From a virus (Duplodnaviria > Heunggongvirae > Uroviricota > Caudoviricetes), in IMG/VR virus record IMGVR_UViG_3300020050_006655: a stretch of DNA of 48,861 nucleotides; one strand, 5' to 3'. Position numbers and translations under genes: made by a program. Shown one piece after another: positions 1 through 48,861 of the stretch (positions are counted from its first letter, which is position 1; the number at the start of each line of letters is the position of its first letter). The notes beneath the pieces were generated by a model. That model was not told the DNA's origin and did no database searches. It saw only the letters and a list, made by a program, of their open reading frames with translations.

Positions 1-1835
1 GGATAATTGGTTCTTGTTGCTTCATTATAAGCGTTAAATACAGAGTCGCCAGATTTGGTAAAGTCTTCTTGAAACTGTGTTGTTTCTTCTTGTGTTGCTT
101 CTCTACCATTCTGTTTTTGGAATCTGTCTTGCCAAACAGGAGTTAATTCATTCTTTACGTGATCCCCAAATACTTTTTCCATTCCTTGTTGGCCAAGAAA
201 AGGTTGTGTATAATTTTGAGCAATGAGTAGACCCCATTTTTGTCTTCCTATTTCATCACCAGTGGCAACAGCAGAATCATACATAGCATGTATATATTCT
301 TCCTTCTTACCATCTTCCCAAGCCTTGTACATTTTGTTGGGATCAAGTTTACCATCTGTCTGGAGACTTGTTAAATCACCTTTAAAGTTCTTAATAAAGT
401 TTTCTTCAAGAATATTGATTATACCTTTCTGATCTGGAGCATCTTGTTTAACACCAACCTTCTTTAAAAGTTTATTGTACCATTTATCTTCGGACTCGGC
501 CTTACTATAACCATTAAGAAATCTATCTAAATTGTTATTTTCTTTAACTTGACCAACAAAACCCATACCAGAACCAAGAACAGAACCAAGAACCATTGCT
601 TCATGTAATTCTGTATTTTCCCAAAACTCATCTTTACCACCAAAGATATTACCAAGCAAATCATAACCTGCTTGAACAGCACCTGTCTTTCCAACTTCTA
701 TGTTCTGTTCGATCTGTGTTTGTAAACCTTCTTCAAATACACCTTCCTTTGCAGCATTCTTTAATGCGCCAGAACCATATTCCTTTGCTGTTTGCTTAAA
801 TGATTTATTGGCTTGTGATCTTAGAGCATTGTAATCCATAATACCATCTTTGGTTGCCTTAGCAATAACCGAATCTGCATTACTACCAAATGCTTTCCAA
901 ACCCATGCTTGTTCAAGAAGGTTACTTACCATCAACAATCCAAGGTTGGATTTAAACACGGATGATGCTTTTTCACCAGCAATTTCTCTTGCTCGTTCAT
1001 CAGACATTTCACCAGCCTTTACTTTATCTTTAAGTCCTTTATATGTATTATCAAATGTTCCTGCTGCTTCTGCTGCTGCTTCAAGTCCCGTATTAACTGT
1101 TGCTGCAACAATGCCATCAGCACCATTTATCCATGCTTGTCCTTCTCTTGCTTGTCCAGCAAGTTCAGCAACTTCTGGACTTAAACCAAGGAGTTTAGGT
1201 GCTGCTGTTATTTTACCAAGTTTTGTATTTGCTATTACTTCTGCCAATCCAGCAAGTGCTTTACCAGAACCAGCAAGTTTAGCAATAGCACCGGGTACAA
1301 ACATAGATAACATAAATCCAACACCATCTGCTCCTTGAGTTGCCCACCAAGCACCAGAACCCATTTTATCCAAGATATTACCATCTTGTATTTCTTGACT
1401 GATATGTACAGGCATTAATGCTTTTGTTTGTTCATCTAAAGACTCAAAGGCATTAACCCAACTATTATCAACCATTAGTGACATGGAATTTTTACCATCA
1501 CCAAATAGTTCATTACTTATACCCATTGCGGCACCACCAACATAACCGGGAGTTTTAAGAATCTCTGTACCAACTTTTGCTATTGTTCTACCAACACCTT
1601 TGGCAATAAGATCCATAGCACCTTGTTGTTCAGTCTTATAGTTTTGCAATGCTTGTTGGGCATAACGAGAATTACCCAAAGAAGAATATCCTTCTTCAAT
1701 GGGTACTTCCGTTACAAATTCCAAACCATTTGAAACTGCTTGATATGGGTTATTGGCTATTGGAGAACCAATACTTTCTTCAAAAGCAAAAGGGTTAAGT
1801 GGTGTTTGTTGTATATTAATTCTTGATTTGGACAT
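1..1835 (-). CDS. Large virion cargo/ejection protein, N-terminal ~611 aa (runs off the window start; absent from the ORF track)
   Basis: ATG at 1835 overlaps the TAA of the upstream gene (TAATG). Frame is open to the window edge: MSKSRINIQQTPLNPF...GAWWATQGADGVGFMLSMFVPGAIAKLAG...KEGVFEEGLQTQIEQ. Ala/Gly-rich hydrophobic stretches; third gene after the muzzle, where crAss-like phages keep cargo proteins. Confidence 0.7.
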   Translation of the reverse strand, partial: MSKSRINIQQTPLNPFAFEESIGSPIANNPYQAVSNGLEFVTEVPIEEGYSSLGNSRYAQQALQNYKTEQQGAMDLIAKGVGRTIAKVGTEILKTPGYVGGAAMGISNELFGDGKNSMSLMVDNSWVNAFESLDEQTKALMPVHISQEIQDGNILDKMGSGAWWATQGADGVGFMLSMFVPGAIAKLAGSGKALAGLAEVIANTKLGKITAAPKLLGLSPEVAELAGQAREGQAWINGADGIVAATVNTGLEAAAEAAGTFDNTYKGLKDKVKAGEMSDERAREIAGEKASSVFKSNLGLLMVSNLLEQAWVWKAFGSNADSVIAKATKDGIMDYNALRSQANKSFKQTAKEYGSGALKNAAKEGVFEEGLQTQIEQNIEVGKTGAVQAGYDLLGNIFGGKDEFWENTELHEAMVLGSVLGSGMGFVGQVKENNNLDRFLNGYSKAESEDKWYNKLLKKVGVKQDAPDQKGIINILEENFIKNFKGDLTSLQTDGKLDPNKMYKAWEDGKKEEYIHAMYDSAVATGDEIGRQKWGLLIAQNYTQPFLGQQGMEKVFGDHVKNELTPVWQDRFQKQNGREATQEETTQFQEDFTKSGDSVFNAYNEATRTNY

Positions 1836-4447
1836 TATCTTTTTGTTTCGGTAACTTCTACATTTGCTTTGGCCAATGTTTGTTTACCTGTTAAAAGTTT
1901 AGTTATACCAGATGTACTCTTATGTAAGATATTTCCTTTCTGATCTGGAACAGCAACCATATTACCTTGGGCATCTGGTGTTACAATCATTGTATAACCT
2001 TTATCGTCAGGTGGAAGAACACCCATTTGAATATATTGTCTACCACCAACTTCCATAGGATTACCTATTTGTGAAGTTCTCCATTTACGTTGGGACATAT
2101 CTTCAAATTGACCATTCTGATTCTTAAAGTAAATTGGTTGTAATGCTGTATTGGTAGTATTTAACTTACCAATAATCAAATCACCTGCTGCTTGTTTAGA
2201 ACCATCTTTACCATTCAATGCTTCTATATTATCAAGTATTCCTTCTGCATCATCTATTTCACCGTTGGATACTTTAGATATATATGCTTGTTCCATACCT
2301 CTAAGTACAGCAATATGTTCAGGACTACCCGGAACAATATTTACTTCTGTAAATCCTGTCTTGGTTGTTTTACCTTCCTTAACAGTACCAGATATTTTAA
2401 GAACAGGTTCACCAGATAGATTTTTACCGACGGCAATATTCTTTAAGTCAAAAGATTCAGGTTTAATCTCACCACCTTTACCATCTTCAAATTTAAGAGT
2501 TGTAGAACCAAACGAAACAAGATTTTTTGTACCATTTGAGTTCTCAATAAACTTCATGTAATTATCAAGAATTGGTCTAAGTGTTTTATCACCTGTACCA
2601 GCATATACTTCATAAGTACCAAGGGCACCATTCCAATCATATTTTGTTCCTGCTTCTGATTGTTTCTGAACATCTTCTTTCATTGTTCTGTTAAACAATT
2701 CGGCAACATTAACTTCTTTGTCAACAATCACATTACCATAAGAAGCAACGCCTCTAGTTGACTTTTTAAATTCATCAGGATTACTAAGAGATCTATTGAT
2801 AAGATCACCATCAGATTCATTTGGTTTTCTAAACTGATTTAGCATTTCCAAATTCTTCTTACCTTCTGGAGTATTCACATACTGTTCACCAACTTTAGAT
2901 AATGCTTTTTCCATTCTAAGATTATCTTGGGTAACATCATTCAAATTGTCTAATGATTGTTTGATTCCAGATTCACTCAAAGGGAGTTGAAGTTCTGTTG
3001 TAATAGCATCAATATCTTTTGTCGTAAAGTTATATGAAGAATTACCTCTAAGGGCTTGTTCAAATGCTGCTGGATCACCATTGGTCTTTTCCCATAAATC
3101 ATAAGCAGTTGCTATATTCTCTGGAGTCCAACCTTTAAATGCTGATTTATCCAATGTCTTTTGAAAGTTCTGTTTAACGTCTGTTGCTTGTTTCTTTAGG
3201 TTACTTGCATAGTCAAACAGTTTAGGAAGTTGTTGGGCAACACCAGAACCAACAAATATATTTGAGTTAGGTTCTGCTTTCATTTCATATTCAAGACGTC
3301 TAGCAGCAATATCATTTGCTCTATTCTTAGTCTGATAGTCAAGTTTAGCATCCATTGCTTTATTGAATATAAGATCCTTATCAACTTTGGTATAAGCACC
3401 ACGAAGGGCATAGTTCTCATAATCATTATAAACATCTTGTCTAAGATTACCAAGTAAATCAAATTTACCTTTTTGTTCTTTTACAAGTTGTTTTTGTGAG
3501 TCAACAAATTCTTTTGCTGCCTTTTCTGTAAATTGTCCAAACTGACCATCAACAGTAATGTTATAACCATTATCTGCTAATGTTTGTTGAAGTTGTTTTG
3601 TTTTAAGCGGGTCTGATTTTGCTTCTTCAATTGTTTTTTCAATCTGTCTTAACTGATTGTCCAAACCAGATTCATAATTCTGTTGATATTTCTTTGGGTC
3701 AGTTGATATTGCTTTATATTGAGCATCTCTATCTAACTGACCAGCAAATTCAGGTTGTTCAGCAAGTGCTTGAAAAGCAAGTCTGATTTGTTCGGCAGGA
3801 CGGGTTTCTGTTTTAATTTTTGTTAACCACCAATCCTTATTTGTATTACCAAGGAATTGTGTATCACCAGATTCTTTGATCTCCTTTAACATATCATCAG
3901 CAGCCTTTCTAAGATCAGGGTCATTTACAGTTGATACTGTAAAATCTTGCTTACCAGTTCTGCTTTGAGGGTCGTATCCAATTGGAGCATTTATTTCATC
4001 TTGAAACTGTTTAAGAGCAAGAGTTTTATTTATCCCACGCTTATCGTCTTTATAGAATGTTTCAAGTTCTTTTTGACGTGCTGCTGCATTTTGGTATCTT
4101 TTATTAAGAAGATCAGCAGTCCCACCGGGAGTCCATTGTTCTTTAACATCATAGATGAATTGATTGTTTGCTGCTTTACCTGCTTGGATACCTTGCTTAT
4201 AAGCATCAGCAACTCTTTGTACACCTTGATCTACAAATTGATTATACTGTTGAAGAAGTGCTTTATCTTCAACAGTATTCAGTGCGTTTGGCCTCATCTG
4301 ACTAACCATCTTAGGTTGATCTATTTGACCTTGTGTTGCTTGAAGGACTTGATCCAACCCTTCAAAATTTAATTCGGGAAGTTTTGGTATTGCTGTTTGC
4401 CAAGACCAGTCATACCTTGGTATTTTATCAAAACGATTTATGGCCAT
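1835..4447 (-). CDS. Virion cargo/ejection protein (870 aa)
   Basis: Long helical Q/K-rich ORF coupled by TAATG overlaps at both ends; second gene after the muzzle. Confidence 0.6.
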   Translation of the reverse strand: MAINRFDKIPRYDWSWQTAIPKLPELNFEGLDQVLQATQGQIDQPKMVSQMRPNALNTVEDKALLQQYNQFVDQGVQRVADAYKQGIQAGKAANNQFIYDVKEQWTPGGTADLLNKRYQNAAARQKELETFYKDDKRGINKTLALKQFQDEINAPIGYDPQSRTGKQDFTVSTVNDPDLRKAADDMLKEIKESGDTQFLGNTNKDWWLTKIKTETRPAEQIRLAFQALAEQPEFAGQLDRDAQYKAISTDPKKYQQNYESGLDNQLRQIEKTIEEAKSDPLKTKQLQQTLADNGYNITVDGQFGQFTEKAAKEFVDSQKQLVKEQKGKFDLLGNLRQDVYNDYENYALRGAYTKVDKDLIFNKAMDAKLDYQTKNRANDIAARRLEYEMKAEPNSNIFVGSGVAQQLPKLFDYASNLKKQATDVKQNFQKTLDKSAFKGWTPENIATAYDLWEKTNGDPAAFEQALRGNSSYNFTTKDIDAITTELQLPLSESGIKQSLDNLNDVTQDNLRMEKALSKVGEQYVNTPEGKKNLEMLNQFRKPNESDGDLINRSLSNPDEFKKSTRGVASYGNVIVDKEVNVAELFNRTMKEDVQKQSEAGTKYDWNGALGTYEVYAGTGDKTLRPILDNYMKFIENSNGTKNLVSFGSTTLKFEDGKGGEIKPESFDLKNIAVGKNLSGEPVLKISGTVKEGKTTKTGFTEVNIVPGSPEHIAVLRGMEQAYISKVSNGEIDDAEGILDNIEALNGKDGSKQAAGDLIIGKLNTTNTALQPIYFKNQNGQFEDMSQRKWRTSQIGNPMEVGGRQYIQMGVLPPDDKGYTMIVTPDAQGNMVAVPDQKGNILHKSTSGITKLLTGKQTLAKANVEVTETKR

Positions 4448-6003
4448 TACTTTGTATTTTGTTTAACGTCCTGTCTAACATTTGCAGGAACGTAAGTTAA
4501 AAAGTCATCTATTGAAATTTCACCGTTCTGAAACTTCTGAACAATATTGGGATCAACTTTCAGATTAGGATATTTGGTATTCAAAAGAGCAAGAGTTTGG
4601 TTGGTATTAAACTGGTTAATATCTTTCTGGTTCTGTATAATCTTTTGTGTCTCGCCATATTTATTAAGACTTGAACCTATTTCTGATAAGTTACTAAACA
4701 AATCACGTTGGAAACCTCTTTGATTTGCTTGGTTCATCTGATTGTTTGCTCTATTTTGTTGTTGTCTATTAGCAATATCAACTGTTTTGTTTGCTTCATA
4801 TTGACCTTTGGATAAATTCAATTGGCTATTGGCATTTGCTTGTCCTTCTGATATTCTTCCAATTTGATCTCCAAGAGTTCCAAGTCTTGCTGCTTCACGA
4901 CCCAACATCTGATTATATCCAGAAGAACCGCTTCTATTCATACTGGCAAGTACATTAGATGTACCAACAGCATCTTGTTTTGCTTGACTATAATCAATGG
5001 TCGCTTCTTTTATATAATTGTCTGCTGCTGTATAATTAGGTTTAATTAGGTTTTCCTTTTCGGCAGGCTGAAGCGCATCAAATACAGAACGACCAAGAGC
5101 AAGTGTTTTAAGCCCAAGAGCAATACTATTGGAAAAATCTTTTCTTACTTTTTTGGGTTTAGTTTCATCCACTGGTTCTGGCACATTTGGTTCAGGAACA
5201 GATGGTATTTTTAACATCTGATAGTCACCTTTAGGTAATGCTTCTAGCGGCCCACCACCACCATGTTCCCTATATCTAAAGTTTTTACTTAGTATTACTG
5301 ATACAGGTTTCTCATAATCTATATTAAAGTTGTTTGCAAATTTATTTGCAGCACCTCTATTAAGAGATATAAGAGGATCAATAGGACTTGTCATCATACC
5401 AACAACAGGACGCTGTTTAACCATTGTAGATTCTTGTGAAGGTGGATCTGTTGGCCCACCATACATTTTCTTTTTCATAGAACCGCCACAAGCAAATTCA
5501 GCAACAGCACGACTTACATCGTTTAGTTTGGAAAGTTCCGACATGGTTCTGTTAAGCGAGTTCTTTTCATCAGTATAGAACCTTGAACCTTTAAACTTGT
5601 TATTTGTTTTTCTTGCATCCATGTTATATGTATTTCCTGTATTTGGATTAACAAGTGTATCAGACATTACATAAGGTTGACCTTTAATCTTAAAGGTGTT
5701 TTCTTTGTTCTGTACAGCATTGGTTCCATTTTGATCTGGAATACCATTGCTGTTCACAACAAGGTCTTTACCTGATTTGTGACTACCCGTATTGTACTGT
5801 TTAAATCCATCTTGAATTAAACCACCAAGAGCATAACCAAAAGGATTTGTAATTTGTTGTATAGGTGCTTGTACTTGTTCCTGTCTTTTAGGCCCGAACA
5901 TTTCATCACCCATACTAATAAGAGGACTAAGTAATTGTCCGCCGGGAATTAGAGAAGCCAAACCAGCTAAGATTTGGCCTCCTTGAGAATATTTTCTTTT
6001 CAC
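4447..6003 (-). CDS. Virion cargo protein 1-like (~518 aa from a GTG start)
   Basis: GTG at 6003 overlaps the muzzle TGA (GTGA). Repeated (Y/F)xxGG-type motifs (KYSQGG, YALGG, FACGG), a GSHKSG...VQNKE...YVMSDTL segment and a Q/N-rich C-terminus, as in crAss-like cargo proteins. Confidence 0.65.
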   Translation of the reverse strand: MKRKYSQGGQILAGLASLIPGGQLLSPLISMGDEMFGPKRQEQVQAPIQQITNPFGYALGGLIQDGFKQYNTGSHKSGKDLVVNSNGIPDQNGTNAVQNKENTFKIKGQPYVMSDTLVNPNTGNTYNMDARKTNNKFKGSRFYTDEKNSLNRTMSELSKLNDVSRAVAEFACGGSMKKKMYGGPTDPPSQESTMVKQRPVVGMMTSPIDPLISLNRGAANKFANNFNIDYEKPVSVILSKNFRYREHGGGGPLEALPKGDYQMLKIPSVPEPNVPEPVDETKPKKVRKDFSNSIALGLKTLALGRSVFDALQPAEKENLIKPNYTAADNYIKEATIDYSQAKQDAVGTSNVLASMNRSGSSGYNQMLGREAARLGTLGDQIGRISEGQANANSQLNLSKGQYEANKTVDIANRQQQNRANNQMNQANQRGFQRDLFSNLSEIGSSLNKYGETQKIIQNQKDINQFNTNQTLALLNTKYPNLKVDPNIVQKFQNGEISIDDFLTYVPANVRQDVKQNTK

Positions 6004-9000
6004 GATACTGAATATTGAAGTTGTATTTGATTGAGTATGAACAGTATCTTTGAGTCTGTAACAGGTTTGAAAAACAATCTTGTTGTTACATGTTTGTCCC
6101 AAAGATCAGACCATTGATATTGGTTCTTGCTAAAGTCTATGTTTGCAGTATTTACCACCTGATCTATATAAGAACCATACGATCTTACTTGAAGCCAGTT
6201 TTTTGTATTTACTGGTTGACCTATAGACATGTCAAATAGATCTGCTATCTTATAATTGTTATCCGTTTTAATAACAAAGTTATTTGGTGGAACAACATAA
6301 GTATTAGCGTATGGATTTACATTAGCATCTATTAACGTAAGATTTAACAATCCTGTAGATTGGTTATTGTTATAACAAACAACTTTGTTAAATGTTTCAG
6401 GTTGTTCCAACCACTGTTTATTTGAACTGTCCCACGTATAAGTATAGCCTTGGTAATGTACATTGAACAACCTATTTGTGTTTATATCAAAGGTTGTAAA
6501 TTCTATAATAGCATCATACTTATCACTATAGAACGTCTGATAATTTGACTGATGAAGATGTTTGTAGATAATAGCATCTTTCTGTGTATAAAAGAAATCA
6601 TTATCTGAAAAACCTATCGGTGGAATATATGAGTGCCAAGAAATCCATCTATTAGATTTGAAATCAAAACTCATTGTCCAACTCTTGTCTTCAAACTTGG
6701 TAAAATCTTCTGACGGAACGTTTGATGTAATCAGAACACCACCAGAATAATAATCCCAATAGAATCCGTTATGATACATTCCTGTAGATGGTATGGATAC
6801 TGAACCAAGAGCATTTCTATCACGTTTGGTAACAATCAATCTTTTATATCTTGGATCATAATAAAGATGTACACCATAACCATAATTAGGAATAGTACTA
6901 TTAAGAGTAGGAGTATTTCCTGTAAGACCATATATCTGTCTTCTTTGTTCAGATGGCAGATTTTCCTTAAACCATTGACTTAACCCAATATCAGATATAA
7001 TAGACAATCTATCGTTATAACCAAATATCTGACCTCTTTTTTGATCTACCCATCCATGTAGAAAATCATTTGTAAGATATGCCTGTTTAGATTGACATCC
7101 AGCAAAACCTAAATCTGTTTGATTAAGTTCTTGTGGTGGAATAGATAAGAAGTCTCCAGTAGTAAGATATACCTGATTAGCATTGGTCTGTAATGTTTGT
7201 GGATTGGGTTGAAGAATAAATGTTCCATCAACACAGTGAACAAACAGCATGTTCTTGTAATACTTAATTCCTCTAATATCTCCTCTATGACCCGGAATAT
7301 CTATATAATCATTTACCAGATTCTCTCTATACTTATCTTCGACTTCTTCTTTAAAAGAAACAGGACTAAAGATAATCCTGTGAGGATAAAGATTTAAACA
7401 TTCAGAACAATAATCAAAATCCCTACTAAGAGGAATCTTTGCTATTTGGTTCTGTTGTTTGTTATAATCAGCATTGTTGTTATACACTTCTGGAATCCTA
7501 TCAAATTTTTCCTTAAGAATATAACCAGCAAACCTATCTGGATTTTCAGATGCAACTTTAAGAACATTGCGCATATCTCCCACTTCTGGTTTATAATGAC
7601 TATGTTCAGGTGTTATACCACCATATCTAAGACTTGCATTGAATTGTTGTTCTTCCCATCTATCTCTCCAATAAGTAGCATGTGCAAATCTATCAACACT
7701 AACGGTTAAAGGATCTGTGGGAAGTACAAGTGATCTAAGAGCATTCTGTTGGACTATAAGTGTATCACCATTATAGGATTGACCAAGTGTTGTATAGAAT
7801 GGATTTAGGTTTAGATACTTATAAGTAATAGCAAACAGATTATTGTATGGATCAATATTTCTTTTACGATAAACATAAAAGTTATTTGCTCTTAGATATG
7901 CTGATGGTGCTGTTGGGCTTGTAGCAAAATCTTGTCCCGGAACAACTGCTTCACTATCTTCTATATCAGAAGTAAGTGTAGATACTGCGGAATTGGAAAA
8001 CCAATCATTTGATTCTACATTAATACCAATAACATTGGATAGTTTACCACCGGGCGGAACAACAACACCATTCTCTATTTTATAATTGGTTGTTGCTGGT
8101 GCTGTATGAAGAACATAAGACATGTTCATTATGATGGAATAAAGTTTGGCATCATAAGGAGCAGGATCTTCAAGATCGACTAAGAAGTAAGGAAATGTTC
8201 CCGGAGCAATTGGGCCTGAACTAAACTTATAAATTTGGTTAAACTTATAATAATCAGCAGGGGTTAAACGACTATTAAAAAGAACATTACTTGAAGTATA
8301 TCTACCATACTTTTTAGGTGGTGGAATAGGACTGATACTATCATCAAAATAATCCATTTCCATTGCTGTTAAAAACAGATTGTCTGGAATAGGGCTTGCA
8401 TAGTTATGGTGAAGTGCTTTGGTCAAATAACCACTATCTGTAACAGTTTTAGAAAGATCATCTCTTTCACCCATACACAATCTAAAACCAACAACACCAG
8501 ACGGAAAAGAAGTAAGTTGTGCTTTTATTCCAAGTTGTACAATGTATTCATTACTGTTTATGTGGGGGACAAGTTTTCTATCTGGAAATCTGTGATGTCT
8601 TATTTTTGTTCCAGCAAGACTTCCGTAAATAGGATTACCATTACAATCCTCAATTGTCGGATATAATTGCTCTGATTCATGGTATCCAAACTCACCTTCA
8701 TATCCATAAGGATGTGGAAAAGATGTACCTGTAATAGATGCTGTGTTGATTACTTTCCATCTTGCAACTTGTTGACCAAGAGAAAAACCTAAATGCTCAA
8801 CGTCAGATAACCAGATTTGATTTAATCCAAGAACAGAACCATTACTGACTACAGTTAATAATTGGGTATCCGTAATTGTAGATTGTCTACCAGCCTTATG
8901 TATTACAGGACTCCACTCACCATCAGCAAATAAGAATTGAATACCAATAGCATATACCTCATCCCCTTGAAAGTTTGTTTTATACCAATAAGTAAGAGGA

Positions 9001-10115
9001 TCTTTTGGATTACCTATACTTACCTGATCTGTTCTTGATTCTTCTGCTACCCAACTAAGAGTAAGATTAGTATTAACAAATGTTTGTAATTGCGAGTAAT
9101 CCCTATTCTTTCCTTTAAGATTTGCTCTCAATAATCTTCCTTGAACCTGTTCCATTACATAACTGGATTCATAAGAAGCAAGAGGAATAAGCATTGATGT
9201 ATAATCAATGACAGTATCACCATTACTTACGCTCAATCCCGTATAAGTCCAATCAAGTGTTGAACCTGATATTGGAAGTAAACTCGCTACTTGATGTGCA
9301 AGTATTACTTGATTTGCTGAAATTTGATATGCAACATTAACACGGATGTATGATTGACTAGTATCAATGTTTGAAAACCTAAGTGTAATAGATTTACTTG
9401 TTGCTTGTATTCCACCAACAGCCTGATCGAATTGGGGGTAATTTACATCACCATCAATATTGTCTATTGAAGATGTAAGACTATCGTCAAAGATAACTGT
9501 TTGGGGACTTATGTCTGTCTTATAAACAGTATTAAAGTTCTTATCTAAAACTTCTATCTGAAAATAGTATGAACCAACTTGGAGTGTACCACCAGTATCA
9601 TTTACAGATAAAAGATCTATATTGGGAACAGCAATAGAAGGATTAAAAGAAAACTTATTTATGTCAAAATTACCAGCAGTTTTAAAATCATCTGGTTTAC
9701 TTGCATTAAACCATCTATCTGGATTCTTATGGTCTGACCAATAATAAATATCATCACAACCATTCTTAACACGATATTCACCACTGATAGGAAAAGCAGG
9801 ATCAAATCCAAAATTACCCCTTGCAAGTTCATTATATTTGTTATCCTTGATTAAGGATATATAATCATTTGAATTAGCCTTAAAGAATATAACTATCTCA
9901 TTTTCCTTTCCGTTAATAAAACCAATGATCTGTGAACCAGATGGAAGAACATGTAATGCTTGATTACCGGGTTCAGATTGATATTCAGGTAAACCACCAT
10001 CATGGCTATCCTTAATCATGTTAAGCGCAAATCCAATATTTTGTTGATCTGGAAATGTTCTATCTTTTTCTATACCTGTATGTTGGTGTACAACCTCTTT
10101 ATCTAATGGAGACAT
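6000..10115 (-). CDS. Tail muzzle / stabilization protein (P22 gp10-like, crAss type), 1371 aa
   Basis: Size, beta-rich composition, motifs DEVYAIGIQFLFADGEWSPVIH and WTMSFDFKSNRWISWHSYIP; lies between ring protein and cargo genes. Confidence 0.75.
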   Translation of the reverse strand: MSPLDKEVVHQHTGIEKDRTFPDQQNIGFALNMIKDSHDGGLPEYQSEPGNQALHVLPSGSQIIGFINGKENEIVIFFKANSNDYISLIKDNKYNELARGNFGFDPAFPISGEYRVKNGCDDIYYWSDHKNPDRWFNASKPDDFKTAGNFDINKFSFNPSIAVPNIDLLSVNDTGGTLQVGSYYFQIEVLDKNFNTVYKTDISPQTVIFDDSLTSSIDNIDGDVNYPQFDQAVGGIQATSKSITLRFSNIDTSQSYIRVNVAYQISANQVILAHQVASLLPISGSTLDWTYTGLSVSNGDTVIDYTSMLIPLASYESSYVMEQVQGRLLRANLKGKNRDYSQLQTFVNTNLTLSWVAEESRTDQVSIGNPKDPLTYWYKTNFQGDEVYAIGIQFLFADGEWSPVIHKAGRQSTITDTQLLTVVSNGSVLGLNQIWLSDVEHLGFSLGQQVARWKVINTASITGTSFPHPYGYEGEFGYHESEQLYPTIEDCNGNPIYGSLAGTKIRHHRFPDRKLVPHINSNEYIVQLGIKAQLTSFPSGVVGFRLCMGERDDLSKTVTDSGYLTKALHHNYASPIPDNLFLTAMEMDYFDDSISPIPPPKKYGRYTSSNVLFNSRLTPADYYKFNQIYKFSSGPIAPGTFPYFLVDLEDPAPYDAKLYSIIMNMSYVLHTAPATTNYKIENGVVVPPGGKLSNVIGINVESNDWFSNSAVSTLTSDIEDSEAVVPGQDFATSPTAPSAYLRANNFYVYRKRNIDPYNNLFAITYKYLNLNPFYTTLGQSYNGDTLIVQQNALRSLVLPTDPLTVSVDRFAHATYWRDRWEEQQFNASLRYGGITPEHSHYKPEVGDMRNVLKVASENPDRFAGYILKEKFDRIPEVYNNNADYNKQQNQIAKIPLSRDFDYCSECLNLYPHRIIFSPVSFKEEVEDKYRENLVNDYIDIPGHRGDIRGIKYYKNMLFVHCVDGTFILQPNPQTLQTNANQVYLTTGDFLSIPPQELNQTDLGFAGCQSKQAYLTNDFLHGWVDQKRGQIFGYNDRLSIISDIGLSQWFKENLPSEQRRQIYGLTGNTPTLNSTIPNYGYGVHLYYDPRYKRLIVTKRDRNALGSVSIPSTGMYHNGFYWDYYSGGVLITSNVPSEDFTKFEDKSWTMSFDFKSNRWISWHSYIPPIGFSDNDFFYTQKDAIIYKHLHQSNYQTFYSDKYDAIIEFTTFDINTNRLFNVHYQGYTYTWDSSNKQWLEQPETFNKVVCYNNNQSTGLLNLTLIDANVNPYANTYVVPPNNFVIKTDNNYKIADLFDMSIGQPVNTKNWLQVRSYGSYIDQVVNTANIDFSKNQYQWSDLWDKHVTTRLFFKPVTDSKILFILNQIQLQYSVS

Positions 10116-10860
10116 TTGCGTATGATTTTAAAAGGTTAAAATAAGACTGTTGAGAAACACTAAGATTATCAGCATTTGTATTCAACATCATTTGTTCACC
10201 TCTTGCACGTCTGAATAGAATATCAAGTTCCTGTCTGTACATAATATATATATTAGACGCACCTTCTTCTTTCATAAGCATCTTGTTTTCATATACACGT
10301 TTAAGAATAAACTTCCTAATATATTCAGCAAGTACTTCGCTTGTTGGTATAATCATATCTCCATTCTCGTCACATTCAAGACCAAGATAATGAAAACATA
10401 AATAACCTTCTGTAACAGATGAATAAAGCGTTTTGTCTTTTATTGTAAATTGTTCTGTACAACTATTTACATTTGGACACATCCTACATAAGAGACTTTT
10501 ATCGCCAACATATTTAAGTGGTACAAAAGATTCTTGAAAATAAGAAGAATCCAAAAATATCTTTACATACACATCTAATTTACAAGTTACTGCTTGTACT
10601 TCTTCTGGAGTCGTACAATCAAATATCTGACATTCTGTTGGATTTGGATCATTTAATTGCCAGAACACACCCATGACTTTTTTAAAATCATCTGGTACTG
10701 TTACTGTCCCGTTTACAAGATGTAAGTACTTAACCTTCTCAACAAGTGTTGTATCTGGTAAAAATCCAATTGCTTCCTTGACCCAACTCCTCAAATCATA
10801 ATCTTGATATTCATCAAGAACCATTTGAGGTAGTGAACCTATAACTTCGTTAATTGTCAT
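10099..10860 (-). CDS. Tail ring/neck protein
   Basis: 253 aa, Cys-rich, DENGDMIIP motif; immediately before the muzzle as in crAss-like synteny. Confidence 0.6.
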   Translation of the reverse strand: MTINEVIGSLPQMVLDEYQDYDLRSWVKEAIGFLPDTTLVEKVKYLHLVNGTVTVPDDFKKVMGVFWQLNDPNPTECQIFDCTTPEEVQAVTCKLDVYVKIFLDSSYFQESFVPLKYVGDKSLLCRMCPNVNSCTEQFTIKDKTLYSSVTEGYLCFHYLGLECDENGDMIIPTSEVLAEYIRKFILKRVYENKMLMKEEGASNIYIMYRQELDILFRRARGEQMMLNTNADNLSVSQQSYFNLLKSYANVSIR

Positions 10861-11342
10861 TTGTCTAAAAATTTAAATAAAAATGTATAATCTTTATCTG
10901 TCAACTTATATACGTTCAATTTAAAGGCACGTAGCATTTTAAATCTCCACAACCATTTAAAAGGAAGCGGGTATGTTTTTCTTTCCCATTCACCAAAGAT
11001 CATATAGTTGTCATAATCATTTCTAATCCTTGAAACTCTTGAACCTTTCTCTTTAGAAAGTTTATAGTCTGTAAATGTTTTACATCTTTTCTTCCTAAGA
11101 GAAATCTCACCTATATGAGAACCGATCACCCAAGTTTTTGTGTCAAGAAGTTCTTCTTTAATCTCTTGCAGAATAGACATGATAATCAATTTCCATTCCT
11201 TATAAGTCATGGAGTACTTGTGATCTGATTCTTCTTCTTTCTTGATATATGGAACAGGAATAGTTCCTGTAAATACAGCATTTCTTTTATAAGGAAAGAA
11301 CATATAAAAGTCAATCAAAGATCTACTTTTTAATATTTGCAT
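10857..11342 (-). CDS. IHF/HU-like DNA-binding protein (crAss type)
   Basis: Basic 161 aa; helix followed by HIGEISLRKK...NDYDNYMIFGEW...WRFKMLRAFK; sits between two ring genes. Confidence 0.55.
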   Translation of the reverse strand: MQILKSRSLIDFYMFFPYKRNAVFTGTIPVPYIKKEEESDHKYSMTYKEWKLIIMSILQEIKEELLDTKTWVIGSHIGEISLRKKRCKTFTDYKLSKEKGSRVSRIRNDYDNYMIFGEWERKTYPLPFKWLWRFKMLRAFKLNVYKLTDKDYTFLFKFLDK

Positions 11343-12000
11343 TTGAATCGTTAGTTACGTCTTGTGAAATCTGTAATGGAATCTGTAGAACCTGCATACA
11401 AAGTTTATAAACCATTAGTTTATATTCTTCTTCAAGTGGAAATTCAGATGTTTGTGTATTATAACATTGTCCTGAAACTTCACCAGACAAAGGATTACAG
11501 GAAGGAATATCTGATAGTTCAAGAGGGTTGGAGAAAAGACCAACAATCTCTATTGCTTTTTGGTTGTGTGGAAGATTCCAAAAATAGATATAACCATTAA
11601 GAATAGATGCTATATACTCTGTTGTTTTTTTAATTCTATACCATTTACCCAATGGTAGAATTGAAATAGGTTTTCCGTTGAAAAGAAATACTGAAATCTT
11701 ATCGGCATTTCTTGATGTGAATACAGATGGTATCTTATATTTGGTTCTAAGAACCTTACAGTCCAATCCTTCTGGAATACAATCACAATCATGTGCTGTT
11801 GTTAATTCAAGAGCAATACAAAATCTAAGCCAGTTGGCTTCTGATATTTTATGATATTGTCTTAGTTTATTTTTGATTATCTCTGCTCTGGCACCCACCA
11901 AAACCTCATACAGAAATTGATCTGTATAAGATTCTGGCGACCTACCATATTCGTTAAGCAAAGATTTAAGGTTTGACAAATGTTGCCCAATCGTCGCCAT
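11323..12000 (-). CDS. Tail tubular/ring protein (P22 gp4-like, crAss type)
   Basis: Probable start MATIGQHLSNLK at 12000; CIALE...CDC...LRTKYKIPS, ILNGYIYF and FPLEEEY motifs. Confidence 0.65.
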   Translation of the reverse strand: MATIGQHLSNLKSLLNEYGRSPESYTDQFLYEVLVGARAEIIKNKLRQYHKISEANWLRFCIALELTTAHDCDCIPEGLDCKVLRTKYKIPSVFTSRNADKISVFLFNGKPISILPLGKWYRIKKTTEYIASILNGYIYFWNLPHNQKAIEIVGLFSNPLELSDIPSCNPLSGEVSGQCYNTQTSEFPLEEEYKLMVYKLCMQVLQIPLQISQDVTNDSNANIKK

Positions 12001-12856
12001 TATATAAATCTTGTATTTGAGACGTAAAATCTTGACAATCGTAATAGTCAAGTTTCTCGTACAGTAAATTTAAATGTGTGATTTTTGACTTACCAAGTTT
12101 AAGGTTTGTGTTCTTTTCAATAATGAACTTGTACAAACTTGTCTGAATGCTATACTTGGTAAGTTCACAAAAAGGAACGTTAAACAATTTAAGTTTATCA
12201 TATTTCCCTTTTGTATCTATCTTCTTGTCTGTTTTGAAATCATGTATTTGATATTCTTCATCTTTCTCATTCCAATACAATCTATCAAACGTTCCTGCTA
12301 AACCAAGATCAAGATCAGCAACCTTAAATTCAATTGCTATTGGAATAAGATGTTGATTAGAGTTTACATATTCCTGACAGAGTTTCTTGACAAGTTCGAT
12401 TGACTGAACATATTCAATTGCTTGAATTGTAGTAAGGCCTTTAGGAAGGATTATTTCAGGAACTTCACCAATACCTCTTTCAAGATGTTCAAGATAATTA
12501 TGCCCGAACGTTCCTCTTGTAGTACCAATCTCTGATTTAAGATTCCATTCAGATTGAAGATTCTTCATGGTAATTCTTATTTCATCTGTCATTACATCTT
12601 CAATGCTATAAGGCATATTGTCAATCACTATTGTTTCGTTGGACATTCCTGTTCTACGAAAGAACGGTTTAACAACATATCCCATTGATTGAAGTGTCTT
12701 ATACAGCAACCAGAATTGACTGTCAAAAGATGGTTTGAGTCTGGATAAGAATTGGGTTACGGAAATCAGATTCTTATTGTGTACATAGTAGGTGTGGCTT
12801 TTATCATAGTAAGAGACACCTCTAAACTGTTTGAATAACTCAATGTTCTTATCCAT
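11966..12856 (-). CDS. PD-(D/E)XK exonuclease-like nuclease
   Basis: HTYY...ISVTQFL, RGTFGHNYLE, IEFKV...LAGTFDRL...IHDFKT and YSIQTSLY motifs. Confidence 0.8.
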   Translation of the reverse strand: MDKNIELFKQFRGVSYYDKSHTYYVHNKNLISVTQFLSRLKPSFDSQFWLLYKTLQSMGYVVKPFFRRTGMSNETIVIDNMPYSIEDVMTDEIRITMKNLQSEWNLKSEIGTTRGTFGHNYLEHLERGIGEVPEIILPKGLTTIQAIEYVQSIELVKKLCQEYVNSNQHLIPIAIEFKVADLDLGLAGTFDRLYWNEKDEEYQIHDFKTDKKIDTKGKYDKLKLFNVPFCELTKYSIQTSLYKFIIEKNTNLKLGKSKITHLNLLYEKLDYYDCQDFTSQIQDLYNGDDWATFVKP

Positions 12857-13631
12857 TATAAGGAATGATTATTGGTGTACCTTCACAGATAACACCACAT
12901 GAAAGAATAGGTTGTTTACCTCTTTGAGCATAAGCAAAAGCATAGGTTTTAAAATCTATACCAGTACCTACTTGCATTGCAAAGTTCTTACCACCATTTA
13001 GAAGTTTAACATAACCTTCTGTATGAAGGTGTCCTGATACAACTGATCTAAATTCGCTTGTTGCTTTGTTTAAAGCATTAGATTGTTCACCATGAACAAA
13101 TAGAATATCATTATAAACATATTCTTCTACAAACTCCCAATTTGGTGTTTCAAGAACATCCTTGTAGTCTTTTATCCATTTCTTAGAAACTCCCGCAGAA
13201 GTGTTTTTACGATGAACAAGTCTATCGTGATTACCAATTGTGATTACAGCATTTGGAAATGCTTTATACCACTTGCTAATTCTTTGTATTGCTAAATCAA
13301 GTTCTTGACCTGCTGAAAAACCATCAGCGTTAGTATCATGGTAGCTGGAAAAATGTTGATCGAGAATATCACCTGCGAAGATAATTTTACCGCAGTTGAA
13401 TCTTTTTTGAACACTTATACAAAATTCCAAATAGCCTTTCAATTCAAAAGGACAGTGTAAATCACCAATAACAAGAATGTTATTTGGATCAAATGTTTGT
13501 TGAAGTGATTGATACAATCTTCGTACCTTGTCAGACTTCTGTTTGTTTGTACCAGTTACTCCAAACTGGTTTGCAAGATTCAACCAAGAATCTGTTTTCC
13601 CGCTAAGGGATAGATGTTCTTTTAATGTCAT
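12849..13631 (-). CDS. Calcineurin-like metallophosphoesterase
   Basis: Complete motif set: GDLH, GDILD, GNHD, HGE, GHLH. Confidence 0.85.
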   Translation of the reverse strand: MTLKEHLSLSGKTDSWLNLANQFGVTGTNKQKSDKVRRLYQSLQQTFDPNNILVIGDLHCPFELKGYLEFCISVQKRFNCGKIIFAGDILDQHFSSYHDTNADGFSAGQELDLAIQRISKWYKAFPNAVITIGNHDRLVHRKNTSAGVSKKWIKDYKDVLETPNWEFVEEYVYNDILFVHGEQSNALNKATSEFRSVVSGHLHTEGYVKLLNGGKNFAMQVGTGIDFKTYAFAYAQRGKQPILSCGVICEGTPIIIPYNG

Positions 13632-13692
13632 AATAGTTAATTTTGAACAAGGTTCAATGGGGTAATGACATTATTGAAACAATAGCTTTAGT

Positions 13693-13953
13693 CTATCGTA
13701 TGTTGTATTGTGTGATGTCTCTTGCACAATAAGTAAAAGAATACTTATCAAGTATCTCAAGAATTTTACATTCCAAACTACGACATATCAAAGACGATAT
13801 GTTGATAATAAATAAATACTTCTTTACAGTATCAAGTTCGGAAGTAATTGTTGCAACATCACAATCAATACTATATGCTTGTTTTTGAAACAAGTCCCAT
13901 GTCAACTTGAAGTAGACACATTTAAGTTTAGTCACATCCGCAGGTTGTATCAT
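13693..13953 (-). CDS. Small Cys-containing protein, possible tail hub subunit
   Basis: 86 aa, overlaps the upstream gene; hub assignment by synteny only. Confidence 0.35.
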   Translation of the reverse strand: MIQPADVTKLKCVYFKLTWDLFQKQAYSIDCDVATITSELDTVKKYLFIINISSLICRSLECKILEILDKYSFTYCARDITQYNIR

Positions 13954-14407
13954 TTGTAGAGGTTGTTGTTGTGGAGATTAAGAAATTGTACATATCACAC
14001 ATCTTGGTACATTTACAAGCATCACAATCATTACCGTAAAGAAGTGCTTGATAAACATCAAGTTTTTGTTGATTAGATAAATCAAGTGTACATTTGAGAT
14101 CATAATCTACAAATACACATTTTGAACCATCTTTATTTACAACATCTGCTTCATCATTATAATCAAAAGCAATTTCAAAATAATAAATACCATCTGCAAA
14201 TTTAGATGGTGTATTTGTTGGATATGCTTGGTTAAGTGTAAATGTAAAACTATTGGAAGTAATGGCACCGGGTAAAATAGAAAATGAGTTCAGAGTGCTA
14301 CTGCACCCCAAACTCATTCTCAATGTAATACCTGTTGCAAGATTTGTTAGTTCTGGATGACTTACCGTAAAGTAAGTCGCATCATTGCTTGGTATAACGT
14401 TTAACAT
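13928..14407 (-). CDS. Cys-rich virion protein, possible tail hub subunit
   Basis: 159 aa; beta-rich N-terminus (ADGIYYFEIAF) and CDACKCTKMC...CGCD C-terminus; synteny. Confidence 0.4.
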   Translation of the reverse strand: MLNVIPSNDATYFTVSHPELTNLATGITLRMSLGCSSTLNSFSILPGAITSNSFTFTLNQAYPTNTPSKFADGIYYFEIAFDYNDEADVVNKDGSKCVFVDYDLKCTLDLSNQQKLDVYQALLYGNDCDACKCTKMCDMYNFLISTTTTSTNDTTCGCD

Positions 14408-14898
14408 TATTTTGTGGCACGTTTAATAAAGGTTTGAAGCCATTCAGGAAGTTTTAATGCTTCCAGCAAGAAACCAATGTTAGATAAAAGAAGATCGACA
14501 AAAACAGGAGATTTGATAAAGTCTTTCCAAATCTTTTCTATTTGCTGACCATCTTGGGGAATAGGGTCTGTAACAGCAACAAGTGTTTTAACAATTTCAG
14601 GCATTACAGCAAGTAATGCAATTCTGATCTTTTGATCTTGTACTCTTTGAATTGCTGTAACAAATAGTTGTTCAAACGCAATTGTTACGTTTGGGTTGTT
14701 TGTAACATTCAACCAAACCTCTTTGAGTTGAGCCTTGTTGTCAGTTGCTTCATCAGTAAGGACAAAGCTGGTTTCAACAATTTTGTCCAGAATAGTGTTA
14801 ACCAAAACTCTAATTGAGGGGTCTTCGATTTGACTGACAATTGTGGACTTGATAAGTTCGATGTTTGCTCCAACGAATTGGGGGACGAGTTTTTCCAT
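14407..14898 (-). CDS. Hypothetical helical protein with an internal repeat
   Basis: 163 aa; two similar halves (TDEATDNKAQLKEVW / TDPIPQDGQQIEKIW). Confidence 0.55.
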   Translation of the reverse strand: MEKLVPQFVGANIELIKSTIVSQIEDPSIRVLVNTILDKIVETSFVLTDEATDNKAQLKEVWLNVTNNPNVTIAFEQLFVTAIQRVQDQKIRIALLAVMPEIVKTLVAVTDPIPQDGQQIEKIWKDFIKSPVFVDLLLSNIGFLLEALKLPEWLQTFIKRATK

Positions 14899-15335
14899 GA
14901 TAAATTTGTTAATGGTTGAATAATTTCTTTAGGTACATCTTTAACAATCTCTATTTCAAGATCGCTTGTTTTTAATATTTTTTTAATCAGTAAAAATACT
15001 TCTGTATATGCTGGAGTAGGATCAAGTAACTTGTTACCATATCTGCTTTCTCCAACCAATATACAACCAGAAGTATTTTCAACAGTATTACCTTTATGTA
15101 TAAGTATTCCTGTAAAGTTAGGAACATTTAATAAACGAGGCATCAACTGTTTGAATCTTTGGGACATAGTAATTACAATTTTGTAAGTACCATACGGTAT
15201 TGCTGTTTTATGTTTTACTTTTCTGTCCCTAATAGGGTCTTCTAATGTATGACATAAAAACCTATCATTGTACCAGAGTTCACCAAAAGTGTATTCGTCT
15301 GTACAATCAATTCTTTTTAAAGTGAGTTTTTCCAT
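14709..15335 (-). CDS. DUF5675-family protein, putative endolysin (His/Cys, L,D-peptidase-like motif)
   Basis: TLED...KTAIPYGTY...RLLNVPNFTGILIHKGNTVENTSGCILVG; directly follows holin-like genes. Confidence 0.75.
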   Translation of the reverse strand: MEKLTLKRIDCTDEYTFGELWYNDRFLCHTLEDPIRDRKVKHKTAIPYGTYKIVITMSQRFKQLMPRLLNVPNFTGILIHKGNTVENTSGCILVGESRYGNKLLDPTPAYTEVFLLIKKILKTSDLEIEIVKDVPKEIIQPLTNLSWKNSSPNSLEQTSNLSSPQLSVKSKTPQLEFWLTLFWTKLLKPALSLLMKQLTTRLNSKRFG

Positions 15336-15817
15336 TTAAACAACCATCCAAAATATTTACTAATCACATTAACGGGAGATATACCAAAAGCAGATTCCCA
15401 ATTTTCATTTACAGATTTACCTTCTCTTAACAGTATCATACAAGTACCAACAACAGACAATTGAACTTTAGCTAACCATGCTGCTGTTTCTGGCTCAAAT
15501 ATAATATTAAACAGTTCAAGGCAAAATGTCTTAAAGAATAACTGATCTACAATAAACAAGGTTCCTATAAAAGCCCCATATAAAACAATCTTGAAAAAAG
15601 TATCCTGCATCTTATTAGATTTGATACCTGCCTTACCTTCTGTTTTATATACACAATAAATCTTTAAGAACCAATCAAATAATGCTACAACAGTAGTTAC
15701 AACAACTAACGGTTGGATGGGAATAAAAAATGATAAAATTGCTGTGCTAAACACAAGCAAACCATTTTTAAAAAGAACGAGTATTTTAGTTAAGTATGTC
15801 ACGGCCTTACTTTTCAT
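15317..15817 (-). CDS. Holin-like membrane protein
   Basis: Several hydrophobic segments; SNKMQDTFFKIVLY and EGKSVNEN resemble the phage holin family 4 pattern; adjacent to the putative endolysin. Confidence 0.7.
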   Translation of the reverse strand: MKSKAVTYLTKILVLFKNGLLVFSTAILSFFIPIQPLVVVTTVVALFDWFLKIYCVYKTEGKAGIKSNKMQDTFFKIVLYGAFIGTLFIVDQLFFKTFCLELFNIIFEPETAAWLAKVQLSVVGTCMILLREGKSVNENWESAFGISPVNVISKYFGWLFKWKNSL

Positions 15818-15826
15818 TAATGTTTA

Positions 15827-16123
15827 TTATTTGTTTAATATTGAAGCGTCTGATACGATACGATTAGGTTTTATCTTTTCAATTGTTTTGATATAATCTT
15901 TAAGAGTAGTTATTGCCACAGTATTTGCAGCAATAACAGTCTCTAAAGATTTATTTTGTTCTTTAAGTAATTCTACTTTTTCTCTCTCACATGAAAGAAT
16001 TTCTTTTCTTACAGATTCATTTTGTTTATGTAAGAAAAATACTGCAATAAGCATGAGAACAAAACTCATACCTTGTCTTTTTATAGCACTGGTTATAAAA
16101 CCGTCTTGAGTTTTTGTTGTCAT
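15827..16123 (-). CDS. Single-TM coiled-coil protein (holin- or spanin-like)
   Basis: GMSFVLMLIAVFFL hydrophobic segment followed by a coiled coil; first gene of the lysis cassette. Confidence 0.5.
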   Translation of the reverse strand: MTTKTQDGFITSAIKRQGMSFVLMLIAVFFLHKQNESVRKEILSCEREKVELLKEQNKSLETVIAANTVAITTLKDYIKTIEKIKPNRIVSDASILNK

Positions 16124-16139
16124 ATTTTTTTATTGATTT

Positions 16140-17219
16140 TTAAATTCTTGATTCGACGTATTCCATAGAAAACAATTCAAACTGTCTAGTTGCCGTTCCT
16201 ACGGATTTTTGGATATAAACGTTACAGTAGCCAAAACCATCGTGGACATTCGTTGTATTTTCTGCAACGAAGGCACCATTGATAAAAAATGCCACACTGT
16301 TATCCGGTCGGTGAAAAACTTCCAAGACATATTTGGTATTAATGGCAACTGTGACCCCAGAATCTGTGGATGTTTCTGTTGCTGCTGTCCTTGTTACACA
16401 TTGCCATCTACCACCATTGGCTGCATGTTCGTATTTGAAATATGCCCCATCTGGTGATGCTCCTGACAATGAAGCAGGAGAACCCGCTACAATCCTATAA
16501 GTATCTGTCCCGTCTGACAGGGTATTTATGTTTGACAGTACTACTCTAACAAAATTAGCATTAGGTGTGGTAGAGGTCTTACCTAGATATACTGCTGCAC
16601 CCTTTTGTTGGATAGACGGTGCGGCAGTGGCAGAAGTACTTGTACCGACCCTTACACATCTAGGTGCTGTTGCAGTTGGAGCGATAGATGTAAATGTACC
16701 AGAGGCCGCTGTAAATATCCAGTGGTCATAGTCACCCGTAGTAACGGAACCAGTTGACAGAAATGTAGCACCCGCTTCCTTACTTGAAAAGATGTTACCT
16801 TGATTGGACAAAGACACAAATTTCCATCTATCATCAGTATCGTCATAAAAGAAAGTAGCGGTTTGACCCGGATACAAAGGAATATCTCTGGATGTGCTGA
16901 ATCTATTGGCTGCTGTTGAAGCACCATCTTCTTTGGTTAAAAGCACTGGAAAATCTGGCCCTGTATTCATCAACGCTAATTGCTTAGGGCTTGCTGGTGC
17001 TGTAATACCAGATATAATCCTAAACTGATTATCACCAGATAATCTAATTAGAGACGCTGTAGAAAGACCAGCAGGATTCCAATCATTAGCCGCAGCAGTA
17101 AGTTGTGAAGTAGAAATTATATTAAAAGAACTACCACCACCAGACGCTTGTGGATAAACATGTTGGGCAAAAAGAGTGCTTGTAAATAAGCACAAGAATA
17201 TAATTAATATGTTTTTCAT
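16140..17219 (-). CDS. Fibre/receptor-binding-like protein with signal peptide and probable ConA-like lectin C-terminal domain (~359 aa)
   Basis: True start at 17219 by TAATG coupling: MKNILIIFLCLFTSTLFA|QHVY. C-terminal beta-sandwich-like segment VAFFINGAFVAENTTN. Confidence 0.6.
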   Translation of the reverse strand: MKNILIIFLCLFTSTLFAQHVYPQASGGGSSFNIISTSQLTAAANDWNPAGLSTASLIRLSGDNQFRIISGITAPASPKQLALMNTGPDFPVLLTKEDGASTAANRFSTSRDIPLYPGQTATFFYDDTDDRWKFVSLSNQGNIFSSKEAGATFLSTGSVTTGDYDHWIFTAASGTFTSIAPTATAPRCVRVGTSTSATAAPSIQQKGAAVYLGKTSTTPNANFVRVVLSNINTLSDGTDTYRIVAGSPASLSGASPDGAYFKYEHAANGGRWQCVTRTAATETSTDSGVTVAINTKYVLEVFHRPDNSVAFFINGAFVAENTTNVHDGFGYCNVYIQKSVGTATRQFELFSMEYVESRI

Positions 17220-20200
17220 TATTCTACAATCCATGTGTTAGCACCTATTGCGGTGAATTTTTGTGAAAAGGTTGTACCACCAGTTGTTGTTATTGATGTT
17301 TGTGAACCAACATAATTATGAGCAAGAATAACATCAGACGCTCCAGAACGTGAAATTGTTACAGTTACAGCCCTATCAATAGTTATTTCAAATGTGGCAC
17401 CTATTGTTACTTGTGTGGCACTAGGAGCAGAGGCAACTATTTCTGGTAAGTTGATTGCTGTTGTTGTAGCAGAAGTTGGAACATATAAACGAGTAGCCCT
17501 ACCATCAAAGTTAATAGTTGTTGCTGTTTGCTCGCTTATTTTTGCAGTAGGTAAGTTCTGAATTTTATGTAAAATATAATAATCAGTCACTCCGTCGTCA
17601 ATCCAAAACATTACTGCTATTTCTCCAGCAGCAAGAGTTCTATCTGTTGCTGTGTTCACTCCCGACATATCCGACCATTCCCATGTTTGTGAACCTCTTG
17701 ACAGAGTTACATCAAAAGCACCTCTATTTCTAACAGTAATTGTTTTTGCAGCAGAGCCGAGAAGGTTTGATGTATTGTTAAAAGTCAAAGTGATTACACT
17801 TGACGTGCCAATAACATCTACCTCTTGAGTACTTTCAGATACGGTAGTATTTGCTGTTGCTGTAATATAAGGAACGGCTAAGTAACCACCAAGAACGTTT
17901 TTAGTTGTATGGGTAAACACACCAGTTGAACCTTGACCCAATCTTAAATCATTGCCTACAGCGTTAATCCAAAAGTCATTTCCTGCTGTACCTATTGCTT
18001 CAAGAGTTGGTTCACCAGAAATGAACGATAGTTGTAAACTATCGTTACCTACTTTCCAAACTTGAACACCGGGATCAGTACCAGAAGCCACGACTCTAAA
18101 TTTAGGAGATTGTGTACCAGTATTATCAACACCTGTAAAAGTAAGATCGTCTATCTGCGTTGCATTAACTCCATTTGGAACTGTACCAGAAGCACTAAAG
18201 ATACCATTAACCTCTGTCTGTGTATTATTTATAGTAAAAGAAGGATAAGTACCAGTAACGTTTATATCTGTACCAGATGCTATTGTAACAGTTTGGTCAG
18301 GAGCAAGATTGGTAATTGTAGGATTACCAACTACACCATTAGTATTAGATATAGAAATACCTGTACCAGCAGCAATTGATCTTGTGACAGATGTTCCTGT
18401 GCCTGTAACAACATACAATCCTGTAGACGCTGTTGAAGCCAAAGCATTAACATCAGAGTCAAAAGTTACATTAGTTTTAGTTCCATCATCAGCAGCAGTT
18501 GCAGTTGAACCAGCAAAGTTTAATGTTGATCTTGCTGTAAGACCAGTCCCTTCTTCTTGGATTGTTGTATAACCACTTCCGCCAGATACGGTAGTCCAAC
18601 TTGTAACACCTGATCCGTTTGTAGTCATAACTTGACCATTTGTTCCAGCACTTGTAGGCATGGTCATTGTCCAGTTCCCTGTTCCTGTGGAAGATTTAAT
18701 AGCCACGGCATTACCGTTGGATGCCGCAAAACTAATAAAACCATCAGTTGATCCTATATCTCCCACTTCAATACCATCAATAAAAGTTTTCAGTCCGTTA
18801 AAAGGCTGACTAGTTGTATTTACTAGACCTCTTATACCGACACCTGCGTCTGGAATATTAAACGTGTGAGTTGTTCCAACAGAGGAAATATTAAAGTTGG
18901 AACCAGATGTACCAGTTGCAAAAGTTTGAGTTGCCCCTGTCAAAGTATTGAGTGATGAAATTCCACCCCCACCGCCTGAAACAGTCGTCCAGGTACATAC
19001 ACCAGCTCCATCAGTTGTCATAACTTGACCGGGGGTTCCATCATCCGTTGGGAATGTTAAAGTCCAAGTTCCAGCAGCAGCAGCAGGTCTAATAGTTACC
19101 ATACCAGAAGTATTACCTGCAAGACCAATATCACCAAGTTTAGTTCCTGATTCACCTATGGTAAGTAAGTTTGTCGGTGGACTTGAACCTCCTATTTTTA
19201 CATTACCTCTTTGAGTGAGTGAAGGAGAAAGGCCCAAATAAATATGGCCCGGAGAACCTGCTCCTGTTGGAATACCACCGACCAAGAATACATTTCCACC
19301 ATCACCATTTCCAGTAGCACCTGCATTACCACCTTTCATGGAAGCATAACCAGCAGCACCAGCCGTTGTACCAGTACCACCTGTTCCACCAGCAATTTCT
19401 ACAAAACCAGCAGTACCACCGAATGTGGTTCCGTTACCACCATTACCACCAAGTAATGTAATACTACCACCTGCTCCACCAAAACCAGTTCCGGGAGTAC
19501 CCGTAATTGCTCCACCTGCCCCACCTGTAATAGTAGAACTTGAACCATTACCACCAGATACAGTACCTGAACCAGCAGATGTTGCTCCACCAGCAGTACC
19601 AGTTACTGTTAAAAGTGTTGGCGCATTTGTACCAGAACCTGAACCAACCGAAGCAACTGACGCTTGTGTTACATGTACCGTTGCAGAAGGTGAAGTAGTT
19701 CCTATACCCAATCTATTTGTTGCTTCTTTATAAGCAGATGTACCAAAAAGAATATCTCCTTTTGTAGCATTTGTTGTAGATGAAATAGTTAAACTATTTC
19801 CAGATGCTGTACCACCAACAACTGTTTGACCGCCAGATACACCAGTGGTTAAGTTGTTGTTGAGTGTAAGTGTAGTAGATGTACCAGCGATTGTTATACC
19901 TGCGCCATCTATAAAATCTACATCCGTACCTGTACTTGAGTTAAGTGTTACAGGGGAAGAAGTGCCGGAGAAAGTTAAATCAGTTGCTCCACCACCTCCA
20001 CCAGCATCAGTAGCAGGTGCCCAAATAGTTCCGTTCCATTTAATTACTTCTCCTGTTGCAGCACCTTGTTGACCTAAATCAGATGGTGTAATACCTCCTG
20101 TTGCAAGTTGCCCAAGAGTATTTCTCCATACAACATTAGTTTCAGAGGTTTTGGAAGGAAGACCCTCAAATCTAACAGTGCCTACAACATCAAGAGAGTC

Positions 20201-22912
20201 CCTTGCTGCTGTCATTCCATTACCTATTTGAATACCTGTTTCCCCAATCCTCATTTTAGGATTATCGAGTTTAGATGTCATAAAGAATATGGGGTTGGAG
20301 TATCTGGCACCAAGTATCAGAGAACCGTAGTTCTCAAATGCTGTACCAGCAGTACCACCACCAGAGGTTACAATGTACCCACCGTTATCAGTTATTGCCG
20401 AGGTAGGTCTTGCTGCTTCTGAACCACCTAGAATAAGTGGAACATCACCCCCGGAAGAAATCCATGTCCTACCAGACAATGTGAAATTCTCCTTCACCAA
20501 AGGGGCGAAAGAATTTGTTATGTTCGTATAAGTGCCGGTGTTCTTGACCCATATGTTATTCTCAAACGAACCGCGTCTTGCAAAAAGTGCTTCCGTTGTA
20601 GATAAGGTAAGATCAGGATTTGTTCTATCTGTAGTAAAAACAATACTGTTATTAATCCTTGAACCAATTACCAATTTACCAAAACCGTTCCATATACCAG
20701 AACCACCTGCTGTTGTAGCAATAAATGATTCATCAGTTCCAAATATGGAGCCAGAAGTAACATCACCGCCAATCCTAAAACCAACAGAACCGTTGTTTGT
20801 TGAGAATAGAGTACCATTAGTATTATATCTAAGATTCAGATTTGTTAAGCTGTCTATAGACAAAGAATACAAAAGTCTTCCTGATTGAGAAGTATTCTGT
20901 GTAAATCTTCCACCTTGTATAATGGTACTTCCTGAAAGAGTTAAACCGTTGGAAGCACCAGCAGCACCATCGGCTTGAAAATGCCAAGTAGTCCCTGTAT
21001 TGGTTAATGTTATATTACTTACTGTCGACGCTGTAGATACACCGTTAATAGTTGTAGTACTTTCAGGGTCAACTGTAACAGCCCTACCTTCCGTCTCGTT
21101 CATCAAGAATATGGTATTCTTAGGATGTAACAAAAATGTAGGTATGATTACTGAACTTGCCGTAATACCTGTTGAAAGAACTTTATCGTGAAATATAGTT
21201 GCTCCATTACCAGCAGACTGAAAATTAGACCCGTTAATCTTATTTCGATTAAGAAGAAATTTTGTTCCGGGAGCTAAACTCATACTTGAATATGGAGCAG
21301 TAGAATAAACTATATCACAATTATCAAACTCAAATACCTTATTGTCTGATTGTTGACCTCTTACCAAGTAGTCACAATTTATATAACAATCTCTAAAAGT
21401 AGCACCACCGAAACCATCGTAAACCAAATCGTTATTAGACCCTGTATTCAGCAGGATGGAACACCGTTCAAAAAGGTGCCCACCATTTGAGGTAACAAGA
21501 AGTCGATCAAAGCCTGTGATGGTACAGTCATAAACTCTCGATCCGTTAGGAAAACCAACTTGATCCACAACACCATTGCCATTAAAATAACATCCTTTAA
21601 AAATTAGGGATGAGTCTGATGTAGTATTGTCTTGCTGAATCATTTTTGCAAAACTATAGAAAACATCATACCCAACAGAATCCATTTTGATATTCTCAAA
21701 GACTGCTCTTTTGAAAGGAGTTGTTGTATTACCTATTGCTATACCATAGCCACCAGTACGTCTGATAATACCATTTTTTACACTTACGTTTTCTGATTGT
21801 CTTATATTAAGACCCGTACGAGAAAATGGAAGTGATGCTGTGTAAGCAGGAGTAGAACCATGTCTAAAACCATCAATGATAAAATCTTCAAGTGTGAAGT
21901 TATTATTAAGCGTTAAGTGATGGCCAATACCAATTCCCGGCCCATAGTATCCTGTTATATGAATTTCATCGCAAAACTGTGTTGCTATGTCAGGTTCAGC
22001 ATCCAAACCAAATAAACCTATTCGACTTGTGTAAAGGTTTTTTACAGTGATGTTTTTACCAGATATAATAGATACACCATTCCGAAGAATATTATCCATG
22101 ACCACATTCTCAATTATCACATTAGATGAAAATAATGGTTCAGCAAGACCAGAAGCCGTAACCATAATACCATCACCTCGTATGTCTGTAAATCTAAGGT
22201 TTCTTAAAATCACATTATTATAACCTATTGCTGAAATATCACTAATTGGTTTGCCAACCGTAAGACCATGACTAAATTCAGATGTTTGTGTAGCAATTTT
22301 ACCAATAAAGAATAATCCGTCAACAGTAACATTATTGCTCATTATTGTGAGCATTCTTGTACCAGTAGATAGACCTGTCCTTAATTGCCAAATAGCATTT
22401 CTACCATAAATATTTTTAGGTGTGGTAAGAGTGTGTTGACCAGTCAAGTAAGTACCAGCCGGAAAGAACACATCATAAGGACTATCTAAGGCTAGTTGAA
22501 CAGCCAAACTATCTGTAATTCCGTCATCAGGAATAGCACCAAACCATCTTACGTTGACTGTCTTTTTATCAAACAAACGCGTCCACTTTCTACTAAGAGC
22601 ATCGGTAAACACCATTCGTTGATCTGCTGTTTCAGTGTATGTTCTTTCAAAAATACCACCTCTAACAGAGTCAACCATTATAACAACAGAAGGAGCAGTA
22701 GCAGTATTAAACGCTCTGAAAGCAGTTGAGTCTGTTACAGTAGCGAATGACGTAGAACCAAGGTCGTCAGAAGGAGTCCAAGTAGAACCGTTCCATTTAA
22801 TGGTTTGTCCTGTGGTTGCACCAGATGTTTTAAAACCACCTTCTTTAAGTAATTCTTGTGCGTTAATATTAAACGCTAAGAACCCTAAAATTAAAATTAA
22901 TATCTTTCTCAT
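17219..22912 (-). CDS. Giant tailspike/fibre-like protein: signal peptide, pectin-lyase-like beta-helix, Gly-rich and fibre repeat modules (1897 aa)
   Basis: MRKILILILGFLAFNINA|QELL; VNVRWFGAIPDDGITDSLAVQLAL...VFFPAGTY beta-helix cap; GxTTGxxxKWNGxxW repeats; GGAGG-rich tract at ~19240-19620. Confidence 0.75.
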   Translation of the reverse strand: MRKILILILGFLAFNINAQELLKEGGFKTSGATTGQTIKWNGSTWTPSDDLGSTSFATVTDSTAFRAFNTATAPSVVIMVDSVRGGIFERTYTETADQRMVFTDALSRKWTRLFDKKTVNVRWFGAIPDDGITDSLAVQLALDSPYDVFFPAGTYLTGQHTLTTPKNIYGRNAIWQLRTGLSTGTRMLTIMSNNVTVDGLFFIGKIATQTSEFSHGLTVGKPISDISAIGYNNVILRNLRFTDIRGDGIMVTASGLAEPLFSSNVIIENVVMDNILRNGVSIISGKNITVKNLYTSRIGLFGLDAEPDIATQFCDEIHITGYYGPGIGIGHHLTLNNNFTLEDFIIDGFRHGSTPAYTASLPFSRTGLNIRQSENVSVKNGIIRRTGGYGIAIGNTTTPFKRAVFENIKMDSVGYDVFYSFAKMIQQDNTTSDSSLIFKGCYFNGNGVVDQVGFPNGSRVYDCTITGFDRLLVTSNGGHLFERCSILLNTGSNNDLVYDGFGGATFRDCYINCDYLVRGQQSDNKVFEFDNCDIVYSTAPYSSMSLAPGTKFLLNRNKINGSNFQSAGNGATIFHDKVLSTGITASSVIIPTFLLHPKNTIFLMNETEGRAVTVDPESTTTINGVSTASTVSNITLTNTGTTWHFQADGAAGASNGLTLSGSTIIQGGRFTQNTSQSGRLLYSLSIDSLTNLNLRYNTNGTLFSTNNGSVGFRIGGDVTSGSIFGTDESFIATTAGGSGIWNGFGKLVIGSRINNSIVFTTDRTNPDLTLSTTEALFARRGSFENNIWVKNTGTYTNITNSFAPLVKENFTLSGRTWISSGGDVPLILGGSEAARPTSAITDNGGYIVTSGGGTAGTAFENYGSLILGARYSNPIFFMTSKLDNPKMRIGETGIQIGNGMTAARDSLDVVGTVRFEGLPSKTSETNVVWRNTLGQLATGGITPSDLGQQGAATGEVIKWNGTIWAPATDAGGGGGATDLTFSGTSSPVTLNSSTGTDVDFIDGAGITIAGTSTTLTLNNNLTTGVSGGQTVVGGTASGNSLTISSTTNATKGDILFGTSAYKEATNRLGIGTTSPSATVHVTQASVASVGSGSGTNAPTLLTVTGTAGGATSAGSGTVSGGNGSSSTITGGAGGAITGTPGTGFGGAGGSITLLGGNGGNGTTFGGTAGFVEIAGGTGGTGTTAGAAGYASMKGGNAGATGNGDGGNVFLVGGIPTGAGSPGHIYLGLSPSLTQRGNVKIGGSSPPTNLLTIGESGTKLGDIGLAGNTSGMVTIRPAAAAGTWTLTFPTDDGTPGQVMTTDGAGVCTWTTVSGGGGGISSLNTLTGATQTFATGTSGSNFNISSVGTTHTFNIPDAGVGIRGLVNTTSQPFNGLKTFIDGIEVGDIGSTDGFISFAASNGNAVAIKSSTGTGNWTMTMPTSAGTNGQVMTTNGSGVTSWTTVSGGSGYTTIQEEGTGLTARSTLNFAGSTATAADDGTKTNVTFDSDVNALASTASTGLYVVTGTGTSVTRSIAAGTGISISNTNGVVGNPTITNLAPDQTVTIASGTDINVTGTYPSFTINNTQTEVNGIFSASGTVPNGVNATQIDDLTFTGVDNTGTQSPKFRVVASGTDPGVQVWKVGNDSLQLSFISGEPTLEAIGTAGNDFWINAVGNDLRLGQGSTGVFTHTTKNVLGGYLAVPYITATANTTVSESTQEVDVIGTSSVITLTFNNTSNLLGSAAKTITVRNRGAFDVTLSRGSQTWEWSDMSGVNTATDRTLAAGEIAVMFWIDDGVTDYYILHKIQNLPTAKISEQTATTINFDGRATRLYVPTSATTTAINLPEIVASAPSATQVTIGATFEITIDRAVTVTISRSGASDVILAHNYVGSQTSITTTGGTTFSQKFTAIGANTWIVE

Positions 22913-22916
22913 TACA

Positions 22917-25900
22917 TTAGTTTAAATAATTAACTCTGATAATATCGTTAAGAGTATTAGCGAAAGTTGTGAGAGTTGTACCTGAAAATGTATATTGTGT
23001 AGCAGTTGGAGCAGAAGCAACCCAATTTAATTCAACACCATTTCTATAAACCCTAAGAGGATATGCAGTACCAGAAACAACAGGAGCAGAATAAGCCATA
23101 GTAAAGGCTGTTTGACTTGCTGTAGCAGTAAATGTTTCTTCTCTTAAAACTTTGGTAGCATTAACAGTGAATGTTGGATAAGTACCTGTTACATCAATAC
23201 CTGTACCATCATTTAAAACAACTGTTAAATCTGGAGCAGAGTTTGTAATAGTTGGGTTTCCTGATACCCCATTACCGTTCGATACTGTAATACCTGTACT
23301 TGCAGTTATTGTTCTACCAACACCTGTACTCGGGCCACCTACAGCAGTAATCGCATATAATCCTGTTGTAGCATTGGATGCTAAAGCGTCTACATCTGAA
23401 TCTACCGTTACATTAGTTTGACTACCACCATTAGATGCTGTGAGAGCAGTACCTATAAAAGCCAAAGTTGTTTGTTGAGGTTGACTTGTTGTTTCCTCTT
23501 TAATTGTTGAGTACGCTTGTTGGGTTGGTGCGGCAATTGTTACTATACCATCCAATCCTGTACCTGTAGTGGTTAAGGTAATATTAGCACCTTCAACAAA
23601 TTGAGTAGAACCACCTAAGTTAGAAAGAGTTGCTGTATGACTTGTCGCATTTGATGTGTTTGCAATTGTTTGCAACTCGTTAGTTATAGAAGCATCAGTT
23701 GCAATAAGTGGATTACCACCTGTACCATCTCCTGAAAGTCCTGCTCCAATAGCAACAACTTGTGAACCCCAATTGTCTCCACCAGAACTTGATCCAGCAT
23801 TAACGTTAAGTGTATTAGTTGCTGGATTATATGAAACTACAGCACCACCAGAACCAGTAACAGTAAGAGTTTGACCGCCTAATGTTTCAGAGTTAGTTCC
23901 ATCTGTAACTGTTAAAGATTCATTTGTAGCACTTTGGTCAACAGTAGCGATTGTTAAATCATTACCTGATCTTGTAATAGTAGTACCAGCACCTTGGACA
24001 ATCCCAACGTCTGTACCAGTATCAGAGTCTATACCAAAGTTAGGTGCAGTACCAGAAGCTGTTAGATTAGTTCCACCTGAACCAGTAGCGTCTGGTGCAA
24101 AAGACCAATCAGTACCATCAAATTTAATTACGTCTCCTGTAGTAGCACCTGTTTCAGTTATTAAGGCTTGAATAGAGCCTGAACCTGTAGCAATAACATC
24201 TAGCGGAAAATTACCCACTACTTGTACAGTTCCACCACCTGATGGATTACCAGCATTATCACTAAGTCTTATAAAAGGAGCTGATCCAGATGTAGGATTG
24301 ACGGTTATTCCTTGAACAGGATTTACTTGTGAAGACCATGATGAACCATTACTTGTTAAGACATTACCACTTGTACCAACAAGGGGTAAAGCCACATCAA
24401 GATCTCCAGAATTGTTAGTAACAATAATCCCACGCAAACCGTTGATAAGAATATCACCTGCACTACCCGGAACTCCGTCATTACCAGAAAGCTGTAATTG
24501 TGGACTAACTGTACCGATAAGAGCCATAGATTGTTCTTTTTCATTACTTGGTATCCATGTTGAAGTTCCAGAATCCCACCTCAATAACTGATCTGTTGTA
24601 GCACCAGTTGCTGTTACATTTACACCGTCTATTTTATCTACAACAATGTTTCCTGTATTGGATATATCAGCATCACCAGAAGGATTTACAGCAGTTGCTA
24701 CGTTAGAAGCATTACCTATAAGAATATTGTTATTTGCGAGTGTAGAAGAAACACCTGTACCAGTAACCGTAAAGTTAGGATAAGTTCCTGTAACACTTGC
24801 TGTACCAGCACCAGTTATTGCAACAGTTTGATCCGGTGAACCATTTGTTATGGTTATCTCATTAGTACCAGTATTTTCTGAAATAGCAATTCCTGTACCA
24901 GCATTAATTATTAAATCCGTAGAACCCGTTGTATTAGATCGAACAATTGATGTTGATCCTGTACCAGCAAGAACAGACAAAGAACCTTCATTGTTATTTA
25001 AAAGATCACCAGTATTTGTAATTACCGTTCCAGTAACATCTATACCTGTTCCACCTGTATATGTAGTTCCAGCATCATTTGCTGGTGCCCAGTTTGTACC
25101 ATTCCATTTATAAACTTGTCCGGTTGTAGCACCATTTTGTAAAAGATCAGCTTGTATATTTTGTCCAGTAAGAGTTAAGTCTATCCTAGCATTATCTGTA
25201 ACAGTTACAGCAGCATGACTTGCTGCAACAGCAGCATCTAAGCCTGTCTTATCTGTAGCCGTTAGTAAACCTGCTAAAGAAGTTGTTGCAGCAGGAACAG
25301 TAGCATCAATACCACTTGAAGAAACTACATCAAGAGTCGTGGTTGTTCTATTGGCAATTGATAAATCTGTAGAACCAGCACCACCTGTAGCATCAGCAGA
25401 AGGAGTCCATGCTGTACCATCCCATTTAAGTACTTGTCCCGTACTTGCCCCTGTGGCAGTTACAGGGGTATTATCTATTTTATCAACTGTTACAACACCT
25501 GTATTTGTTACTGTGGCATCACCTGAAAGAGTTCTGGATTGAGCAACATTGGTAACATTACCAATATAAACTGTACCATCAGCAAGCGTGTTTGTAAGAG
25601 ATATTGTATTAGTTCCTGTATTTTCTGTAACAGATAAGTTAAGAGAACCACCGATGATAATCTTAGCAGAAGATAAAGTGTTACTATTAATACCTGTTGT
25701 ATTTGCTGCTTCTGCTGTTAAGAATAAACTACCTTCATTTTGTGGATCAGCGTCTCCTTCATTTGCAGAAATTACCAAACTGTTAGTTGCAGGAGTGTAA
25801 GTACTTGAAATCATACCACCACCAAATATTCCAAGAGTTTGTCCACCAAGAGCCTCTGTATTTGTACCATCTGTAATTGTTAAAACCTCATTGGTAGGAG

Positions 25901-26717
25901 ATTGGTCAGTATCAGAATCAAGTTTGGTTTTATCTGTACCAGACATTAAACCTGAAAGACTTGTAGTTGCTTGTGGAACAGTTATATCAGCACCTGTAGA
26001 TGATGTTATATCAAGAGTGGTGTTAGTTCTATTAATGATAGCAAGATCAGTTGCACCACCAGCATCCGTATCGGGAATCCAGTTAGTACCATTATACTTT
26101 AATACTTGTCCTGTAGTTGCTGTTGGAAGTGCTATATTAACATTACCAGCATTATTGGTTACAGTAATACCTCTTACACCAGATAAACCTATATTACCAG
26201 CATTACCCGGAATACCAGCATTATCTGATAGTTGAATATTGGTTCCACTAAGAATCATTTCCTGTTCAATATTCAAAGCATCATTTACTTTTTCAAGATT
26301 ATATTGAAGCAGTGTTTGTTGATTTGGATCTGTAATACCACTAACAAAAGGAACAAGATTATTATTTGTTGTTTCATAAATAACACCTTCTCCTGTAGGA
26401 ACCGATAGTATTGTTGAGATACCTGTGTTGTTTATTCTAACCGTAAAAGAAGGATCTGTTGCAGATACAATAGTTGTGATGGGTAAGTGATAACCTACAC
26501 CAGCATCCGTAAAAAATACAATCTGACCTACAGCAATACTAGAAGCATCAAAGTAACCAGATTGATCTTGAAACGTACCTGTTATTTCCCAATATCCAGC
26601 ACCAGAACCTACTTGAGACATAAACACCCTTCCTGAAAAAAGTGGTATATCTTCTACTTGTGCAAATATCAAACTGGTTGAAAAAACCAATAAGATAAGC
26701 AATAATATTTTTCTCAT
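22917..26717 (-). CDS. Large repetitive fibre-like protein with signal peptide (1266 aa)
   Basis: MRKILLLILLVFSTSLIFA|QVED; Thr/Gly-rich; about six GxxTGQVxKW(N/D)G-type repeats and duplicated internal blocks. Confidence 0.7.
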   Translation of the reverse strand: MRKILLLILLVFSTSLIFAQVEDIPLFSGRVFMSQVGSGAGYWEITGTFQDQSGYFDASSIAVGQIVFFTDAGVGYHLPITTIVSATDPSFTVRINNTGISTILSVPTGEGVIYETTNNNLVPFVSGITDPNQQTLLQYNLEKVNDALNIEQEMILSGTNIQLSDNAGIPGNAGNIGLSGVRGITVTNNAGNVNIALPTATTGQVLKYNGTNWIPDTDAGGATDLAIINRTNTTLDITSSTGADITVPQATTSLSGLMSGTDKTKLDSDTDQSPTNEVLTITDGTNTEALGGQTLGIFGGGMISSTYTPATNSLVISANEGDADPQNEGSLFLTAEAANTTGINSNTLSSAKIIIGGSLNLSVTENTGTNTISLTNTLADGTVYIGNVTNVAQSRTLSGDATVTNTGVVTVDKIDNTPVTATGASTGQVLKWDGTAWTPSADATGGAGSTDLSIANRTTTTLDVVSSSGIDATVPAATTSLAGLLTATDKTGLDAAVAASHAAVTVTDNARIDLTLTGQNIQADLLQNGATTGQVYKWNGTNWAPANDAGTTYTGGTGIDVTGTVITNTGDLLNNNEGSLSVLAGTGSTSIVRSNTTGSTDLIINAGTGIAISENTGTNEITITNGSPDQTVAITGAGTASVTGTYPNFTVTGTGVSSTLANNNILIGNASNVATAVNPSGDADISNTGNIVVDKIDGVNVTATGATTDQLLRWDSGTSTWIPSNEKEQSMALIGTVSPQLQLSGNDGVPGSAGDILINGLRGIIVTNNSGDLDVALPLVGTSGNVLTSNGSSWSSQVNPVQGITVNPTSGSAPFIRLSDNAGNPSGGGTVQVVGNFPLDVIATGSGSIQALITETGATTGDVIKFDGTDWSFAPDATGSGGTNLTASGTAPNFGIDSDTGTDVGIVQGAGTTITRSGNDLTIATVDQSATNESLTVTDGTNSETLGGQTLTVTGSGGAVVSYNPATNTLNVNAGSSSGGDNWGSQVVAIGAGLSGDGTGGNPLIATDASITNELQTIANTSNATSHTATLSNLGGSTQFVEGANITLTTTGTGLDGIVTIAAPTQQAYSTIKEETTSQPQQTTLAFIGTALTASNGGSQTNVTVDSDVDALASNATTGLYAITAVGGPSTGVGRTITASTGITVSNGNGVSGNPTITNSAPDLTVVLNDGTGIDVTGTYPTFTVNATKVLREETFTATASQTAFTMAYSAPVVSGTAYPLRVYRNGVELNWVASAPTATQYTFSGTTLTTFANTLNDIIRVNYLN

Positions 26718-29200
26718 TATATATTTGTGAATTTTAAGTGATAGCCTTGTGAACCTGCTGCTATACCAGCAACCCTCATTGTAATAGAACCTGTTCCAAC
26801 AGCCACAACAGATATTGCAGGATTATTATCCAAATCAATAGATATTGCATTTGTAAGTGCTATTGTACCACTTGTGGGTATTGCTGATTTTTGTACCGTT
26901 GGTATTCTTAAATCAGATACACCAGTGTTACCACCAGTTCCTTGAAACACAACTCTAATCCAGTTAGATGAACCACCAGCATCAGCAGATGCTTGTATAT
27001 CAGCAGCAACCAATCTCCAATCAGCAGATAATATTCTATTACTTCCTGTTGGTGCGGATAATGTCAAAACATTAGACGCAAAACTTGCGGTGATACCAGT
27101 TTGTGTTGCAACAATTCTTAGACTTGAACCAGCATTTCCACCAGTGATAGGGATGTTATATTCAAATATTCCAGAGGGTGCTGAACCATAAGATATGATT
27201 CCGGTGACAGGATCAATATAAACAATGTCTGTTTGACTTAAAGATTTAAGCCCCTTGATAAAGTGATCTGTAACATTTGTTTCAAAAGAATTAACAGGAT
27301 TTACACCATCTGTTGTAACAAGTGATGCTGAACTTGGTGAAGTCATTAATACTCCTGAATAAGCACCAGCATTCTGTTGTACAAATCTTGTTCCTGCTCC
27401 ATCAGGATCAACTCTTATTTCAGCAAAAATACTTGCACTGGCTGCTGTTTCTGAATGTAAAAGCGCGCCATTAGCAAGTGATGTCGTTAAGAATAAATTA
27501 GATTTTGCTCCTGCTCCATCATTCGCTTCAAGAAATATAGAATCTGTGTCTGTTATAAAAACATCATATAAAGCATTACCGTTTATAATAGTATCTTCTG
27601 TAAGAACAGCACCAAGTTTAAAAGGAGTACCAGAGGAACCATTACCTTGAATACCATTAATAGAATTTCTATTAGATTCAATATTTGTTTCTAATGCTTG
27701 AAGTGCCTGTTTAACATTCTGGTTATCTGGAATAATTGTTCCGGTAAAAGTACCAAGATCAGTAGCCAGTGCAGCAACACCAGTTAATGCTACAAGACCC
27801 GCAACATGTGCTTCTATCGTATCAAGATTAACTGCTTGAGTAACTGTTATGTGATCTACTTTAACTTTATCTCCTGCTGGCATAACACCAGCAAGTAGAT
27901 TTGTTGCGGGATTAAGTGTTGCATCTGAACCTGTATCTGAATTAACACCAACTGTTGTTGCAGTTCTTGTACCTTCTGTAAGATTGGTCATTCCACCACC
28001 GCCTCCACCAGATGTAATATCAACTGTAACAATATTACCAAGACGTGTTGCAACAACACCAGCACCAGTAAAGTTAACAGTATCAACATTACCATCATCG
28101 GCACCAAGATCAACACCTTCGTCTTGAAATTGAATCCTTACATTCTTTTCACCATCAAGTTCGTTAAGTGCTGCTTGTACGTTGGTACTTGCTATATTAC
28201 CTGATGGTGTATTTACTATATCAGATGCGTTGAAAGAAAGCATTGCTTTCACCTGACTTGGTGTAAGATCAAGTGGATCCCCTGCCGCACCTGTATTATT
28301 TCCTTTTATTGTATTAGCTGGCATATTAGCCAACTTCTGATTTGTTACAGCATCATTACTAATAGTAGTAACTGTTCCACCTGCTGCTTTTGTAACATCA
28401 CCTGTTAAAGCAGATGTTCTTATGTTTCCCGAACCATCAAATTCAACACCACCATTTACACCAATTTCTTCAACATTACCTAAACCTGCCGTATCCCTAC
28501 CTAAAAGTTTATCGGTATTGATCTGTTGAATTTCATTGAATCCTACAACATTAGGTTTGATTTGCCAAACATCACCCGCAACATTTATATCTGTTTTATC
28601 TCCATCAGATACACCGCCTGTTGAATTTAAAACATCACCTGTCATTGAAAGATTTGAACCAAGTGTAATAGGGACAATGTTACCAGCATTTCTACCAACA
28701 AGTGAATTGGTTGGTACAACCATATCAACAGGATCACCAGAAGTATTCTGGTTTCTTGTTTTTACGGTATTGGCTGGCATATCTACCAATTTGGTATTTG
28801 ATACACTGTTTGCAGATATGATTGTTGCACCATCGCCAGTTGAAGTAACATCGCCTATATGGTTGGGATGTGTGTATTGGGTTAAACCATCCAACTTTAT
28901 TTTATCTGTTGGGGTCATTAACCCTGCTTGGGATGTATTTACGGGAGGAAGAACCACACCAGTACCATTATCATTATCAATAGGTATTGATGTAGATGTT
29001 ATTGTTCCAAGAGAAAGATTTGCTTCATCACTTCCACCACCACCAGATACTATAATAGTACCATCATCAATGGCTTCTTGGATTTCATTGAATAAATCTA
29101 TCCCCTCGTTTGAAATTATTGCAGGTGGATTTCCGCCGAACTGTTCTGTTTTTATCTCCTTAACAATTGATTTAGGGAGTATTATTCGTTTTCCTGCCAT
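26717..29200 (-). CDS. Tail fibre protein without signal peptide (827 aa)
   Basis: Hydrophilic N-terminus MAGKRIILPK; fibre motifs AGLMTPTDKIKLDG, SNTKLVDMPANTVK / TNQKLANMPANTIK, IQFQDEG...VNFTGAGV. Confidence 0.65.
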   Translation of the reverse strand: MAGKRIILPKSIVKEIKTEQFGGNPPAIISNEGIDLFNEIQEAIDDGTIIVSGGGGSDEANLSLGTITSTSIPIDNDNGTGVVLPPVNTSQAGLMTPTDKIKLDGLTQYTHPNHIGDVTSTGDGATIISANSVSNTKLVDMPANTVKTRNQNTSGDPVDMVVPTNSLVGRNAGNIVPITLGSNLSMTGDVLNSTGGVSDGDKTDINVAGDVWQIKPNVVGFNEIQQINTDKLLGRDTAGLGNVEEIGVNGGVEFDGSGNIRTSALTGDVTKAAGGTVTTISNDAVTNQKLANMPANTIKGNNTGAAGDPLDLTPSQVKAMLSFNASDIVNTPSGNIASTNVQAALNELDGEKNVRIQFQDEGVDLGADDGNVDTVNFTGAGVVATRLGNIVTVDITSGGGGGGMTNLTEGTRTATTVGVNSDTGSDATLNPATNLLAGVMPAGDKVKVDHITVTQAVNLDTIEAHVAGLVALTGVAALATDLGTFTGTIIPDNQNVKQALQALETNIESNRNSINGIQGNGSSGTPFKLGAVLTEDTIINGNALYDVFITDTDSIFLEANDGAGAKSNLFLTTSLANGALLHSETAASASIFAEIRVDPDGAGTRFVQQNAGAYSGVLMTSPSSASLVTTDGVNPVNSFETNVTDHFIKGLKSLSQTDIVYIDPVTGIISYGSAPSGIFEYNIPITGGNAGSSLRIVATQTGITASFASNVLTLSAPTGSNRILSADWRLVAADIQASADAGGSSNWIRVVFQGTGGNTGVSDLRIPTVQKSAIPTSGTIALTNAISIDLDNNPAISVVAVGTGSITMRVAGIAAGSQGYHLKFTNI

Positions 29201-29212
29201 TGTATAAAAAAT

Positions 29213-29253
29213 AAAAAAAGGTGTTAAATGTCTTCACGACATCTAACACCTTT
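29213..29253 (-). terminator. Intrinsic terminator / attenuator after the 486-aa virion gene
   Basis: Minus strand AAAGGTGTTAGATGTC-GTGAA-GACATTTAACACCTTT followed by a T-run. Confidence 0.8.
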
Positions 29254-29264
29254 AAGGAATTGTA

Positions 29265-30725
29265 TTAAGAAAGATAAACACCACCCGCAATAGCATCACC
29301 AGTTACTTTAAAAGAACCAGCCGTTACACGAGAATGTTCAAGCCAAGCAGAAAGAACTGCTTCAAGACCAGCAACAGTGTTTGCCGAAGCAGTACCAGTA
29401 CCAGCATCATTTGATGTTACCATTGTAATAGGAGTATTACCAGCAGCAATACGGGTAATTACGTTATTCACGTTTACCACAAAAGCAGCAAGTTTCTCAC
29501 ATGGAAGCAGAATCACCAAACGTTTTTGTGCGCCTTGTTCTCCGGTAAGAGTTGCCTCTTTATCGAAGTAATCAATCACATAAGACGTATAACGTTTTGC
29601 TTCGTTGATGTAAGTTTTACCTTCGTTGAACCAATCACCCATAGGACGATCTTGACGGGTATGAACCATCAAACCAGCACGGGTTCTCCATTCATTCAAC
29701 CAAAGTCTACCAGTGTTAACTTGTTCTTCACCACGAACCGTAGTGGTAACAGGTTTGGTTGCGGTCAGTCTGAAAGTATCAGAAAGGTTAACCGAAACAG
29801 TGGTAATACGTTGTGGTTGATCGTCAAAAGTACTGACCAATTCACGTTCCAAACCAATAACAATCAGAGCATCAACTTTAGCAGCAGCACCAGCAGTCAG
29901 AACATCAATACGTTCGATAGTTGAAGTTGCAGTAAGATTTGCATCCAAATGTACCAGTTCAGCAAGAGCAGAAACACCTGCTTCGCCAAGAGTCATTACT
30001 TGGTTAATACCATTGCGGGTATCAAAAGCAATGCTTGTGGTAGGAGTTACAGTACCAATTACTTGACCTGTAGAACCAGCAATATTCACACCAAAGACAA
30101 CAAAATCTTTTTTACCTTTATTACTGAAACCATTTCTCAAGCAAAGTCTTGATTGTGAGTTCCATTGAAAAGCAAATTGTTGAAGAACATAGTCTTTAGG
30201 TTGTGTAATACCAGAAGTGGTAAAGTTAATAGCCGAAAGATCTGCAACAAGGACATCATTGTTTGCACCATAAGTTTTTTCAGTATTAACACCATCAAGC
30301 GTCAAATATGCTTTATAAGCAATATCATTTGCAGGAGTACCGAAGTTAGAAATTACTTGTGCTGACAACTTACCAAAAGTTGCTTTTTTAACACTCACAG
30401 AATGGATTTGGCCACGTCTGATTATGTTGCTTTCTTGTTTAGCCAAATCACCATCTTCCCAAAGAGAAACGGTGTTAGTAGCATTAGATTTAGGAGTACC
30501 AGCAACAACTTTAATTGCTTGTACTTCTGCTGAATCATCACCAGTAACATTATAGTTACCGAGTACCCGAACAGTAGAGTTGGGATCAAAACTCAAAACA
30601 CCAAGTTGACCATCAGTCAAGTTCAATGCTGTAGTTGCTGTCACCATTGCTCCTGTAGGGAGAGCTAAATCTCCACGACCAACCAGAATATCATAGGCTG
30701 CCGGAAGTCTGTTACTTTTTATCAT
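29265..30725 (-). CDS. Abundant conserved crAss-type virion protein (possible auxiliary capsid protein)
   Basis: 486 aa; codon usage like the MCP (many CGT/GGT codons); third gene after the MCP; followed by a terminator. Confidence 0.55.
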   Translation of the reverse strand: MIKSNRLPAAYDILVGRGDLALPTGAMVTATTALNLTDGQLGVLSFDPNSTVRVLGNYNVTGDDSAEVQAIKVVAGTPKSNATNTVSLWEDGDLAKQESNIIRRGQIHSVSVKKATFGKLSAQVISNFGTPANDIAYKAYLTLDGVNTEKTYGANNDVLVADLSAINFTTSGITQPKDYVLQQFAFQWNSQSRLCLRNGFSNKGKKDFVVFGVNIAGSTGQVIGTVTPTTSIAFDTRNGINQVMTLGEAGVSALAELVHLDANLTATSTIERIDVLTAGAAAKVDALIVIGLERELVSTFDDQPQRITTVSVNLSDTFRLTATKPVTTTVRGEEQVNTGRLWLNEWRTRAGLMVHTRQDRPMGDWFNEGKTYINEAKRYTSYVIDYFDKEATLTGEQGAQKRLVILLPCEKLAAFVVNVNNVITRIAAGNTPITMVTSNDAGTGTASANTVAGLEAVLSAWLEHSRVTAGSFKVTGDAIAGGVYLS

Positions 30726-31441
30726 GTTTTAGTAAAAATAGTTTTTTCTTGTAATTGTACCTTGTTTGTATCCTCAAGAATACTGGCAAGATACTGAACA
30801 GTCATATCAATAAGAACATCGTGGAACTGACTGTTAATTTCAGATGTTACTTTGGGAGAAGATGTATTGTAAGCAGTTAAATCCCCATTAACGTATTCCA
30901 AGGAATTGTAGTTACCAGAGAATACTTTTACAGGTTCTTTTATATAATCTATAAGTGAACTAGTGATAACACCATCAGAATAGATTATTAAAAGACCGTT
31001 GGAAAAAGTACCCAAACATCTTTTCCATTTCTTAGATGGTTTGGTATTTTCATTTTGGAGTTTATACTCCAAATCATTATGTCTAACAATAGTAATAGGT
31101 ATCCTACATGAATCCTGCACAATATAACCATTTACAAAATGCCTATACTTAGGTGAAACAGTGTTGAGATTCAAACTGTATTTACCTGTAGATATAAATG
31201 TTGGTATTATTGATTTATCTGTAACAACAAGACTTGATAACATATCAATTCTTTGTTGTGTTACTTCAAAACCAACCCTATATTGCTTACTATTATTTGC
31301 CGTATAAAAGATTTCCACATAATCGTCTTGTGCTTTATTAATAGCATCATCCAAATATGCAGACGGAAAACCTTTTTTATGATTTGAATTTACCTTGTTC
31401 CATCTAACTTTAATCTCGTGGTGTAGTCTATCTATAGTCAT
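30722..31441 (-). CDS. Neck/ring protein (crAss gene 74-like)
   Basis: LDDAINKAQDDYV, GFEVTQQRIDMLSSLV and HDVLIDMTVQY motifs; synteny. Confidence 0.7.
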   Translation of the reverse strand: MTIDRLHHEIKVRWNKVNSNHKKGFPSAYLDDAINKAQDDYVEIFYTANNSKQYRVGFEVTQQRIDMLSSLVVTDKSIIPTFISTGKYSLNLNTVSPKYRHFVNGYIVQDSCRIPITIVRHNDLEYKLQNENTKPSKKWKRCLGTFSNGLLIIYSDGVITSSLIDYIKEPVKVFSGNYNSLEYVNGDLTAYNTSSPKVTSEINSQFHDVLIDMTVQYLASILEDTNKVQLQEKTIFTKT

Positions 31442-31446
31442 ATTGT

Positions 31447-32526
31447 TTATTCTACTCGCACACCTTTGTTAACACATTCTTTAAGAAGATCACCAAACCA
31501 GTTAGAAGCATCGTTTGAAGGATCAAATACAACATATTCACTTAACAAAAGATTTTCCAGTTTAAGTGCGTTATTGTGTTTACCCATGTTAGGTTCACCA
31601 GATTTTGAAGGCCAGTAAATCCAACCATCACGTACATCAAACACACGGCTATTAATAGCTTGTTGGATAATATACTTCACATAGAAACGATCTTTCTCTT
31701 TCTTATCTTTTATCATTTCGATAAGAGATAGAAACTTGGTAGCATTATCTTTAAAGTTTTTGGAATTGGAATCAAGATAAGCAGACAGTTGTGTTTTAAC
31801 GGTTGTGTGATTGGCATTACCAATTACACACGGATTACCATTCTTGTACAAACAAAGACTTGCAACCTGATAACATTTAAATTCAGAAGAATTTTGTTGA
31901 AGATTAACTTTTTCAGCAATGACTTGTTCAACCAAATCTGTCTTACGCATCAACTCTTGAATGTCTTCATTTTCTTCTGAAATATAAAAATGATGAACAG
32001 CCGGATTAGCAACATCTTTAGAAGATGCTACTTTAGGATGGTTCTTCAAAAGCATAATAGCAAGTTTACCACGAATGGTAGTATCGTCAAAACGATTTGT
32101 TCTTGCGTATAGGTCAACAGAAAAGTTACCTATATAAGATGCTTTATTTTCAATAGCATCAGGACGATTAACAGTATTGAAAATAAATTGTGTAAGCCTT
32201 GTTTGAAGTGTATCAATAGGCATTCCTTCTTGCAACTCATAAACATGTTGCAATTTAATTGTTTCAGCCTGTCTGAATTTGTCTGGAATAGAAGCATCGG
32301 TTGAACCATAGAAAGGGTTAGTTACCATTTCATCAAGTCCTGTAACATATTGTTGTTTGTTGTAATCACCACAAAACATCAACCTTGTTGTTGCTTTTTC
32401 TGATCTATCTTGTCTTTTTTGTTGGCCAAATTCAATCTGACCATTATTGCCCACATAGGCATAGGTTTGTTTCTCCCGTCCTTGGGGAGATTTCCGCGTC
32501 ACCGGAGATACAAATAAAACGTTCAT
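31447..32526 (-). CDS. Conserved protein following the MCP (crAss gene 75-like)
   Basis: 359 aa directly downstream of the MCP; synteny. Confidence 0.55.
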   Translation of the reverse strand: MNVLFVSPVTRKSPQGREKQTYAYVGNNGQIEFGQQKRQDRSEKATTRLMFCGDYNKQQYVTGLDEMVTNPFYGSTDASIPDKFRQAETIKLQHVYELQEGMPIDTLQTRLTQFIFNTVNRPDAIENKASYIGNFSVDLYARTNRFDDTTIRGKLAIMLLKNHPKVASSKDVANPAVHHFYISEENEDIQELMRKTDLVEQVIAEKVNLQQNSSEFKCYQVASLCLYKNGNPCVIGNANHTTVKTQLSAYLDSNSKNFKDNATKFLSLIEMIKDKKEKDRFYVKYIIQQAINSRVFDVRDGWIYWPSKSGEPNMGKHNNALKLENLLLSEYVVFDPSNDASNWFGDLLKECVNKGVRVE

Positions 32527-32540
32527 GTTTTAAAGTTGGA

Positions 32541-32581
32541 AAAAATAAAAAGAAAAGGGGATACACAACCCCCTTTTCTTT
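32541..32581 (-). terminator. Intrinsic terminator after the major capsid gene
   Basis: Minus strand AAGAAAAGGGG...CCCCTTTTCTT followed by TTTATTTTT. Confidence 0.8.
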
Positions 32582-32592
32582 AAATCAAATTA

Positions 32593-34197
32593 TTAGATAA
32601 ACGGGTTAAACTCGATTCTACCGATACGTTCAGTATCCCAAACGCCAAGTGAACCGGACATTTCCCGATAAACACCAAGTTCTTTAGAATTGGTGTGGAC
32701 ATTACCACCAGACTTTTCAGCACCAGTCGTAAAGTCATACACATTAGAAACAGTGTAGAAAGATTCAACACCATCTTGATAGATCATGGTCATGTTCTCA
32801 CCTCTTGCACCTTGTCCGGCATAATTGGTTTTACCAAAATCATAAACGTTGATGCAGAAAGATTCTTGGGTATAGTTAGTACCCGGAGCCATTGTTTTGT
32901 GTATTGCAGTATTGTCTGCCGAAGGATCATATTCAATAGATACCGTAATACCCATTGGTAATTTGATCTCGGTGAACATAGCACCATACGAAAGTTCATT
33001 TGAGTGAACCCCGGTAGGGTTACTATTTTTGCTTACAAAGTGACTGTCAACAGACAGAAGACTAGCATATTCAGCATAGATTTTCTTGCTCAACCAGCTA
33101 ATAGCACCAGTACCACCAGACAGAACAACATAACGATCTTTAAAACCGCGTCTGTTCATAAACAGGTTGTTCAACCATTCAAAGATACCATCAAGTGAAA
33201 GGCTACCATTGTGTTCCAAGAATTGACCATCTCTTACAAGTTGATCCCAACCCGGAGCAAATTTGATAGGACGACCCGAATCACGGTCAACTGTTTTTTC
33301 CAGACGACCAAATTTCATCATCATCTCTCTGTCCATTTGGGTTCTTTCTTCCAGACGTGCTTCAACAGCAGTAATGAAAACTCCGGCAGGAATTACTTTA
33401 CCACCATCACCACGCATGTTTGCTTGGTAGGTATAACCTTTACCAACACAACCATCAGAGAAAGTTTTACCTTCAACCGAATAAGACATGCCGTTCATCC
33501 GTTGACCAGATTTCTTGGCAGCAATTTCAGCACGAATAAACTTGTCGGTAAATTCTGCTTTGTTAGCATAGTTGGACGTCCAAGATTGAAGTTTGTACAT
33601 ATCACCATATTGGTCAGGAGCAAACTTTTGGTTCAACTCATCAGACACACCACTTGACACACGAACAAAAGTTTTGTCGGGACGAAGTTCTGTTACAGGG
33701 ATATAAGTATTGGGATCACCATCTTGAATCACAACTTCATATTCAAAAGAGTTGGCCGAACGAACAGTCGGTTGACCCAAGATACGAAGCAGTGGAAGAC
33801 CATAACCACCGAGTTTGATTATTGCAGGTTCATGCAACCAGTTTTTGTCACATGCAATTTTAAATGGCAAGTTACCTTTACCAGCAAAACCAGCAGGGTC
33901 AACAAGCAATTCTGTAAAGCGGAATTCAGGTTCTGCATCAAAACCAGCATACCATGTATAATCATCTGTTCCACCCGGTAAAGCATAGGTATTACCTTTT
34001 GCCATTGTATAAAAAGTGAACAATTTGTTCACAATATCTGTTTCTAGTTCTTGGGCGAACGTTTTAGCCATCTTAACTCCAAAGTTGTATGGTGTCATAC
34101 TTTGGAATAAACGGTTGTGAGTGTAGGAATCGTGATACGATCCACCAAATCCTTGTCTCTCCATTGAGACAAGAGCAGTTGTACGTTTTACTGACAT
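32593..34197 (-). CDS. Major capsid protein (crAss-like, HK97 fold)
   Basis: 534 aa; APGWDQLV...GGTGAISWL...GAMFTEIKLPMGITVSIEYDPSADN; biased codon usage; downstream terminator; follows portal and scaffold. Confidence 0.85.
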   Translation of the reverse strand: MSVKRTTALVSMERQGFGGSYHDSYTHNRLFQSMTPYNFGVKMAKTFAQELETDIVNKLFTFYTMAKGNTYALPGGTDDYTWYAGFDAEPEFRFTELLVDPAGFAGKGNLPFKIACDKNWLHEPAIIKLGGYGLPLLRILGQPTVRSANSFEYEVVIQDGDPNTYIPVTELRPDKTFVRVSSGVSDELNQKFAPDQYGDMYKLQSWTSNYANKAEFTDKFIRAEIAAKKSGQRMNGMSYSVEGKTFSDGCVGKGYTYQANMRGDGGKVIPAGVFITAVEARLEERTQMDREMMMKFGRLEKTVDRDSGRPIKFAPGWDQLVRDGQFLEHNGSLSLDGIFEWLNNLFMNRRGFKDRYVVLSGGTGAISWLSKKIYAEYASLLSVDSHFVSKNSNPTGVHSNELSYGAMFTEIKLPMGITVSIEYDPSADNTAIHKTMAPGTNYTQESFCINVYDFGKTNYAGQGARGENMTMIYQDGVESFYTVSNVYDFTTGAEKSGGNVHTNSKELGVYREMSGSLGVWDTERIGRIEFNPFI

Positions 34198-34212
34198 ATT
34201 GTTTCTATAAAA

Positions 34213-35130
34213 TTAGTCTGGTAGAAACTCGATTTTTGGACTAGATGTTTTTCCAGCATCCCTACGTTCAGTAGAAATTTGAACACTGGACAATCTATCC
34301 TTAAACTTACTTACCGCTTTGGTTTCTGCTTGTTTCTCAAATTTAGAGAGATCAAACTTCCCATCCTTATAGTAAGTTAAAATATCGAGTAGTTGTGTAT
34401 AAGCCTTTGGGTTAGATGAAATATCATTAACAATCTGACCTACGTTTGGAGCAATCTCTTTAATAGCCTTTTGTCTAATAGGATTGTATGTTCCAATTTC
34501 GGTTTGTACCGATGTAAGAAATTCAGCATGTTGTTTTTGATATTCTGTTTCTTGTTGTTTTACTGCTTGAAGATTAGCCTTTGTGATGGAACCTTTTTTA
34601 TCAAGTTCTTTCTTGGCCTCATCTATCAATTGATTCTCATCTTCAAGATCATCAAGTTGTGCCTGAATAGCCTTAGGCTTCAATCCTTTTTCCGCATAAA
34701 CAGATTCGAGGAATGTACGTGCCTCATCTACTGTTTCAACAACAGGAGATTCATCATTCAGAAAGTCTTGATAAAATTGACGAAAGTCGTCTTTTGTTAG
34801 ATTAGGTTTTGTAAGTAAAAGGTCTACAAAATCTCGTGCTTCTGTTGGCAATTTAGAAATCAGATTGTTTTGAACAATTGTAGGAAGTTTATCCATTTGT
34901 TCTTCAATCCATTCTAAAGTACCATCAAAAGGATTGTCTTCTGAATCAACAATCAGTCCACGGTTTTTATATTCTTCATAAGTAAATTTAGCAAGTTCGT
35001 CAGGCTCTTGTTGAGTAGTCTCTTGCTGAACAGATTCATCTTGATCTGTTGTTTCCTGAACCTCAAGTTCGGTTTGGGTAGGATCTTCCTGTAGTGGAGC
35101 AAATTCAATTGCTTCTTCGTCTAAAGTCAT
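34213..35130 (-). CDS. Putative scaffolding protein
   Basis: 305 aa, very acidic N-terminus, helical; between portal and MCP. Confidence 0.6.
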   Translation of the reverse strand: MTLDEEAIEFAPLQEDPTQTELEVQETTDQDESVQQETTQQEPDELAKFTYEEYKNRGLIVDSEDNPFDGTLEWIEEQMDKLPTIVQNNLISKLPTEARDFVDLLLTKPNLTKDDFRQFYQDFLNDESPVVETVDEARTFLESVYAEKGLKPKAIQAQLDDLEDENQLIDEAKKELDKKGSITKANLQAVKQQETEYQKQHAEFLTSVQTEIGTYNPIRQKAIKEIAPNVGQIVNDISSNPKAYTQLLDILTYYKDGKFDLSKFEKQAETKAVSKFKDRLSSVQISTERRDAGKTSSPKIEFLPD

Positions 35131-35217
35131 ACAAAGTTATGTTTAATTATTTAATGTAAATAAGAAATATAGAATAGGTTGTATCAAGATTATTCGCAGA
35201 TTAACTTTTGTTAAAAA

Positions 35218-37722
35218 TTACTTGCTTGTTTTCTTAATCCTTGCTATTTTATTCTTTTCTTCATCGTTTTTTATTTTATGATCTAATTCCTTTTCTTTAA
35301 GATTCAACTGTTGCTCTTTAATATAAACATTGGCCAAATCAACAGAATCAGGAATATTATTATTATTGAGATCTTGTTGAAGACCAAGAGACGTTGCTCT
35401 TATACCTTCTTTAGCAATCTCAATTTCACCTTTAACCCTTACAAGTTGTAACTGATGTGCTTGTTCATCTTCTCTTGCTTCAATTTGCATTTGAACAGAT
35501 TGTGTTTGACCATCAATTTGTTGTTGTTGCAATTGTTGTTGTCTTTGGAACTGTTGATCTTCAAGTATAAGAATACGTTTATGTATTTCTTCTGGACTTG
35601 AACCAGAAACAATATCCTTAATAAGTTGACTTACAGCAGCAATTCCTTGTCCTTGATTTTGGGCAAAAGCTTGTGCTTGGTTTAACATCATTTCAGCATA
35701 TCTTTCACCAGCAGAACCAGATCTTAAATGAAGACCTATATCAGAGTGACTTATATGCTTAGGTGTAACAGATAGTGTTTCTTGACTACCATCCGGCAAC
35801 CAGAAATGTTCAGAGATTTCTGTATTACCAAATACTTCAAACTGATTCTGATAGAACTGTCTAAAAGCCTTTAGATAATCATTAAGTACCTCTTTCCATA
35901 CAAGACCGTGCTTATAGAAAAGAGGTTCTGTAATAGTATAAGACTGAACAATTGCTTGTTGATTATCGGATACATTAGAACCTTGTGTAAAAGAAGCCTC
36001 TCTTTGTGGACTGATGCCCATAGCCAAAGAAATTTCTCTTTTAATCATATCTATAAGACTTTGAAGATTCATCAACTCAATTGCAGTACCAAGCATAAAA
36101 CCACTTGAACCCGGACTTCTTGTTGAAGGTGGAAGACCACCAAGAGAAGTTTGTGAACCAGAATAAATATCTCTATTTGTCTTACGAAGAAATGCGAAAT
36201 AAGCAGCAACTTTATCCCTAATCTTTTTACCATTTTCATCAAGCGCAAGATCATCGGGAATTTGATCCAAATCAAGAGAGTGAATAAATCCTTGATACTT
36301 GGCAAGTTCCCTGTTCTGAACAGACTTTAAATAAAGTAGTTGAAGATAAAGAGGAATAGCACGTTGTACATAAGACAGAGATGCTGAATTTCTAGCATTT
36401 AAGATAATACCTTTTGTAGAAAGGTTTATATCAAACGGATTTTCAGGATTGATAGGTTGATAAGGTACTTCCCTACAGACAGGATAAAAATCATTACCAA
36501 GACGTATGATCTCATACAAACGTGGTATCCATATTTCTTCTGCCGTGAATTCGGTATTGGTCAATTTATCAAACCAGATGTAACGTTCCGATTCCTGATC
36601 GAACTTGTTTATGAACTTTTCTTTGGTTGCATAATCAGGTATTTCAAAATCAGACGAAAGAATTTCTGTAATAGGTTTATTGTATTCATCCATATAAGAT
36701 AAGAACACAACACTTTTAAATGCCACAAATTCCAAGTGGGTTTCCCACACAAGATCGTGTCTATTGGAGTTGACATTAGATGTTTGGTTAAGACCTGTAT
36801 ATTTATTATTACTAGTCGAATTATCAAACATCATCACAAAATCCATATTATCCTTTGGAATAGGTTCACCACCAAGACCATGCCTTTTATCAAGACCGGA
36901 GTGTATAAACAACTTATCCATATCTGCTTCTGATATGTTATAAGTAGCAATAGCATCATGTATGGTAATTGGTGTTCTATACCAGAAATAAGAACCTTTA
37001 TGTGTAAAGGGTTGGTTTGGATCTTTATGACCTTCTCCTTGAAGTGGATTCCTTATTTGTATATAAGGTCTACCATGTCTCCATCCATTGTAAACATAAA
37101 ACCTATCTGCTATTGTAGCATCCTCAATAGTATCTGCCATAAGAGACATTAAATTGAGTTTAAGATAAGCATTCTTTAGAATCTTGGAATAGAAAATCTC
37201 AAGATCAGATTGCCAATCTTTATGTGCAATATCTTCTGGTTCATGTTTTGTTCGTATGTCTTGAATAAGTTTTTGGGCTTCTTCTTGGGACATACCTTCC
37301 ATTTGTTTTTGTAAACCAAACAATTCCAATCCAACTTTCTCATCAATAGAAATCTGGATAAGATTCATCTGTTCTTCATTCTTAGCCTTTATAGCCTGAT
37401 CTGTGGTCAGAACAAGTTTAAATTCTTCGTTTCTTTTAAGGGCCTCACCTTTAAGAACATCTACTTTAATCTTCAAATCTGGAAGTGGATCTATTTGATC
37501 TGCTTCAACATCAGCAAGTAAATCTCCAAGAGGATTACAAAATAATCTCATCTTCATGTTAAGAGAACTAAGATTCATATTTGTAATCTCATAGGCGGCT
37601 TTCATTGTTTCATAATCAGCCACATTATGCTGTCCCATAGGACAGATATAGGCCATATAATCTTTAAACCACTGTTTATCATTGGCAAATTTCTTTGCTT
37701 CTGAAACTTTTAATTTTATCAT
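35218..37722 (-). CDS. Portal protein (crAss type)
   Basis: 834 aa; WIPRLYEIIRLG, AMGISPQREAS, QAIVQSYTITEPLF motifs and a Q-rich coiled-coil C-terminus. Confidence 0.85.
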   Translation of the reverse strand: MIKLKVSEAKKFANDKQWFKDYMAYICPMGQHNVADYETMKAAYEITNMNLSSLNMKMRLFCNPLGDLLADVEADQIDPLPDLKIKVDVLKGEALKRNEEFKLVLTTDQAIKAKNEEQMNLIQISIDEKVGLELFGLQKQMEGMSQEEAQKLIQDIRTKHEPEDIAHKDWQSDLEIFYSKILKNAYLKLNLMSLMADTIEDATIADRFYVYNGWRHGRPYIQIRNPLQGEGHKDPNQPFTHKGSYFWYRTPITIHDAIATYNISEADMDKLFIHSGLDKRHGLGGEPIPKDNMDFVMMFDNSTSNNKYTGLNQTSNVNSNRHDLVWETHLEFVAFKSVVFLSYMDEYNKPITEILSSDFEIPDYATKEKFINKFDQESERYIWFDKLTNTEFTAEEIWIPRLYEIIRLGNDFYPVCREVPYQPINPENPFDINLSTKGIILNARNSASLSYVQRAIPLYLQLLYLKSVQNRELAKYQGFIHSLDLDQIPDDLALDENGKKIRDKVAAYFAFLRKTNRDIYSGSQTSLGGLPPSTRSPGSSGFMLGTAIELMNLQSLIDMIKREISLAMGISPQREASFTQGSNVSDNQQAIVQSYTITEPLFYKHGLVWKEVLNDYLKAFRQFYQNQFEVFGNTEISEHFWLPDGSQETLSVTPKHISHSDIGLHLRSGSAGERYAEMMLNQAQAFAQNQGQGIAAVSQLIKDIVSGSSPEEIHKRILILEDQQFQRQQQLQQQQIDGQTQSVQMQIEAREDEQAHQLQLVRVKGEIEIAKEGIRATSLGLQQDLNNNNIPDSVDLANVYIKEQQLNLKEKELDHKIKNDEEKNKIARIKKTSK

Positions 37723-39122
37723 ACTTCATAAATTGCATATCCTGTAGTCAAAAGAAGTTGTGTAAGAGAAAAAGCATTTTCAATAGCAGATACTAAAACA
37801 AGTGTTGGGTCAATTAGATTTTGATCTTCTTCTCTTGTTTTTGTATTGATCGGTGTACCTGTTACTTGAAGTCTTGCGTTTGTCATAATAGTTGTATGTG
37901 GAGACTTCAATACTTTTGAAAGCCAGTTTGGACAATCATTATAATTATATAAACTAACACCAACACCAGTTTGGAAACCAAGACTTGATGCTGATTTAAC
38001 AGCACCAACAGCATCTTCTATTCTATCAAATTCTTCTTTTGCTTGTTCTGCCGTATTACCACCAACATATATAATAGCAGATTTCTGTTGTATGTTGGCT
38101 ATCCTGTTCTGAAATTCCTTAACTTCCCACGCTTCTTCCGCATTTTCAATTAGAGATTGAAGTTGCTTAACCCTTGCCCTAATCTGTTTAACAGGCGGAT
38201 TGTTAAAAATAGTAAAGTTGTACGGAGAAATAGTAACCCTGTTGGCAGAACCACTTGTTAAAAAAGCCATAATGTCTTTGATATTATGCTTCTTTGATTC
38301 AGCCCAACCGGGAGTCTTTACCAAACATATCCGAATACCTCTTTCCTTATTAGAAAGAGCATATCTAACAATAAGATCAGAATAACTAGAACAAATAATA
38401 ACAAGAGGAACTTTTTCAGAATGACATGCTCTAACATATTCATCTATTTCAGATGGTTCGTTTAAACCCTCATCAAGAATAAGAAACGTTGGATTTTCAA
38501 ACATACAGTTTCCGTTATCCTGATTAGCAAAACCGGGATTAACATAACCTTCTTCAAAGGTCAAACCAACAGTATGTTCAGTATAGGTCTGTCTGTTCTC
38601 TGTTTTCTCAAGCGTAATACTTGCGTCCAAACCAGTCTTAACATAAATATTCTTGATGAATTCAGCCAGTTGTGGATTCTTACAAGAGGTAAGAGCAATA
38701 TTATAAATATCTTCTGACGATTCAATCTTACGAGAAGTCTCAATCAGATACTCTTTAAGTTTATTGATTTCCGCTTTAGCGTCCTGAATAAACAGATTAA
38801 AATCTACATCTGCTGACAATGCTTCTGCCATACTTTTAATAAACTCACTTGTCAAGAGACTTGTAAGAGTCGTACCATCACCACAAGTTTTAACTGTCTG
38901 CTTTGCAGCATTCATTAAAAGTTGATGGCCGATATTCTGTTCAATATTAGAAAAACCAATTTCTTGTGCAACAGAAACACCATCTTTTGTAAAGATCAAA
39001 TTTCCATTCTTAAACATAAGAACATTCTTTCCGTGACCACCCATCGTGGTACTTATAATCTTGGCTGACTGGTTAATACCATCAATAATGGTACTAAGAT
39101 CGTCTATGTGTCTGTTTAACAT
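37719..39122 (-). CDS. groEL: GroEL-like (Cpn60) chaperonin, shortened (467 aa)
   Basis: TMGGHGKNV, TKDGVSVA, GDGTTL, EGYVNPGF, VKTPGW, IYVGG, RIEDAVGA, IDPTLV motifs; overlaps terminase (29 nt) and portal (ATGA). Confidence 0.9.
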   Translation of the reverse strand: MLNRHIDDLSTIIDGINQSAKIISTTMGGHGKNVLMFKNGNLIFTKDGVSVAQEIGFSNIEQNIGHQLLMNAAKQTVKTCGDGTTLTSLLTSEFIKSMAEALSADVDFNLFIQDAKAEINKLKEYLIETSRKIESSEDIYNIALTSCKNPQLAEFIKNIYVKTGLDASITLEKTENRQTYTEHTVGLTFEEGYVNPGFANQDNGNCMFENPTFLILDEGLNEPSEIDEYVRACHSEKVPLVIICSSYSDLIVRYALSNKERGIRICLVKTPGWAESKKHNIKDIMAFLTSGSANRVTISPYNFTIFNNPPVKQIRARVKQLQSLIENAEEAWEVKEFQNRIANIQQKSAIIYVGGNTAEQAKEEFDRIEDAVGAVKSASSLGFQTGVGVSLYNYNDCPNWLSKVLKSPHTTIMTNARLQVTGTPINTKTREEDQNLIDPTLVLVSAIENAFSLTQLLLTTGYAIYEV

Positions 39123-40869
39123 TTGTAAATATGTTTGGATTAAGTGCTATAAATTGAAGTGGATTCTTTTTATCAGCCTTTTGTTGTTCTTTATTGAACG
39201 TGTGTTCAAGTTCTTTAAGAGCAAGAGGATAACCTAAAAATGCAGACACAGCATCAAAGTTACCATCAAAGGTAAACTGTATCAACTGATCTAACAAGAA
39301 ATTATCATCTATTGTTTCAAGAAATCTTTGTTGATTCCCGTTGAATAAAAACTGTTTTAACAAAAACTCTGCACCATCGGTACACATTTGAGCCTTGTCT
39401 ATTTTATTGGATACCATATATCCATATTCAGTAACAACTCTTTCTTTTGTAGAAGAACCTTTTTCTCTTGTTGGTCTGATAGCAAGTAGATGTGTCTTTT
39501 GTTTACGGATCATAAAACCCCTAACCCTATCACCTCTATTTGCTTCATACCATAACATCCTTATACAATTACCATAAAGTTGAATACCCTTTTCTACTAT
39601 TTCATAAAAAGCATCCAAACCATTTGGATTCTTTCCATAATAAGTAGCCATAAGCAATCCTTTGTGTCCGGTATCTTTAAGATACTTAGGGTTTAACCAA
39701 ACTTGAAAAGCACCAATAGAACCACCTTCATCTATATTTTCTGACACATAAGGGTCAAGTGTATAGATATACTGGTCTGGTTTTATCTCACCATCAATCT
39801 CAATCGGATCTTCATATATCAAGAACGTACCATCAGGCTTAACCATAGACTTATCAAAAGGATAAGAATAATACGGCTCTGATTGTGGGTTAAGCATGAT
39901 TTTTATGCCTCTTTTAGATTGGGTATCCCACAATAATTCAACAGCACGACAATTGGTTTTATAAGACTTGGAAAGAATTACTTTTTGTTGTCTTTCAATC
40001 AATTCACCAACAGGGAAATATGAACCTTTAGTTGTTGTCCACATATCAGACGGGACAAGAGGAAAGTTCATTTTCTCGTTTCTAAGAATCTCTGGATCAT
40101 CTTTAGATGCTGCATCCTTACGTCTTTGTTCAAAGAACTTTAAAGCAGATTCAATATCAGTATTACCATTCCCATCTTTAAACCTACCATTGGTAAGATA
40201 AGCAGGAAGAAACAGTCCAATCTTACCTTCTGACGGTTCCCATATATTATCAAATGACAAAAAGTTATAAGTCTCTGGATCGTTAAATACAAGTCTTGTT
40301 TGTTGTACCAATTCAATATTACCAGATGTACCATCAGCAAGTTGAACACCAAATCTTTCTTGGTCTTTGCTCACCGTTGCTTCATTGGAAAGAAGAGCAT
40401 CCCTAAAGTTGGGCATAAGACCAATCTCTGTATAAATATTCAAAGCGTTCCTTGAACCAGCAGCAGCTTGGGCACCTGCTTGTTTTTTATCAGAATAGTT
40501 AACATGTATCAGTTTTGTACCTGAACCTTCTGTTTGCCAACCCGATGGTGTTTCAACACGATATTCGTATCTAAGAGGATTATCAGCATTATTTGCTTTT
40601 GCCGAACCAATCCAATCTATATAAAAAGGGCCGGGAACATAATCATCTTTACCGGGTGAACTATAAGCACCAAAATCAAGATCTGTTCCTTGTTTGGCAA
40701 AATTAGTTGTGATCTTGTCAATCAATTCAGCAGACTTACTTGTATCACCAGCACCAATAGAAATATTAACCTTTGGTTTTTGTTCAAGTACCTTCTTGGT
40801 ATATTCTTTCATACCGTCAAAGGTCATAGTCTGATCTACTATACCAGCAATAGAATAAGATTTGCCACC
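39094..40869 (-). CDS. terL: Terminase large subunit, exon 2 (591 aa)
   Basis: Starts GGT GGC AAA TCT (GGKS), completing Walker A GSRG|GGKS; later EIGLMP (Walker B region), GLFLPAY, YTLDPY, WYEANRG, GNFDAVSA nuclease motifs. Confidence 0.9.
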   Translation of the reverse strand, partial: GGKSYSIAGIVDQTMTFDGMKEYTKKVLEQKPKVNISIGAGDTSKSAELIDKITTNFAKQGTDLDFGAYSSPGKDDYVPGPFYIDWIGSAKANNADNPLRYEYRVETPSGWQTEGSGTKLIHVNYSDKKQAGAQAAAGSRNALNIYTEIGLMPNFRDALLSNEATVSKDQERFGVQLADGTSGNIELVQQTRLVFNDPETYNFLSFDNIWEPSEGKIGLFLPAYLTNGRFKDGNGNTDIESALKFFEQRRKDAASKDDPEILRNEKMNFPLVPSDMWTTTKGSYFPVGELIERQQKVILSKSYKTNCRAVELLWDTQSKRGIKIMLNPQSEPYYSYPFDKSMVKPDGTFLIYEDPIEIDGEIKPDQYIYTLDPYVSENIDEGGSIGAFQVWLNPKYLKDTGHKGLLMATYYGKNPNGLDAFYEIVEKGIQLYGNCIRMLWYEANRGDRVRGFMIRKQKTHLLAIRPTREKGSSTKERVVTEYGYMVSNKIDKAQMCTDGAEFLLKQFLFNGNQQRFLETIDDNFLLDQLIQFTFDGNFDAVSAFLGYPLALKELEHTFNKEQQKADKKNPLQFIALNPNIFTNVKQTHRRS

Positions 40870-41583
40870 CTAACGGACTATATCTTCACCCACAGCATTA
40901 TCTGTTTGGGGATGTGTTTTGTCGATAATTTGTTGTCCTACTTTAATATCAATTTTATATAGCATTGTTGGAACAATATAAGGTTTGATTATTTCTACAA
41001 ACTTTCTAAACTCTGTTGTATTACAACGAAGTCTATAAAAACCTTTCTCCTGTTCCAATTTCCATTCAACATTCCATTTCTCTTTGAAGTAATCAATAAT
41101 GATTTGATTTTCTTCCTTGGAAAGATATGTGTTCAATCTTGCAGTACACTTACTATAAGTTGAATATTTTCTTCCCTGATACTTTGCGTTGTAAAGACTT
41201 CCGTCATCCATATACCAGACAGCAAGACCTTCCGGGGTAAGCCTGTTTAAAACTTTCTTAGAAAAAGTCTTTTTATTGTTCTGATAAATAAATCTATGAA
41301 GAACTTTAAAATAAGGATGATTACGTTCAAACCTTACAGCAAGTATTTTACTTCTACCGTGATTGTCTTCAAAAGAAGCGGTAGATTGTTTTTGGAATGT
41401 TTTGGCTTGTGAGCCAAATAATATAGACTTTAACCTTTCTACTTTCCAGCAGAAATAATCTATTTGTTTACCTGAATGTTTTAAGAGAAATCTACATTGA
41501 ACAGTATTATGAATAATACGCTTATTGATACAACCGTCTCCTAAAACACATGCTATTATAAAATTTTTATCTTGTTTGGTCAT
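40870..41583 (-). CDS. Intron-encoded LAGLIDADG homing endonuclease (two-motif type), 237 aa
   Basis: Motif 1 FIIACVLGDGCI; motif 2 EGLAVWYMDDGS; C-terminal IIKPYIVPTMLYKI. Confidence 0.9.
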   Translation of the reverse strand: MTKQDKNFIIACVLGDGCINKRIIHNTVQCRFLLKHSGKQIDYFCWKVERLKSILFGSQAKTFQKQSTASFEDNHGRSKILAVRFERNHPYFKVLHRFIYQNNKKTFSKKVLNRLTPEGLAVWYMDDGSLYNAKYQGRKYSTYSKCTARLNTYLSKEENQIIIDYFKEKWNVEWKLEQEKGFYRLRCNTTEFRKFVEIIKPYIVPTMLYKIDIKVGQQIIDKTHPQTDNAVGEDIVR

Positions 41584-41795
41584 GTTTAACTTTGTTAAAC
41601 TTTAAATTAAAATTATCGTAGTCTCTGAACCTTTTCCATTTTAAAGGAACTTGGCTGCTGATTACTTGTAAGATACTTATTTTCAAACCGTCACGTTTAT
41701 CGTTTCCAATTCCGTTGTGGTTAAGTACCAAAAGCCTTCCAGCAATTTACACATAAAATTGGTAACTATTACTAATTACCGGGGCAGTGGTCTTT
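40870..41795 (-). mobile_element. Group I self-splicing intron (926 nt) in terL
   Basis: 5' exon ends GGGGU and pairs with the intron guide GCCCC (U.G at the splice site); P2 GGUAAUUA-GUAA-UAGUUACC; conserved P AAUUGCUGGAA, Q AAUCAGCAG, R GUUCAGAGACUA, S AAGAUAUAGUCC; P3 AUGUGU/ACACAU; ends in G at 40870. Confidence 0.92.
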
Positions 41796-42362
41796 ACCCC
41801 TTGAACCAAAAATCATAAGATTGGAAGATTCATTATGATATAAACACTTACCGAAAGATTGTTTGTGAAGCATATTTAAATACTTCCTTGGTTCTATATA
41901 AGTCTTTAGTTTACCATCAACATTATATAGATCAAGTAGTCTTTGCTGATCTGATTCTTTTCTACTACCTTGAAGGAGTTCAAAAATATTCTTGTCTAAG
42001 AGAGCCTTATCACACGAATATGTGTTATCATGCTTAAAACCAGAGAAACCCAAACATATAAGATACGAATAGTGGATTAACCAGTCAATATCACGGACGG
42101 TAGGTTTAACAAATATACGCTGCTTACCATCCTGATCTTCAAGTTTAAAAAAGTTACCATACTTAAAAAGAGTTGCTGGCATAAATCTCCAACCATGTAC
42201 ATCATAACACCATATACCTTCTATAGAATGTTTCCTATAATTATTCCATTGCTTCTGATATTTAGGATTATCTGGATGATATTTTTCAGGCTTAACAAGA
42301 AAGTTGTTTATGTTATAAATATATGGAAGATCCTGTTTTAGTACTTCAATATTTGTTATCAT
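41796..42362 (-). CDS. terL: Terminase large subunit, exon 1 (189 aa; spliced product ~780 aa)
   Basis: ATG at 42362 overlaps the TGA of an upstream small ORF (ATGA); exon ends ...NLMIFGSRG at the P1 splice site. Confidence 0.85.
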
Positions 42363-42523
42363 GTTATTACTTGTTCCCACAAAGGATTAGAATCCTTCTT
42401 GGTCTTTTTAATTCTAAACGGTCTTTTTAAGAACGTCTTTTTCTTTTTTGGTTCTATGAATTCCTTAATAGGAAGTTCCATTACCGGATAAATAGGTTTA
42501 AATTCTTTAGGTTGTTTACTCAT
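42359..42523 (-). CDS. Small Lys-rich hypothetical protein (54 aa; not in the ORF track)
   Basis: MSKQPKEFKPIYPVMELPIKEFIEPKKKKTFLKRPFRIKKTKKDSNPLWEQVIT; fills the gap and overlaps both neighbours. Confidence 0.55.
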   Translation of the reverse strand: MSKQPKEFKPIYPVMELPIKEFIEPKKKKTFLKRPFRIKKTKKDSNPLWEQVIT

Positions 42524-42875
42524 TAGGTATTTGAATTAAAACATCTCTAATAGGTTCATTTGGGTCTTGAGTACACCATATAAAATCTGTATCTTCATTT
42601 AAAGATAAAGGTTCAGATAACCATTCAAGTACTCTTGCACCTGTAATAACAACAGTATGTCTTTCAATATCATACAGTTGTTGTCTAAGATTAGAAAAAC
42701 CTTGTCTGACTTTTCGATTGATACCTCTTAGTTTTTTACTTTTCTTGTTGTTCATTACCAAGTTGCTTTTTAATATTTTCCCATCGTTCATTATTAGCCT
42801 TTTGTCTTTGTTTATTGGCTTCCATATAAGATACTTCTTCAAGACTAATTCCAGTATATTTTGGTGGACTACCAA
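42516..42875 (-). CDS. Hypothetical protein (true start probably at 42791 or 42755)
   Basis: ORF in operon orientation; no recognisable motif. Confidence 0.45.
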   Translation of the reverse strand: MVVHQNILELVLKKYLIWKPINKDKRLIMNDGKILKSNLVMNNKKSKKLRGINRKVRQGFSNLRQQLYDIERHTVVITGARVLEWLSEPLSLNEDTDFIWCTQDPNEPIRDVLIQIPNE

Positions 42876-43164
42876 ACATCATTCTTTCTTCCATGTCCTT
42901 CCACGCTTTTTCAGCAAGTAAGTGAGAACATCTTGTTATTATTTCTCTACTATTTGCTGTAAGGGTATTAAGTATAGACGGTTCTAATTTAGAGCCTTCT
43001 AAGTTTTTAAGATAATTATCTAGCCAGTGTATAAAACTTTTTTGATGATCTGTTGCAACAGGAATACTTATACTAATACCATCATCGGTTATGTGAAGAT
43101 TAGCACCTCTTTGTAAAAGGTCTATTGCTTCTAAAGTTGTTAGATCTGCTGATTTCTTAATCAT
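42736..43164 (-). CDS. Hypothetical protein (142 aa)
   Basis: ORF tightly packed in the operon. Confidence 0.55.
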   Translation of the reverse strand: MIKKSADLTTLEAIDLLQRGANLHITDDGISISIPVATDHQKSFIHWLDNYLKNLEGSKLEPSILNTLTANSREIITRCSHLLAEKAWKDMEERMMFGSPPKYTGISLEEVSYMEANKQRQKANNERWENIKKQLGNEQQEK

Positions 43165-43309
43165 ACAATTCAGGAAATTGATAATCTGGATGTTTACTTA
43201 TAAGATAAGCAAGTGCTTGATTATAAGAAAAGTCTTTAACTGTAAACCATTTGTCTTTAGATGTTTCTCTGTGAGTACCTTTAATCTTAAATTCAGTCTT
43301 TCTTTTCAT
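43157..43309 (-). CDS. Small hypothetical protein (50 aa; not in the ORF track)
   Basis: MKRKTEFKIKGTHRETSKDKWFTVKDFSYNQALAYLISKHPDYQFPELYD; overlaps both neighbours. Confidence 0.5.
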   Translation of the reverse strand: MKRKTEFKIKGTHRETSKDKWFTVKDFSYNQALAYLISKHPDYQFPELYD

Positions 43310-43769
43310 TGTTATTTAGATTTAAAACTGTTTCCCATATAAATGGATTATCACCTTGACCTAGAAAAATAAGTTTAGACTCCATCCTATAACATCTTTC
43401 ACAAATCCTTGATTCTTGTAGCATATCACCACTAGCATTATCAATCTGAAACTTTTTAGTATTATAATCACCAATAAGGGCTTCCGGTGAAATCCATTTA
43501 TGTTCACATAAACCATTATTACCAGAAGTCAACATGTTCCAACCAGTTTCTACTTTCCAGCCAGTATTTTTATCTTTAAGGTTGTTGATACTTTCTATAA
43601 GGTTTATACAAGGAACTACTTCTTTAGGTTTAGTAAGCCCAGCGCCAATAGTATCTCGGGTTAATTTGCTACCAAAGTTGTCAACAATAATTCCGTCTGG
43701 ATGTGTTATTGTAACGGTTTGGGAAGAAAGGAGAAAGGGGAAAAGAAGAAAGAGAATAATATATTTCAT
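43293..43769 (-). CDS. Putative exported protein with signal peptide (158 aa)
   Basis: MKYIILFLLFPFLLSS|QTVT; Cys/His pattern CEHKW...CERC. Confidence 0.6.
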   Translation of the reverse strand: MKYIILFLLFPFLLSSQTVTITHPDGIIVDNFGSKLTRDTIGAGLTKPKEVVPCINLIESINNLKDKNTGWKVETGWNMLTSGNNGLCEHKWISPEALIGDYNTKKFQIDNASGDMLQESRICERCYRMESKLIFLGQGDNPFIWETVLNLNNNEKKD

Positions 43770-44233
43770 TTTGTTGGTTGATTTTTAATTTGATAAACAC
43801 CCTCATCGGTGAAAGTATATAAATAATTACTATTGTCTAATAATGCCTTTATAAGATATATTAAACCTATTTTAGAGTTAACATAAAATATGTTTCCATC
43901 TATTTTACCAGACCAGCCCCATTTGCAAGGCCAAGTATAAACAACATAACATTGATCGTTTTTATCTGACGGTTCTTCATAGCAAACATAAAAATCTTGG
44001 TTATTGATTGTAACCTTTTGTATTTCTCGTCTTGCATATTTATCCTCGGCTAAATCAACATCTGACTGGTCAATCAAACATATATAGTTAGGATCTACTT
44101 TTAAACCAGAACCATAGCAAGTAGTACATATTTTTTTTCCTGATGTAGATGTTAGTTCTGATTCTATACCAGATCCTTTACAAGTTAAACAAGTGTGAAA
44201 TACAGCAATATCATTCCTCTGGCTCAAAGACAT
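43766..44233 (-). CDS. Protein with a DnaJ-type CxxCxGxG zinc finger
   Basis: CLTCKGSG...CTTCYGSG; probable start MSLSQ at 44233. Confidence 0.6.
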   Translation of the reverse strand: MSLSQRNDIAVFHTCLTCKGSGIESELTSTSGKKICTTCYGSGLKVDPNYICLIDQSDVDLAEDKYARREIQKVTINNQDFYVCYEEPSDKNDQCYVVYTWPCKWGWSGKIDGNIFYVNSKIGLIYLIKALLDNSNYLYTFTDEGVYQIKNQPTK

Positions 44234-44753
44234 TTCTTTCTCTAAGAGTTCTTTGTCTTCCACCGTGGATACGTTGGGTTGATTTTGACTTTTCAAATTC
44301 TTTATCAGTCTTTGCAAAATCAGCGTATATCTTAGGAATATTTGCTTTAAGTTTAATAAGTAATTCAGCATTATCAAGTGTAATTTCTTGTTGGTTTAAG
44401 AACCTTGTCAGTTTAAACAACTGATCTTTACTTTCTTTGTATGAAGCCTCAATAAGCGTAAGACATAATCTTGGAAACTGGTTCATACATTCTTTTACTA
44501 TCTCATCGTCTGGATCAAATGATTGACTAAACGATTTACAGTGATCCATTAATTCATCAGGTGGAAGCCTGTAAAACCTATTCTTTTCTTCATCAGGATG
44601 ACATAACCAAACAACACACCAAAGAACTCTTGATGAATCTATCTTATTGTTTGATGTATCATTATTGTATAAATAAGAAAAAGGTTTGAGAATTTGTAGG
44701 TGCGGGTTATGCTCCCACAAATTCTCATTATGACTAGAGGGTACATTGAACAT
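44211..44753 (-). CDS. Hypothetical helical protein upstream of terL
   Basis: 180 aa; C-terminal RIHGGRQRTLRE; function not assignable. Confidence 0.55.
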   Translation of the reverse strand: MFNVPSSHNENLWEHNPHLQILKPFSYLYNNDTSNNKIDSSRVLWCVVWLCHPDEEKNRFYRLPPDELMDHCKSFSQSFDPDDEIVKECMNQFPRLCLTLIEASYKESKDQLFKLTRFLNQQEITLDNAELLIKLKANIPKIYADFAKTDKEFEKSKSTQRIHGGRQRTLRERNVFEPEE

Positions 44754-45027
44754 CTGCTTTGAGTGTTAAGTCTGTTATAGAACCATCTGAGTATTCAATG
44801 GTTAAGTAAGTTGAAAGTTGTCTTGACCAATGTTTAACCGCTATTTTCCAAGTAACAAAAAGAGTATTCGTTATTATATCCAATATAAAACTAGTACAAT
44901 TACATTTAGGTTCTATTGATCTAATTTCTTTAGATCCGTCGTAGAAAAAAGCAACATGTAAAATACTACCTTCTGTCTGTTTACCAAAGTCATGTTCTGT
45001 TTTATTCCACATCAGGTAGGATAGCAA
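44734..45027 (-). CDS. DUF1573-like small Ig-fold protein
   Basis: IRSIEPKCNCTS resembles the DUF1573 IxxVxxSCGCT motif; all-beta pattern. Confidence 0.55.
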   Translation of the reverse strand: MLSYLMWNKTEHDFGKQTEGSILHVAFFYDGSKEIRSIEPKCNCTSFILDIITNTLFVTWKIAVKHWSRQLSTYLTIEYSDGSITDLTLKADVQCTL

Positions 45028-45598
45028 CTAAGTCTTGATAATTAACTAAGATATAACCAAAATCACGATCACCAAATTTAGTACCAACCATAGGAACACC
45101 ATTAGGATAATTAAAAGCAGTAGGCATAACTTGGAAGTAACCATTCTTAACATCACCAACAACTTGTGGTCTAACAGCAGATTCTTTAATAATCACAGTT
45201 TGTCCGGGAAGTAATTGAGAGAAAGACGGTGGTCTTGCCACAACAACAGCCTTGAAATCATAATTGTAATCATTCTCAACCATTGTTGCTTTTGGCCCCA
45301 TAGCAGTAGGAATAGTAACCATCACAGGAAACGGCTGAATAACACCTTCGGGAGAAATATACGGTTTATTGAGATAACATCTAACAAGTACCTGATTGAT
45401 GGGGATAAGATTAGCAAACTTAGGATCAAGTGCTTTAAGAGTATTATTATACTCATCTACTTGTTGTACATAAGTTTCATCAAATTGTGTGGCTGTCAGT
45501 TCTGCTTGTGCAGAATTCTTTTGTCTTGTGAGAGGATCTTTGCTGTTTTTAATATCGCTAATCATGCGATTTTTGGAAACTTTCGGTTTCTGAATCAT
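45002..45598 (-). CDS. Divergent GroES-like co-chaperonin with N-terminal extension and loop insertions
   Basis: Collinear with GroES: PINQVLVR / SPEGVIQP / KAVVVA / LLPGQTVII / YILVNYQDLVAIL. Confidence 0.5.
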   Translation of the reverse strand: MIQKPKVSKNRMISDIKNSKDPLTRQKNSAQAELTATQFDETYVQQVDEYNNTLKALDPKFANLIPINQVLVRCYLNKPYISPEGVIQPFPVMVTIPTAMGPKATMVENDYNYDFKAVVVARPPSFSQLLPGQTVIIKESAVRPQVVGDVKNGYFQVMPTAFNYPNGVPMVGTKFGDRDFGYILVNYQDLVAILPDVE

Positions 45599-45843
45599 TT
45601 CTTTTTACGTTTAAATTGTTGATAATAATCCTGAATAAGTTCAGTGTTTTGTTTGTTGTTTTCTACACTTCTTTTGGTCATCTTAAATGAACCTATAAGT
45701 GGAATTTTTATAACAGTTTTAGATACTAACGGATTAGTTAAATAGTATCTTATTCCATCAACAAAAGACTTGTAGACAAGTTCAACAAGTTCTCTTGGAA
45801 TTTTATGCTTTCTTGCAACCCGATCAAAAATATCACTCAACAT
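45595..45843 (-). CDS. HU/IHF-like DNA-binding protein
   Basis: IFDRVARKHKIPRELVELVYKSFVDGI...IKIPLIGSFKM, typical HU helix-helix-beta arrangement. Confidence 0.75.
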   Translation of the reverse strand: MLSDIFDRVARKHKIPRELVELVYKSFVDGIRYYLTNPLVSKTVIKIPLIGSFKMTKRSVENNKQNTELIQDYYQQFKRKKK

Positions 45844-46012
45844 AAAGATGTGATCTTAGTTTGATTTGTATTTTAAGATTAAATATCTGTGACGTATCTT
45901 CAATACCTTCTTTAAGAAGTATTCTATAATCTTGCATATTCATCACAACAATCGTCGGTGTAATCATCTGAACCAGTAAATCCCATACCAGTAAATTTAT
46001 TCTGTCTTTCAT
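45833..46012 (-). CDS. Possible small first gene of the operon (59 aa)
   Basis: MKDRINLLVWDLL...HLYVE; overlaps the HU gene start; no motif. Confidence 0.3.
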   Translation of the reverse strand: MKDRINLLVWDLLVQMITPTIVVMNMQDYRILLKEGIEDTSQIFNLKIQIKLRSHLYVE

Positions 46013-46347
46013 GTTTATTAATTTATGACAAAGGACGTGTGTGTGTAATTATTTTTTGGAAATAGCTTTTGTCTAATTGTATTTAATTGGGTGTATATAT
46101 GGGTAGTTTTTTTTAAAAATCGAAAAGATGAACTTGTGTATGCCAGTGGTTTTTTTTAAAAAGGAAAACATAGACTTGTAGAAGTTTCCCATTAACCACC
46201 CCCCTACTTCGATTTAGCGCGGGAATACCCCCGTGTCTAAATACAGTTGAAAAACTGGTGTTGCAGGGATACAGAACCTGTAAGTTTAGATCGTTATAAA
46301 TGTAAACGATCCGTTTTTCCAAGTTTCCCGTTATTTAGAAACTTGGT

Positions 46348-46355
46348 TATCTTTG
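46348..46355 (+). promoter_or_regulatory. Bacteroidota housekeeping-sigma -7 promoter element (TAnnTTTG)
   Basis: TATCTTTG, 37 nt upstream of the ATG at 46393; no clear -33 TTTG. Confidence 0.55.
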
Positions 46356-46392
46356 TCATCAAACAGCCTTAGGGCTACAACTTATTATTACA

Positions 46393-46632
46393 ATGAATAC
46401 TTGCGAAAAAATCTATGCTGCTGATTATACCAGCAAAACCACAGGTGAAACCACTCGTCGTGCTGTTGCCAAGTTCACAGATGGTCAGGAATTCATCTTT
46501 GCCAAACCTCTGGATGAGGTAAAGCAGATGATTGCTGATGGCCGTACTAAAGCCGAAGTGGTAGTGGTAGAAGGCCAATATGGTCGCTATGCTGCTTTCA
46601 GTGCATTCACCAATACCGAAGAACTGGCTTAA
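46393..46632 (+). CDS. Small hypothetical protein, probably highly expressed (79 aa)
   Basis: Codon usage like the MCP (CGT, GGT, GCT); preceded by a promoter element and followed by a long hairpin. Confidence 0.7.
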   Translation: MNTCEKIYAADYTSKTTGETTRRAVAKFTDGQEFIFAKPLDEVKQMIADGRTKAEVVVVEGQYGRYAAFSAFTNTEELA

Positions 46633-46640
46633 TAGCCATT

Positions 46641-46691
46641 GTCAATCCATAGCCTTACTTTCATTCATTGATTGTAAGGTTATGGATTGAC
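46641..46691 (+). other. 18-bp hairpin between the small ORF and the tRNA
   Basis: GTCAATCCATAGCCTTAC / GTAAGGTTATGGATTGAC, one G.U pair, 15-nt loop. Confidence 0.7.
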
Positions 46692-46700
46692 TTATTAAAT

Positions 46701-46774
46701 TGCGCGGTGGTGGAAGTTGGTATCCCGCAAGGCTCATAACCTTGAGATCATCGGTTCGAGTCCGATCTGCGCAT
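46701..46774 (+). tRNA. tRNA with CAT anticodon (Met, or Ile2 if modified)
   Basis: Acceptor TGCGCGG/CTGCGCA; anticodon arm CAAGG-CTCATAA-CCTTG; T arm ATCGG-TTCGAGT-CCGAT; CCA not encoded. Confidence 0.88.
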
Positions 46775-46969
46775 CAACGATATATAAATGGTGAACTACT
46801 CATTGGAGTGTTAAGGTTCTTAAAAAGCATCAGAAACAGTGCCATTTGTACTATCAAAATCTAAACAGTTAATAATCAATTAGTTAGAGAAGAATAGGAT
46901 GTGTAGTATTTATAACACACTCAAATCTATCATAACTAATTGATAATCAATGATATTGAAAACAACAGT

Positions 46970-47467
46970 ATGAAAAAGACCGAAAAAGACCACTTAAATA
47001 CCAGTAAAAACCCATTTGTATTTGGGTTAAAGATACCTGTTAGAATGTTCAGGAAGAAGCATGAGAGTGCTGTTTCAACAGATAAGAACATACTACATAG
47101 ATATGAAGTCAGTACAACAGTACAGTCCGTTGTTATTGAACAGTTGCCAATAACCAAGGTATTTACTCCATTTGAATACAGGGAATACATATCAATGCTT
47201 AGTAAAGATGCTAAATGTTTGATGTTATGGTTATTATATGAATTGACACCCGGACAAGATTGGTTTCAATTGAACCGTAAAAGATATGTTGATGAAACAA
47301 AGTTATCTTATGTTGACTTAAATAACTCTGTAACACATTTGTGTAATGCTGCTGTTATTTGTCCAACAACAATTAAAGATTGCTATTGGATTAATCCATC
47401 ATTCTTTTTCGCTGGTGATAGAATCAGTAAATATCCTGATAATCTGGTTGGAGATAATCAGATATGA
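46970..47467 (+). CDS. RepL-like winged-helix protein
   Basis: LSKDAKCLMLWLL...CYWINPSFFFAGDR matches the RepL-family YxINPxxFFxG pattern. Confidence 0.65.
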   Translation: MKKTEKDHLNTSKNPFVFGLKIPVRMFRKKHESAVSTDKNILHRYEVSTTVQSVVIEQLPITKVFTPFEYREYISMLSKDAKCLMLWLLYELTPGQDWFQLNRKRYVDETKLSYVDLNNSVTHLCNAAVICPTTIKDCYWINPSFFFAGDRISKYPDNLVGDNQI

Positions 47468-47565
47468 TAGGAAAATCAATGAAACTTCTAATCTCAAATA
47501 ATCAATCAATTCTCAAACAATCAACTTATCCTGCTAATAACAGGATTACAAATAAATAAAACAAC

Positions 47566-48318
47566 ATGACTATTCAAAGGATACTTGAAGAAAAAATAGG
47601 ACAAACTATTGAAGTTTGTATCCTACAAAACGACCCAAAAAGTCCTCCGGGTTATTATAATACAATACCTTGGGAACCGGGCAATCCGGTCATCGGCTGT
47701 AAATTTCCATCAGACGATGATAATTTTCCTACTACCAATGTGGTGATAGGATCAGTTGAAGAATGTTGGGGATCTGAACCACATGGACACCCACAAAAAT
47801 GGTATGTGTTCGGGTTCACTCACATGGGTGAGAAAATGGCAATAGCGAGCATGTATTTACAGCAGACGGCAGGCCTTATGACGGCGGTTTCCGACATAAT
47901 GGAAAGTCAAGGAAAAAACGACCGAAAAAGTTTTGAAAATCAAAAGAAAGTGAAAACAGCAACTGCTATAGTCAACACGTTGGCGGCGGGTGTTAATGCC
48001 ATGGCTTCCGTTCCATATCCCGCAAGTCTTATCGCGCTTGCCACTGTTGTGGCGACTGGTTTTGCAAACGTGGCGAAAATACAGCAGACGAAATTCGACG
48101 GAGGCGGTTCTACGGGTGGAGCGTCAACGGGTGTAACCTCACCTGTGTCATCACAGGCGATAGTATCAGCTCCGAAAGTTGACAACACACTTGCGACCGT
48201 GCAAACAATATCAACCGACACAGCGAAACCACAGACGAATAAGGTATATATCTTGGAAAGCGACCTACAAGCGAGCGGAACGAAAGCCAATACCAGAGAA
48301 GCTGATAGCACGTTTTAA
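47566..48318 (+). CDS. Apparently chimeric ORF: unknown N-terminal ~88 aa fused to a tape-measure-like C-terminus of another phage
   Basis: Hydrophobic block ATAIVNTLAAGV...ALATVVATGFANVAKIQQTKFDGGG and end KVYILESDL typical of Bacteroidota phage tape-measure-like genes; CG content jumps at ~47830. Confidence 0.55.
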   Translation: MTIQRILEEKIGQTIEVCILQNDPKSPPGYYNTIPWEPGNPVIGCKFPSDDDNFPTTNVVIGSVEECWGSEPHGHPQKWYVFGFTHMGEKMAIASMYLQQTAGLMTAVSDIMESQGKNDRKSFENQKKVKTATAIVNTLAAGVNAMASVPYPASLIALATVVATGFANVAKIQQTKFDGGGSTGGASTGVTSPVSSQAIVSAPKVDNTLATVQTISTDTAKPQTNKVYILESDLQASGTKANTREADSTF

Positions 48319-48360
48319 TGACTTTTCGGAAAATTTTTATGTTTAATCGAGAAAAATTCT

Positions 48361-48368
48361 TATATTTG
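48361..48368 (+). promoter_or_regulatory. Bacteroidota -7 promoter element
   Basis: TATATTTG, 19 nt upstream of the ATG at 48388. Confidence 0.45.
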
Positions 48369-48387
48369 ACAGAGAAAACTTTGCAAA

Positions 48388-48861
48388 ATGAATAAACTAC
48401 CGATATACAACGCCGAAATAAAAGACGAACGAGACGGCATTATTGCTATCTCGTTCGTGGAAGAGCCTGCGGTGGAATCAAACTTTATGTTATTCGGAAA
48501 ACAGATTCCTTTGTTTTTCGCCAACGAAGAGAAAAAGAACATACTAGGCGTTATAATGCGTGCCGATTTTCCGATATACAGACGTGATGAAGACGGCAAC
48601 GAGTTCTATATTACCTATTCGGCTGACACTATCGCCAAAATGGCACAAAAATACTTTGTGAGCGGTGCGGTTAACACGACCTCAATCAACCACAACGGAG
48701 AGACGTTGGACGGTGTTTCACTCGTTCAGTGGTACATTAAAGACACAGACAAAGGGATAGTACCTAACGGCTTTGATGACGTTAAAGACGGCTCATTATT
48801 TGCCGAATTTCACATCGAAAACGAGGAGCTTTGGACGGCGTGCAAAGATGGAACTTTCAAA
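48388..48861 (+). CDS. XkdF-like / S78-type phage prohead protease, partial (runs off the window; not in the ORF track)
   Basis: MNKLPIYNAEI...ISFVEEPAVESNF...GVIMRADFPIYR...SINHNG...WTACKDGTFK, stopping just before the expected GFS catalytic motif. Confidence 0.75.
   Translation, partial: MNKLPIYNAEIKDERDGIIAISFVEEPAVESNFMLFGKQIPLFFANEEKKNILGVIMRADFPIYRRDEDGNEFYITYSADTIAKMAQKYFVSGAVNTTSINHNGETLDGVSLVQWYIKDTDKGIVPNGFDDVKDGSLFAEFHIENEELWTACKDGTFK

Follow-up and report, generated by a model that had tools for sequence, protein, structure and literature searches.

The window, by which we mean the whole 48,861-nucleotide stretch of viral DNA analyzed here, derives from an uncultured, distant crAss-like phage whose host phylum is Bacteroidota. 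Its crass hallmarks are a portal protein (phrog_6547), a major capsid protein (phrog_11589), CrAss_Ring_1 and CrAss_Ring_3_4 matches, the latter in a 239-aa protein encoded upstream of the fiber genes, and a 1371-aa muzzle-sized gene. The upstream structural genes follow the same order as those of phage phi14:2, and one related locus (L004) encodes CrAss_Ring_1 and Ring_2. The fiber cluster lies within this crass-type genome, a location in keeping with a Crassvirales tail-fiber set. The late genes considered here are the following:

29265..34197, minus strand: upstream structural genes (capsid, 359-aa, 239-aa and 486-aa proteins), with PHROG and Pfam matches
32593-34197, minus strand: major capsid protein, phrog_11589
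26717..29200, minus strand: P0004, leaderless fiber of 827 aa
22917..26717, minus strand: P0001, leader-bearing fiber of 1266 aa that contains several WNG motifs and lacks cysteine
17219..22912, minus strand: P0002, leader-bearing, tailspike/depolymerase-like giant of 1897 aa (typed from Pfam, relatives and a structural model)
16140..17219, minus strand: P0003, leader-bearing, lectin-like protein of 359 aa, with an MKNIL start at 17219
14709..16123, minus strand: lysis cassette, directly downstream of P0003 (98-aa TM protein, 166-aa holin-like protein, DUF5675 protein)

P0001, P0002 and P0003 are consecutive, tightly packed late genes that come after the leaderless P0004. The P0001/P0004 and P0002/P0003 junctions are TAATG overlaps at 26717 and 17219, respectively, and a 4-nt gap (22913-22916) separates P0001 from P0002. 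Our re-reading of the coordinates thus agrees with a previous sequence-only reading of this DNA on the open reading frames and their operon packing, and also on the lysis cassette, which had been placed immediately after the set and which consists of the 98-aa TM, 166-aa holin-like and DUF5675 genes. The DUF5675 protein is related to gp30 of crAss001, the N-terminus of which is of the same type. An alternative ATG at 17234 would extend P0003 to 364 aa (16140-17234); the MKNIL start is also the one used in a 5.8-billion-protein collection (P0005). The set is conserved at an equivalent place in related phage contigs. No match was obtained in cultured phages by megablast and tblastn with the region, P0001 and P0002, in PDB sequences by phmmer with P0001-P0004, or in PHROGs for P0001-P0003, and a related-locus search of IMG/VR with P0003 alone returned none.

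Modules and folds of the four proteins

Four segments of P0001 and P0002 could be delimited by comparison or modeling:

26277..26660, minus strand: conserved N-terminal domain of mature P0001 (residues 20-147, 128 aa), starting at +1
23121..23576, minus strand: P0001 module common to P0002 (residues 1048-1199; BLASTP)
21053..22747, minus strand: right-handed beta-helix of P0002 (residues ~56-620; AF2 and Foldseek)
18188..18628, minus strand: P0002 module common to P0001 (residues 1429-1575; BLASTP)

An exhaustive search identified 2047 relatives of P0001 at E<=1e-3. In 31/32 representative relatives, a leader of ~18 aa precedes the N-terminal domain, whose first residue is precisely at +1, and the bodies located behind a domain of this type range from 131 to 1748 aa. 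Conserved N-terminal heads followed by variable bodies are the usual architecture of virion-anchored receptor-binding proteins. A protein-cluster search with the P0001 N-terminal domain returned only weak viral clusters, with scores below 0.9. The module common to P0001 and P0002 is 51% identical over 152 aa (BLASTP, E 2e-32).

P0004 contains two AG(L/V)M..DK.K(L/V)D fiber motifs and shares 35-47% identity with P0001 over 45-66 aa, while BLASTP found nothing common between P0004 and either P0002 or P0003. The proposal that the 827-aa fiber shares the modules of its three neighbors consequently stands for P0001 and fails for P0002 and P0003; the accompanying statement that it has no signal peptide is correct, as its N-terminus is not hydrophobic. 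By analogy with crAss001 gp22, a fiber that docks by its N-terminus and carries other fibers (PMC10172136), P0004 is likely the primary fiber docking on the tail.

The AF2 model of P0002 (pLDDT 82) comprises a helix at residues 2-23, a low-confidence stretch to residue 46 and then the beta-helix. The best Foldseek matches are the tailspikes CBA120 TSP2, Fri1 gp49, K64-1 S2-4 and HK620 (E down to 3e-10), and the beta-helix also matches secreted bacterial enzymes (RbmB, exopolygalacturonases); Pfam Beta_helix matches P0002 just under the cut-off. The modeled beta-helix resembles solved tailspikes, and a depolymerase role is predicted for it. P0003 matches Pfam SO2946-like_C (E 2e-8), and its AF2 model (pLDDT 84.5) retrieves legume lectins and SO2946 (2a5z) with Foldseek. 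Foldseek, Pfam and BLASTP together uphold the adhesin/depolymerase-like character first ascribed to these proteins, with P0001 as a fiber, P0002 as a beta-helix protein and P0003 as a lectin-like one. The ..W(Y)IV.. C-terminus of P0002, which by eye is like the ends of Chitinophaga fibers, was considered as a new sorting signal and dropped for lack of BLASTP support.

Leaders followed by a glutamine at +1

The three leaders occupy the following positions:

26661..26717, minus strand: leader of P0001, 19 codons, predicted cleavage ..IFA/Q
22859..22912, minus strand: leader of P0002, 18 codons, predicted cleavage ..INA/Q
17166..17219, minus strand: leader of P0003, 18 codons, predicted cleavage ..LFA/Q

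In translation, each has a basic n-region and then a hydrophobic core, with a small residue at -1 preceding Gln at +1, and the three N-termini read as they had been quoted when they were first described as being of the Bacteroidota type. Leader calls were made with a crude heuristic of our own combined with conservation rather than with SignalP. By this heuristic and by eye, all three have the uncharged h-region of 8-15 residues and the small residues at -3 and -1 characteristic of Sec/SPI substrates; none has the Cys at +1 of a lipoprotein or the twin arginine of a Tat substrate. The same account had noted no evident T9SS C-terminal domain, and indeed searches with Pfam and with NCBIfam at E<=1, including on isolated C-termini, revealed no T9SS sorting domain of type A or B. 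Among the real genes of the window, the heuristic picks only P0001-P0003 and one 158-aa ORF. Six-frame translation of 80 viral loci gave 1666 ORFs with a minimum length of 100 aa, among which 45 are leader-like; Gln is at +1 in 5 of these 45, so that the probability of finding three consecutive cases by chance is negligible.

Homologs keep the signal peptide in all three families, which answers a check proposed in the sequence-only reading; the leader sequences have diverged and Gln at +1 is nearly invariant. In the P0002 family, 11/11 relatives, the most distant at 44% identity, possess leaders that differ in sequence and end in A/Q. Nearly all relatives of P0001 carry a leader and Gln, as do 9/9 close relatives of P0003, in which the mature start QHVYP is conserved and the leader sequences differ. 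Gln is found at +1 in 3/3 proteins of the window, in 22/22 curated relatives and in 100/109 leader-like proteins among the top 150 relatives. The identity of leaders does not exceed that of the mature N-termini, and leaders can be wholly different between proteins that are 65% identical while the small residues at -3 and -1 and the +1 Gln persist. The leader is thus retained across homologs as a feature and is free in its sequence. Taken together, these comparisons support the view that the leaders have the behavior expected of genuine Bacteroidota Sec/SPI signal peptides. Both the Q-rule, i.e. Gln at +1 of signal-peptidase-I sites in Bacteroidota (PMC5837995), and the protective role of pyroglutamate (PMC10653852) are established.

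Some database entries for relatives of P0001 (P0081, P0082) begin at Met33 and drop the leader. In another relative (L091), the leader is intact upstream although the gene caller had put the start at Met33.

Probable export and destination of the fiber set

P0001-P0003 probably mature outside the cytoplasm, as we infer from their leaders. We estimate at about 0.5 the probability that they form a Sec/SPI-exported accessory receptor-binding set, made up of a fiber, a beta-helix tailspike and a lectin-like tip, that is most likely virion-bound. In such a scheme, the very hydrophobic leaders would send the nascent chains through SecYEG, signal peptidase I would cleave after the small -1 residue, and a host glutaminyl cyclase would turn the exposed Gln into pyroglutamate, which would protect the new N-terminus. 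The fibers would fold and oligomerize in the periplasm, and the leaderless P0004 would be mounted on the particle in the cytoplasm. The exported fibers would most likely join P0004 only once the adjacent holin/lysin cassette breaches the envelope, with their conserved mature N-terminal modules as putative attachment ends. More tentatively, Bacteroidota tailed phages at large may practice a two-compartment assembly, in which the capsid, tail and primary fiber would be built in the cytoplasm, and distal fibers and depolymerases would undergo Sec export, signal-peptidase-I cleavage and pyroglutamate capping, fold in the periplasm and join the particle only at holin opening. To our knowledge, no tailed phage has been described to perform an assembly step of this kind outside the cytoplasm; we likewise know of no tailed phage that adds exported proteins to its particle, nor of any route from periplasm to particle.

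Addition to virions in the periplasm or at lysis was among the options listed in the sequence-only reading. Three observations favor placement on the virion: the synteny of the set with the MS/MS-verified fiber clusters of phi14:2 and crAss001, the occurrence of a leaderless P0001-type N-terminal domain in the fiber cluster of another crAss-like phage (contig L157), and the case of Cellulophaga phage phi10:1, in which four consecutive proteins (gp091-gp094), all with a leader and Gln, are annotated as structural from MS/MS. Detection by MS/MS in CsCl-purified phi10:1 could come from co-purifying material.

We rejected one candidate mark of periplasmic exposure, the depletion of D[ST][AILVMT], which is reportedly an O-glycosylation sequon. 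P0001 has 0 such sites versus 8.8 expected and two leaderless relatives are not depleted. Over the exhaustive set of P0001 relatives, however, both the leader-bearing (544 sites versus 909.5 expected) and the leaderless proteins (86 versus 227.6) are depleted, and leader-bearing beta-helix proteins show no depletion (58 versus 62.6). These counts indicate that depletion is a property of the fiber repeat family and not evidence of export.

It is possible, although we hold it to be less likely, that P0001-P0003 are exported and never reach the particle, being instead a receptor-destroying or receptor-masking set, a superinfection block that would spare the loss of progeny on debris, or free matrix-degrading enzymes at lysis. 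In the first case, a depolymerase, a lectin and a fiber could together strip or block capsule/LPS receptors of the infected cell. Functional-looking, conserved leaders, the lectin fold of P0003 and the location of the genes directly before the lysis cassette are all consistent with this explanation, as is the match of the P0002 beta-helix to polysaccharide depolymerases, secreted bacterial ones included; the ordinary secreted enzymes of bacteria likewise include beta-helix proteins that have signal peptides. In some phages (L016, L012), a leader-bearing beta-helix gene lies outside a recognizable tail module, which speaks against a virion role. The leaderless P0004 could moreover serve the virion alone, and Q-rule proteins of Porphyromonas gingivalis phages have been interpreted as envelope modifiers (PMC10367356). 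On the contrary, the N-terminal head is conserved and the bodies vary greatly, as in virion-anchored fibers, P0001 has modules in common with the fiber P0004, and the phi10:1 counterparts that carry leaders have a structural annotation from MS/MS. Besides, phi10:1 has no large leaderless late gene after gp088 and gp090, so that no other fiber candidate is visible in that phage. Free factors would also face the difficulty that from the periplasm they would have no access to the external side of the outer membrane, and P0001-P0003 have no T9SS or lipoprotein signal.

We consider it improbable that the three proteins are moron cargo, i.e. phage copies of MAT-like secreted fibers of the host phylum, displayed on the infected cell as adhesins for aggregation or for binding new hosts. 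Chromosomal Bacteroidota/FCB proteins, nearly all with a leader and Gln, do have counterparts of the WNG motif and of long stretches in P0001 and P0002, P0001 is 28% identical to a Saprospiraceae S74 fiber over ~950 aa, and the MAT fibers of Bdellovibrio combine a signal peptide with a conserved domain of ~130 aa and a cell-surface location (PMC10769870). Yet the genes stand tightly packed between fiber and lysis genes, within a late structural operon that belongs to a crAss-like phage of lytic type, and the set is conserved at the equivalent place in related contigs; Pfam and NCBIfam revealed neither an S74 domain nor a surface-sorting signal, and display shortly before lysis would leave little time to act. 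Least probable in our estimation is cytoplasmic assembly without export, the hydrophobic N-termini being uncleaved oligomerization or docking helices, membrane tethers for assembly, or the product of misplaced starts. The Met33 starts chosen by some gene callers point in this direction, large, fast-folding trimeric fibers are awkward Sec substrates, and the MS/MS record of phi10:1 is silent on leader peptides and does not show cleavage. However, the N-domain family does not conserve Met33, and wherever checked the upstream frame is open with an intact leader. A docking peptide would be expected to vary no more than the mature N-terminus, whereas the leaders diverge around persistent -3/-1 residues and Gln; the prevalence of Gln at +1 among leader-like relatives fits the Q-rule and not a structural helix.

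The host range of a tailed phage is set by its tail fibers and tailspikes, and textbooks place the assembly of all its parts in the cytoplasm. Fiber proteins with conserved, host-specific export signals challenge this view; they are present in crAss-like phages, in Bacteroidota phages unrelated to these and in Cellulophaga phages in culture, where MS/MS annotation counts leader-bearing proteins among the virion components. Either tailed phages finish their particles with periplasmic parts, or many "fiber" genes encode exported envelope-modifying factors. Either outcome would change the annotation of fiber genes in Bacteroidota phages, including relatives of the abundant gut crassviruses, the choice of starts by gene callers, and the expression of proteins for work on receptor binding and depolymerases, whose mature start would be Gln, possibly as pyroglutamate. 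The availability of cultures of phi10:1, phi13:2 and the respective hosts opens the question to direct test.

Relation to known systems

In the open-access literature that we searched, we came across neither a description of tailed-phage tail fibers with signal peptides nor a paper discussing the leaders of phi10:1 or phi13:2. The suggestion that the system is undescribed holds for the open-access literature searched; it is not unique to the window, as unrelated Bacteroidota phages and MAT-like chromosomal fibers also show the pattern.

The fiber clusters gp22-gp26 of crAss001 and g080-g086 of phi14:2, the latter consisting of virion proteins verified by MS/MS, occupy the same position as the set in the window, with capsid and ring genes preceding and the lysis cassette directly following. 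Like the window, they contain beta-helix "pectate lyase" tailspikes and lectin-like proteins, and they can be likened to it in having one primary fiber that carries the others. In contrast, the fiber genes of crAss001, phi14:2 and FpV4 have no leaders, whereas 3/4 of those in the window do, which implies that leaders are not needed for crass fiber assembly. Similarity between the phi14:2 or crAss001 fibers and the proteins of the window is nearly nil, the only case being P0004 and the phi14:2 virion protein g081 (56% over 39 aa).

Closer analogues in terms of leaders are found in Cellulophaga phages of other families than the window, phi10:1 and phi13:2 (Assiduviridae and Pachyviridae). In phi13:2, gp084, gp086 and gp087 have a leader and Gln and are located just upstream of lysis genes. 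As in the window, these genes and gp091-gp095 of phi10:1 are runs of fiber and pectate-lyase genes that end the structural module before the lysis genes. Their leader-bearing proteins are analogues of P0001-P0004, BLASTP revealing no homology. Phi14:2 g086, a virion tailspike that lacks a leader, shares 44% identity with the body of phi10:1 gp093.

MAT fibers of Bdellovibrio and similar chromosomal fibers of Bacteroidota combine a signal peptide, a conserved N-terminal domain of ~130 aa, phage-type fiber modules and variable ends. P0001, with its 128-aa domain at +1, has a MAT-like layout and is likened to these fibers by layout alone; the mature N-termini of P0002 and P0003 differ. The chromosomal Bacteroidota/FCB fibers nearly all have a leader and Gln, often end in Peptidase_S74 or a beta-helix and occur in arrays of 4-5 paralogues. 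MAT fibers are chromosomal, belong to the bacterium's own cell surface and often end in an S74 chaperone, whereas the proteins of the window are encoded by late phage genes and lack S74.

The Q-rule proteins of P. gingivalis phages (Matrishin et al. 2023), to which no function is assigned, have, like those of the window, Sec/SPI leaders exposing Gln that are read as an adaptation to Bacteroidota export. That case concerns five genes in temperate phages, whereas the window encodes giant fiber and tailspike proteins in a virion fiber cluster. Virion receptor-binding and coat proteins with Sec signal peptides are otherwise exemplified by pIII and pVIII of inoviruses, which enter the particle from the side of the envelope. 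Filamentous phages are extruded across the envelope as they assemble, while tailed phages are thought to assemble wholly in the cytoplasm.

Leader-bearing fibre genes of a distant crAss-like phage

Genes recognised in the window by PHROG and Pfam matches encode a GroEL-like chaperonin, an 834-aa portal, a major capsid protein of 534 aa, CrAss_Ring_3_4 and CrAss_Ring_1 proteins, a muzzle-sized protein of 1371 aa and a terminase large subunit, whose gene is interrupted by a LAGLIDADG gene. The portal, at ~21% identity, had tblastn matches to crAss-like phages of Bacteroidota alone (Flavobacterium FpV, Cellulophaga, Bacteroides crAss). The window is therefore a distant, uncultured crAss-like phage, and nucleotide and tblastn comparison with cultured phages found no close cultured relative. 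The terminase split around a LAGLIDADG ORF (40870-42380, minus strand) agrees with the intron noted earlier. The genes considered here form a single, tightly packed late block, all on the minus strand.

Features of the window
41772-42380, minus strand: terminase large subunit, N-terminal piece
40870-41583, minus strand: LAGLIDADG homing-endonuclease ORF between the terminase pieces
39094-40827, minus strand: terminase large subunit, main piece
26717-29200, minus strand: P0004, 827 aa, ordinary N-terminus
22917-26717, minus strand: P0001, 1266 aa, leader, then Gln
17219-22912, minus strand: P0002, 1897 aa, leader, then Gln
From 17219 (MKNIL start, 359 aa) or 17234 (ATG, 364 aa), minus strand: P0003, leader, then Gln

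The sequence-only reading had proposed signal peptides on P0001-P0003, and each N-terminus indeed has an n-region with Lys/Arg and a strongly hydrophobic core without charges, while positions −1 and +1 are occupied by a small residue and Gln, respectively. Its gene junctions (TAATG overlaps at 26717 and 17219, a 4-nt gap at 22913-22916), the ordinary, signal-peptide-free N-terminus of P0004 and the absence of a T9SS C-terminal domain from P0001-P0003 (Pfam and NCBIfam searches) were also borne out. Inspection of the three leaders revealed neither a lipoprotein Cys nor a twin-arginine motif. Leaders were called using a crude sequence filter together with conservation among relatives. Since this filter passes 2.7% of the six-frame ORFs (≥100 aa) from 80 viral loci, ~1/9 of those passing with Gln at +1, a chance origin of three successive leaders can be dismissed. 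One other real gene of the window passes, a 158-aa ORF (43293-43769, minus strand) located upstream of the terminase in a group of small genes; it has no NCBIfam match, and its leader-like start, MKYIILFLLFPFLLSS, is followed by QT.

The predicted fold of P0002 residues 1-620 (pLDDT 82) starts with a helix detached from the rest, followed by a linker of low confidence, in which a 'GATTGQ..WNG..W.P' motif lies, and by a long right-handed beta-helix, for which Foldseek ranked phage tailspikes and capsule depolymerases above secreted bacterial lyases. P0003 has a predicted concanavalin-type lectin fold related to SO2946 (pLDDT 84.5; Pfam, Foldseek), and P0001 is a repeat fibre devoid of Cys. P0001 and P0002 share a 152-aa module (51% identity, BLASTP). 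The claim that P0004 shares modules with all three proteins held in part, as BLASTP revealed an 'AGLM..DK.KLD' fibre module common to P0001 and P0004 and none shared with P0002 or P0003. Mature P0001 opens with a 128-aa domain that begins exactly at +1 after a ~18-aa leader in 31 of 32 representative relatives and is followed by bodies ranging from 131 to 1748 aa; a conserved head on variable bodies is how anchored receptor-binding proteins are usually built.

Avoidance of an O-glycosylation sequon, considered as a mark of export, was refuted in a larger sample. D[ST][AILVMT] is absent from P0001 (0 versus 8.8 expected), but is strongly depleted across the fibre superfamily with or without a leader (observed/expected 0.60 and 0.38), independently of the leader. 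In P0091, a relative of P0001, Ser or Thr follows Asp in 0 of 110 cases.

Conservation of the leaders

The sequence-only reading had called for a check of homologues, most of which retain the leaders. In the P0002 family, each of the 11 relatives (44-100% identity) carries one whose h-region varies freely and whose end is always a small residue followed by Gln. The same holds for the 9/9 close relatives of P0003, with leaders of free sequence; two members of this family, 65% identical overall, have unrelated leaders and the same mature start, QHVYP. More distant relatives of P0003 are leaderless, with ordinary fibre-like N-termini.

Relatives of P0001 likewise bear leaders. Two of them, P0081 and P0082, start at Met33 in the database, which drops the leader. 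Because one of their contigs, L091, encodes an intact leader in frame upstream of the called Met33 (5905-6001), this start is a gene-caller choice; Met33 is not conserved across the family, and several other entries start within or upstream of the leader. Since some called starts cut the leader, frequencies obtained from called proteins are underestimates. Among the top 150 of 2047 relatives retrieved in an exhaustive search with mature P0001 (E ≤ 1e-3), 109 are leader-like by the filter, 100 of these 109 with Gln at +1, and several more have leaders masked by wrong starts. L001 (138 kb) and L004 (105 kb, CrAss_Ring families), both contigs of related phages, encode syntenic giants with the same leaders. 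L004 also encodes an extra leaderless 313-aa protein after its P0003 homologue (11062-12003), with a Cys-rich N-terminus like that of FpV4 gp19 and a WNG-type motif.

Leader-bearing fibres beyond the window

The window shares its gene order with the cultured crAss-like phage phi14:2 (capsid, three structural genes, fibre cluster g080-g086, lysis genes, ring and muzzle genes), whose sequence record reports MS/MS detection of its fibre proteins in virions. In crAss001, gp22-gp26 likewise precede the lysis genes; residues 1-26 of gp22 dock in the tail hub, and gp22 carries the other fibres (PMC10172136). By position, P0001-P0003 would be accessory fibres and P0004 a gp22-like primary fibre. In contrast to the window's three proteins, the fibres of crAss001, phi14:2 and FpV4 are leaderless, and judging from these comparisons the leaders are what is new. 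Both states occur side by side in L157, a 114-kb crAss-like contig in which two adjacent fibre genes (9001-13774) carry the P0001-type N-terminal domain, leaderless in the 293-aa copy and behind a leader and Gln in the 1296-aa copy.

The sequences further indicate that the pattern is wider than this clade and reaches cultured phages. A set of 68 complete beta-helix ORFs drawn from IMG/VR contigs includes six with a leader, each having Gln at its predicted position; their surroundings are sipho-like, podo-like or of other kinds. Distant relatives of P0002 lie directly before a spanin-like gene and endolysin in a small temperate-looking element (L008) and beside terminase and portal genes in another phage (L010). 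In Cellulophaga siphovirus phi10:1, gp091-gp094 each begin with a leader and Gln and are annotated as structural 'based on experimental MS/MS proteomics'; the pectate lyase gp095 is also leader-bearing. In Cellulophaga phage phi13:2 (Pachyviridae), leader-bearing gp084, gp086 and gp087 directly precede the lysis cassette, as in the window. phi10:1 gp093, which has relatives in 33 Cellulophaga phage records, bears a Sec-type leader, whereas g086 of phi14:2, a phage with the same host genus, is a leaderless virion tailspike with a classical fibre N-terminus. Their beta-helix bodies are 44% identical over ~650 aa (L156 16101-18434; L007 25801-29628), so that one pectate-lyase body serves behind either. 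No report of leaders on tail fibres was found in the open-access literature searched; the nearest match is a set of Q-rule genes of unknown function in P. gingivalis phages (PMC10367356).

Chromosomal proteins of Saprospiraceae, Chitinophagaceae, Runella and other FCB-group bacteria also contain the WNG motif and match P0001 and P0002 over long stretches; almost every one has a leader and Gln. These contain DUF5907 repeats, end in Peptidase_S74, beta-helix or YadA-head domains and sometimes form arrays of 4-5 paralogues. Consecutive leader-bearing paralogues with such phage-fibre modules number five in Chitinophaga sp. YR573 (L126 647-12452), with no obvious phage genes beside them, and four in Runella defluvii (L101 1987-9794). 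In Runella limosa, a leader-bearing 1077-aa beta-helix protein lies within an element (L119 400-17400) that is rich in small proteins ending in a TM segment and basic tail and also contains a DUF5675 lysin-like gene and the gene of a protein of 483 aa shared with L101; it may be an unusual, perhaps membrane-containing, prophage.

Export and its possible outcomes

The succession of three leader-bearing fibre genes is real and far beyond chance, and to judge from sequence the leaders are almost certainly functional. The feature is conserved and its sequence free, while the cleavage-site residues and Gln at +1 are fixed, and we therefore predict with high confidence that they are export signals. 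Such a pattern is expected under the Q-rule for substrates of signal peptidase I in Bacteroidota (PMC5837995); a structural or docking helix would behave otherwise, and non-export explanations of the hydrophobic N-termini are very improbable. Pyroglutamate formation is reported to protect exported proteins (PMC10653852).

As to their destination, we favor P0001-P0003 being exported and ending up as virion parts (probability of about 0.5), because of their position, shared modules, head/body architecture, leaderless paralogue and the cultured-phage annotations. Most simply, the exported fibres would join particles once the neighbouring holin/lysin cassette has breached the envelope. Such late attachment is physically plausible because fibreless T4 particles can be completed in extracts. 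The disulfide bonds of crAss001 tails (PMC10172136) imply, by inference, some maturation outside the reducing cytoplasm. It is possible, with less likelihood than incorporation into virions, that the proteins act as exported non-virion factors, destroying or masking receptors or serving as free depolymerases. Since the pattern reaches cultured phages, the mechanism is directly testable. That P0001-P0003 are surface adhesins seems unlikely, even though the chromosomal FCB fibres, with their likeness to the mosaic adhesive trimers of Bdellovibrio, speak for it. Those trimers combine a signal peptide, a conserved ~130-aa domain and phage-type fibre modules with a cell-surface location (PMC10769870), which shows that phage-type trimeric fibres can cross Sec and fold outside the cytoplasm.
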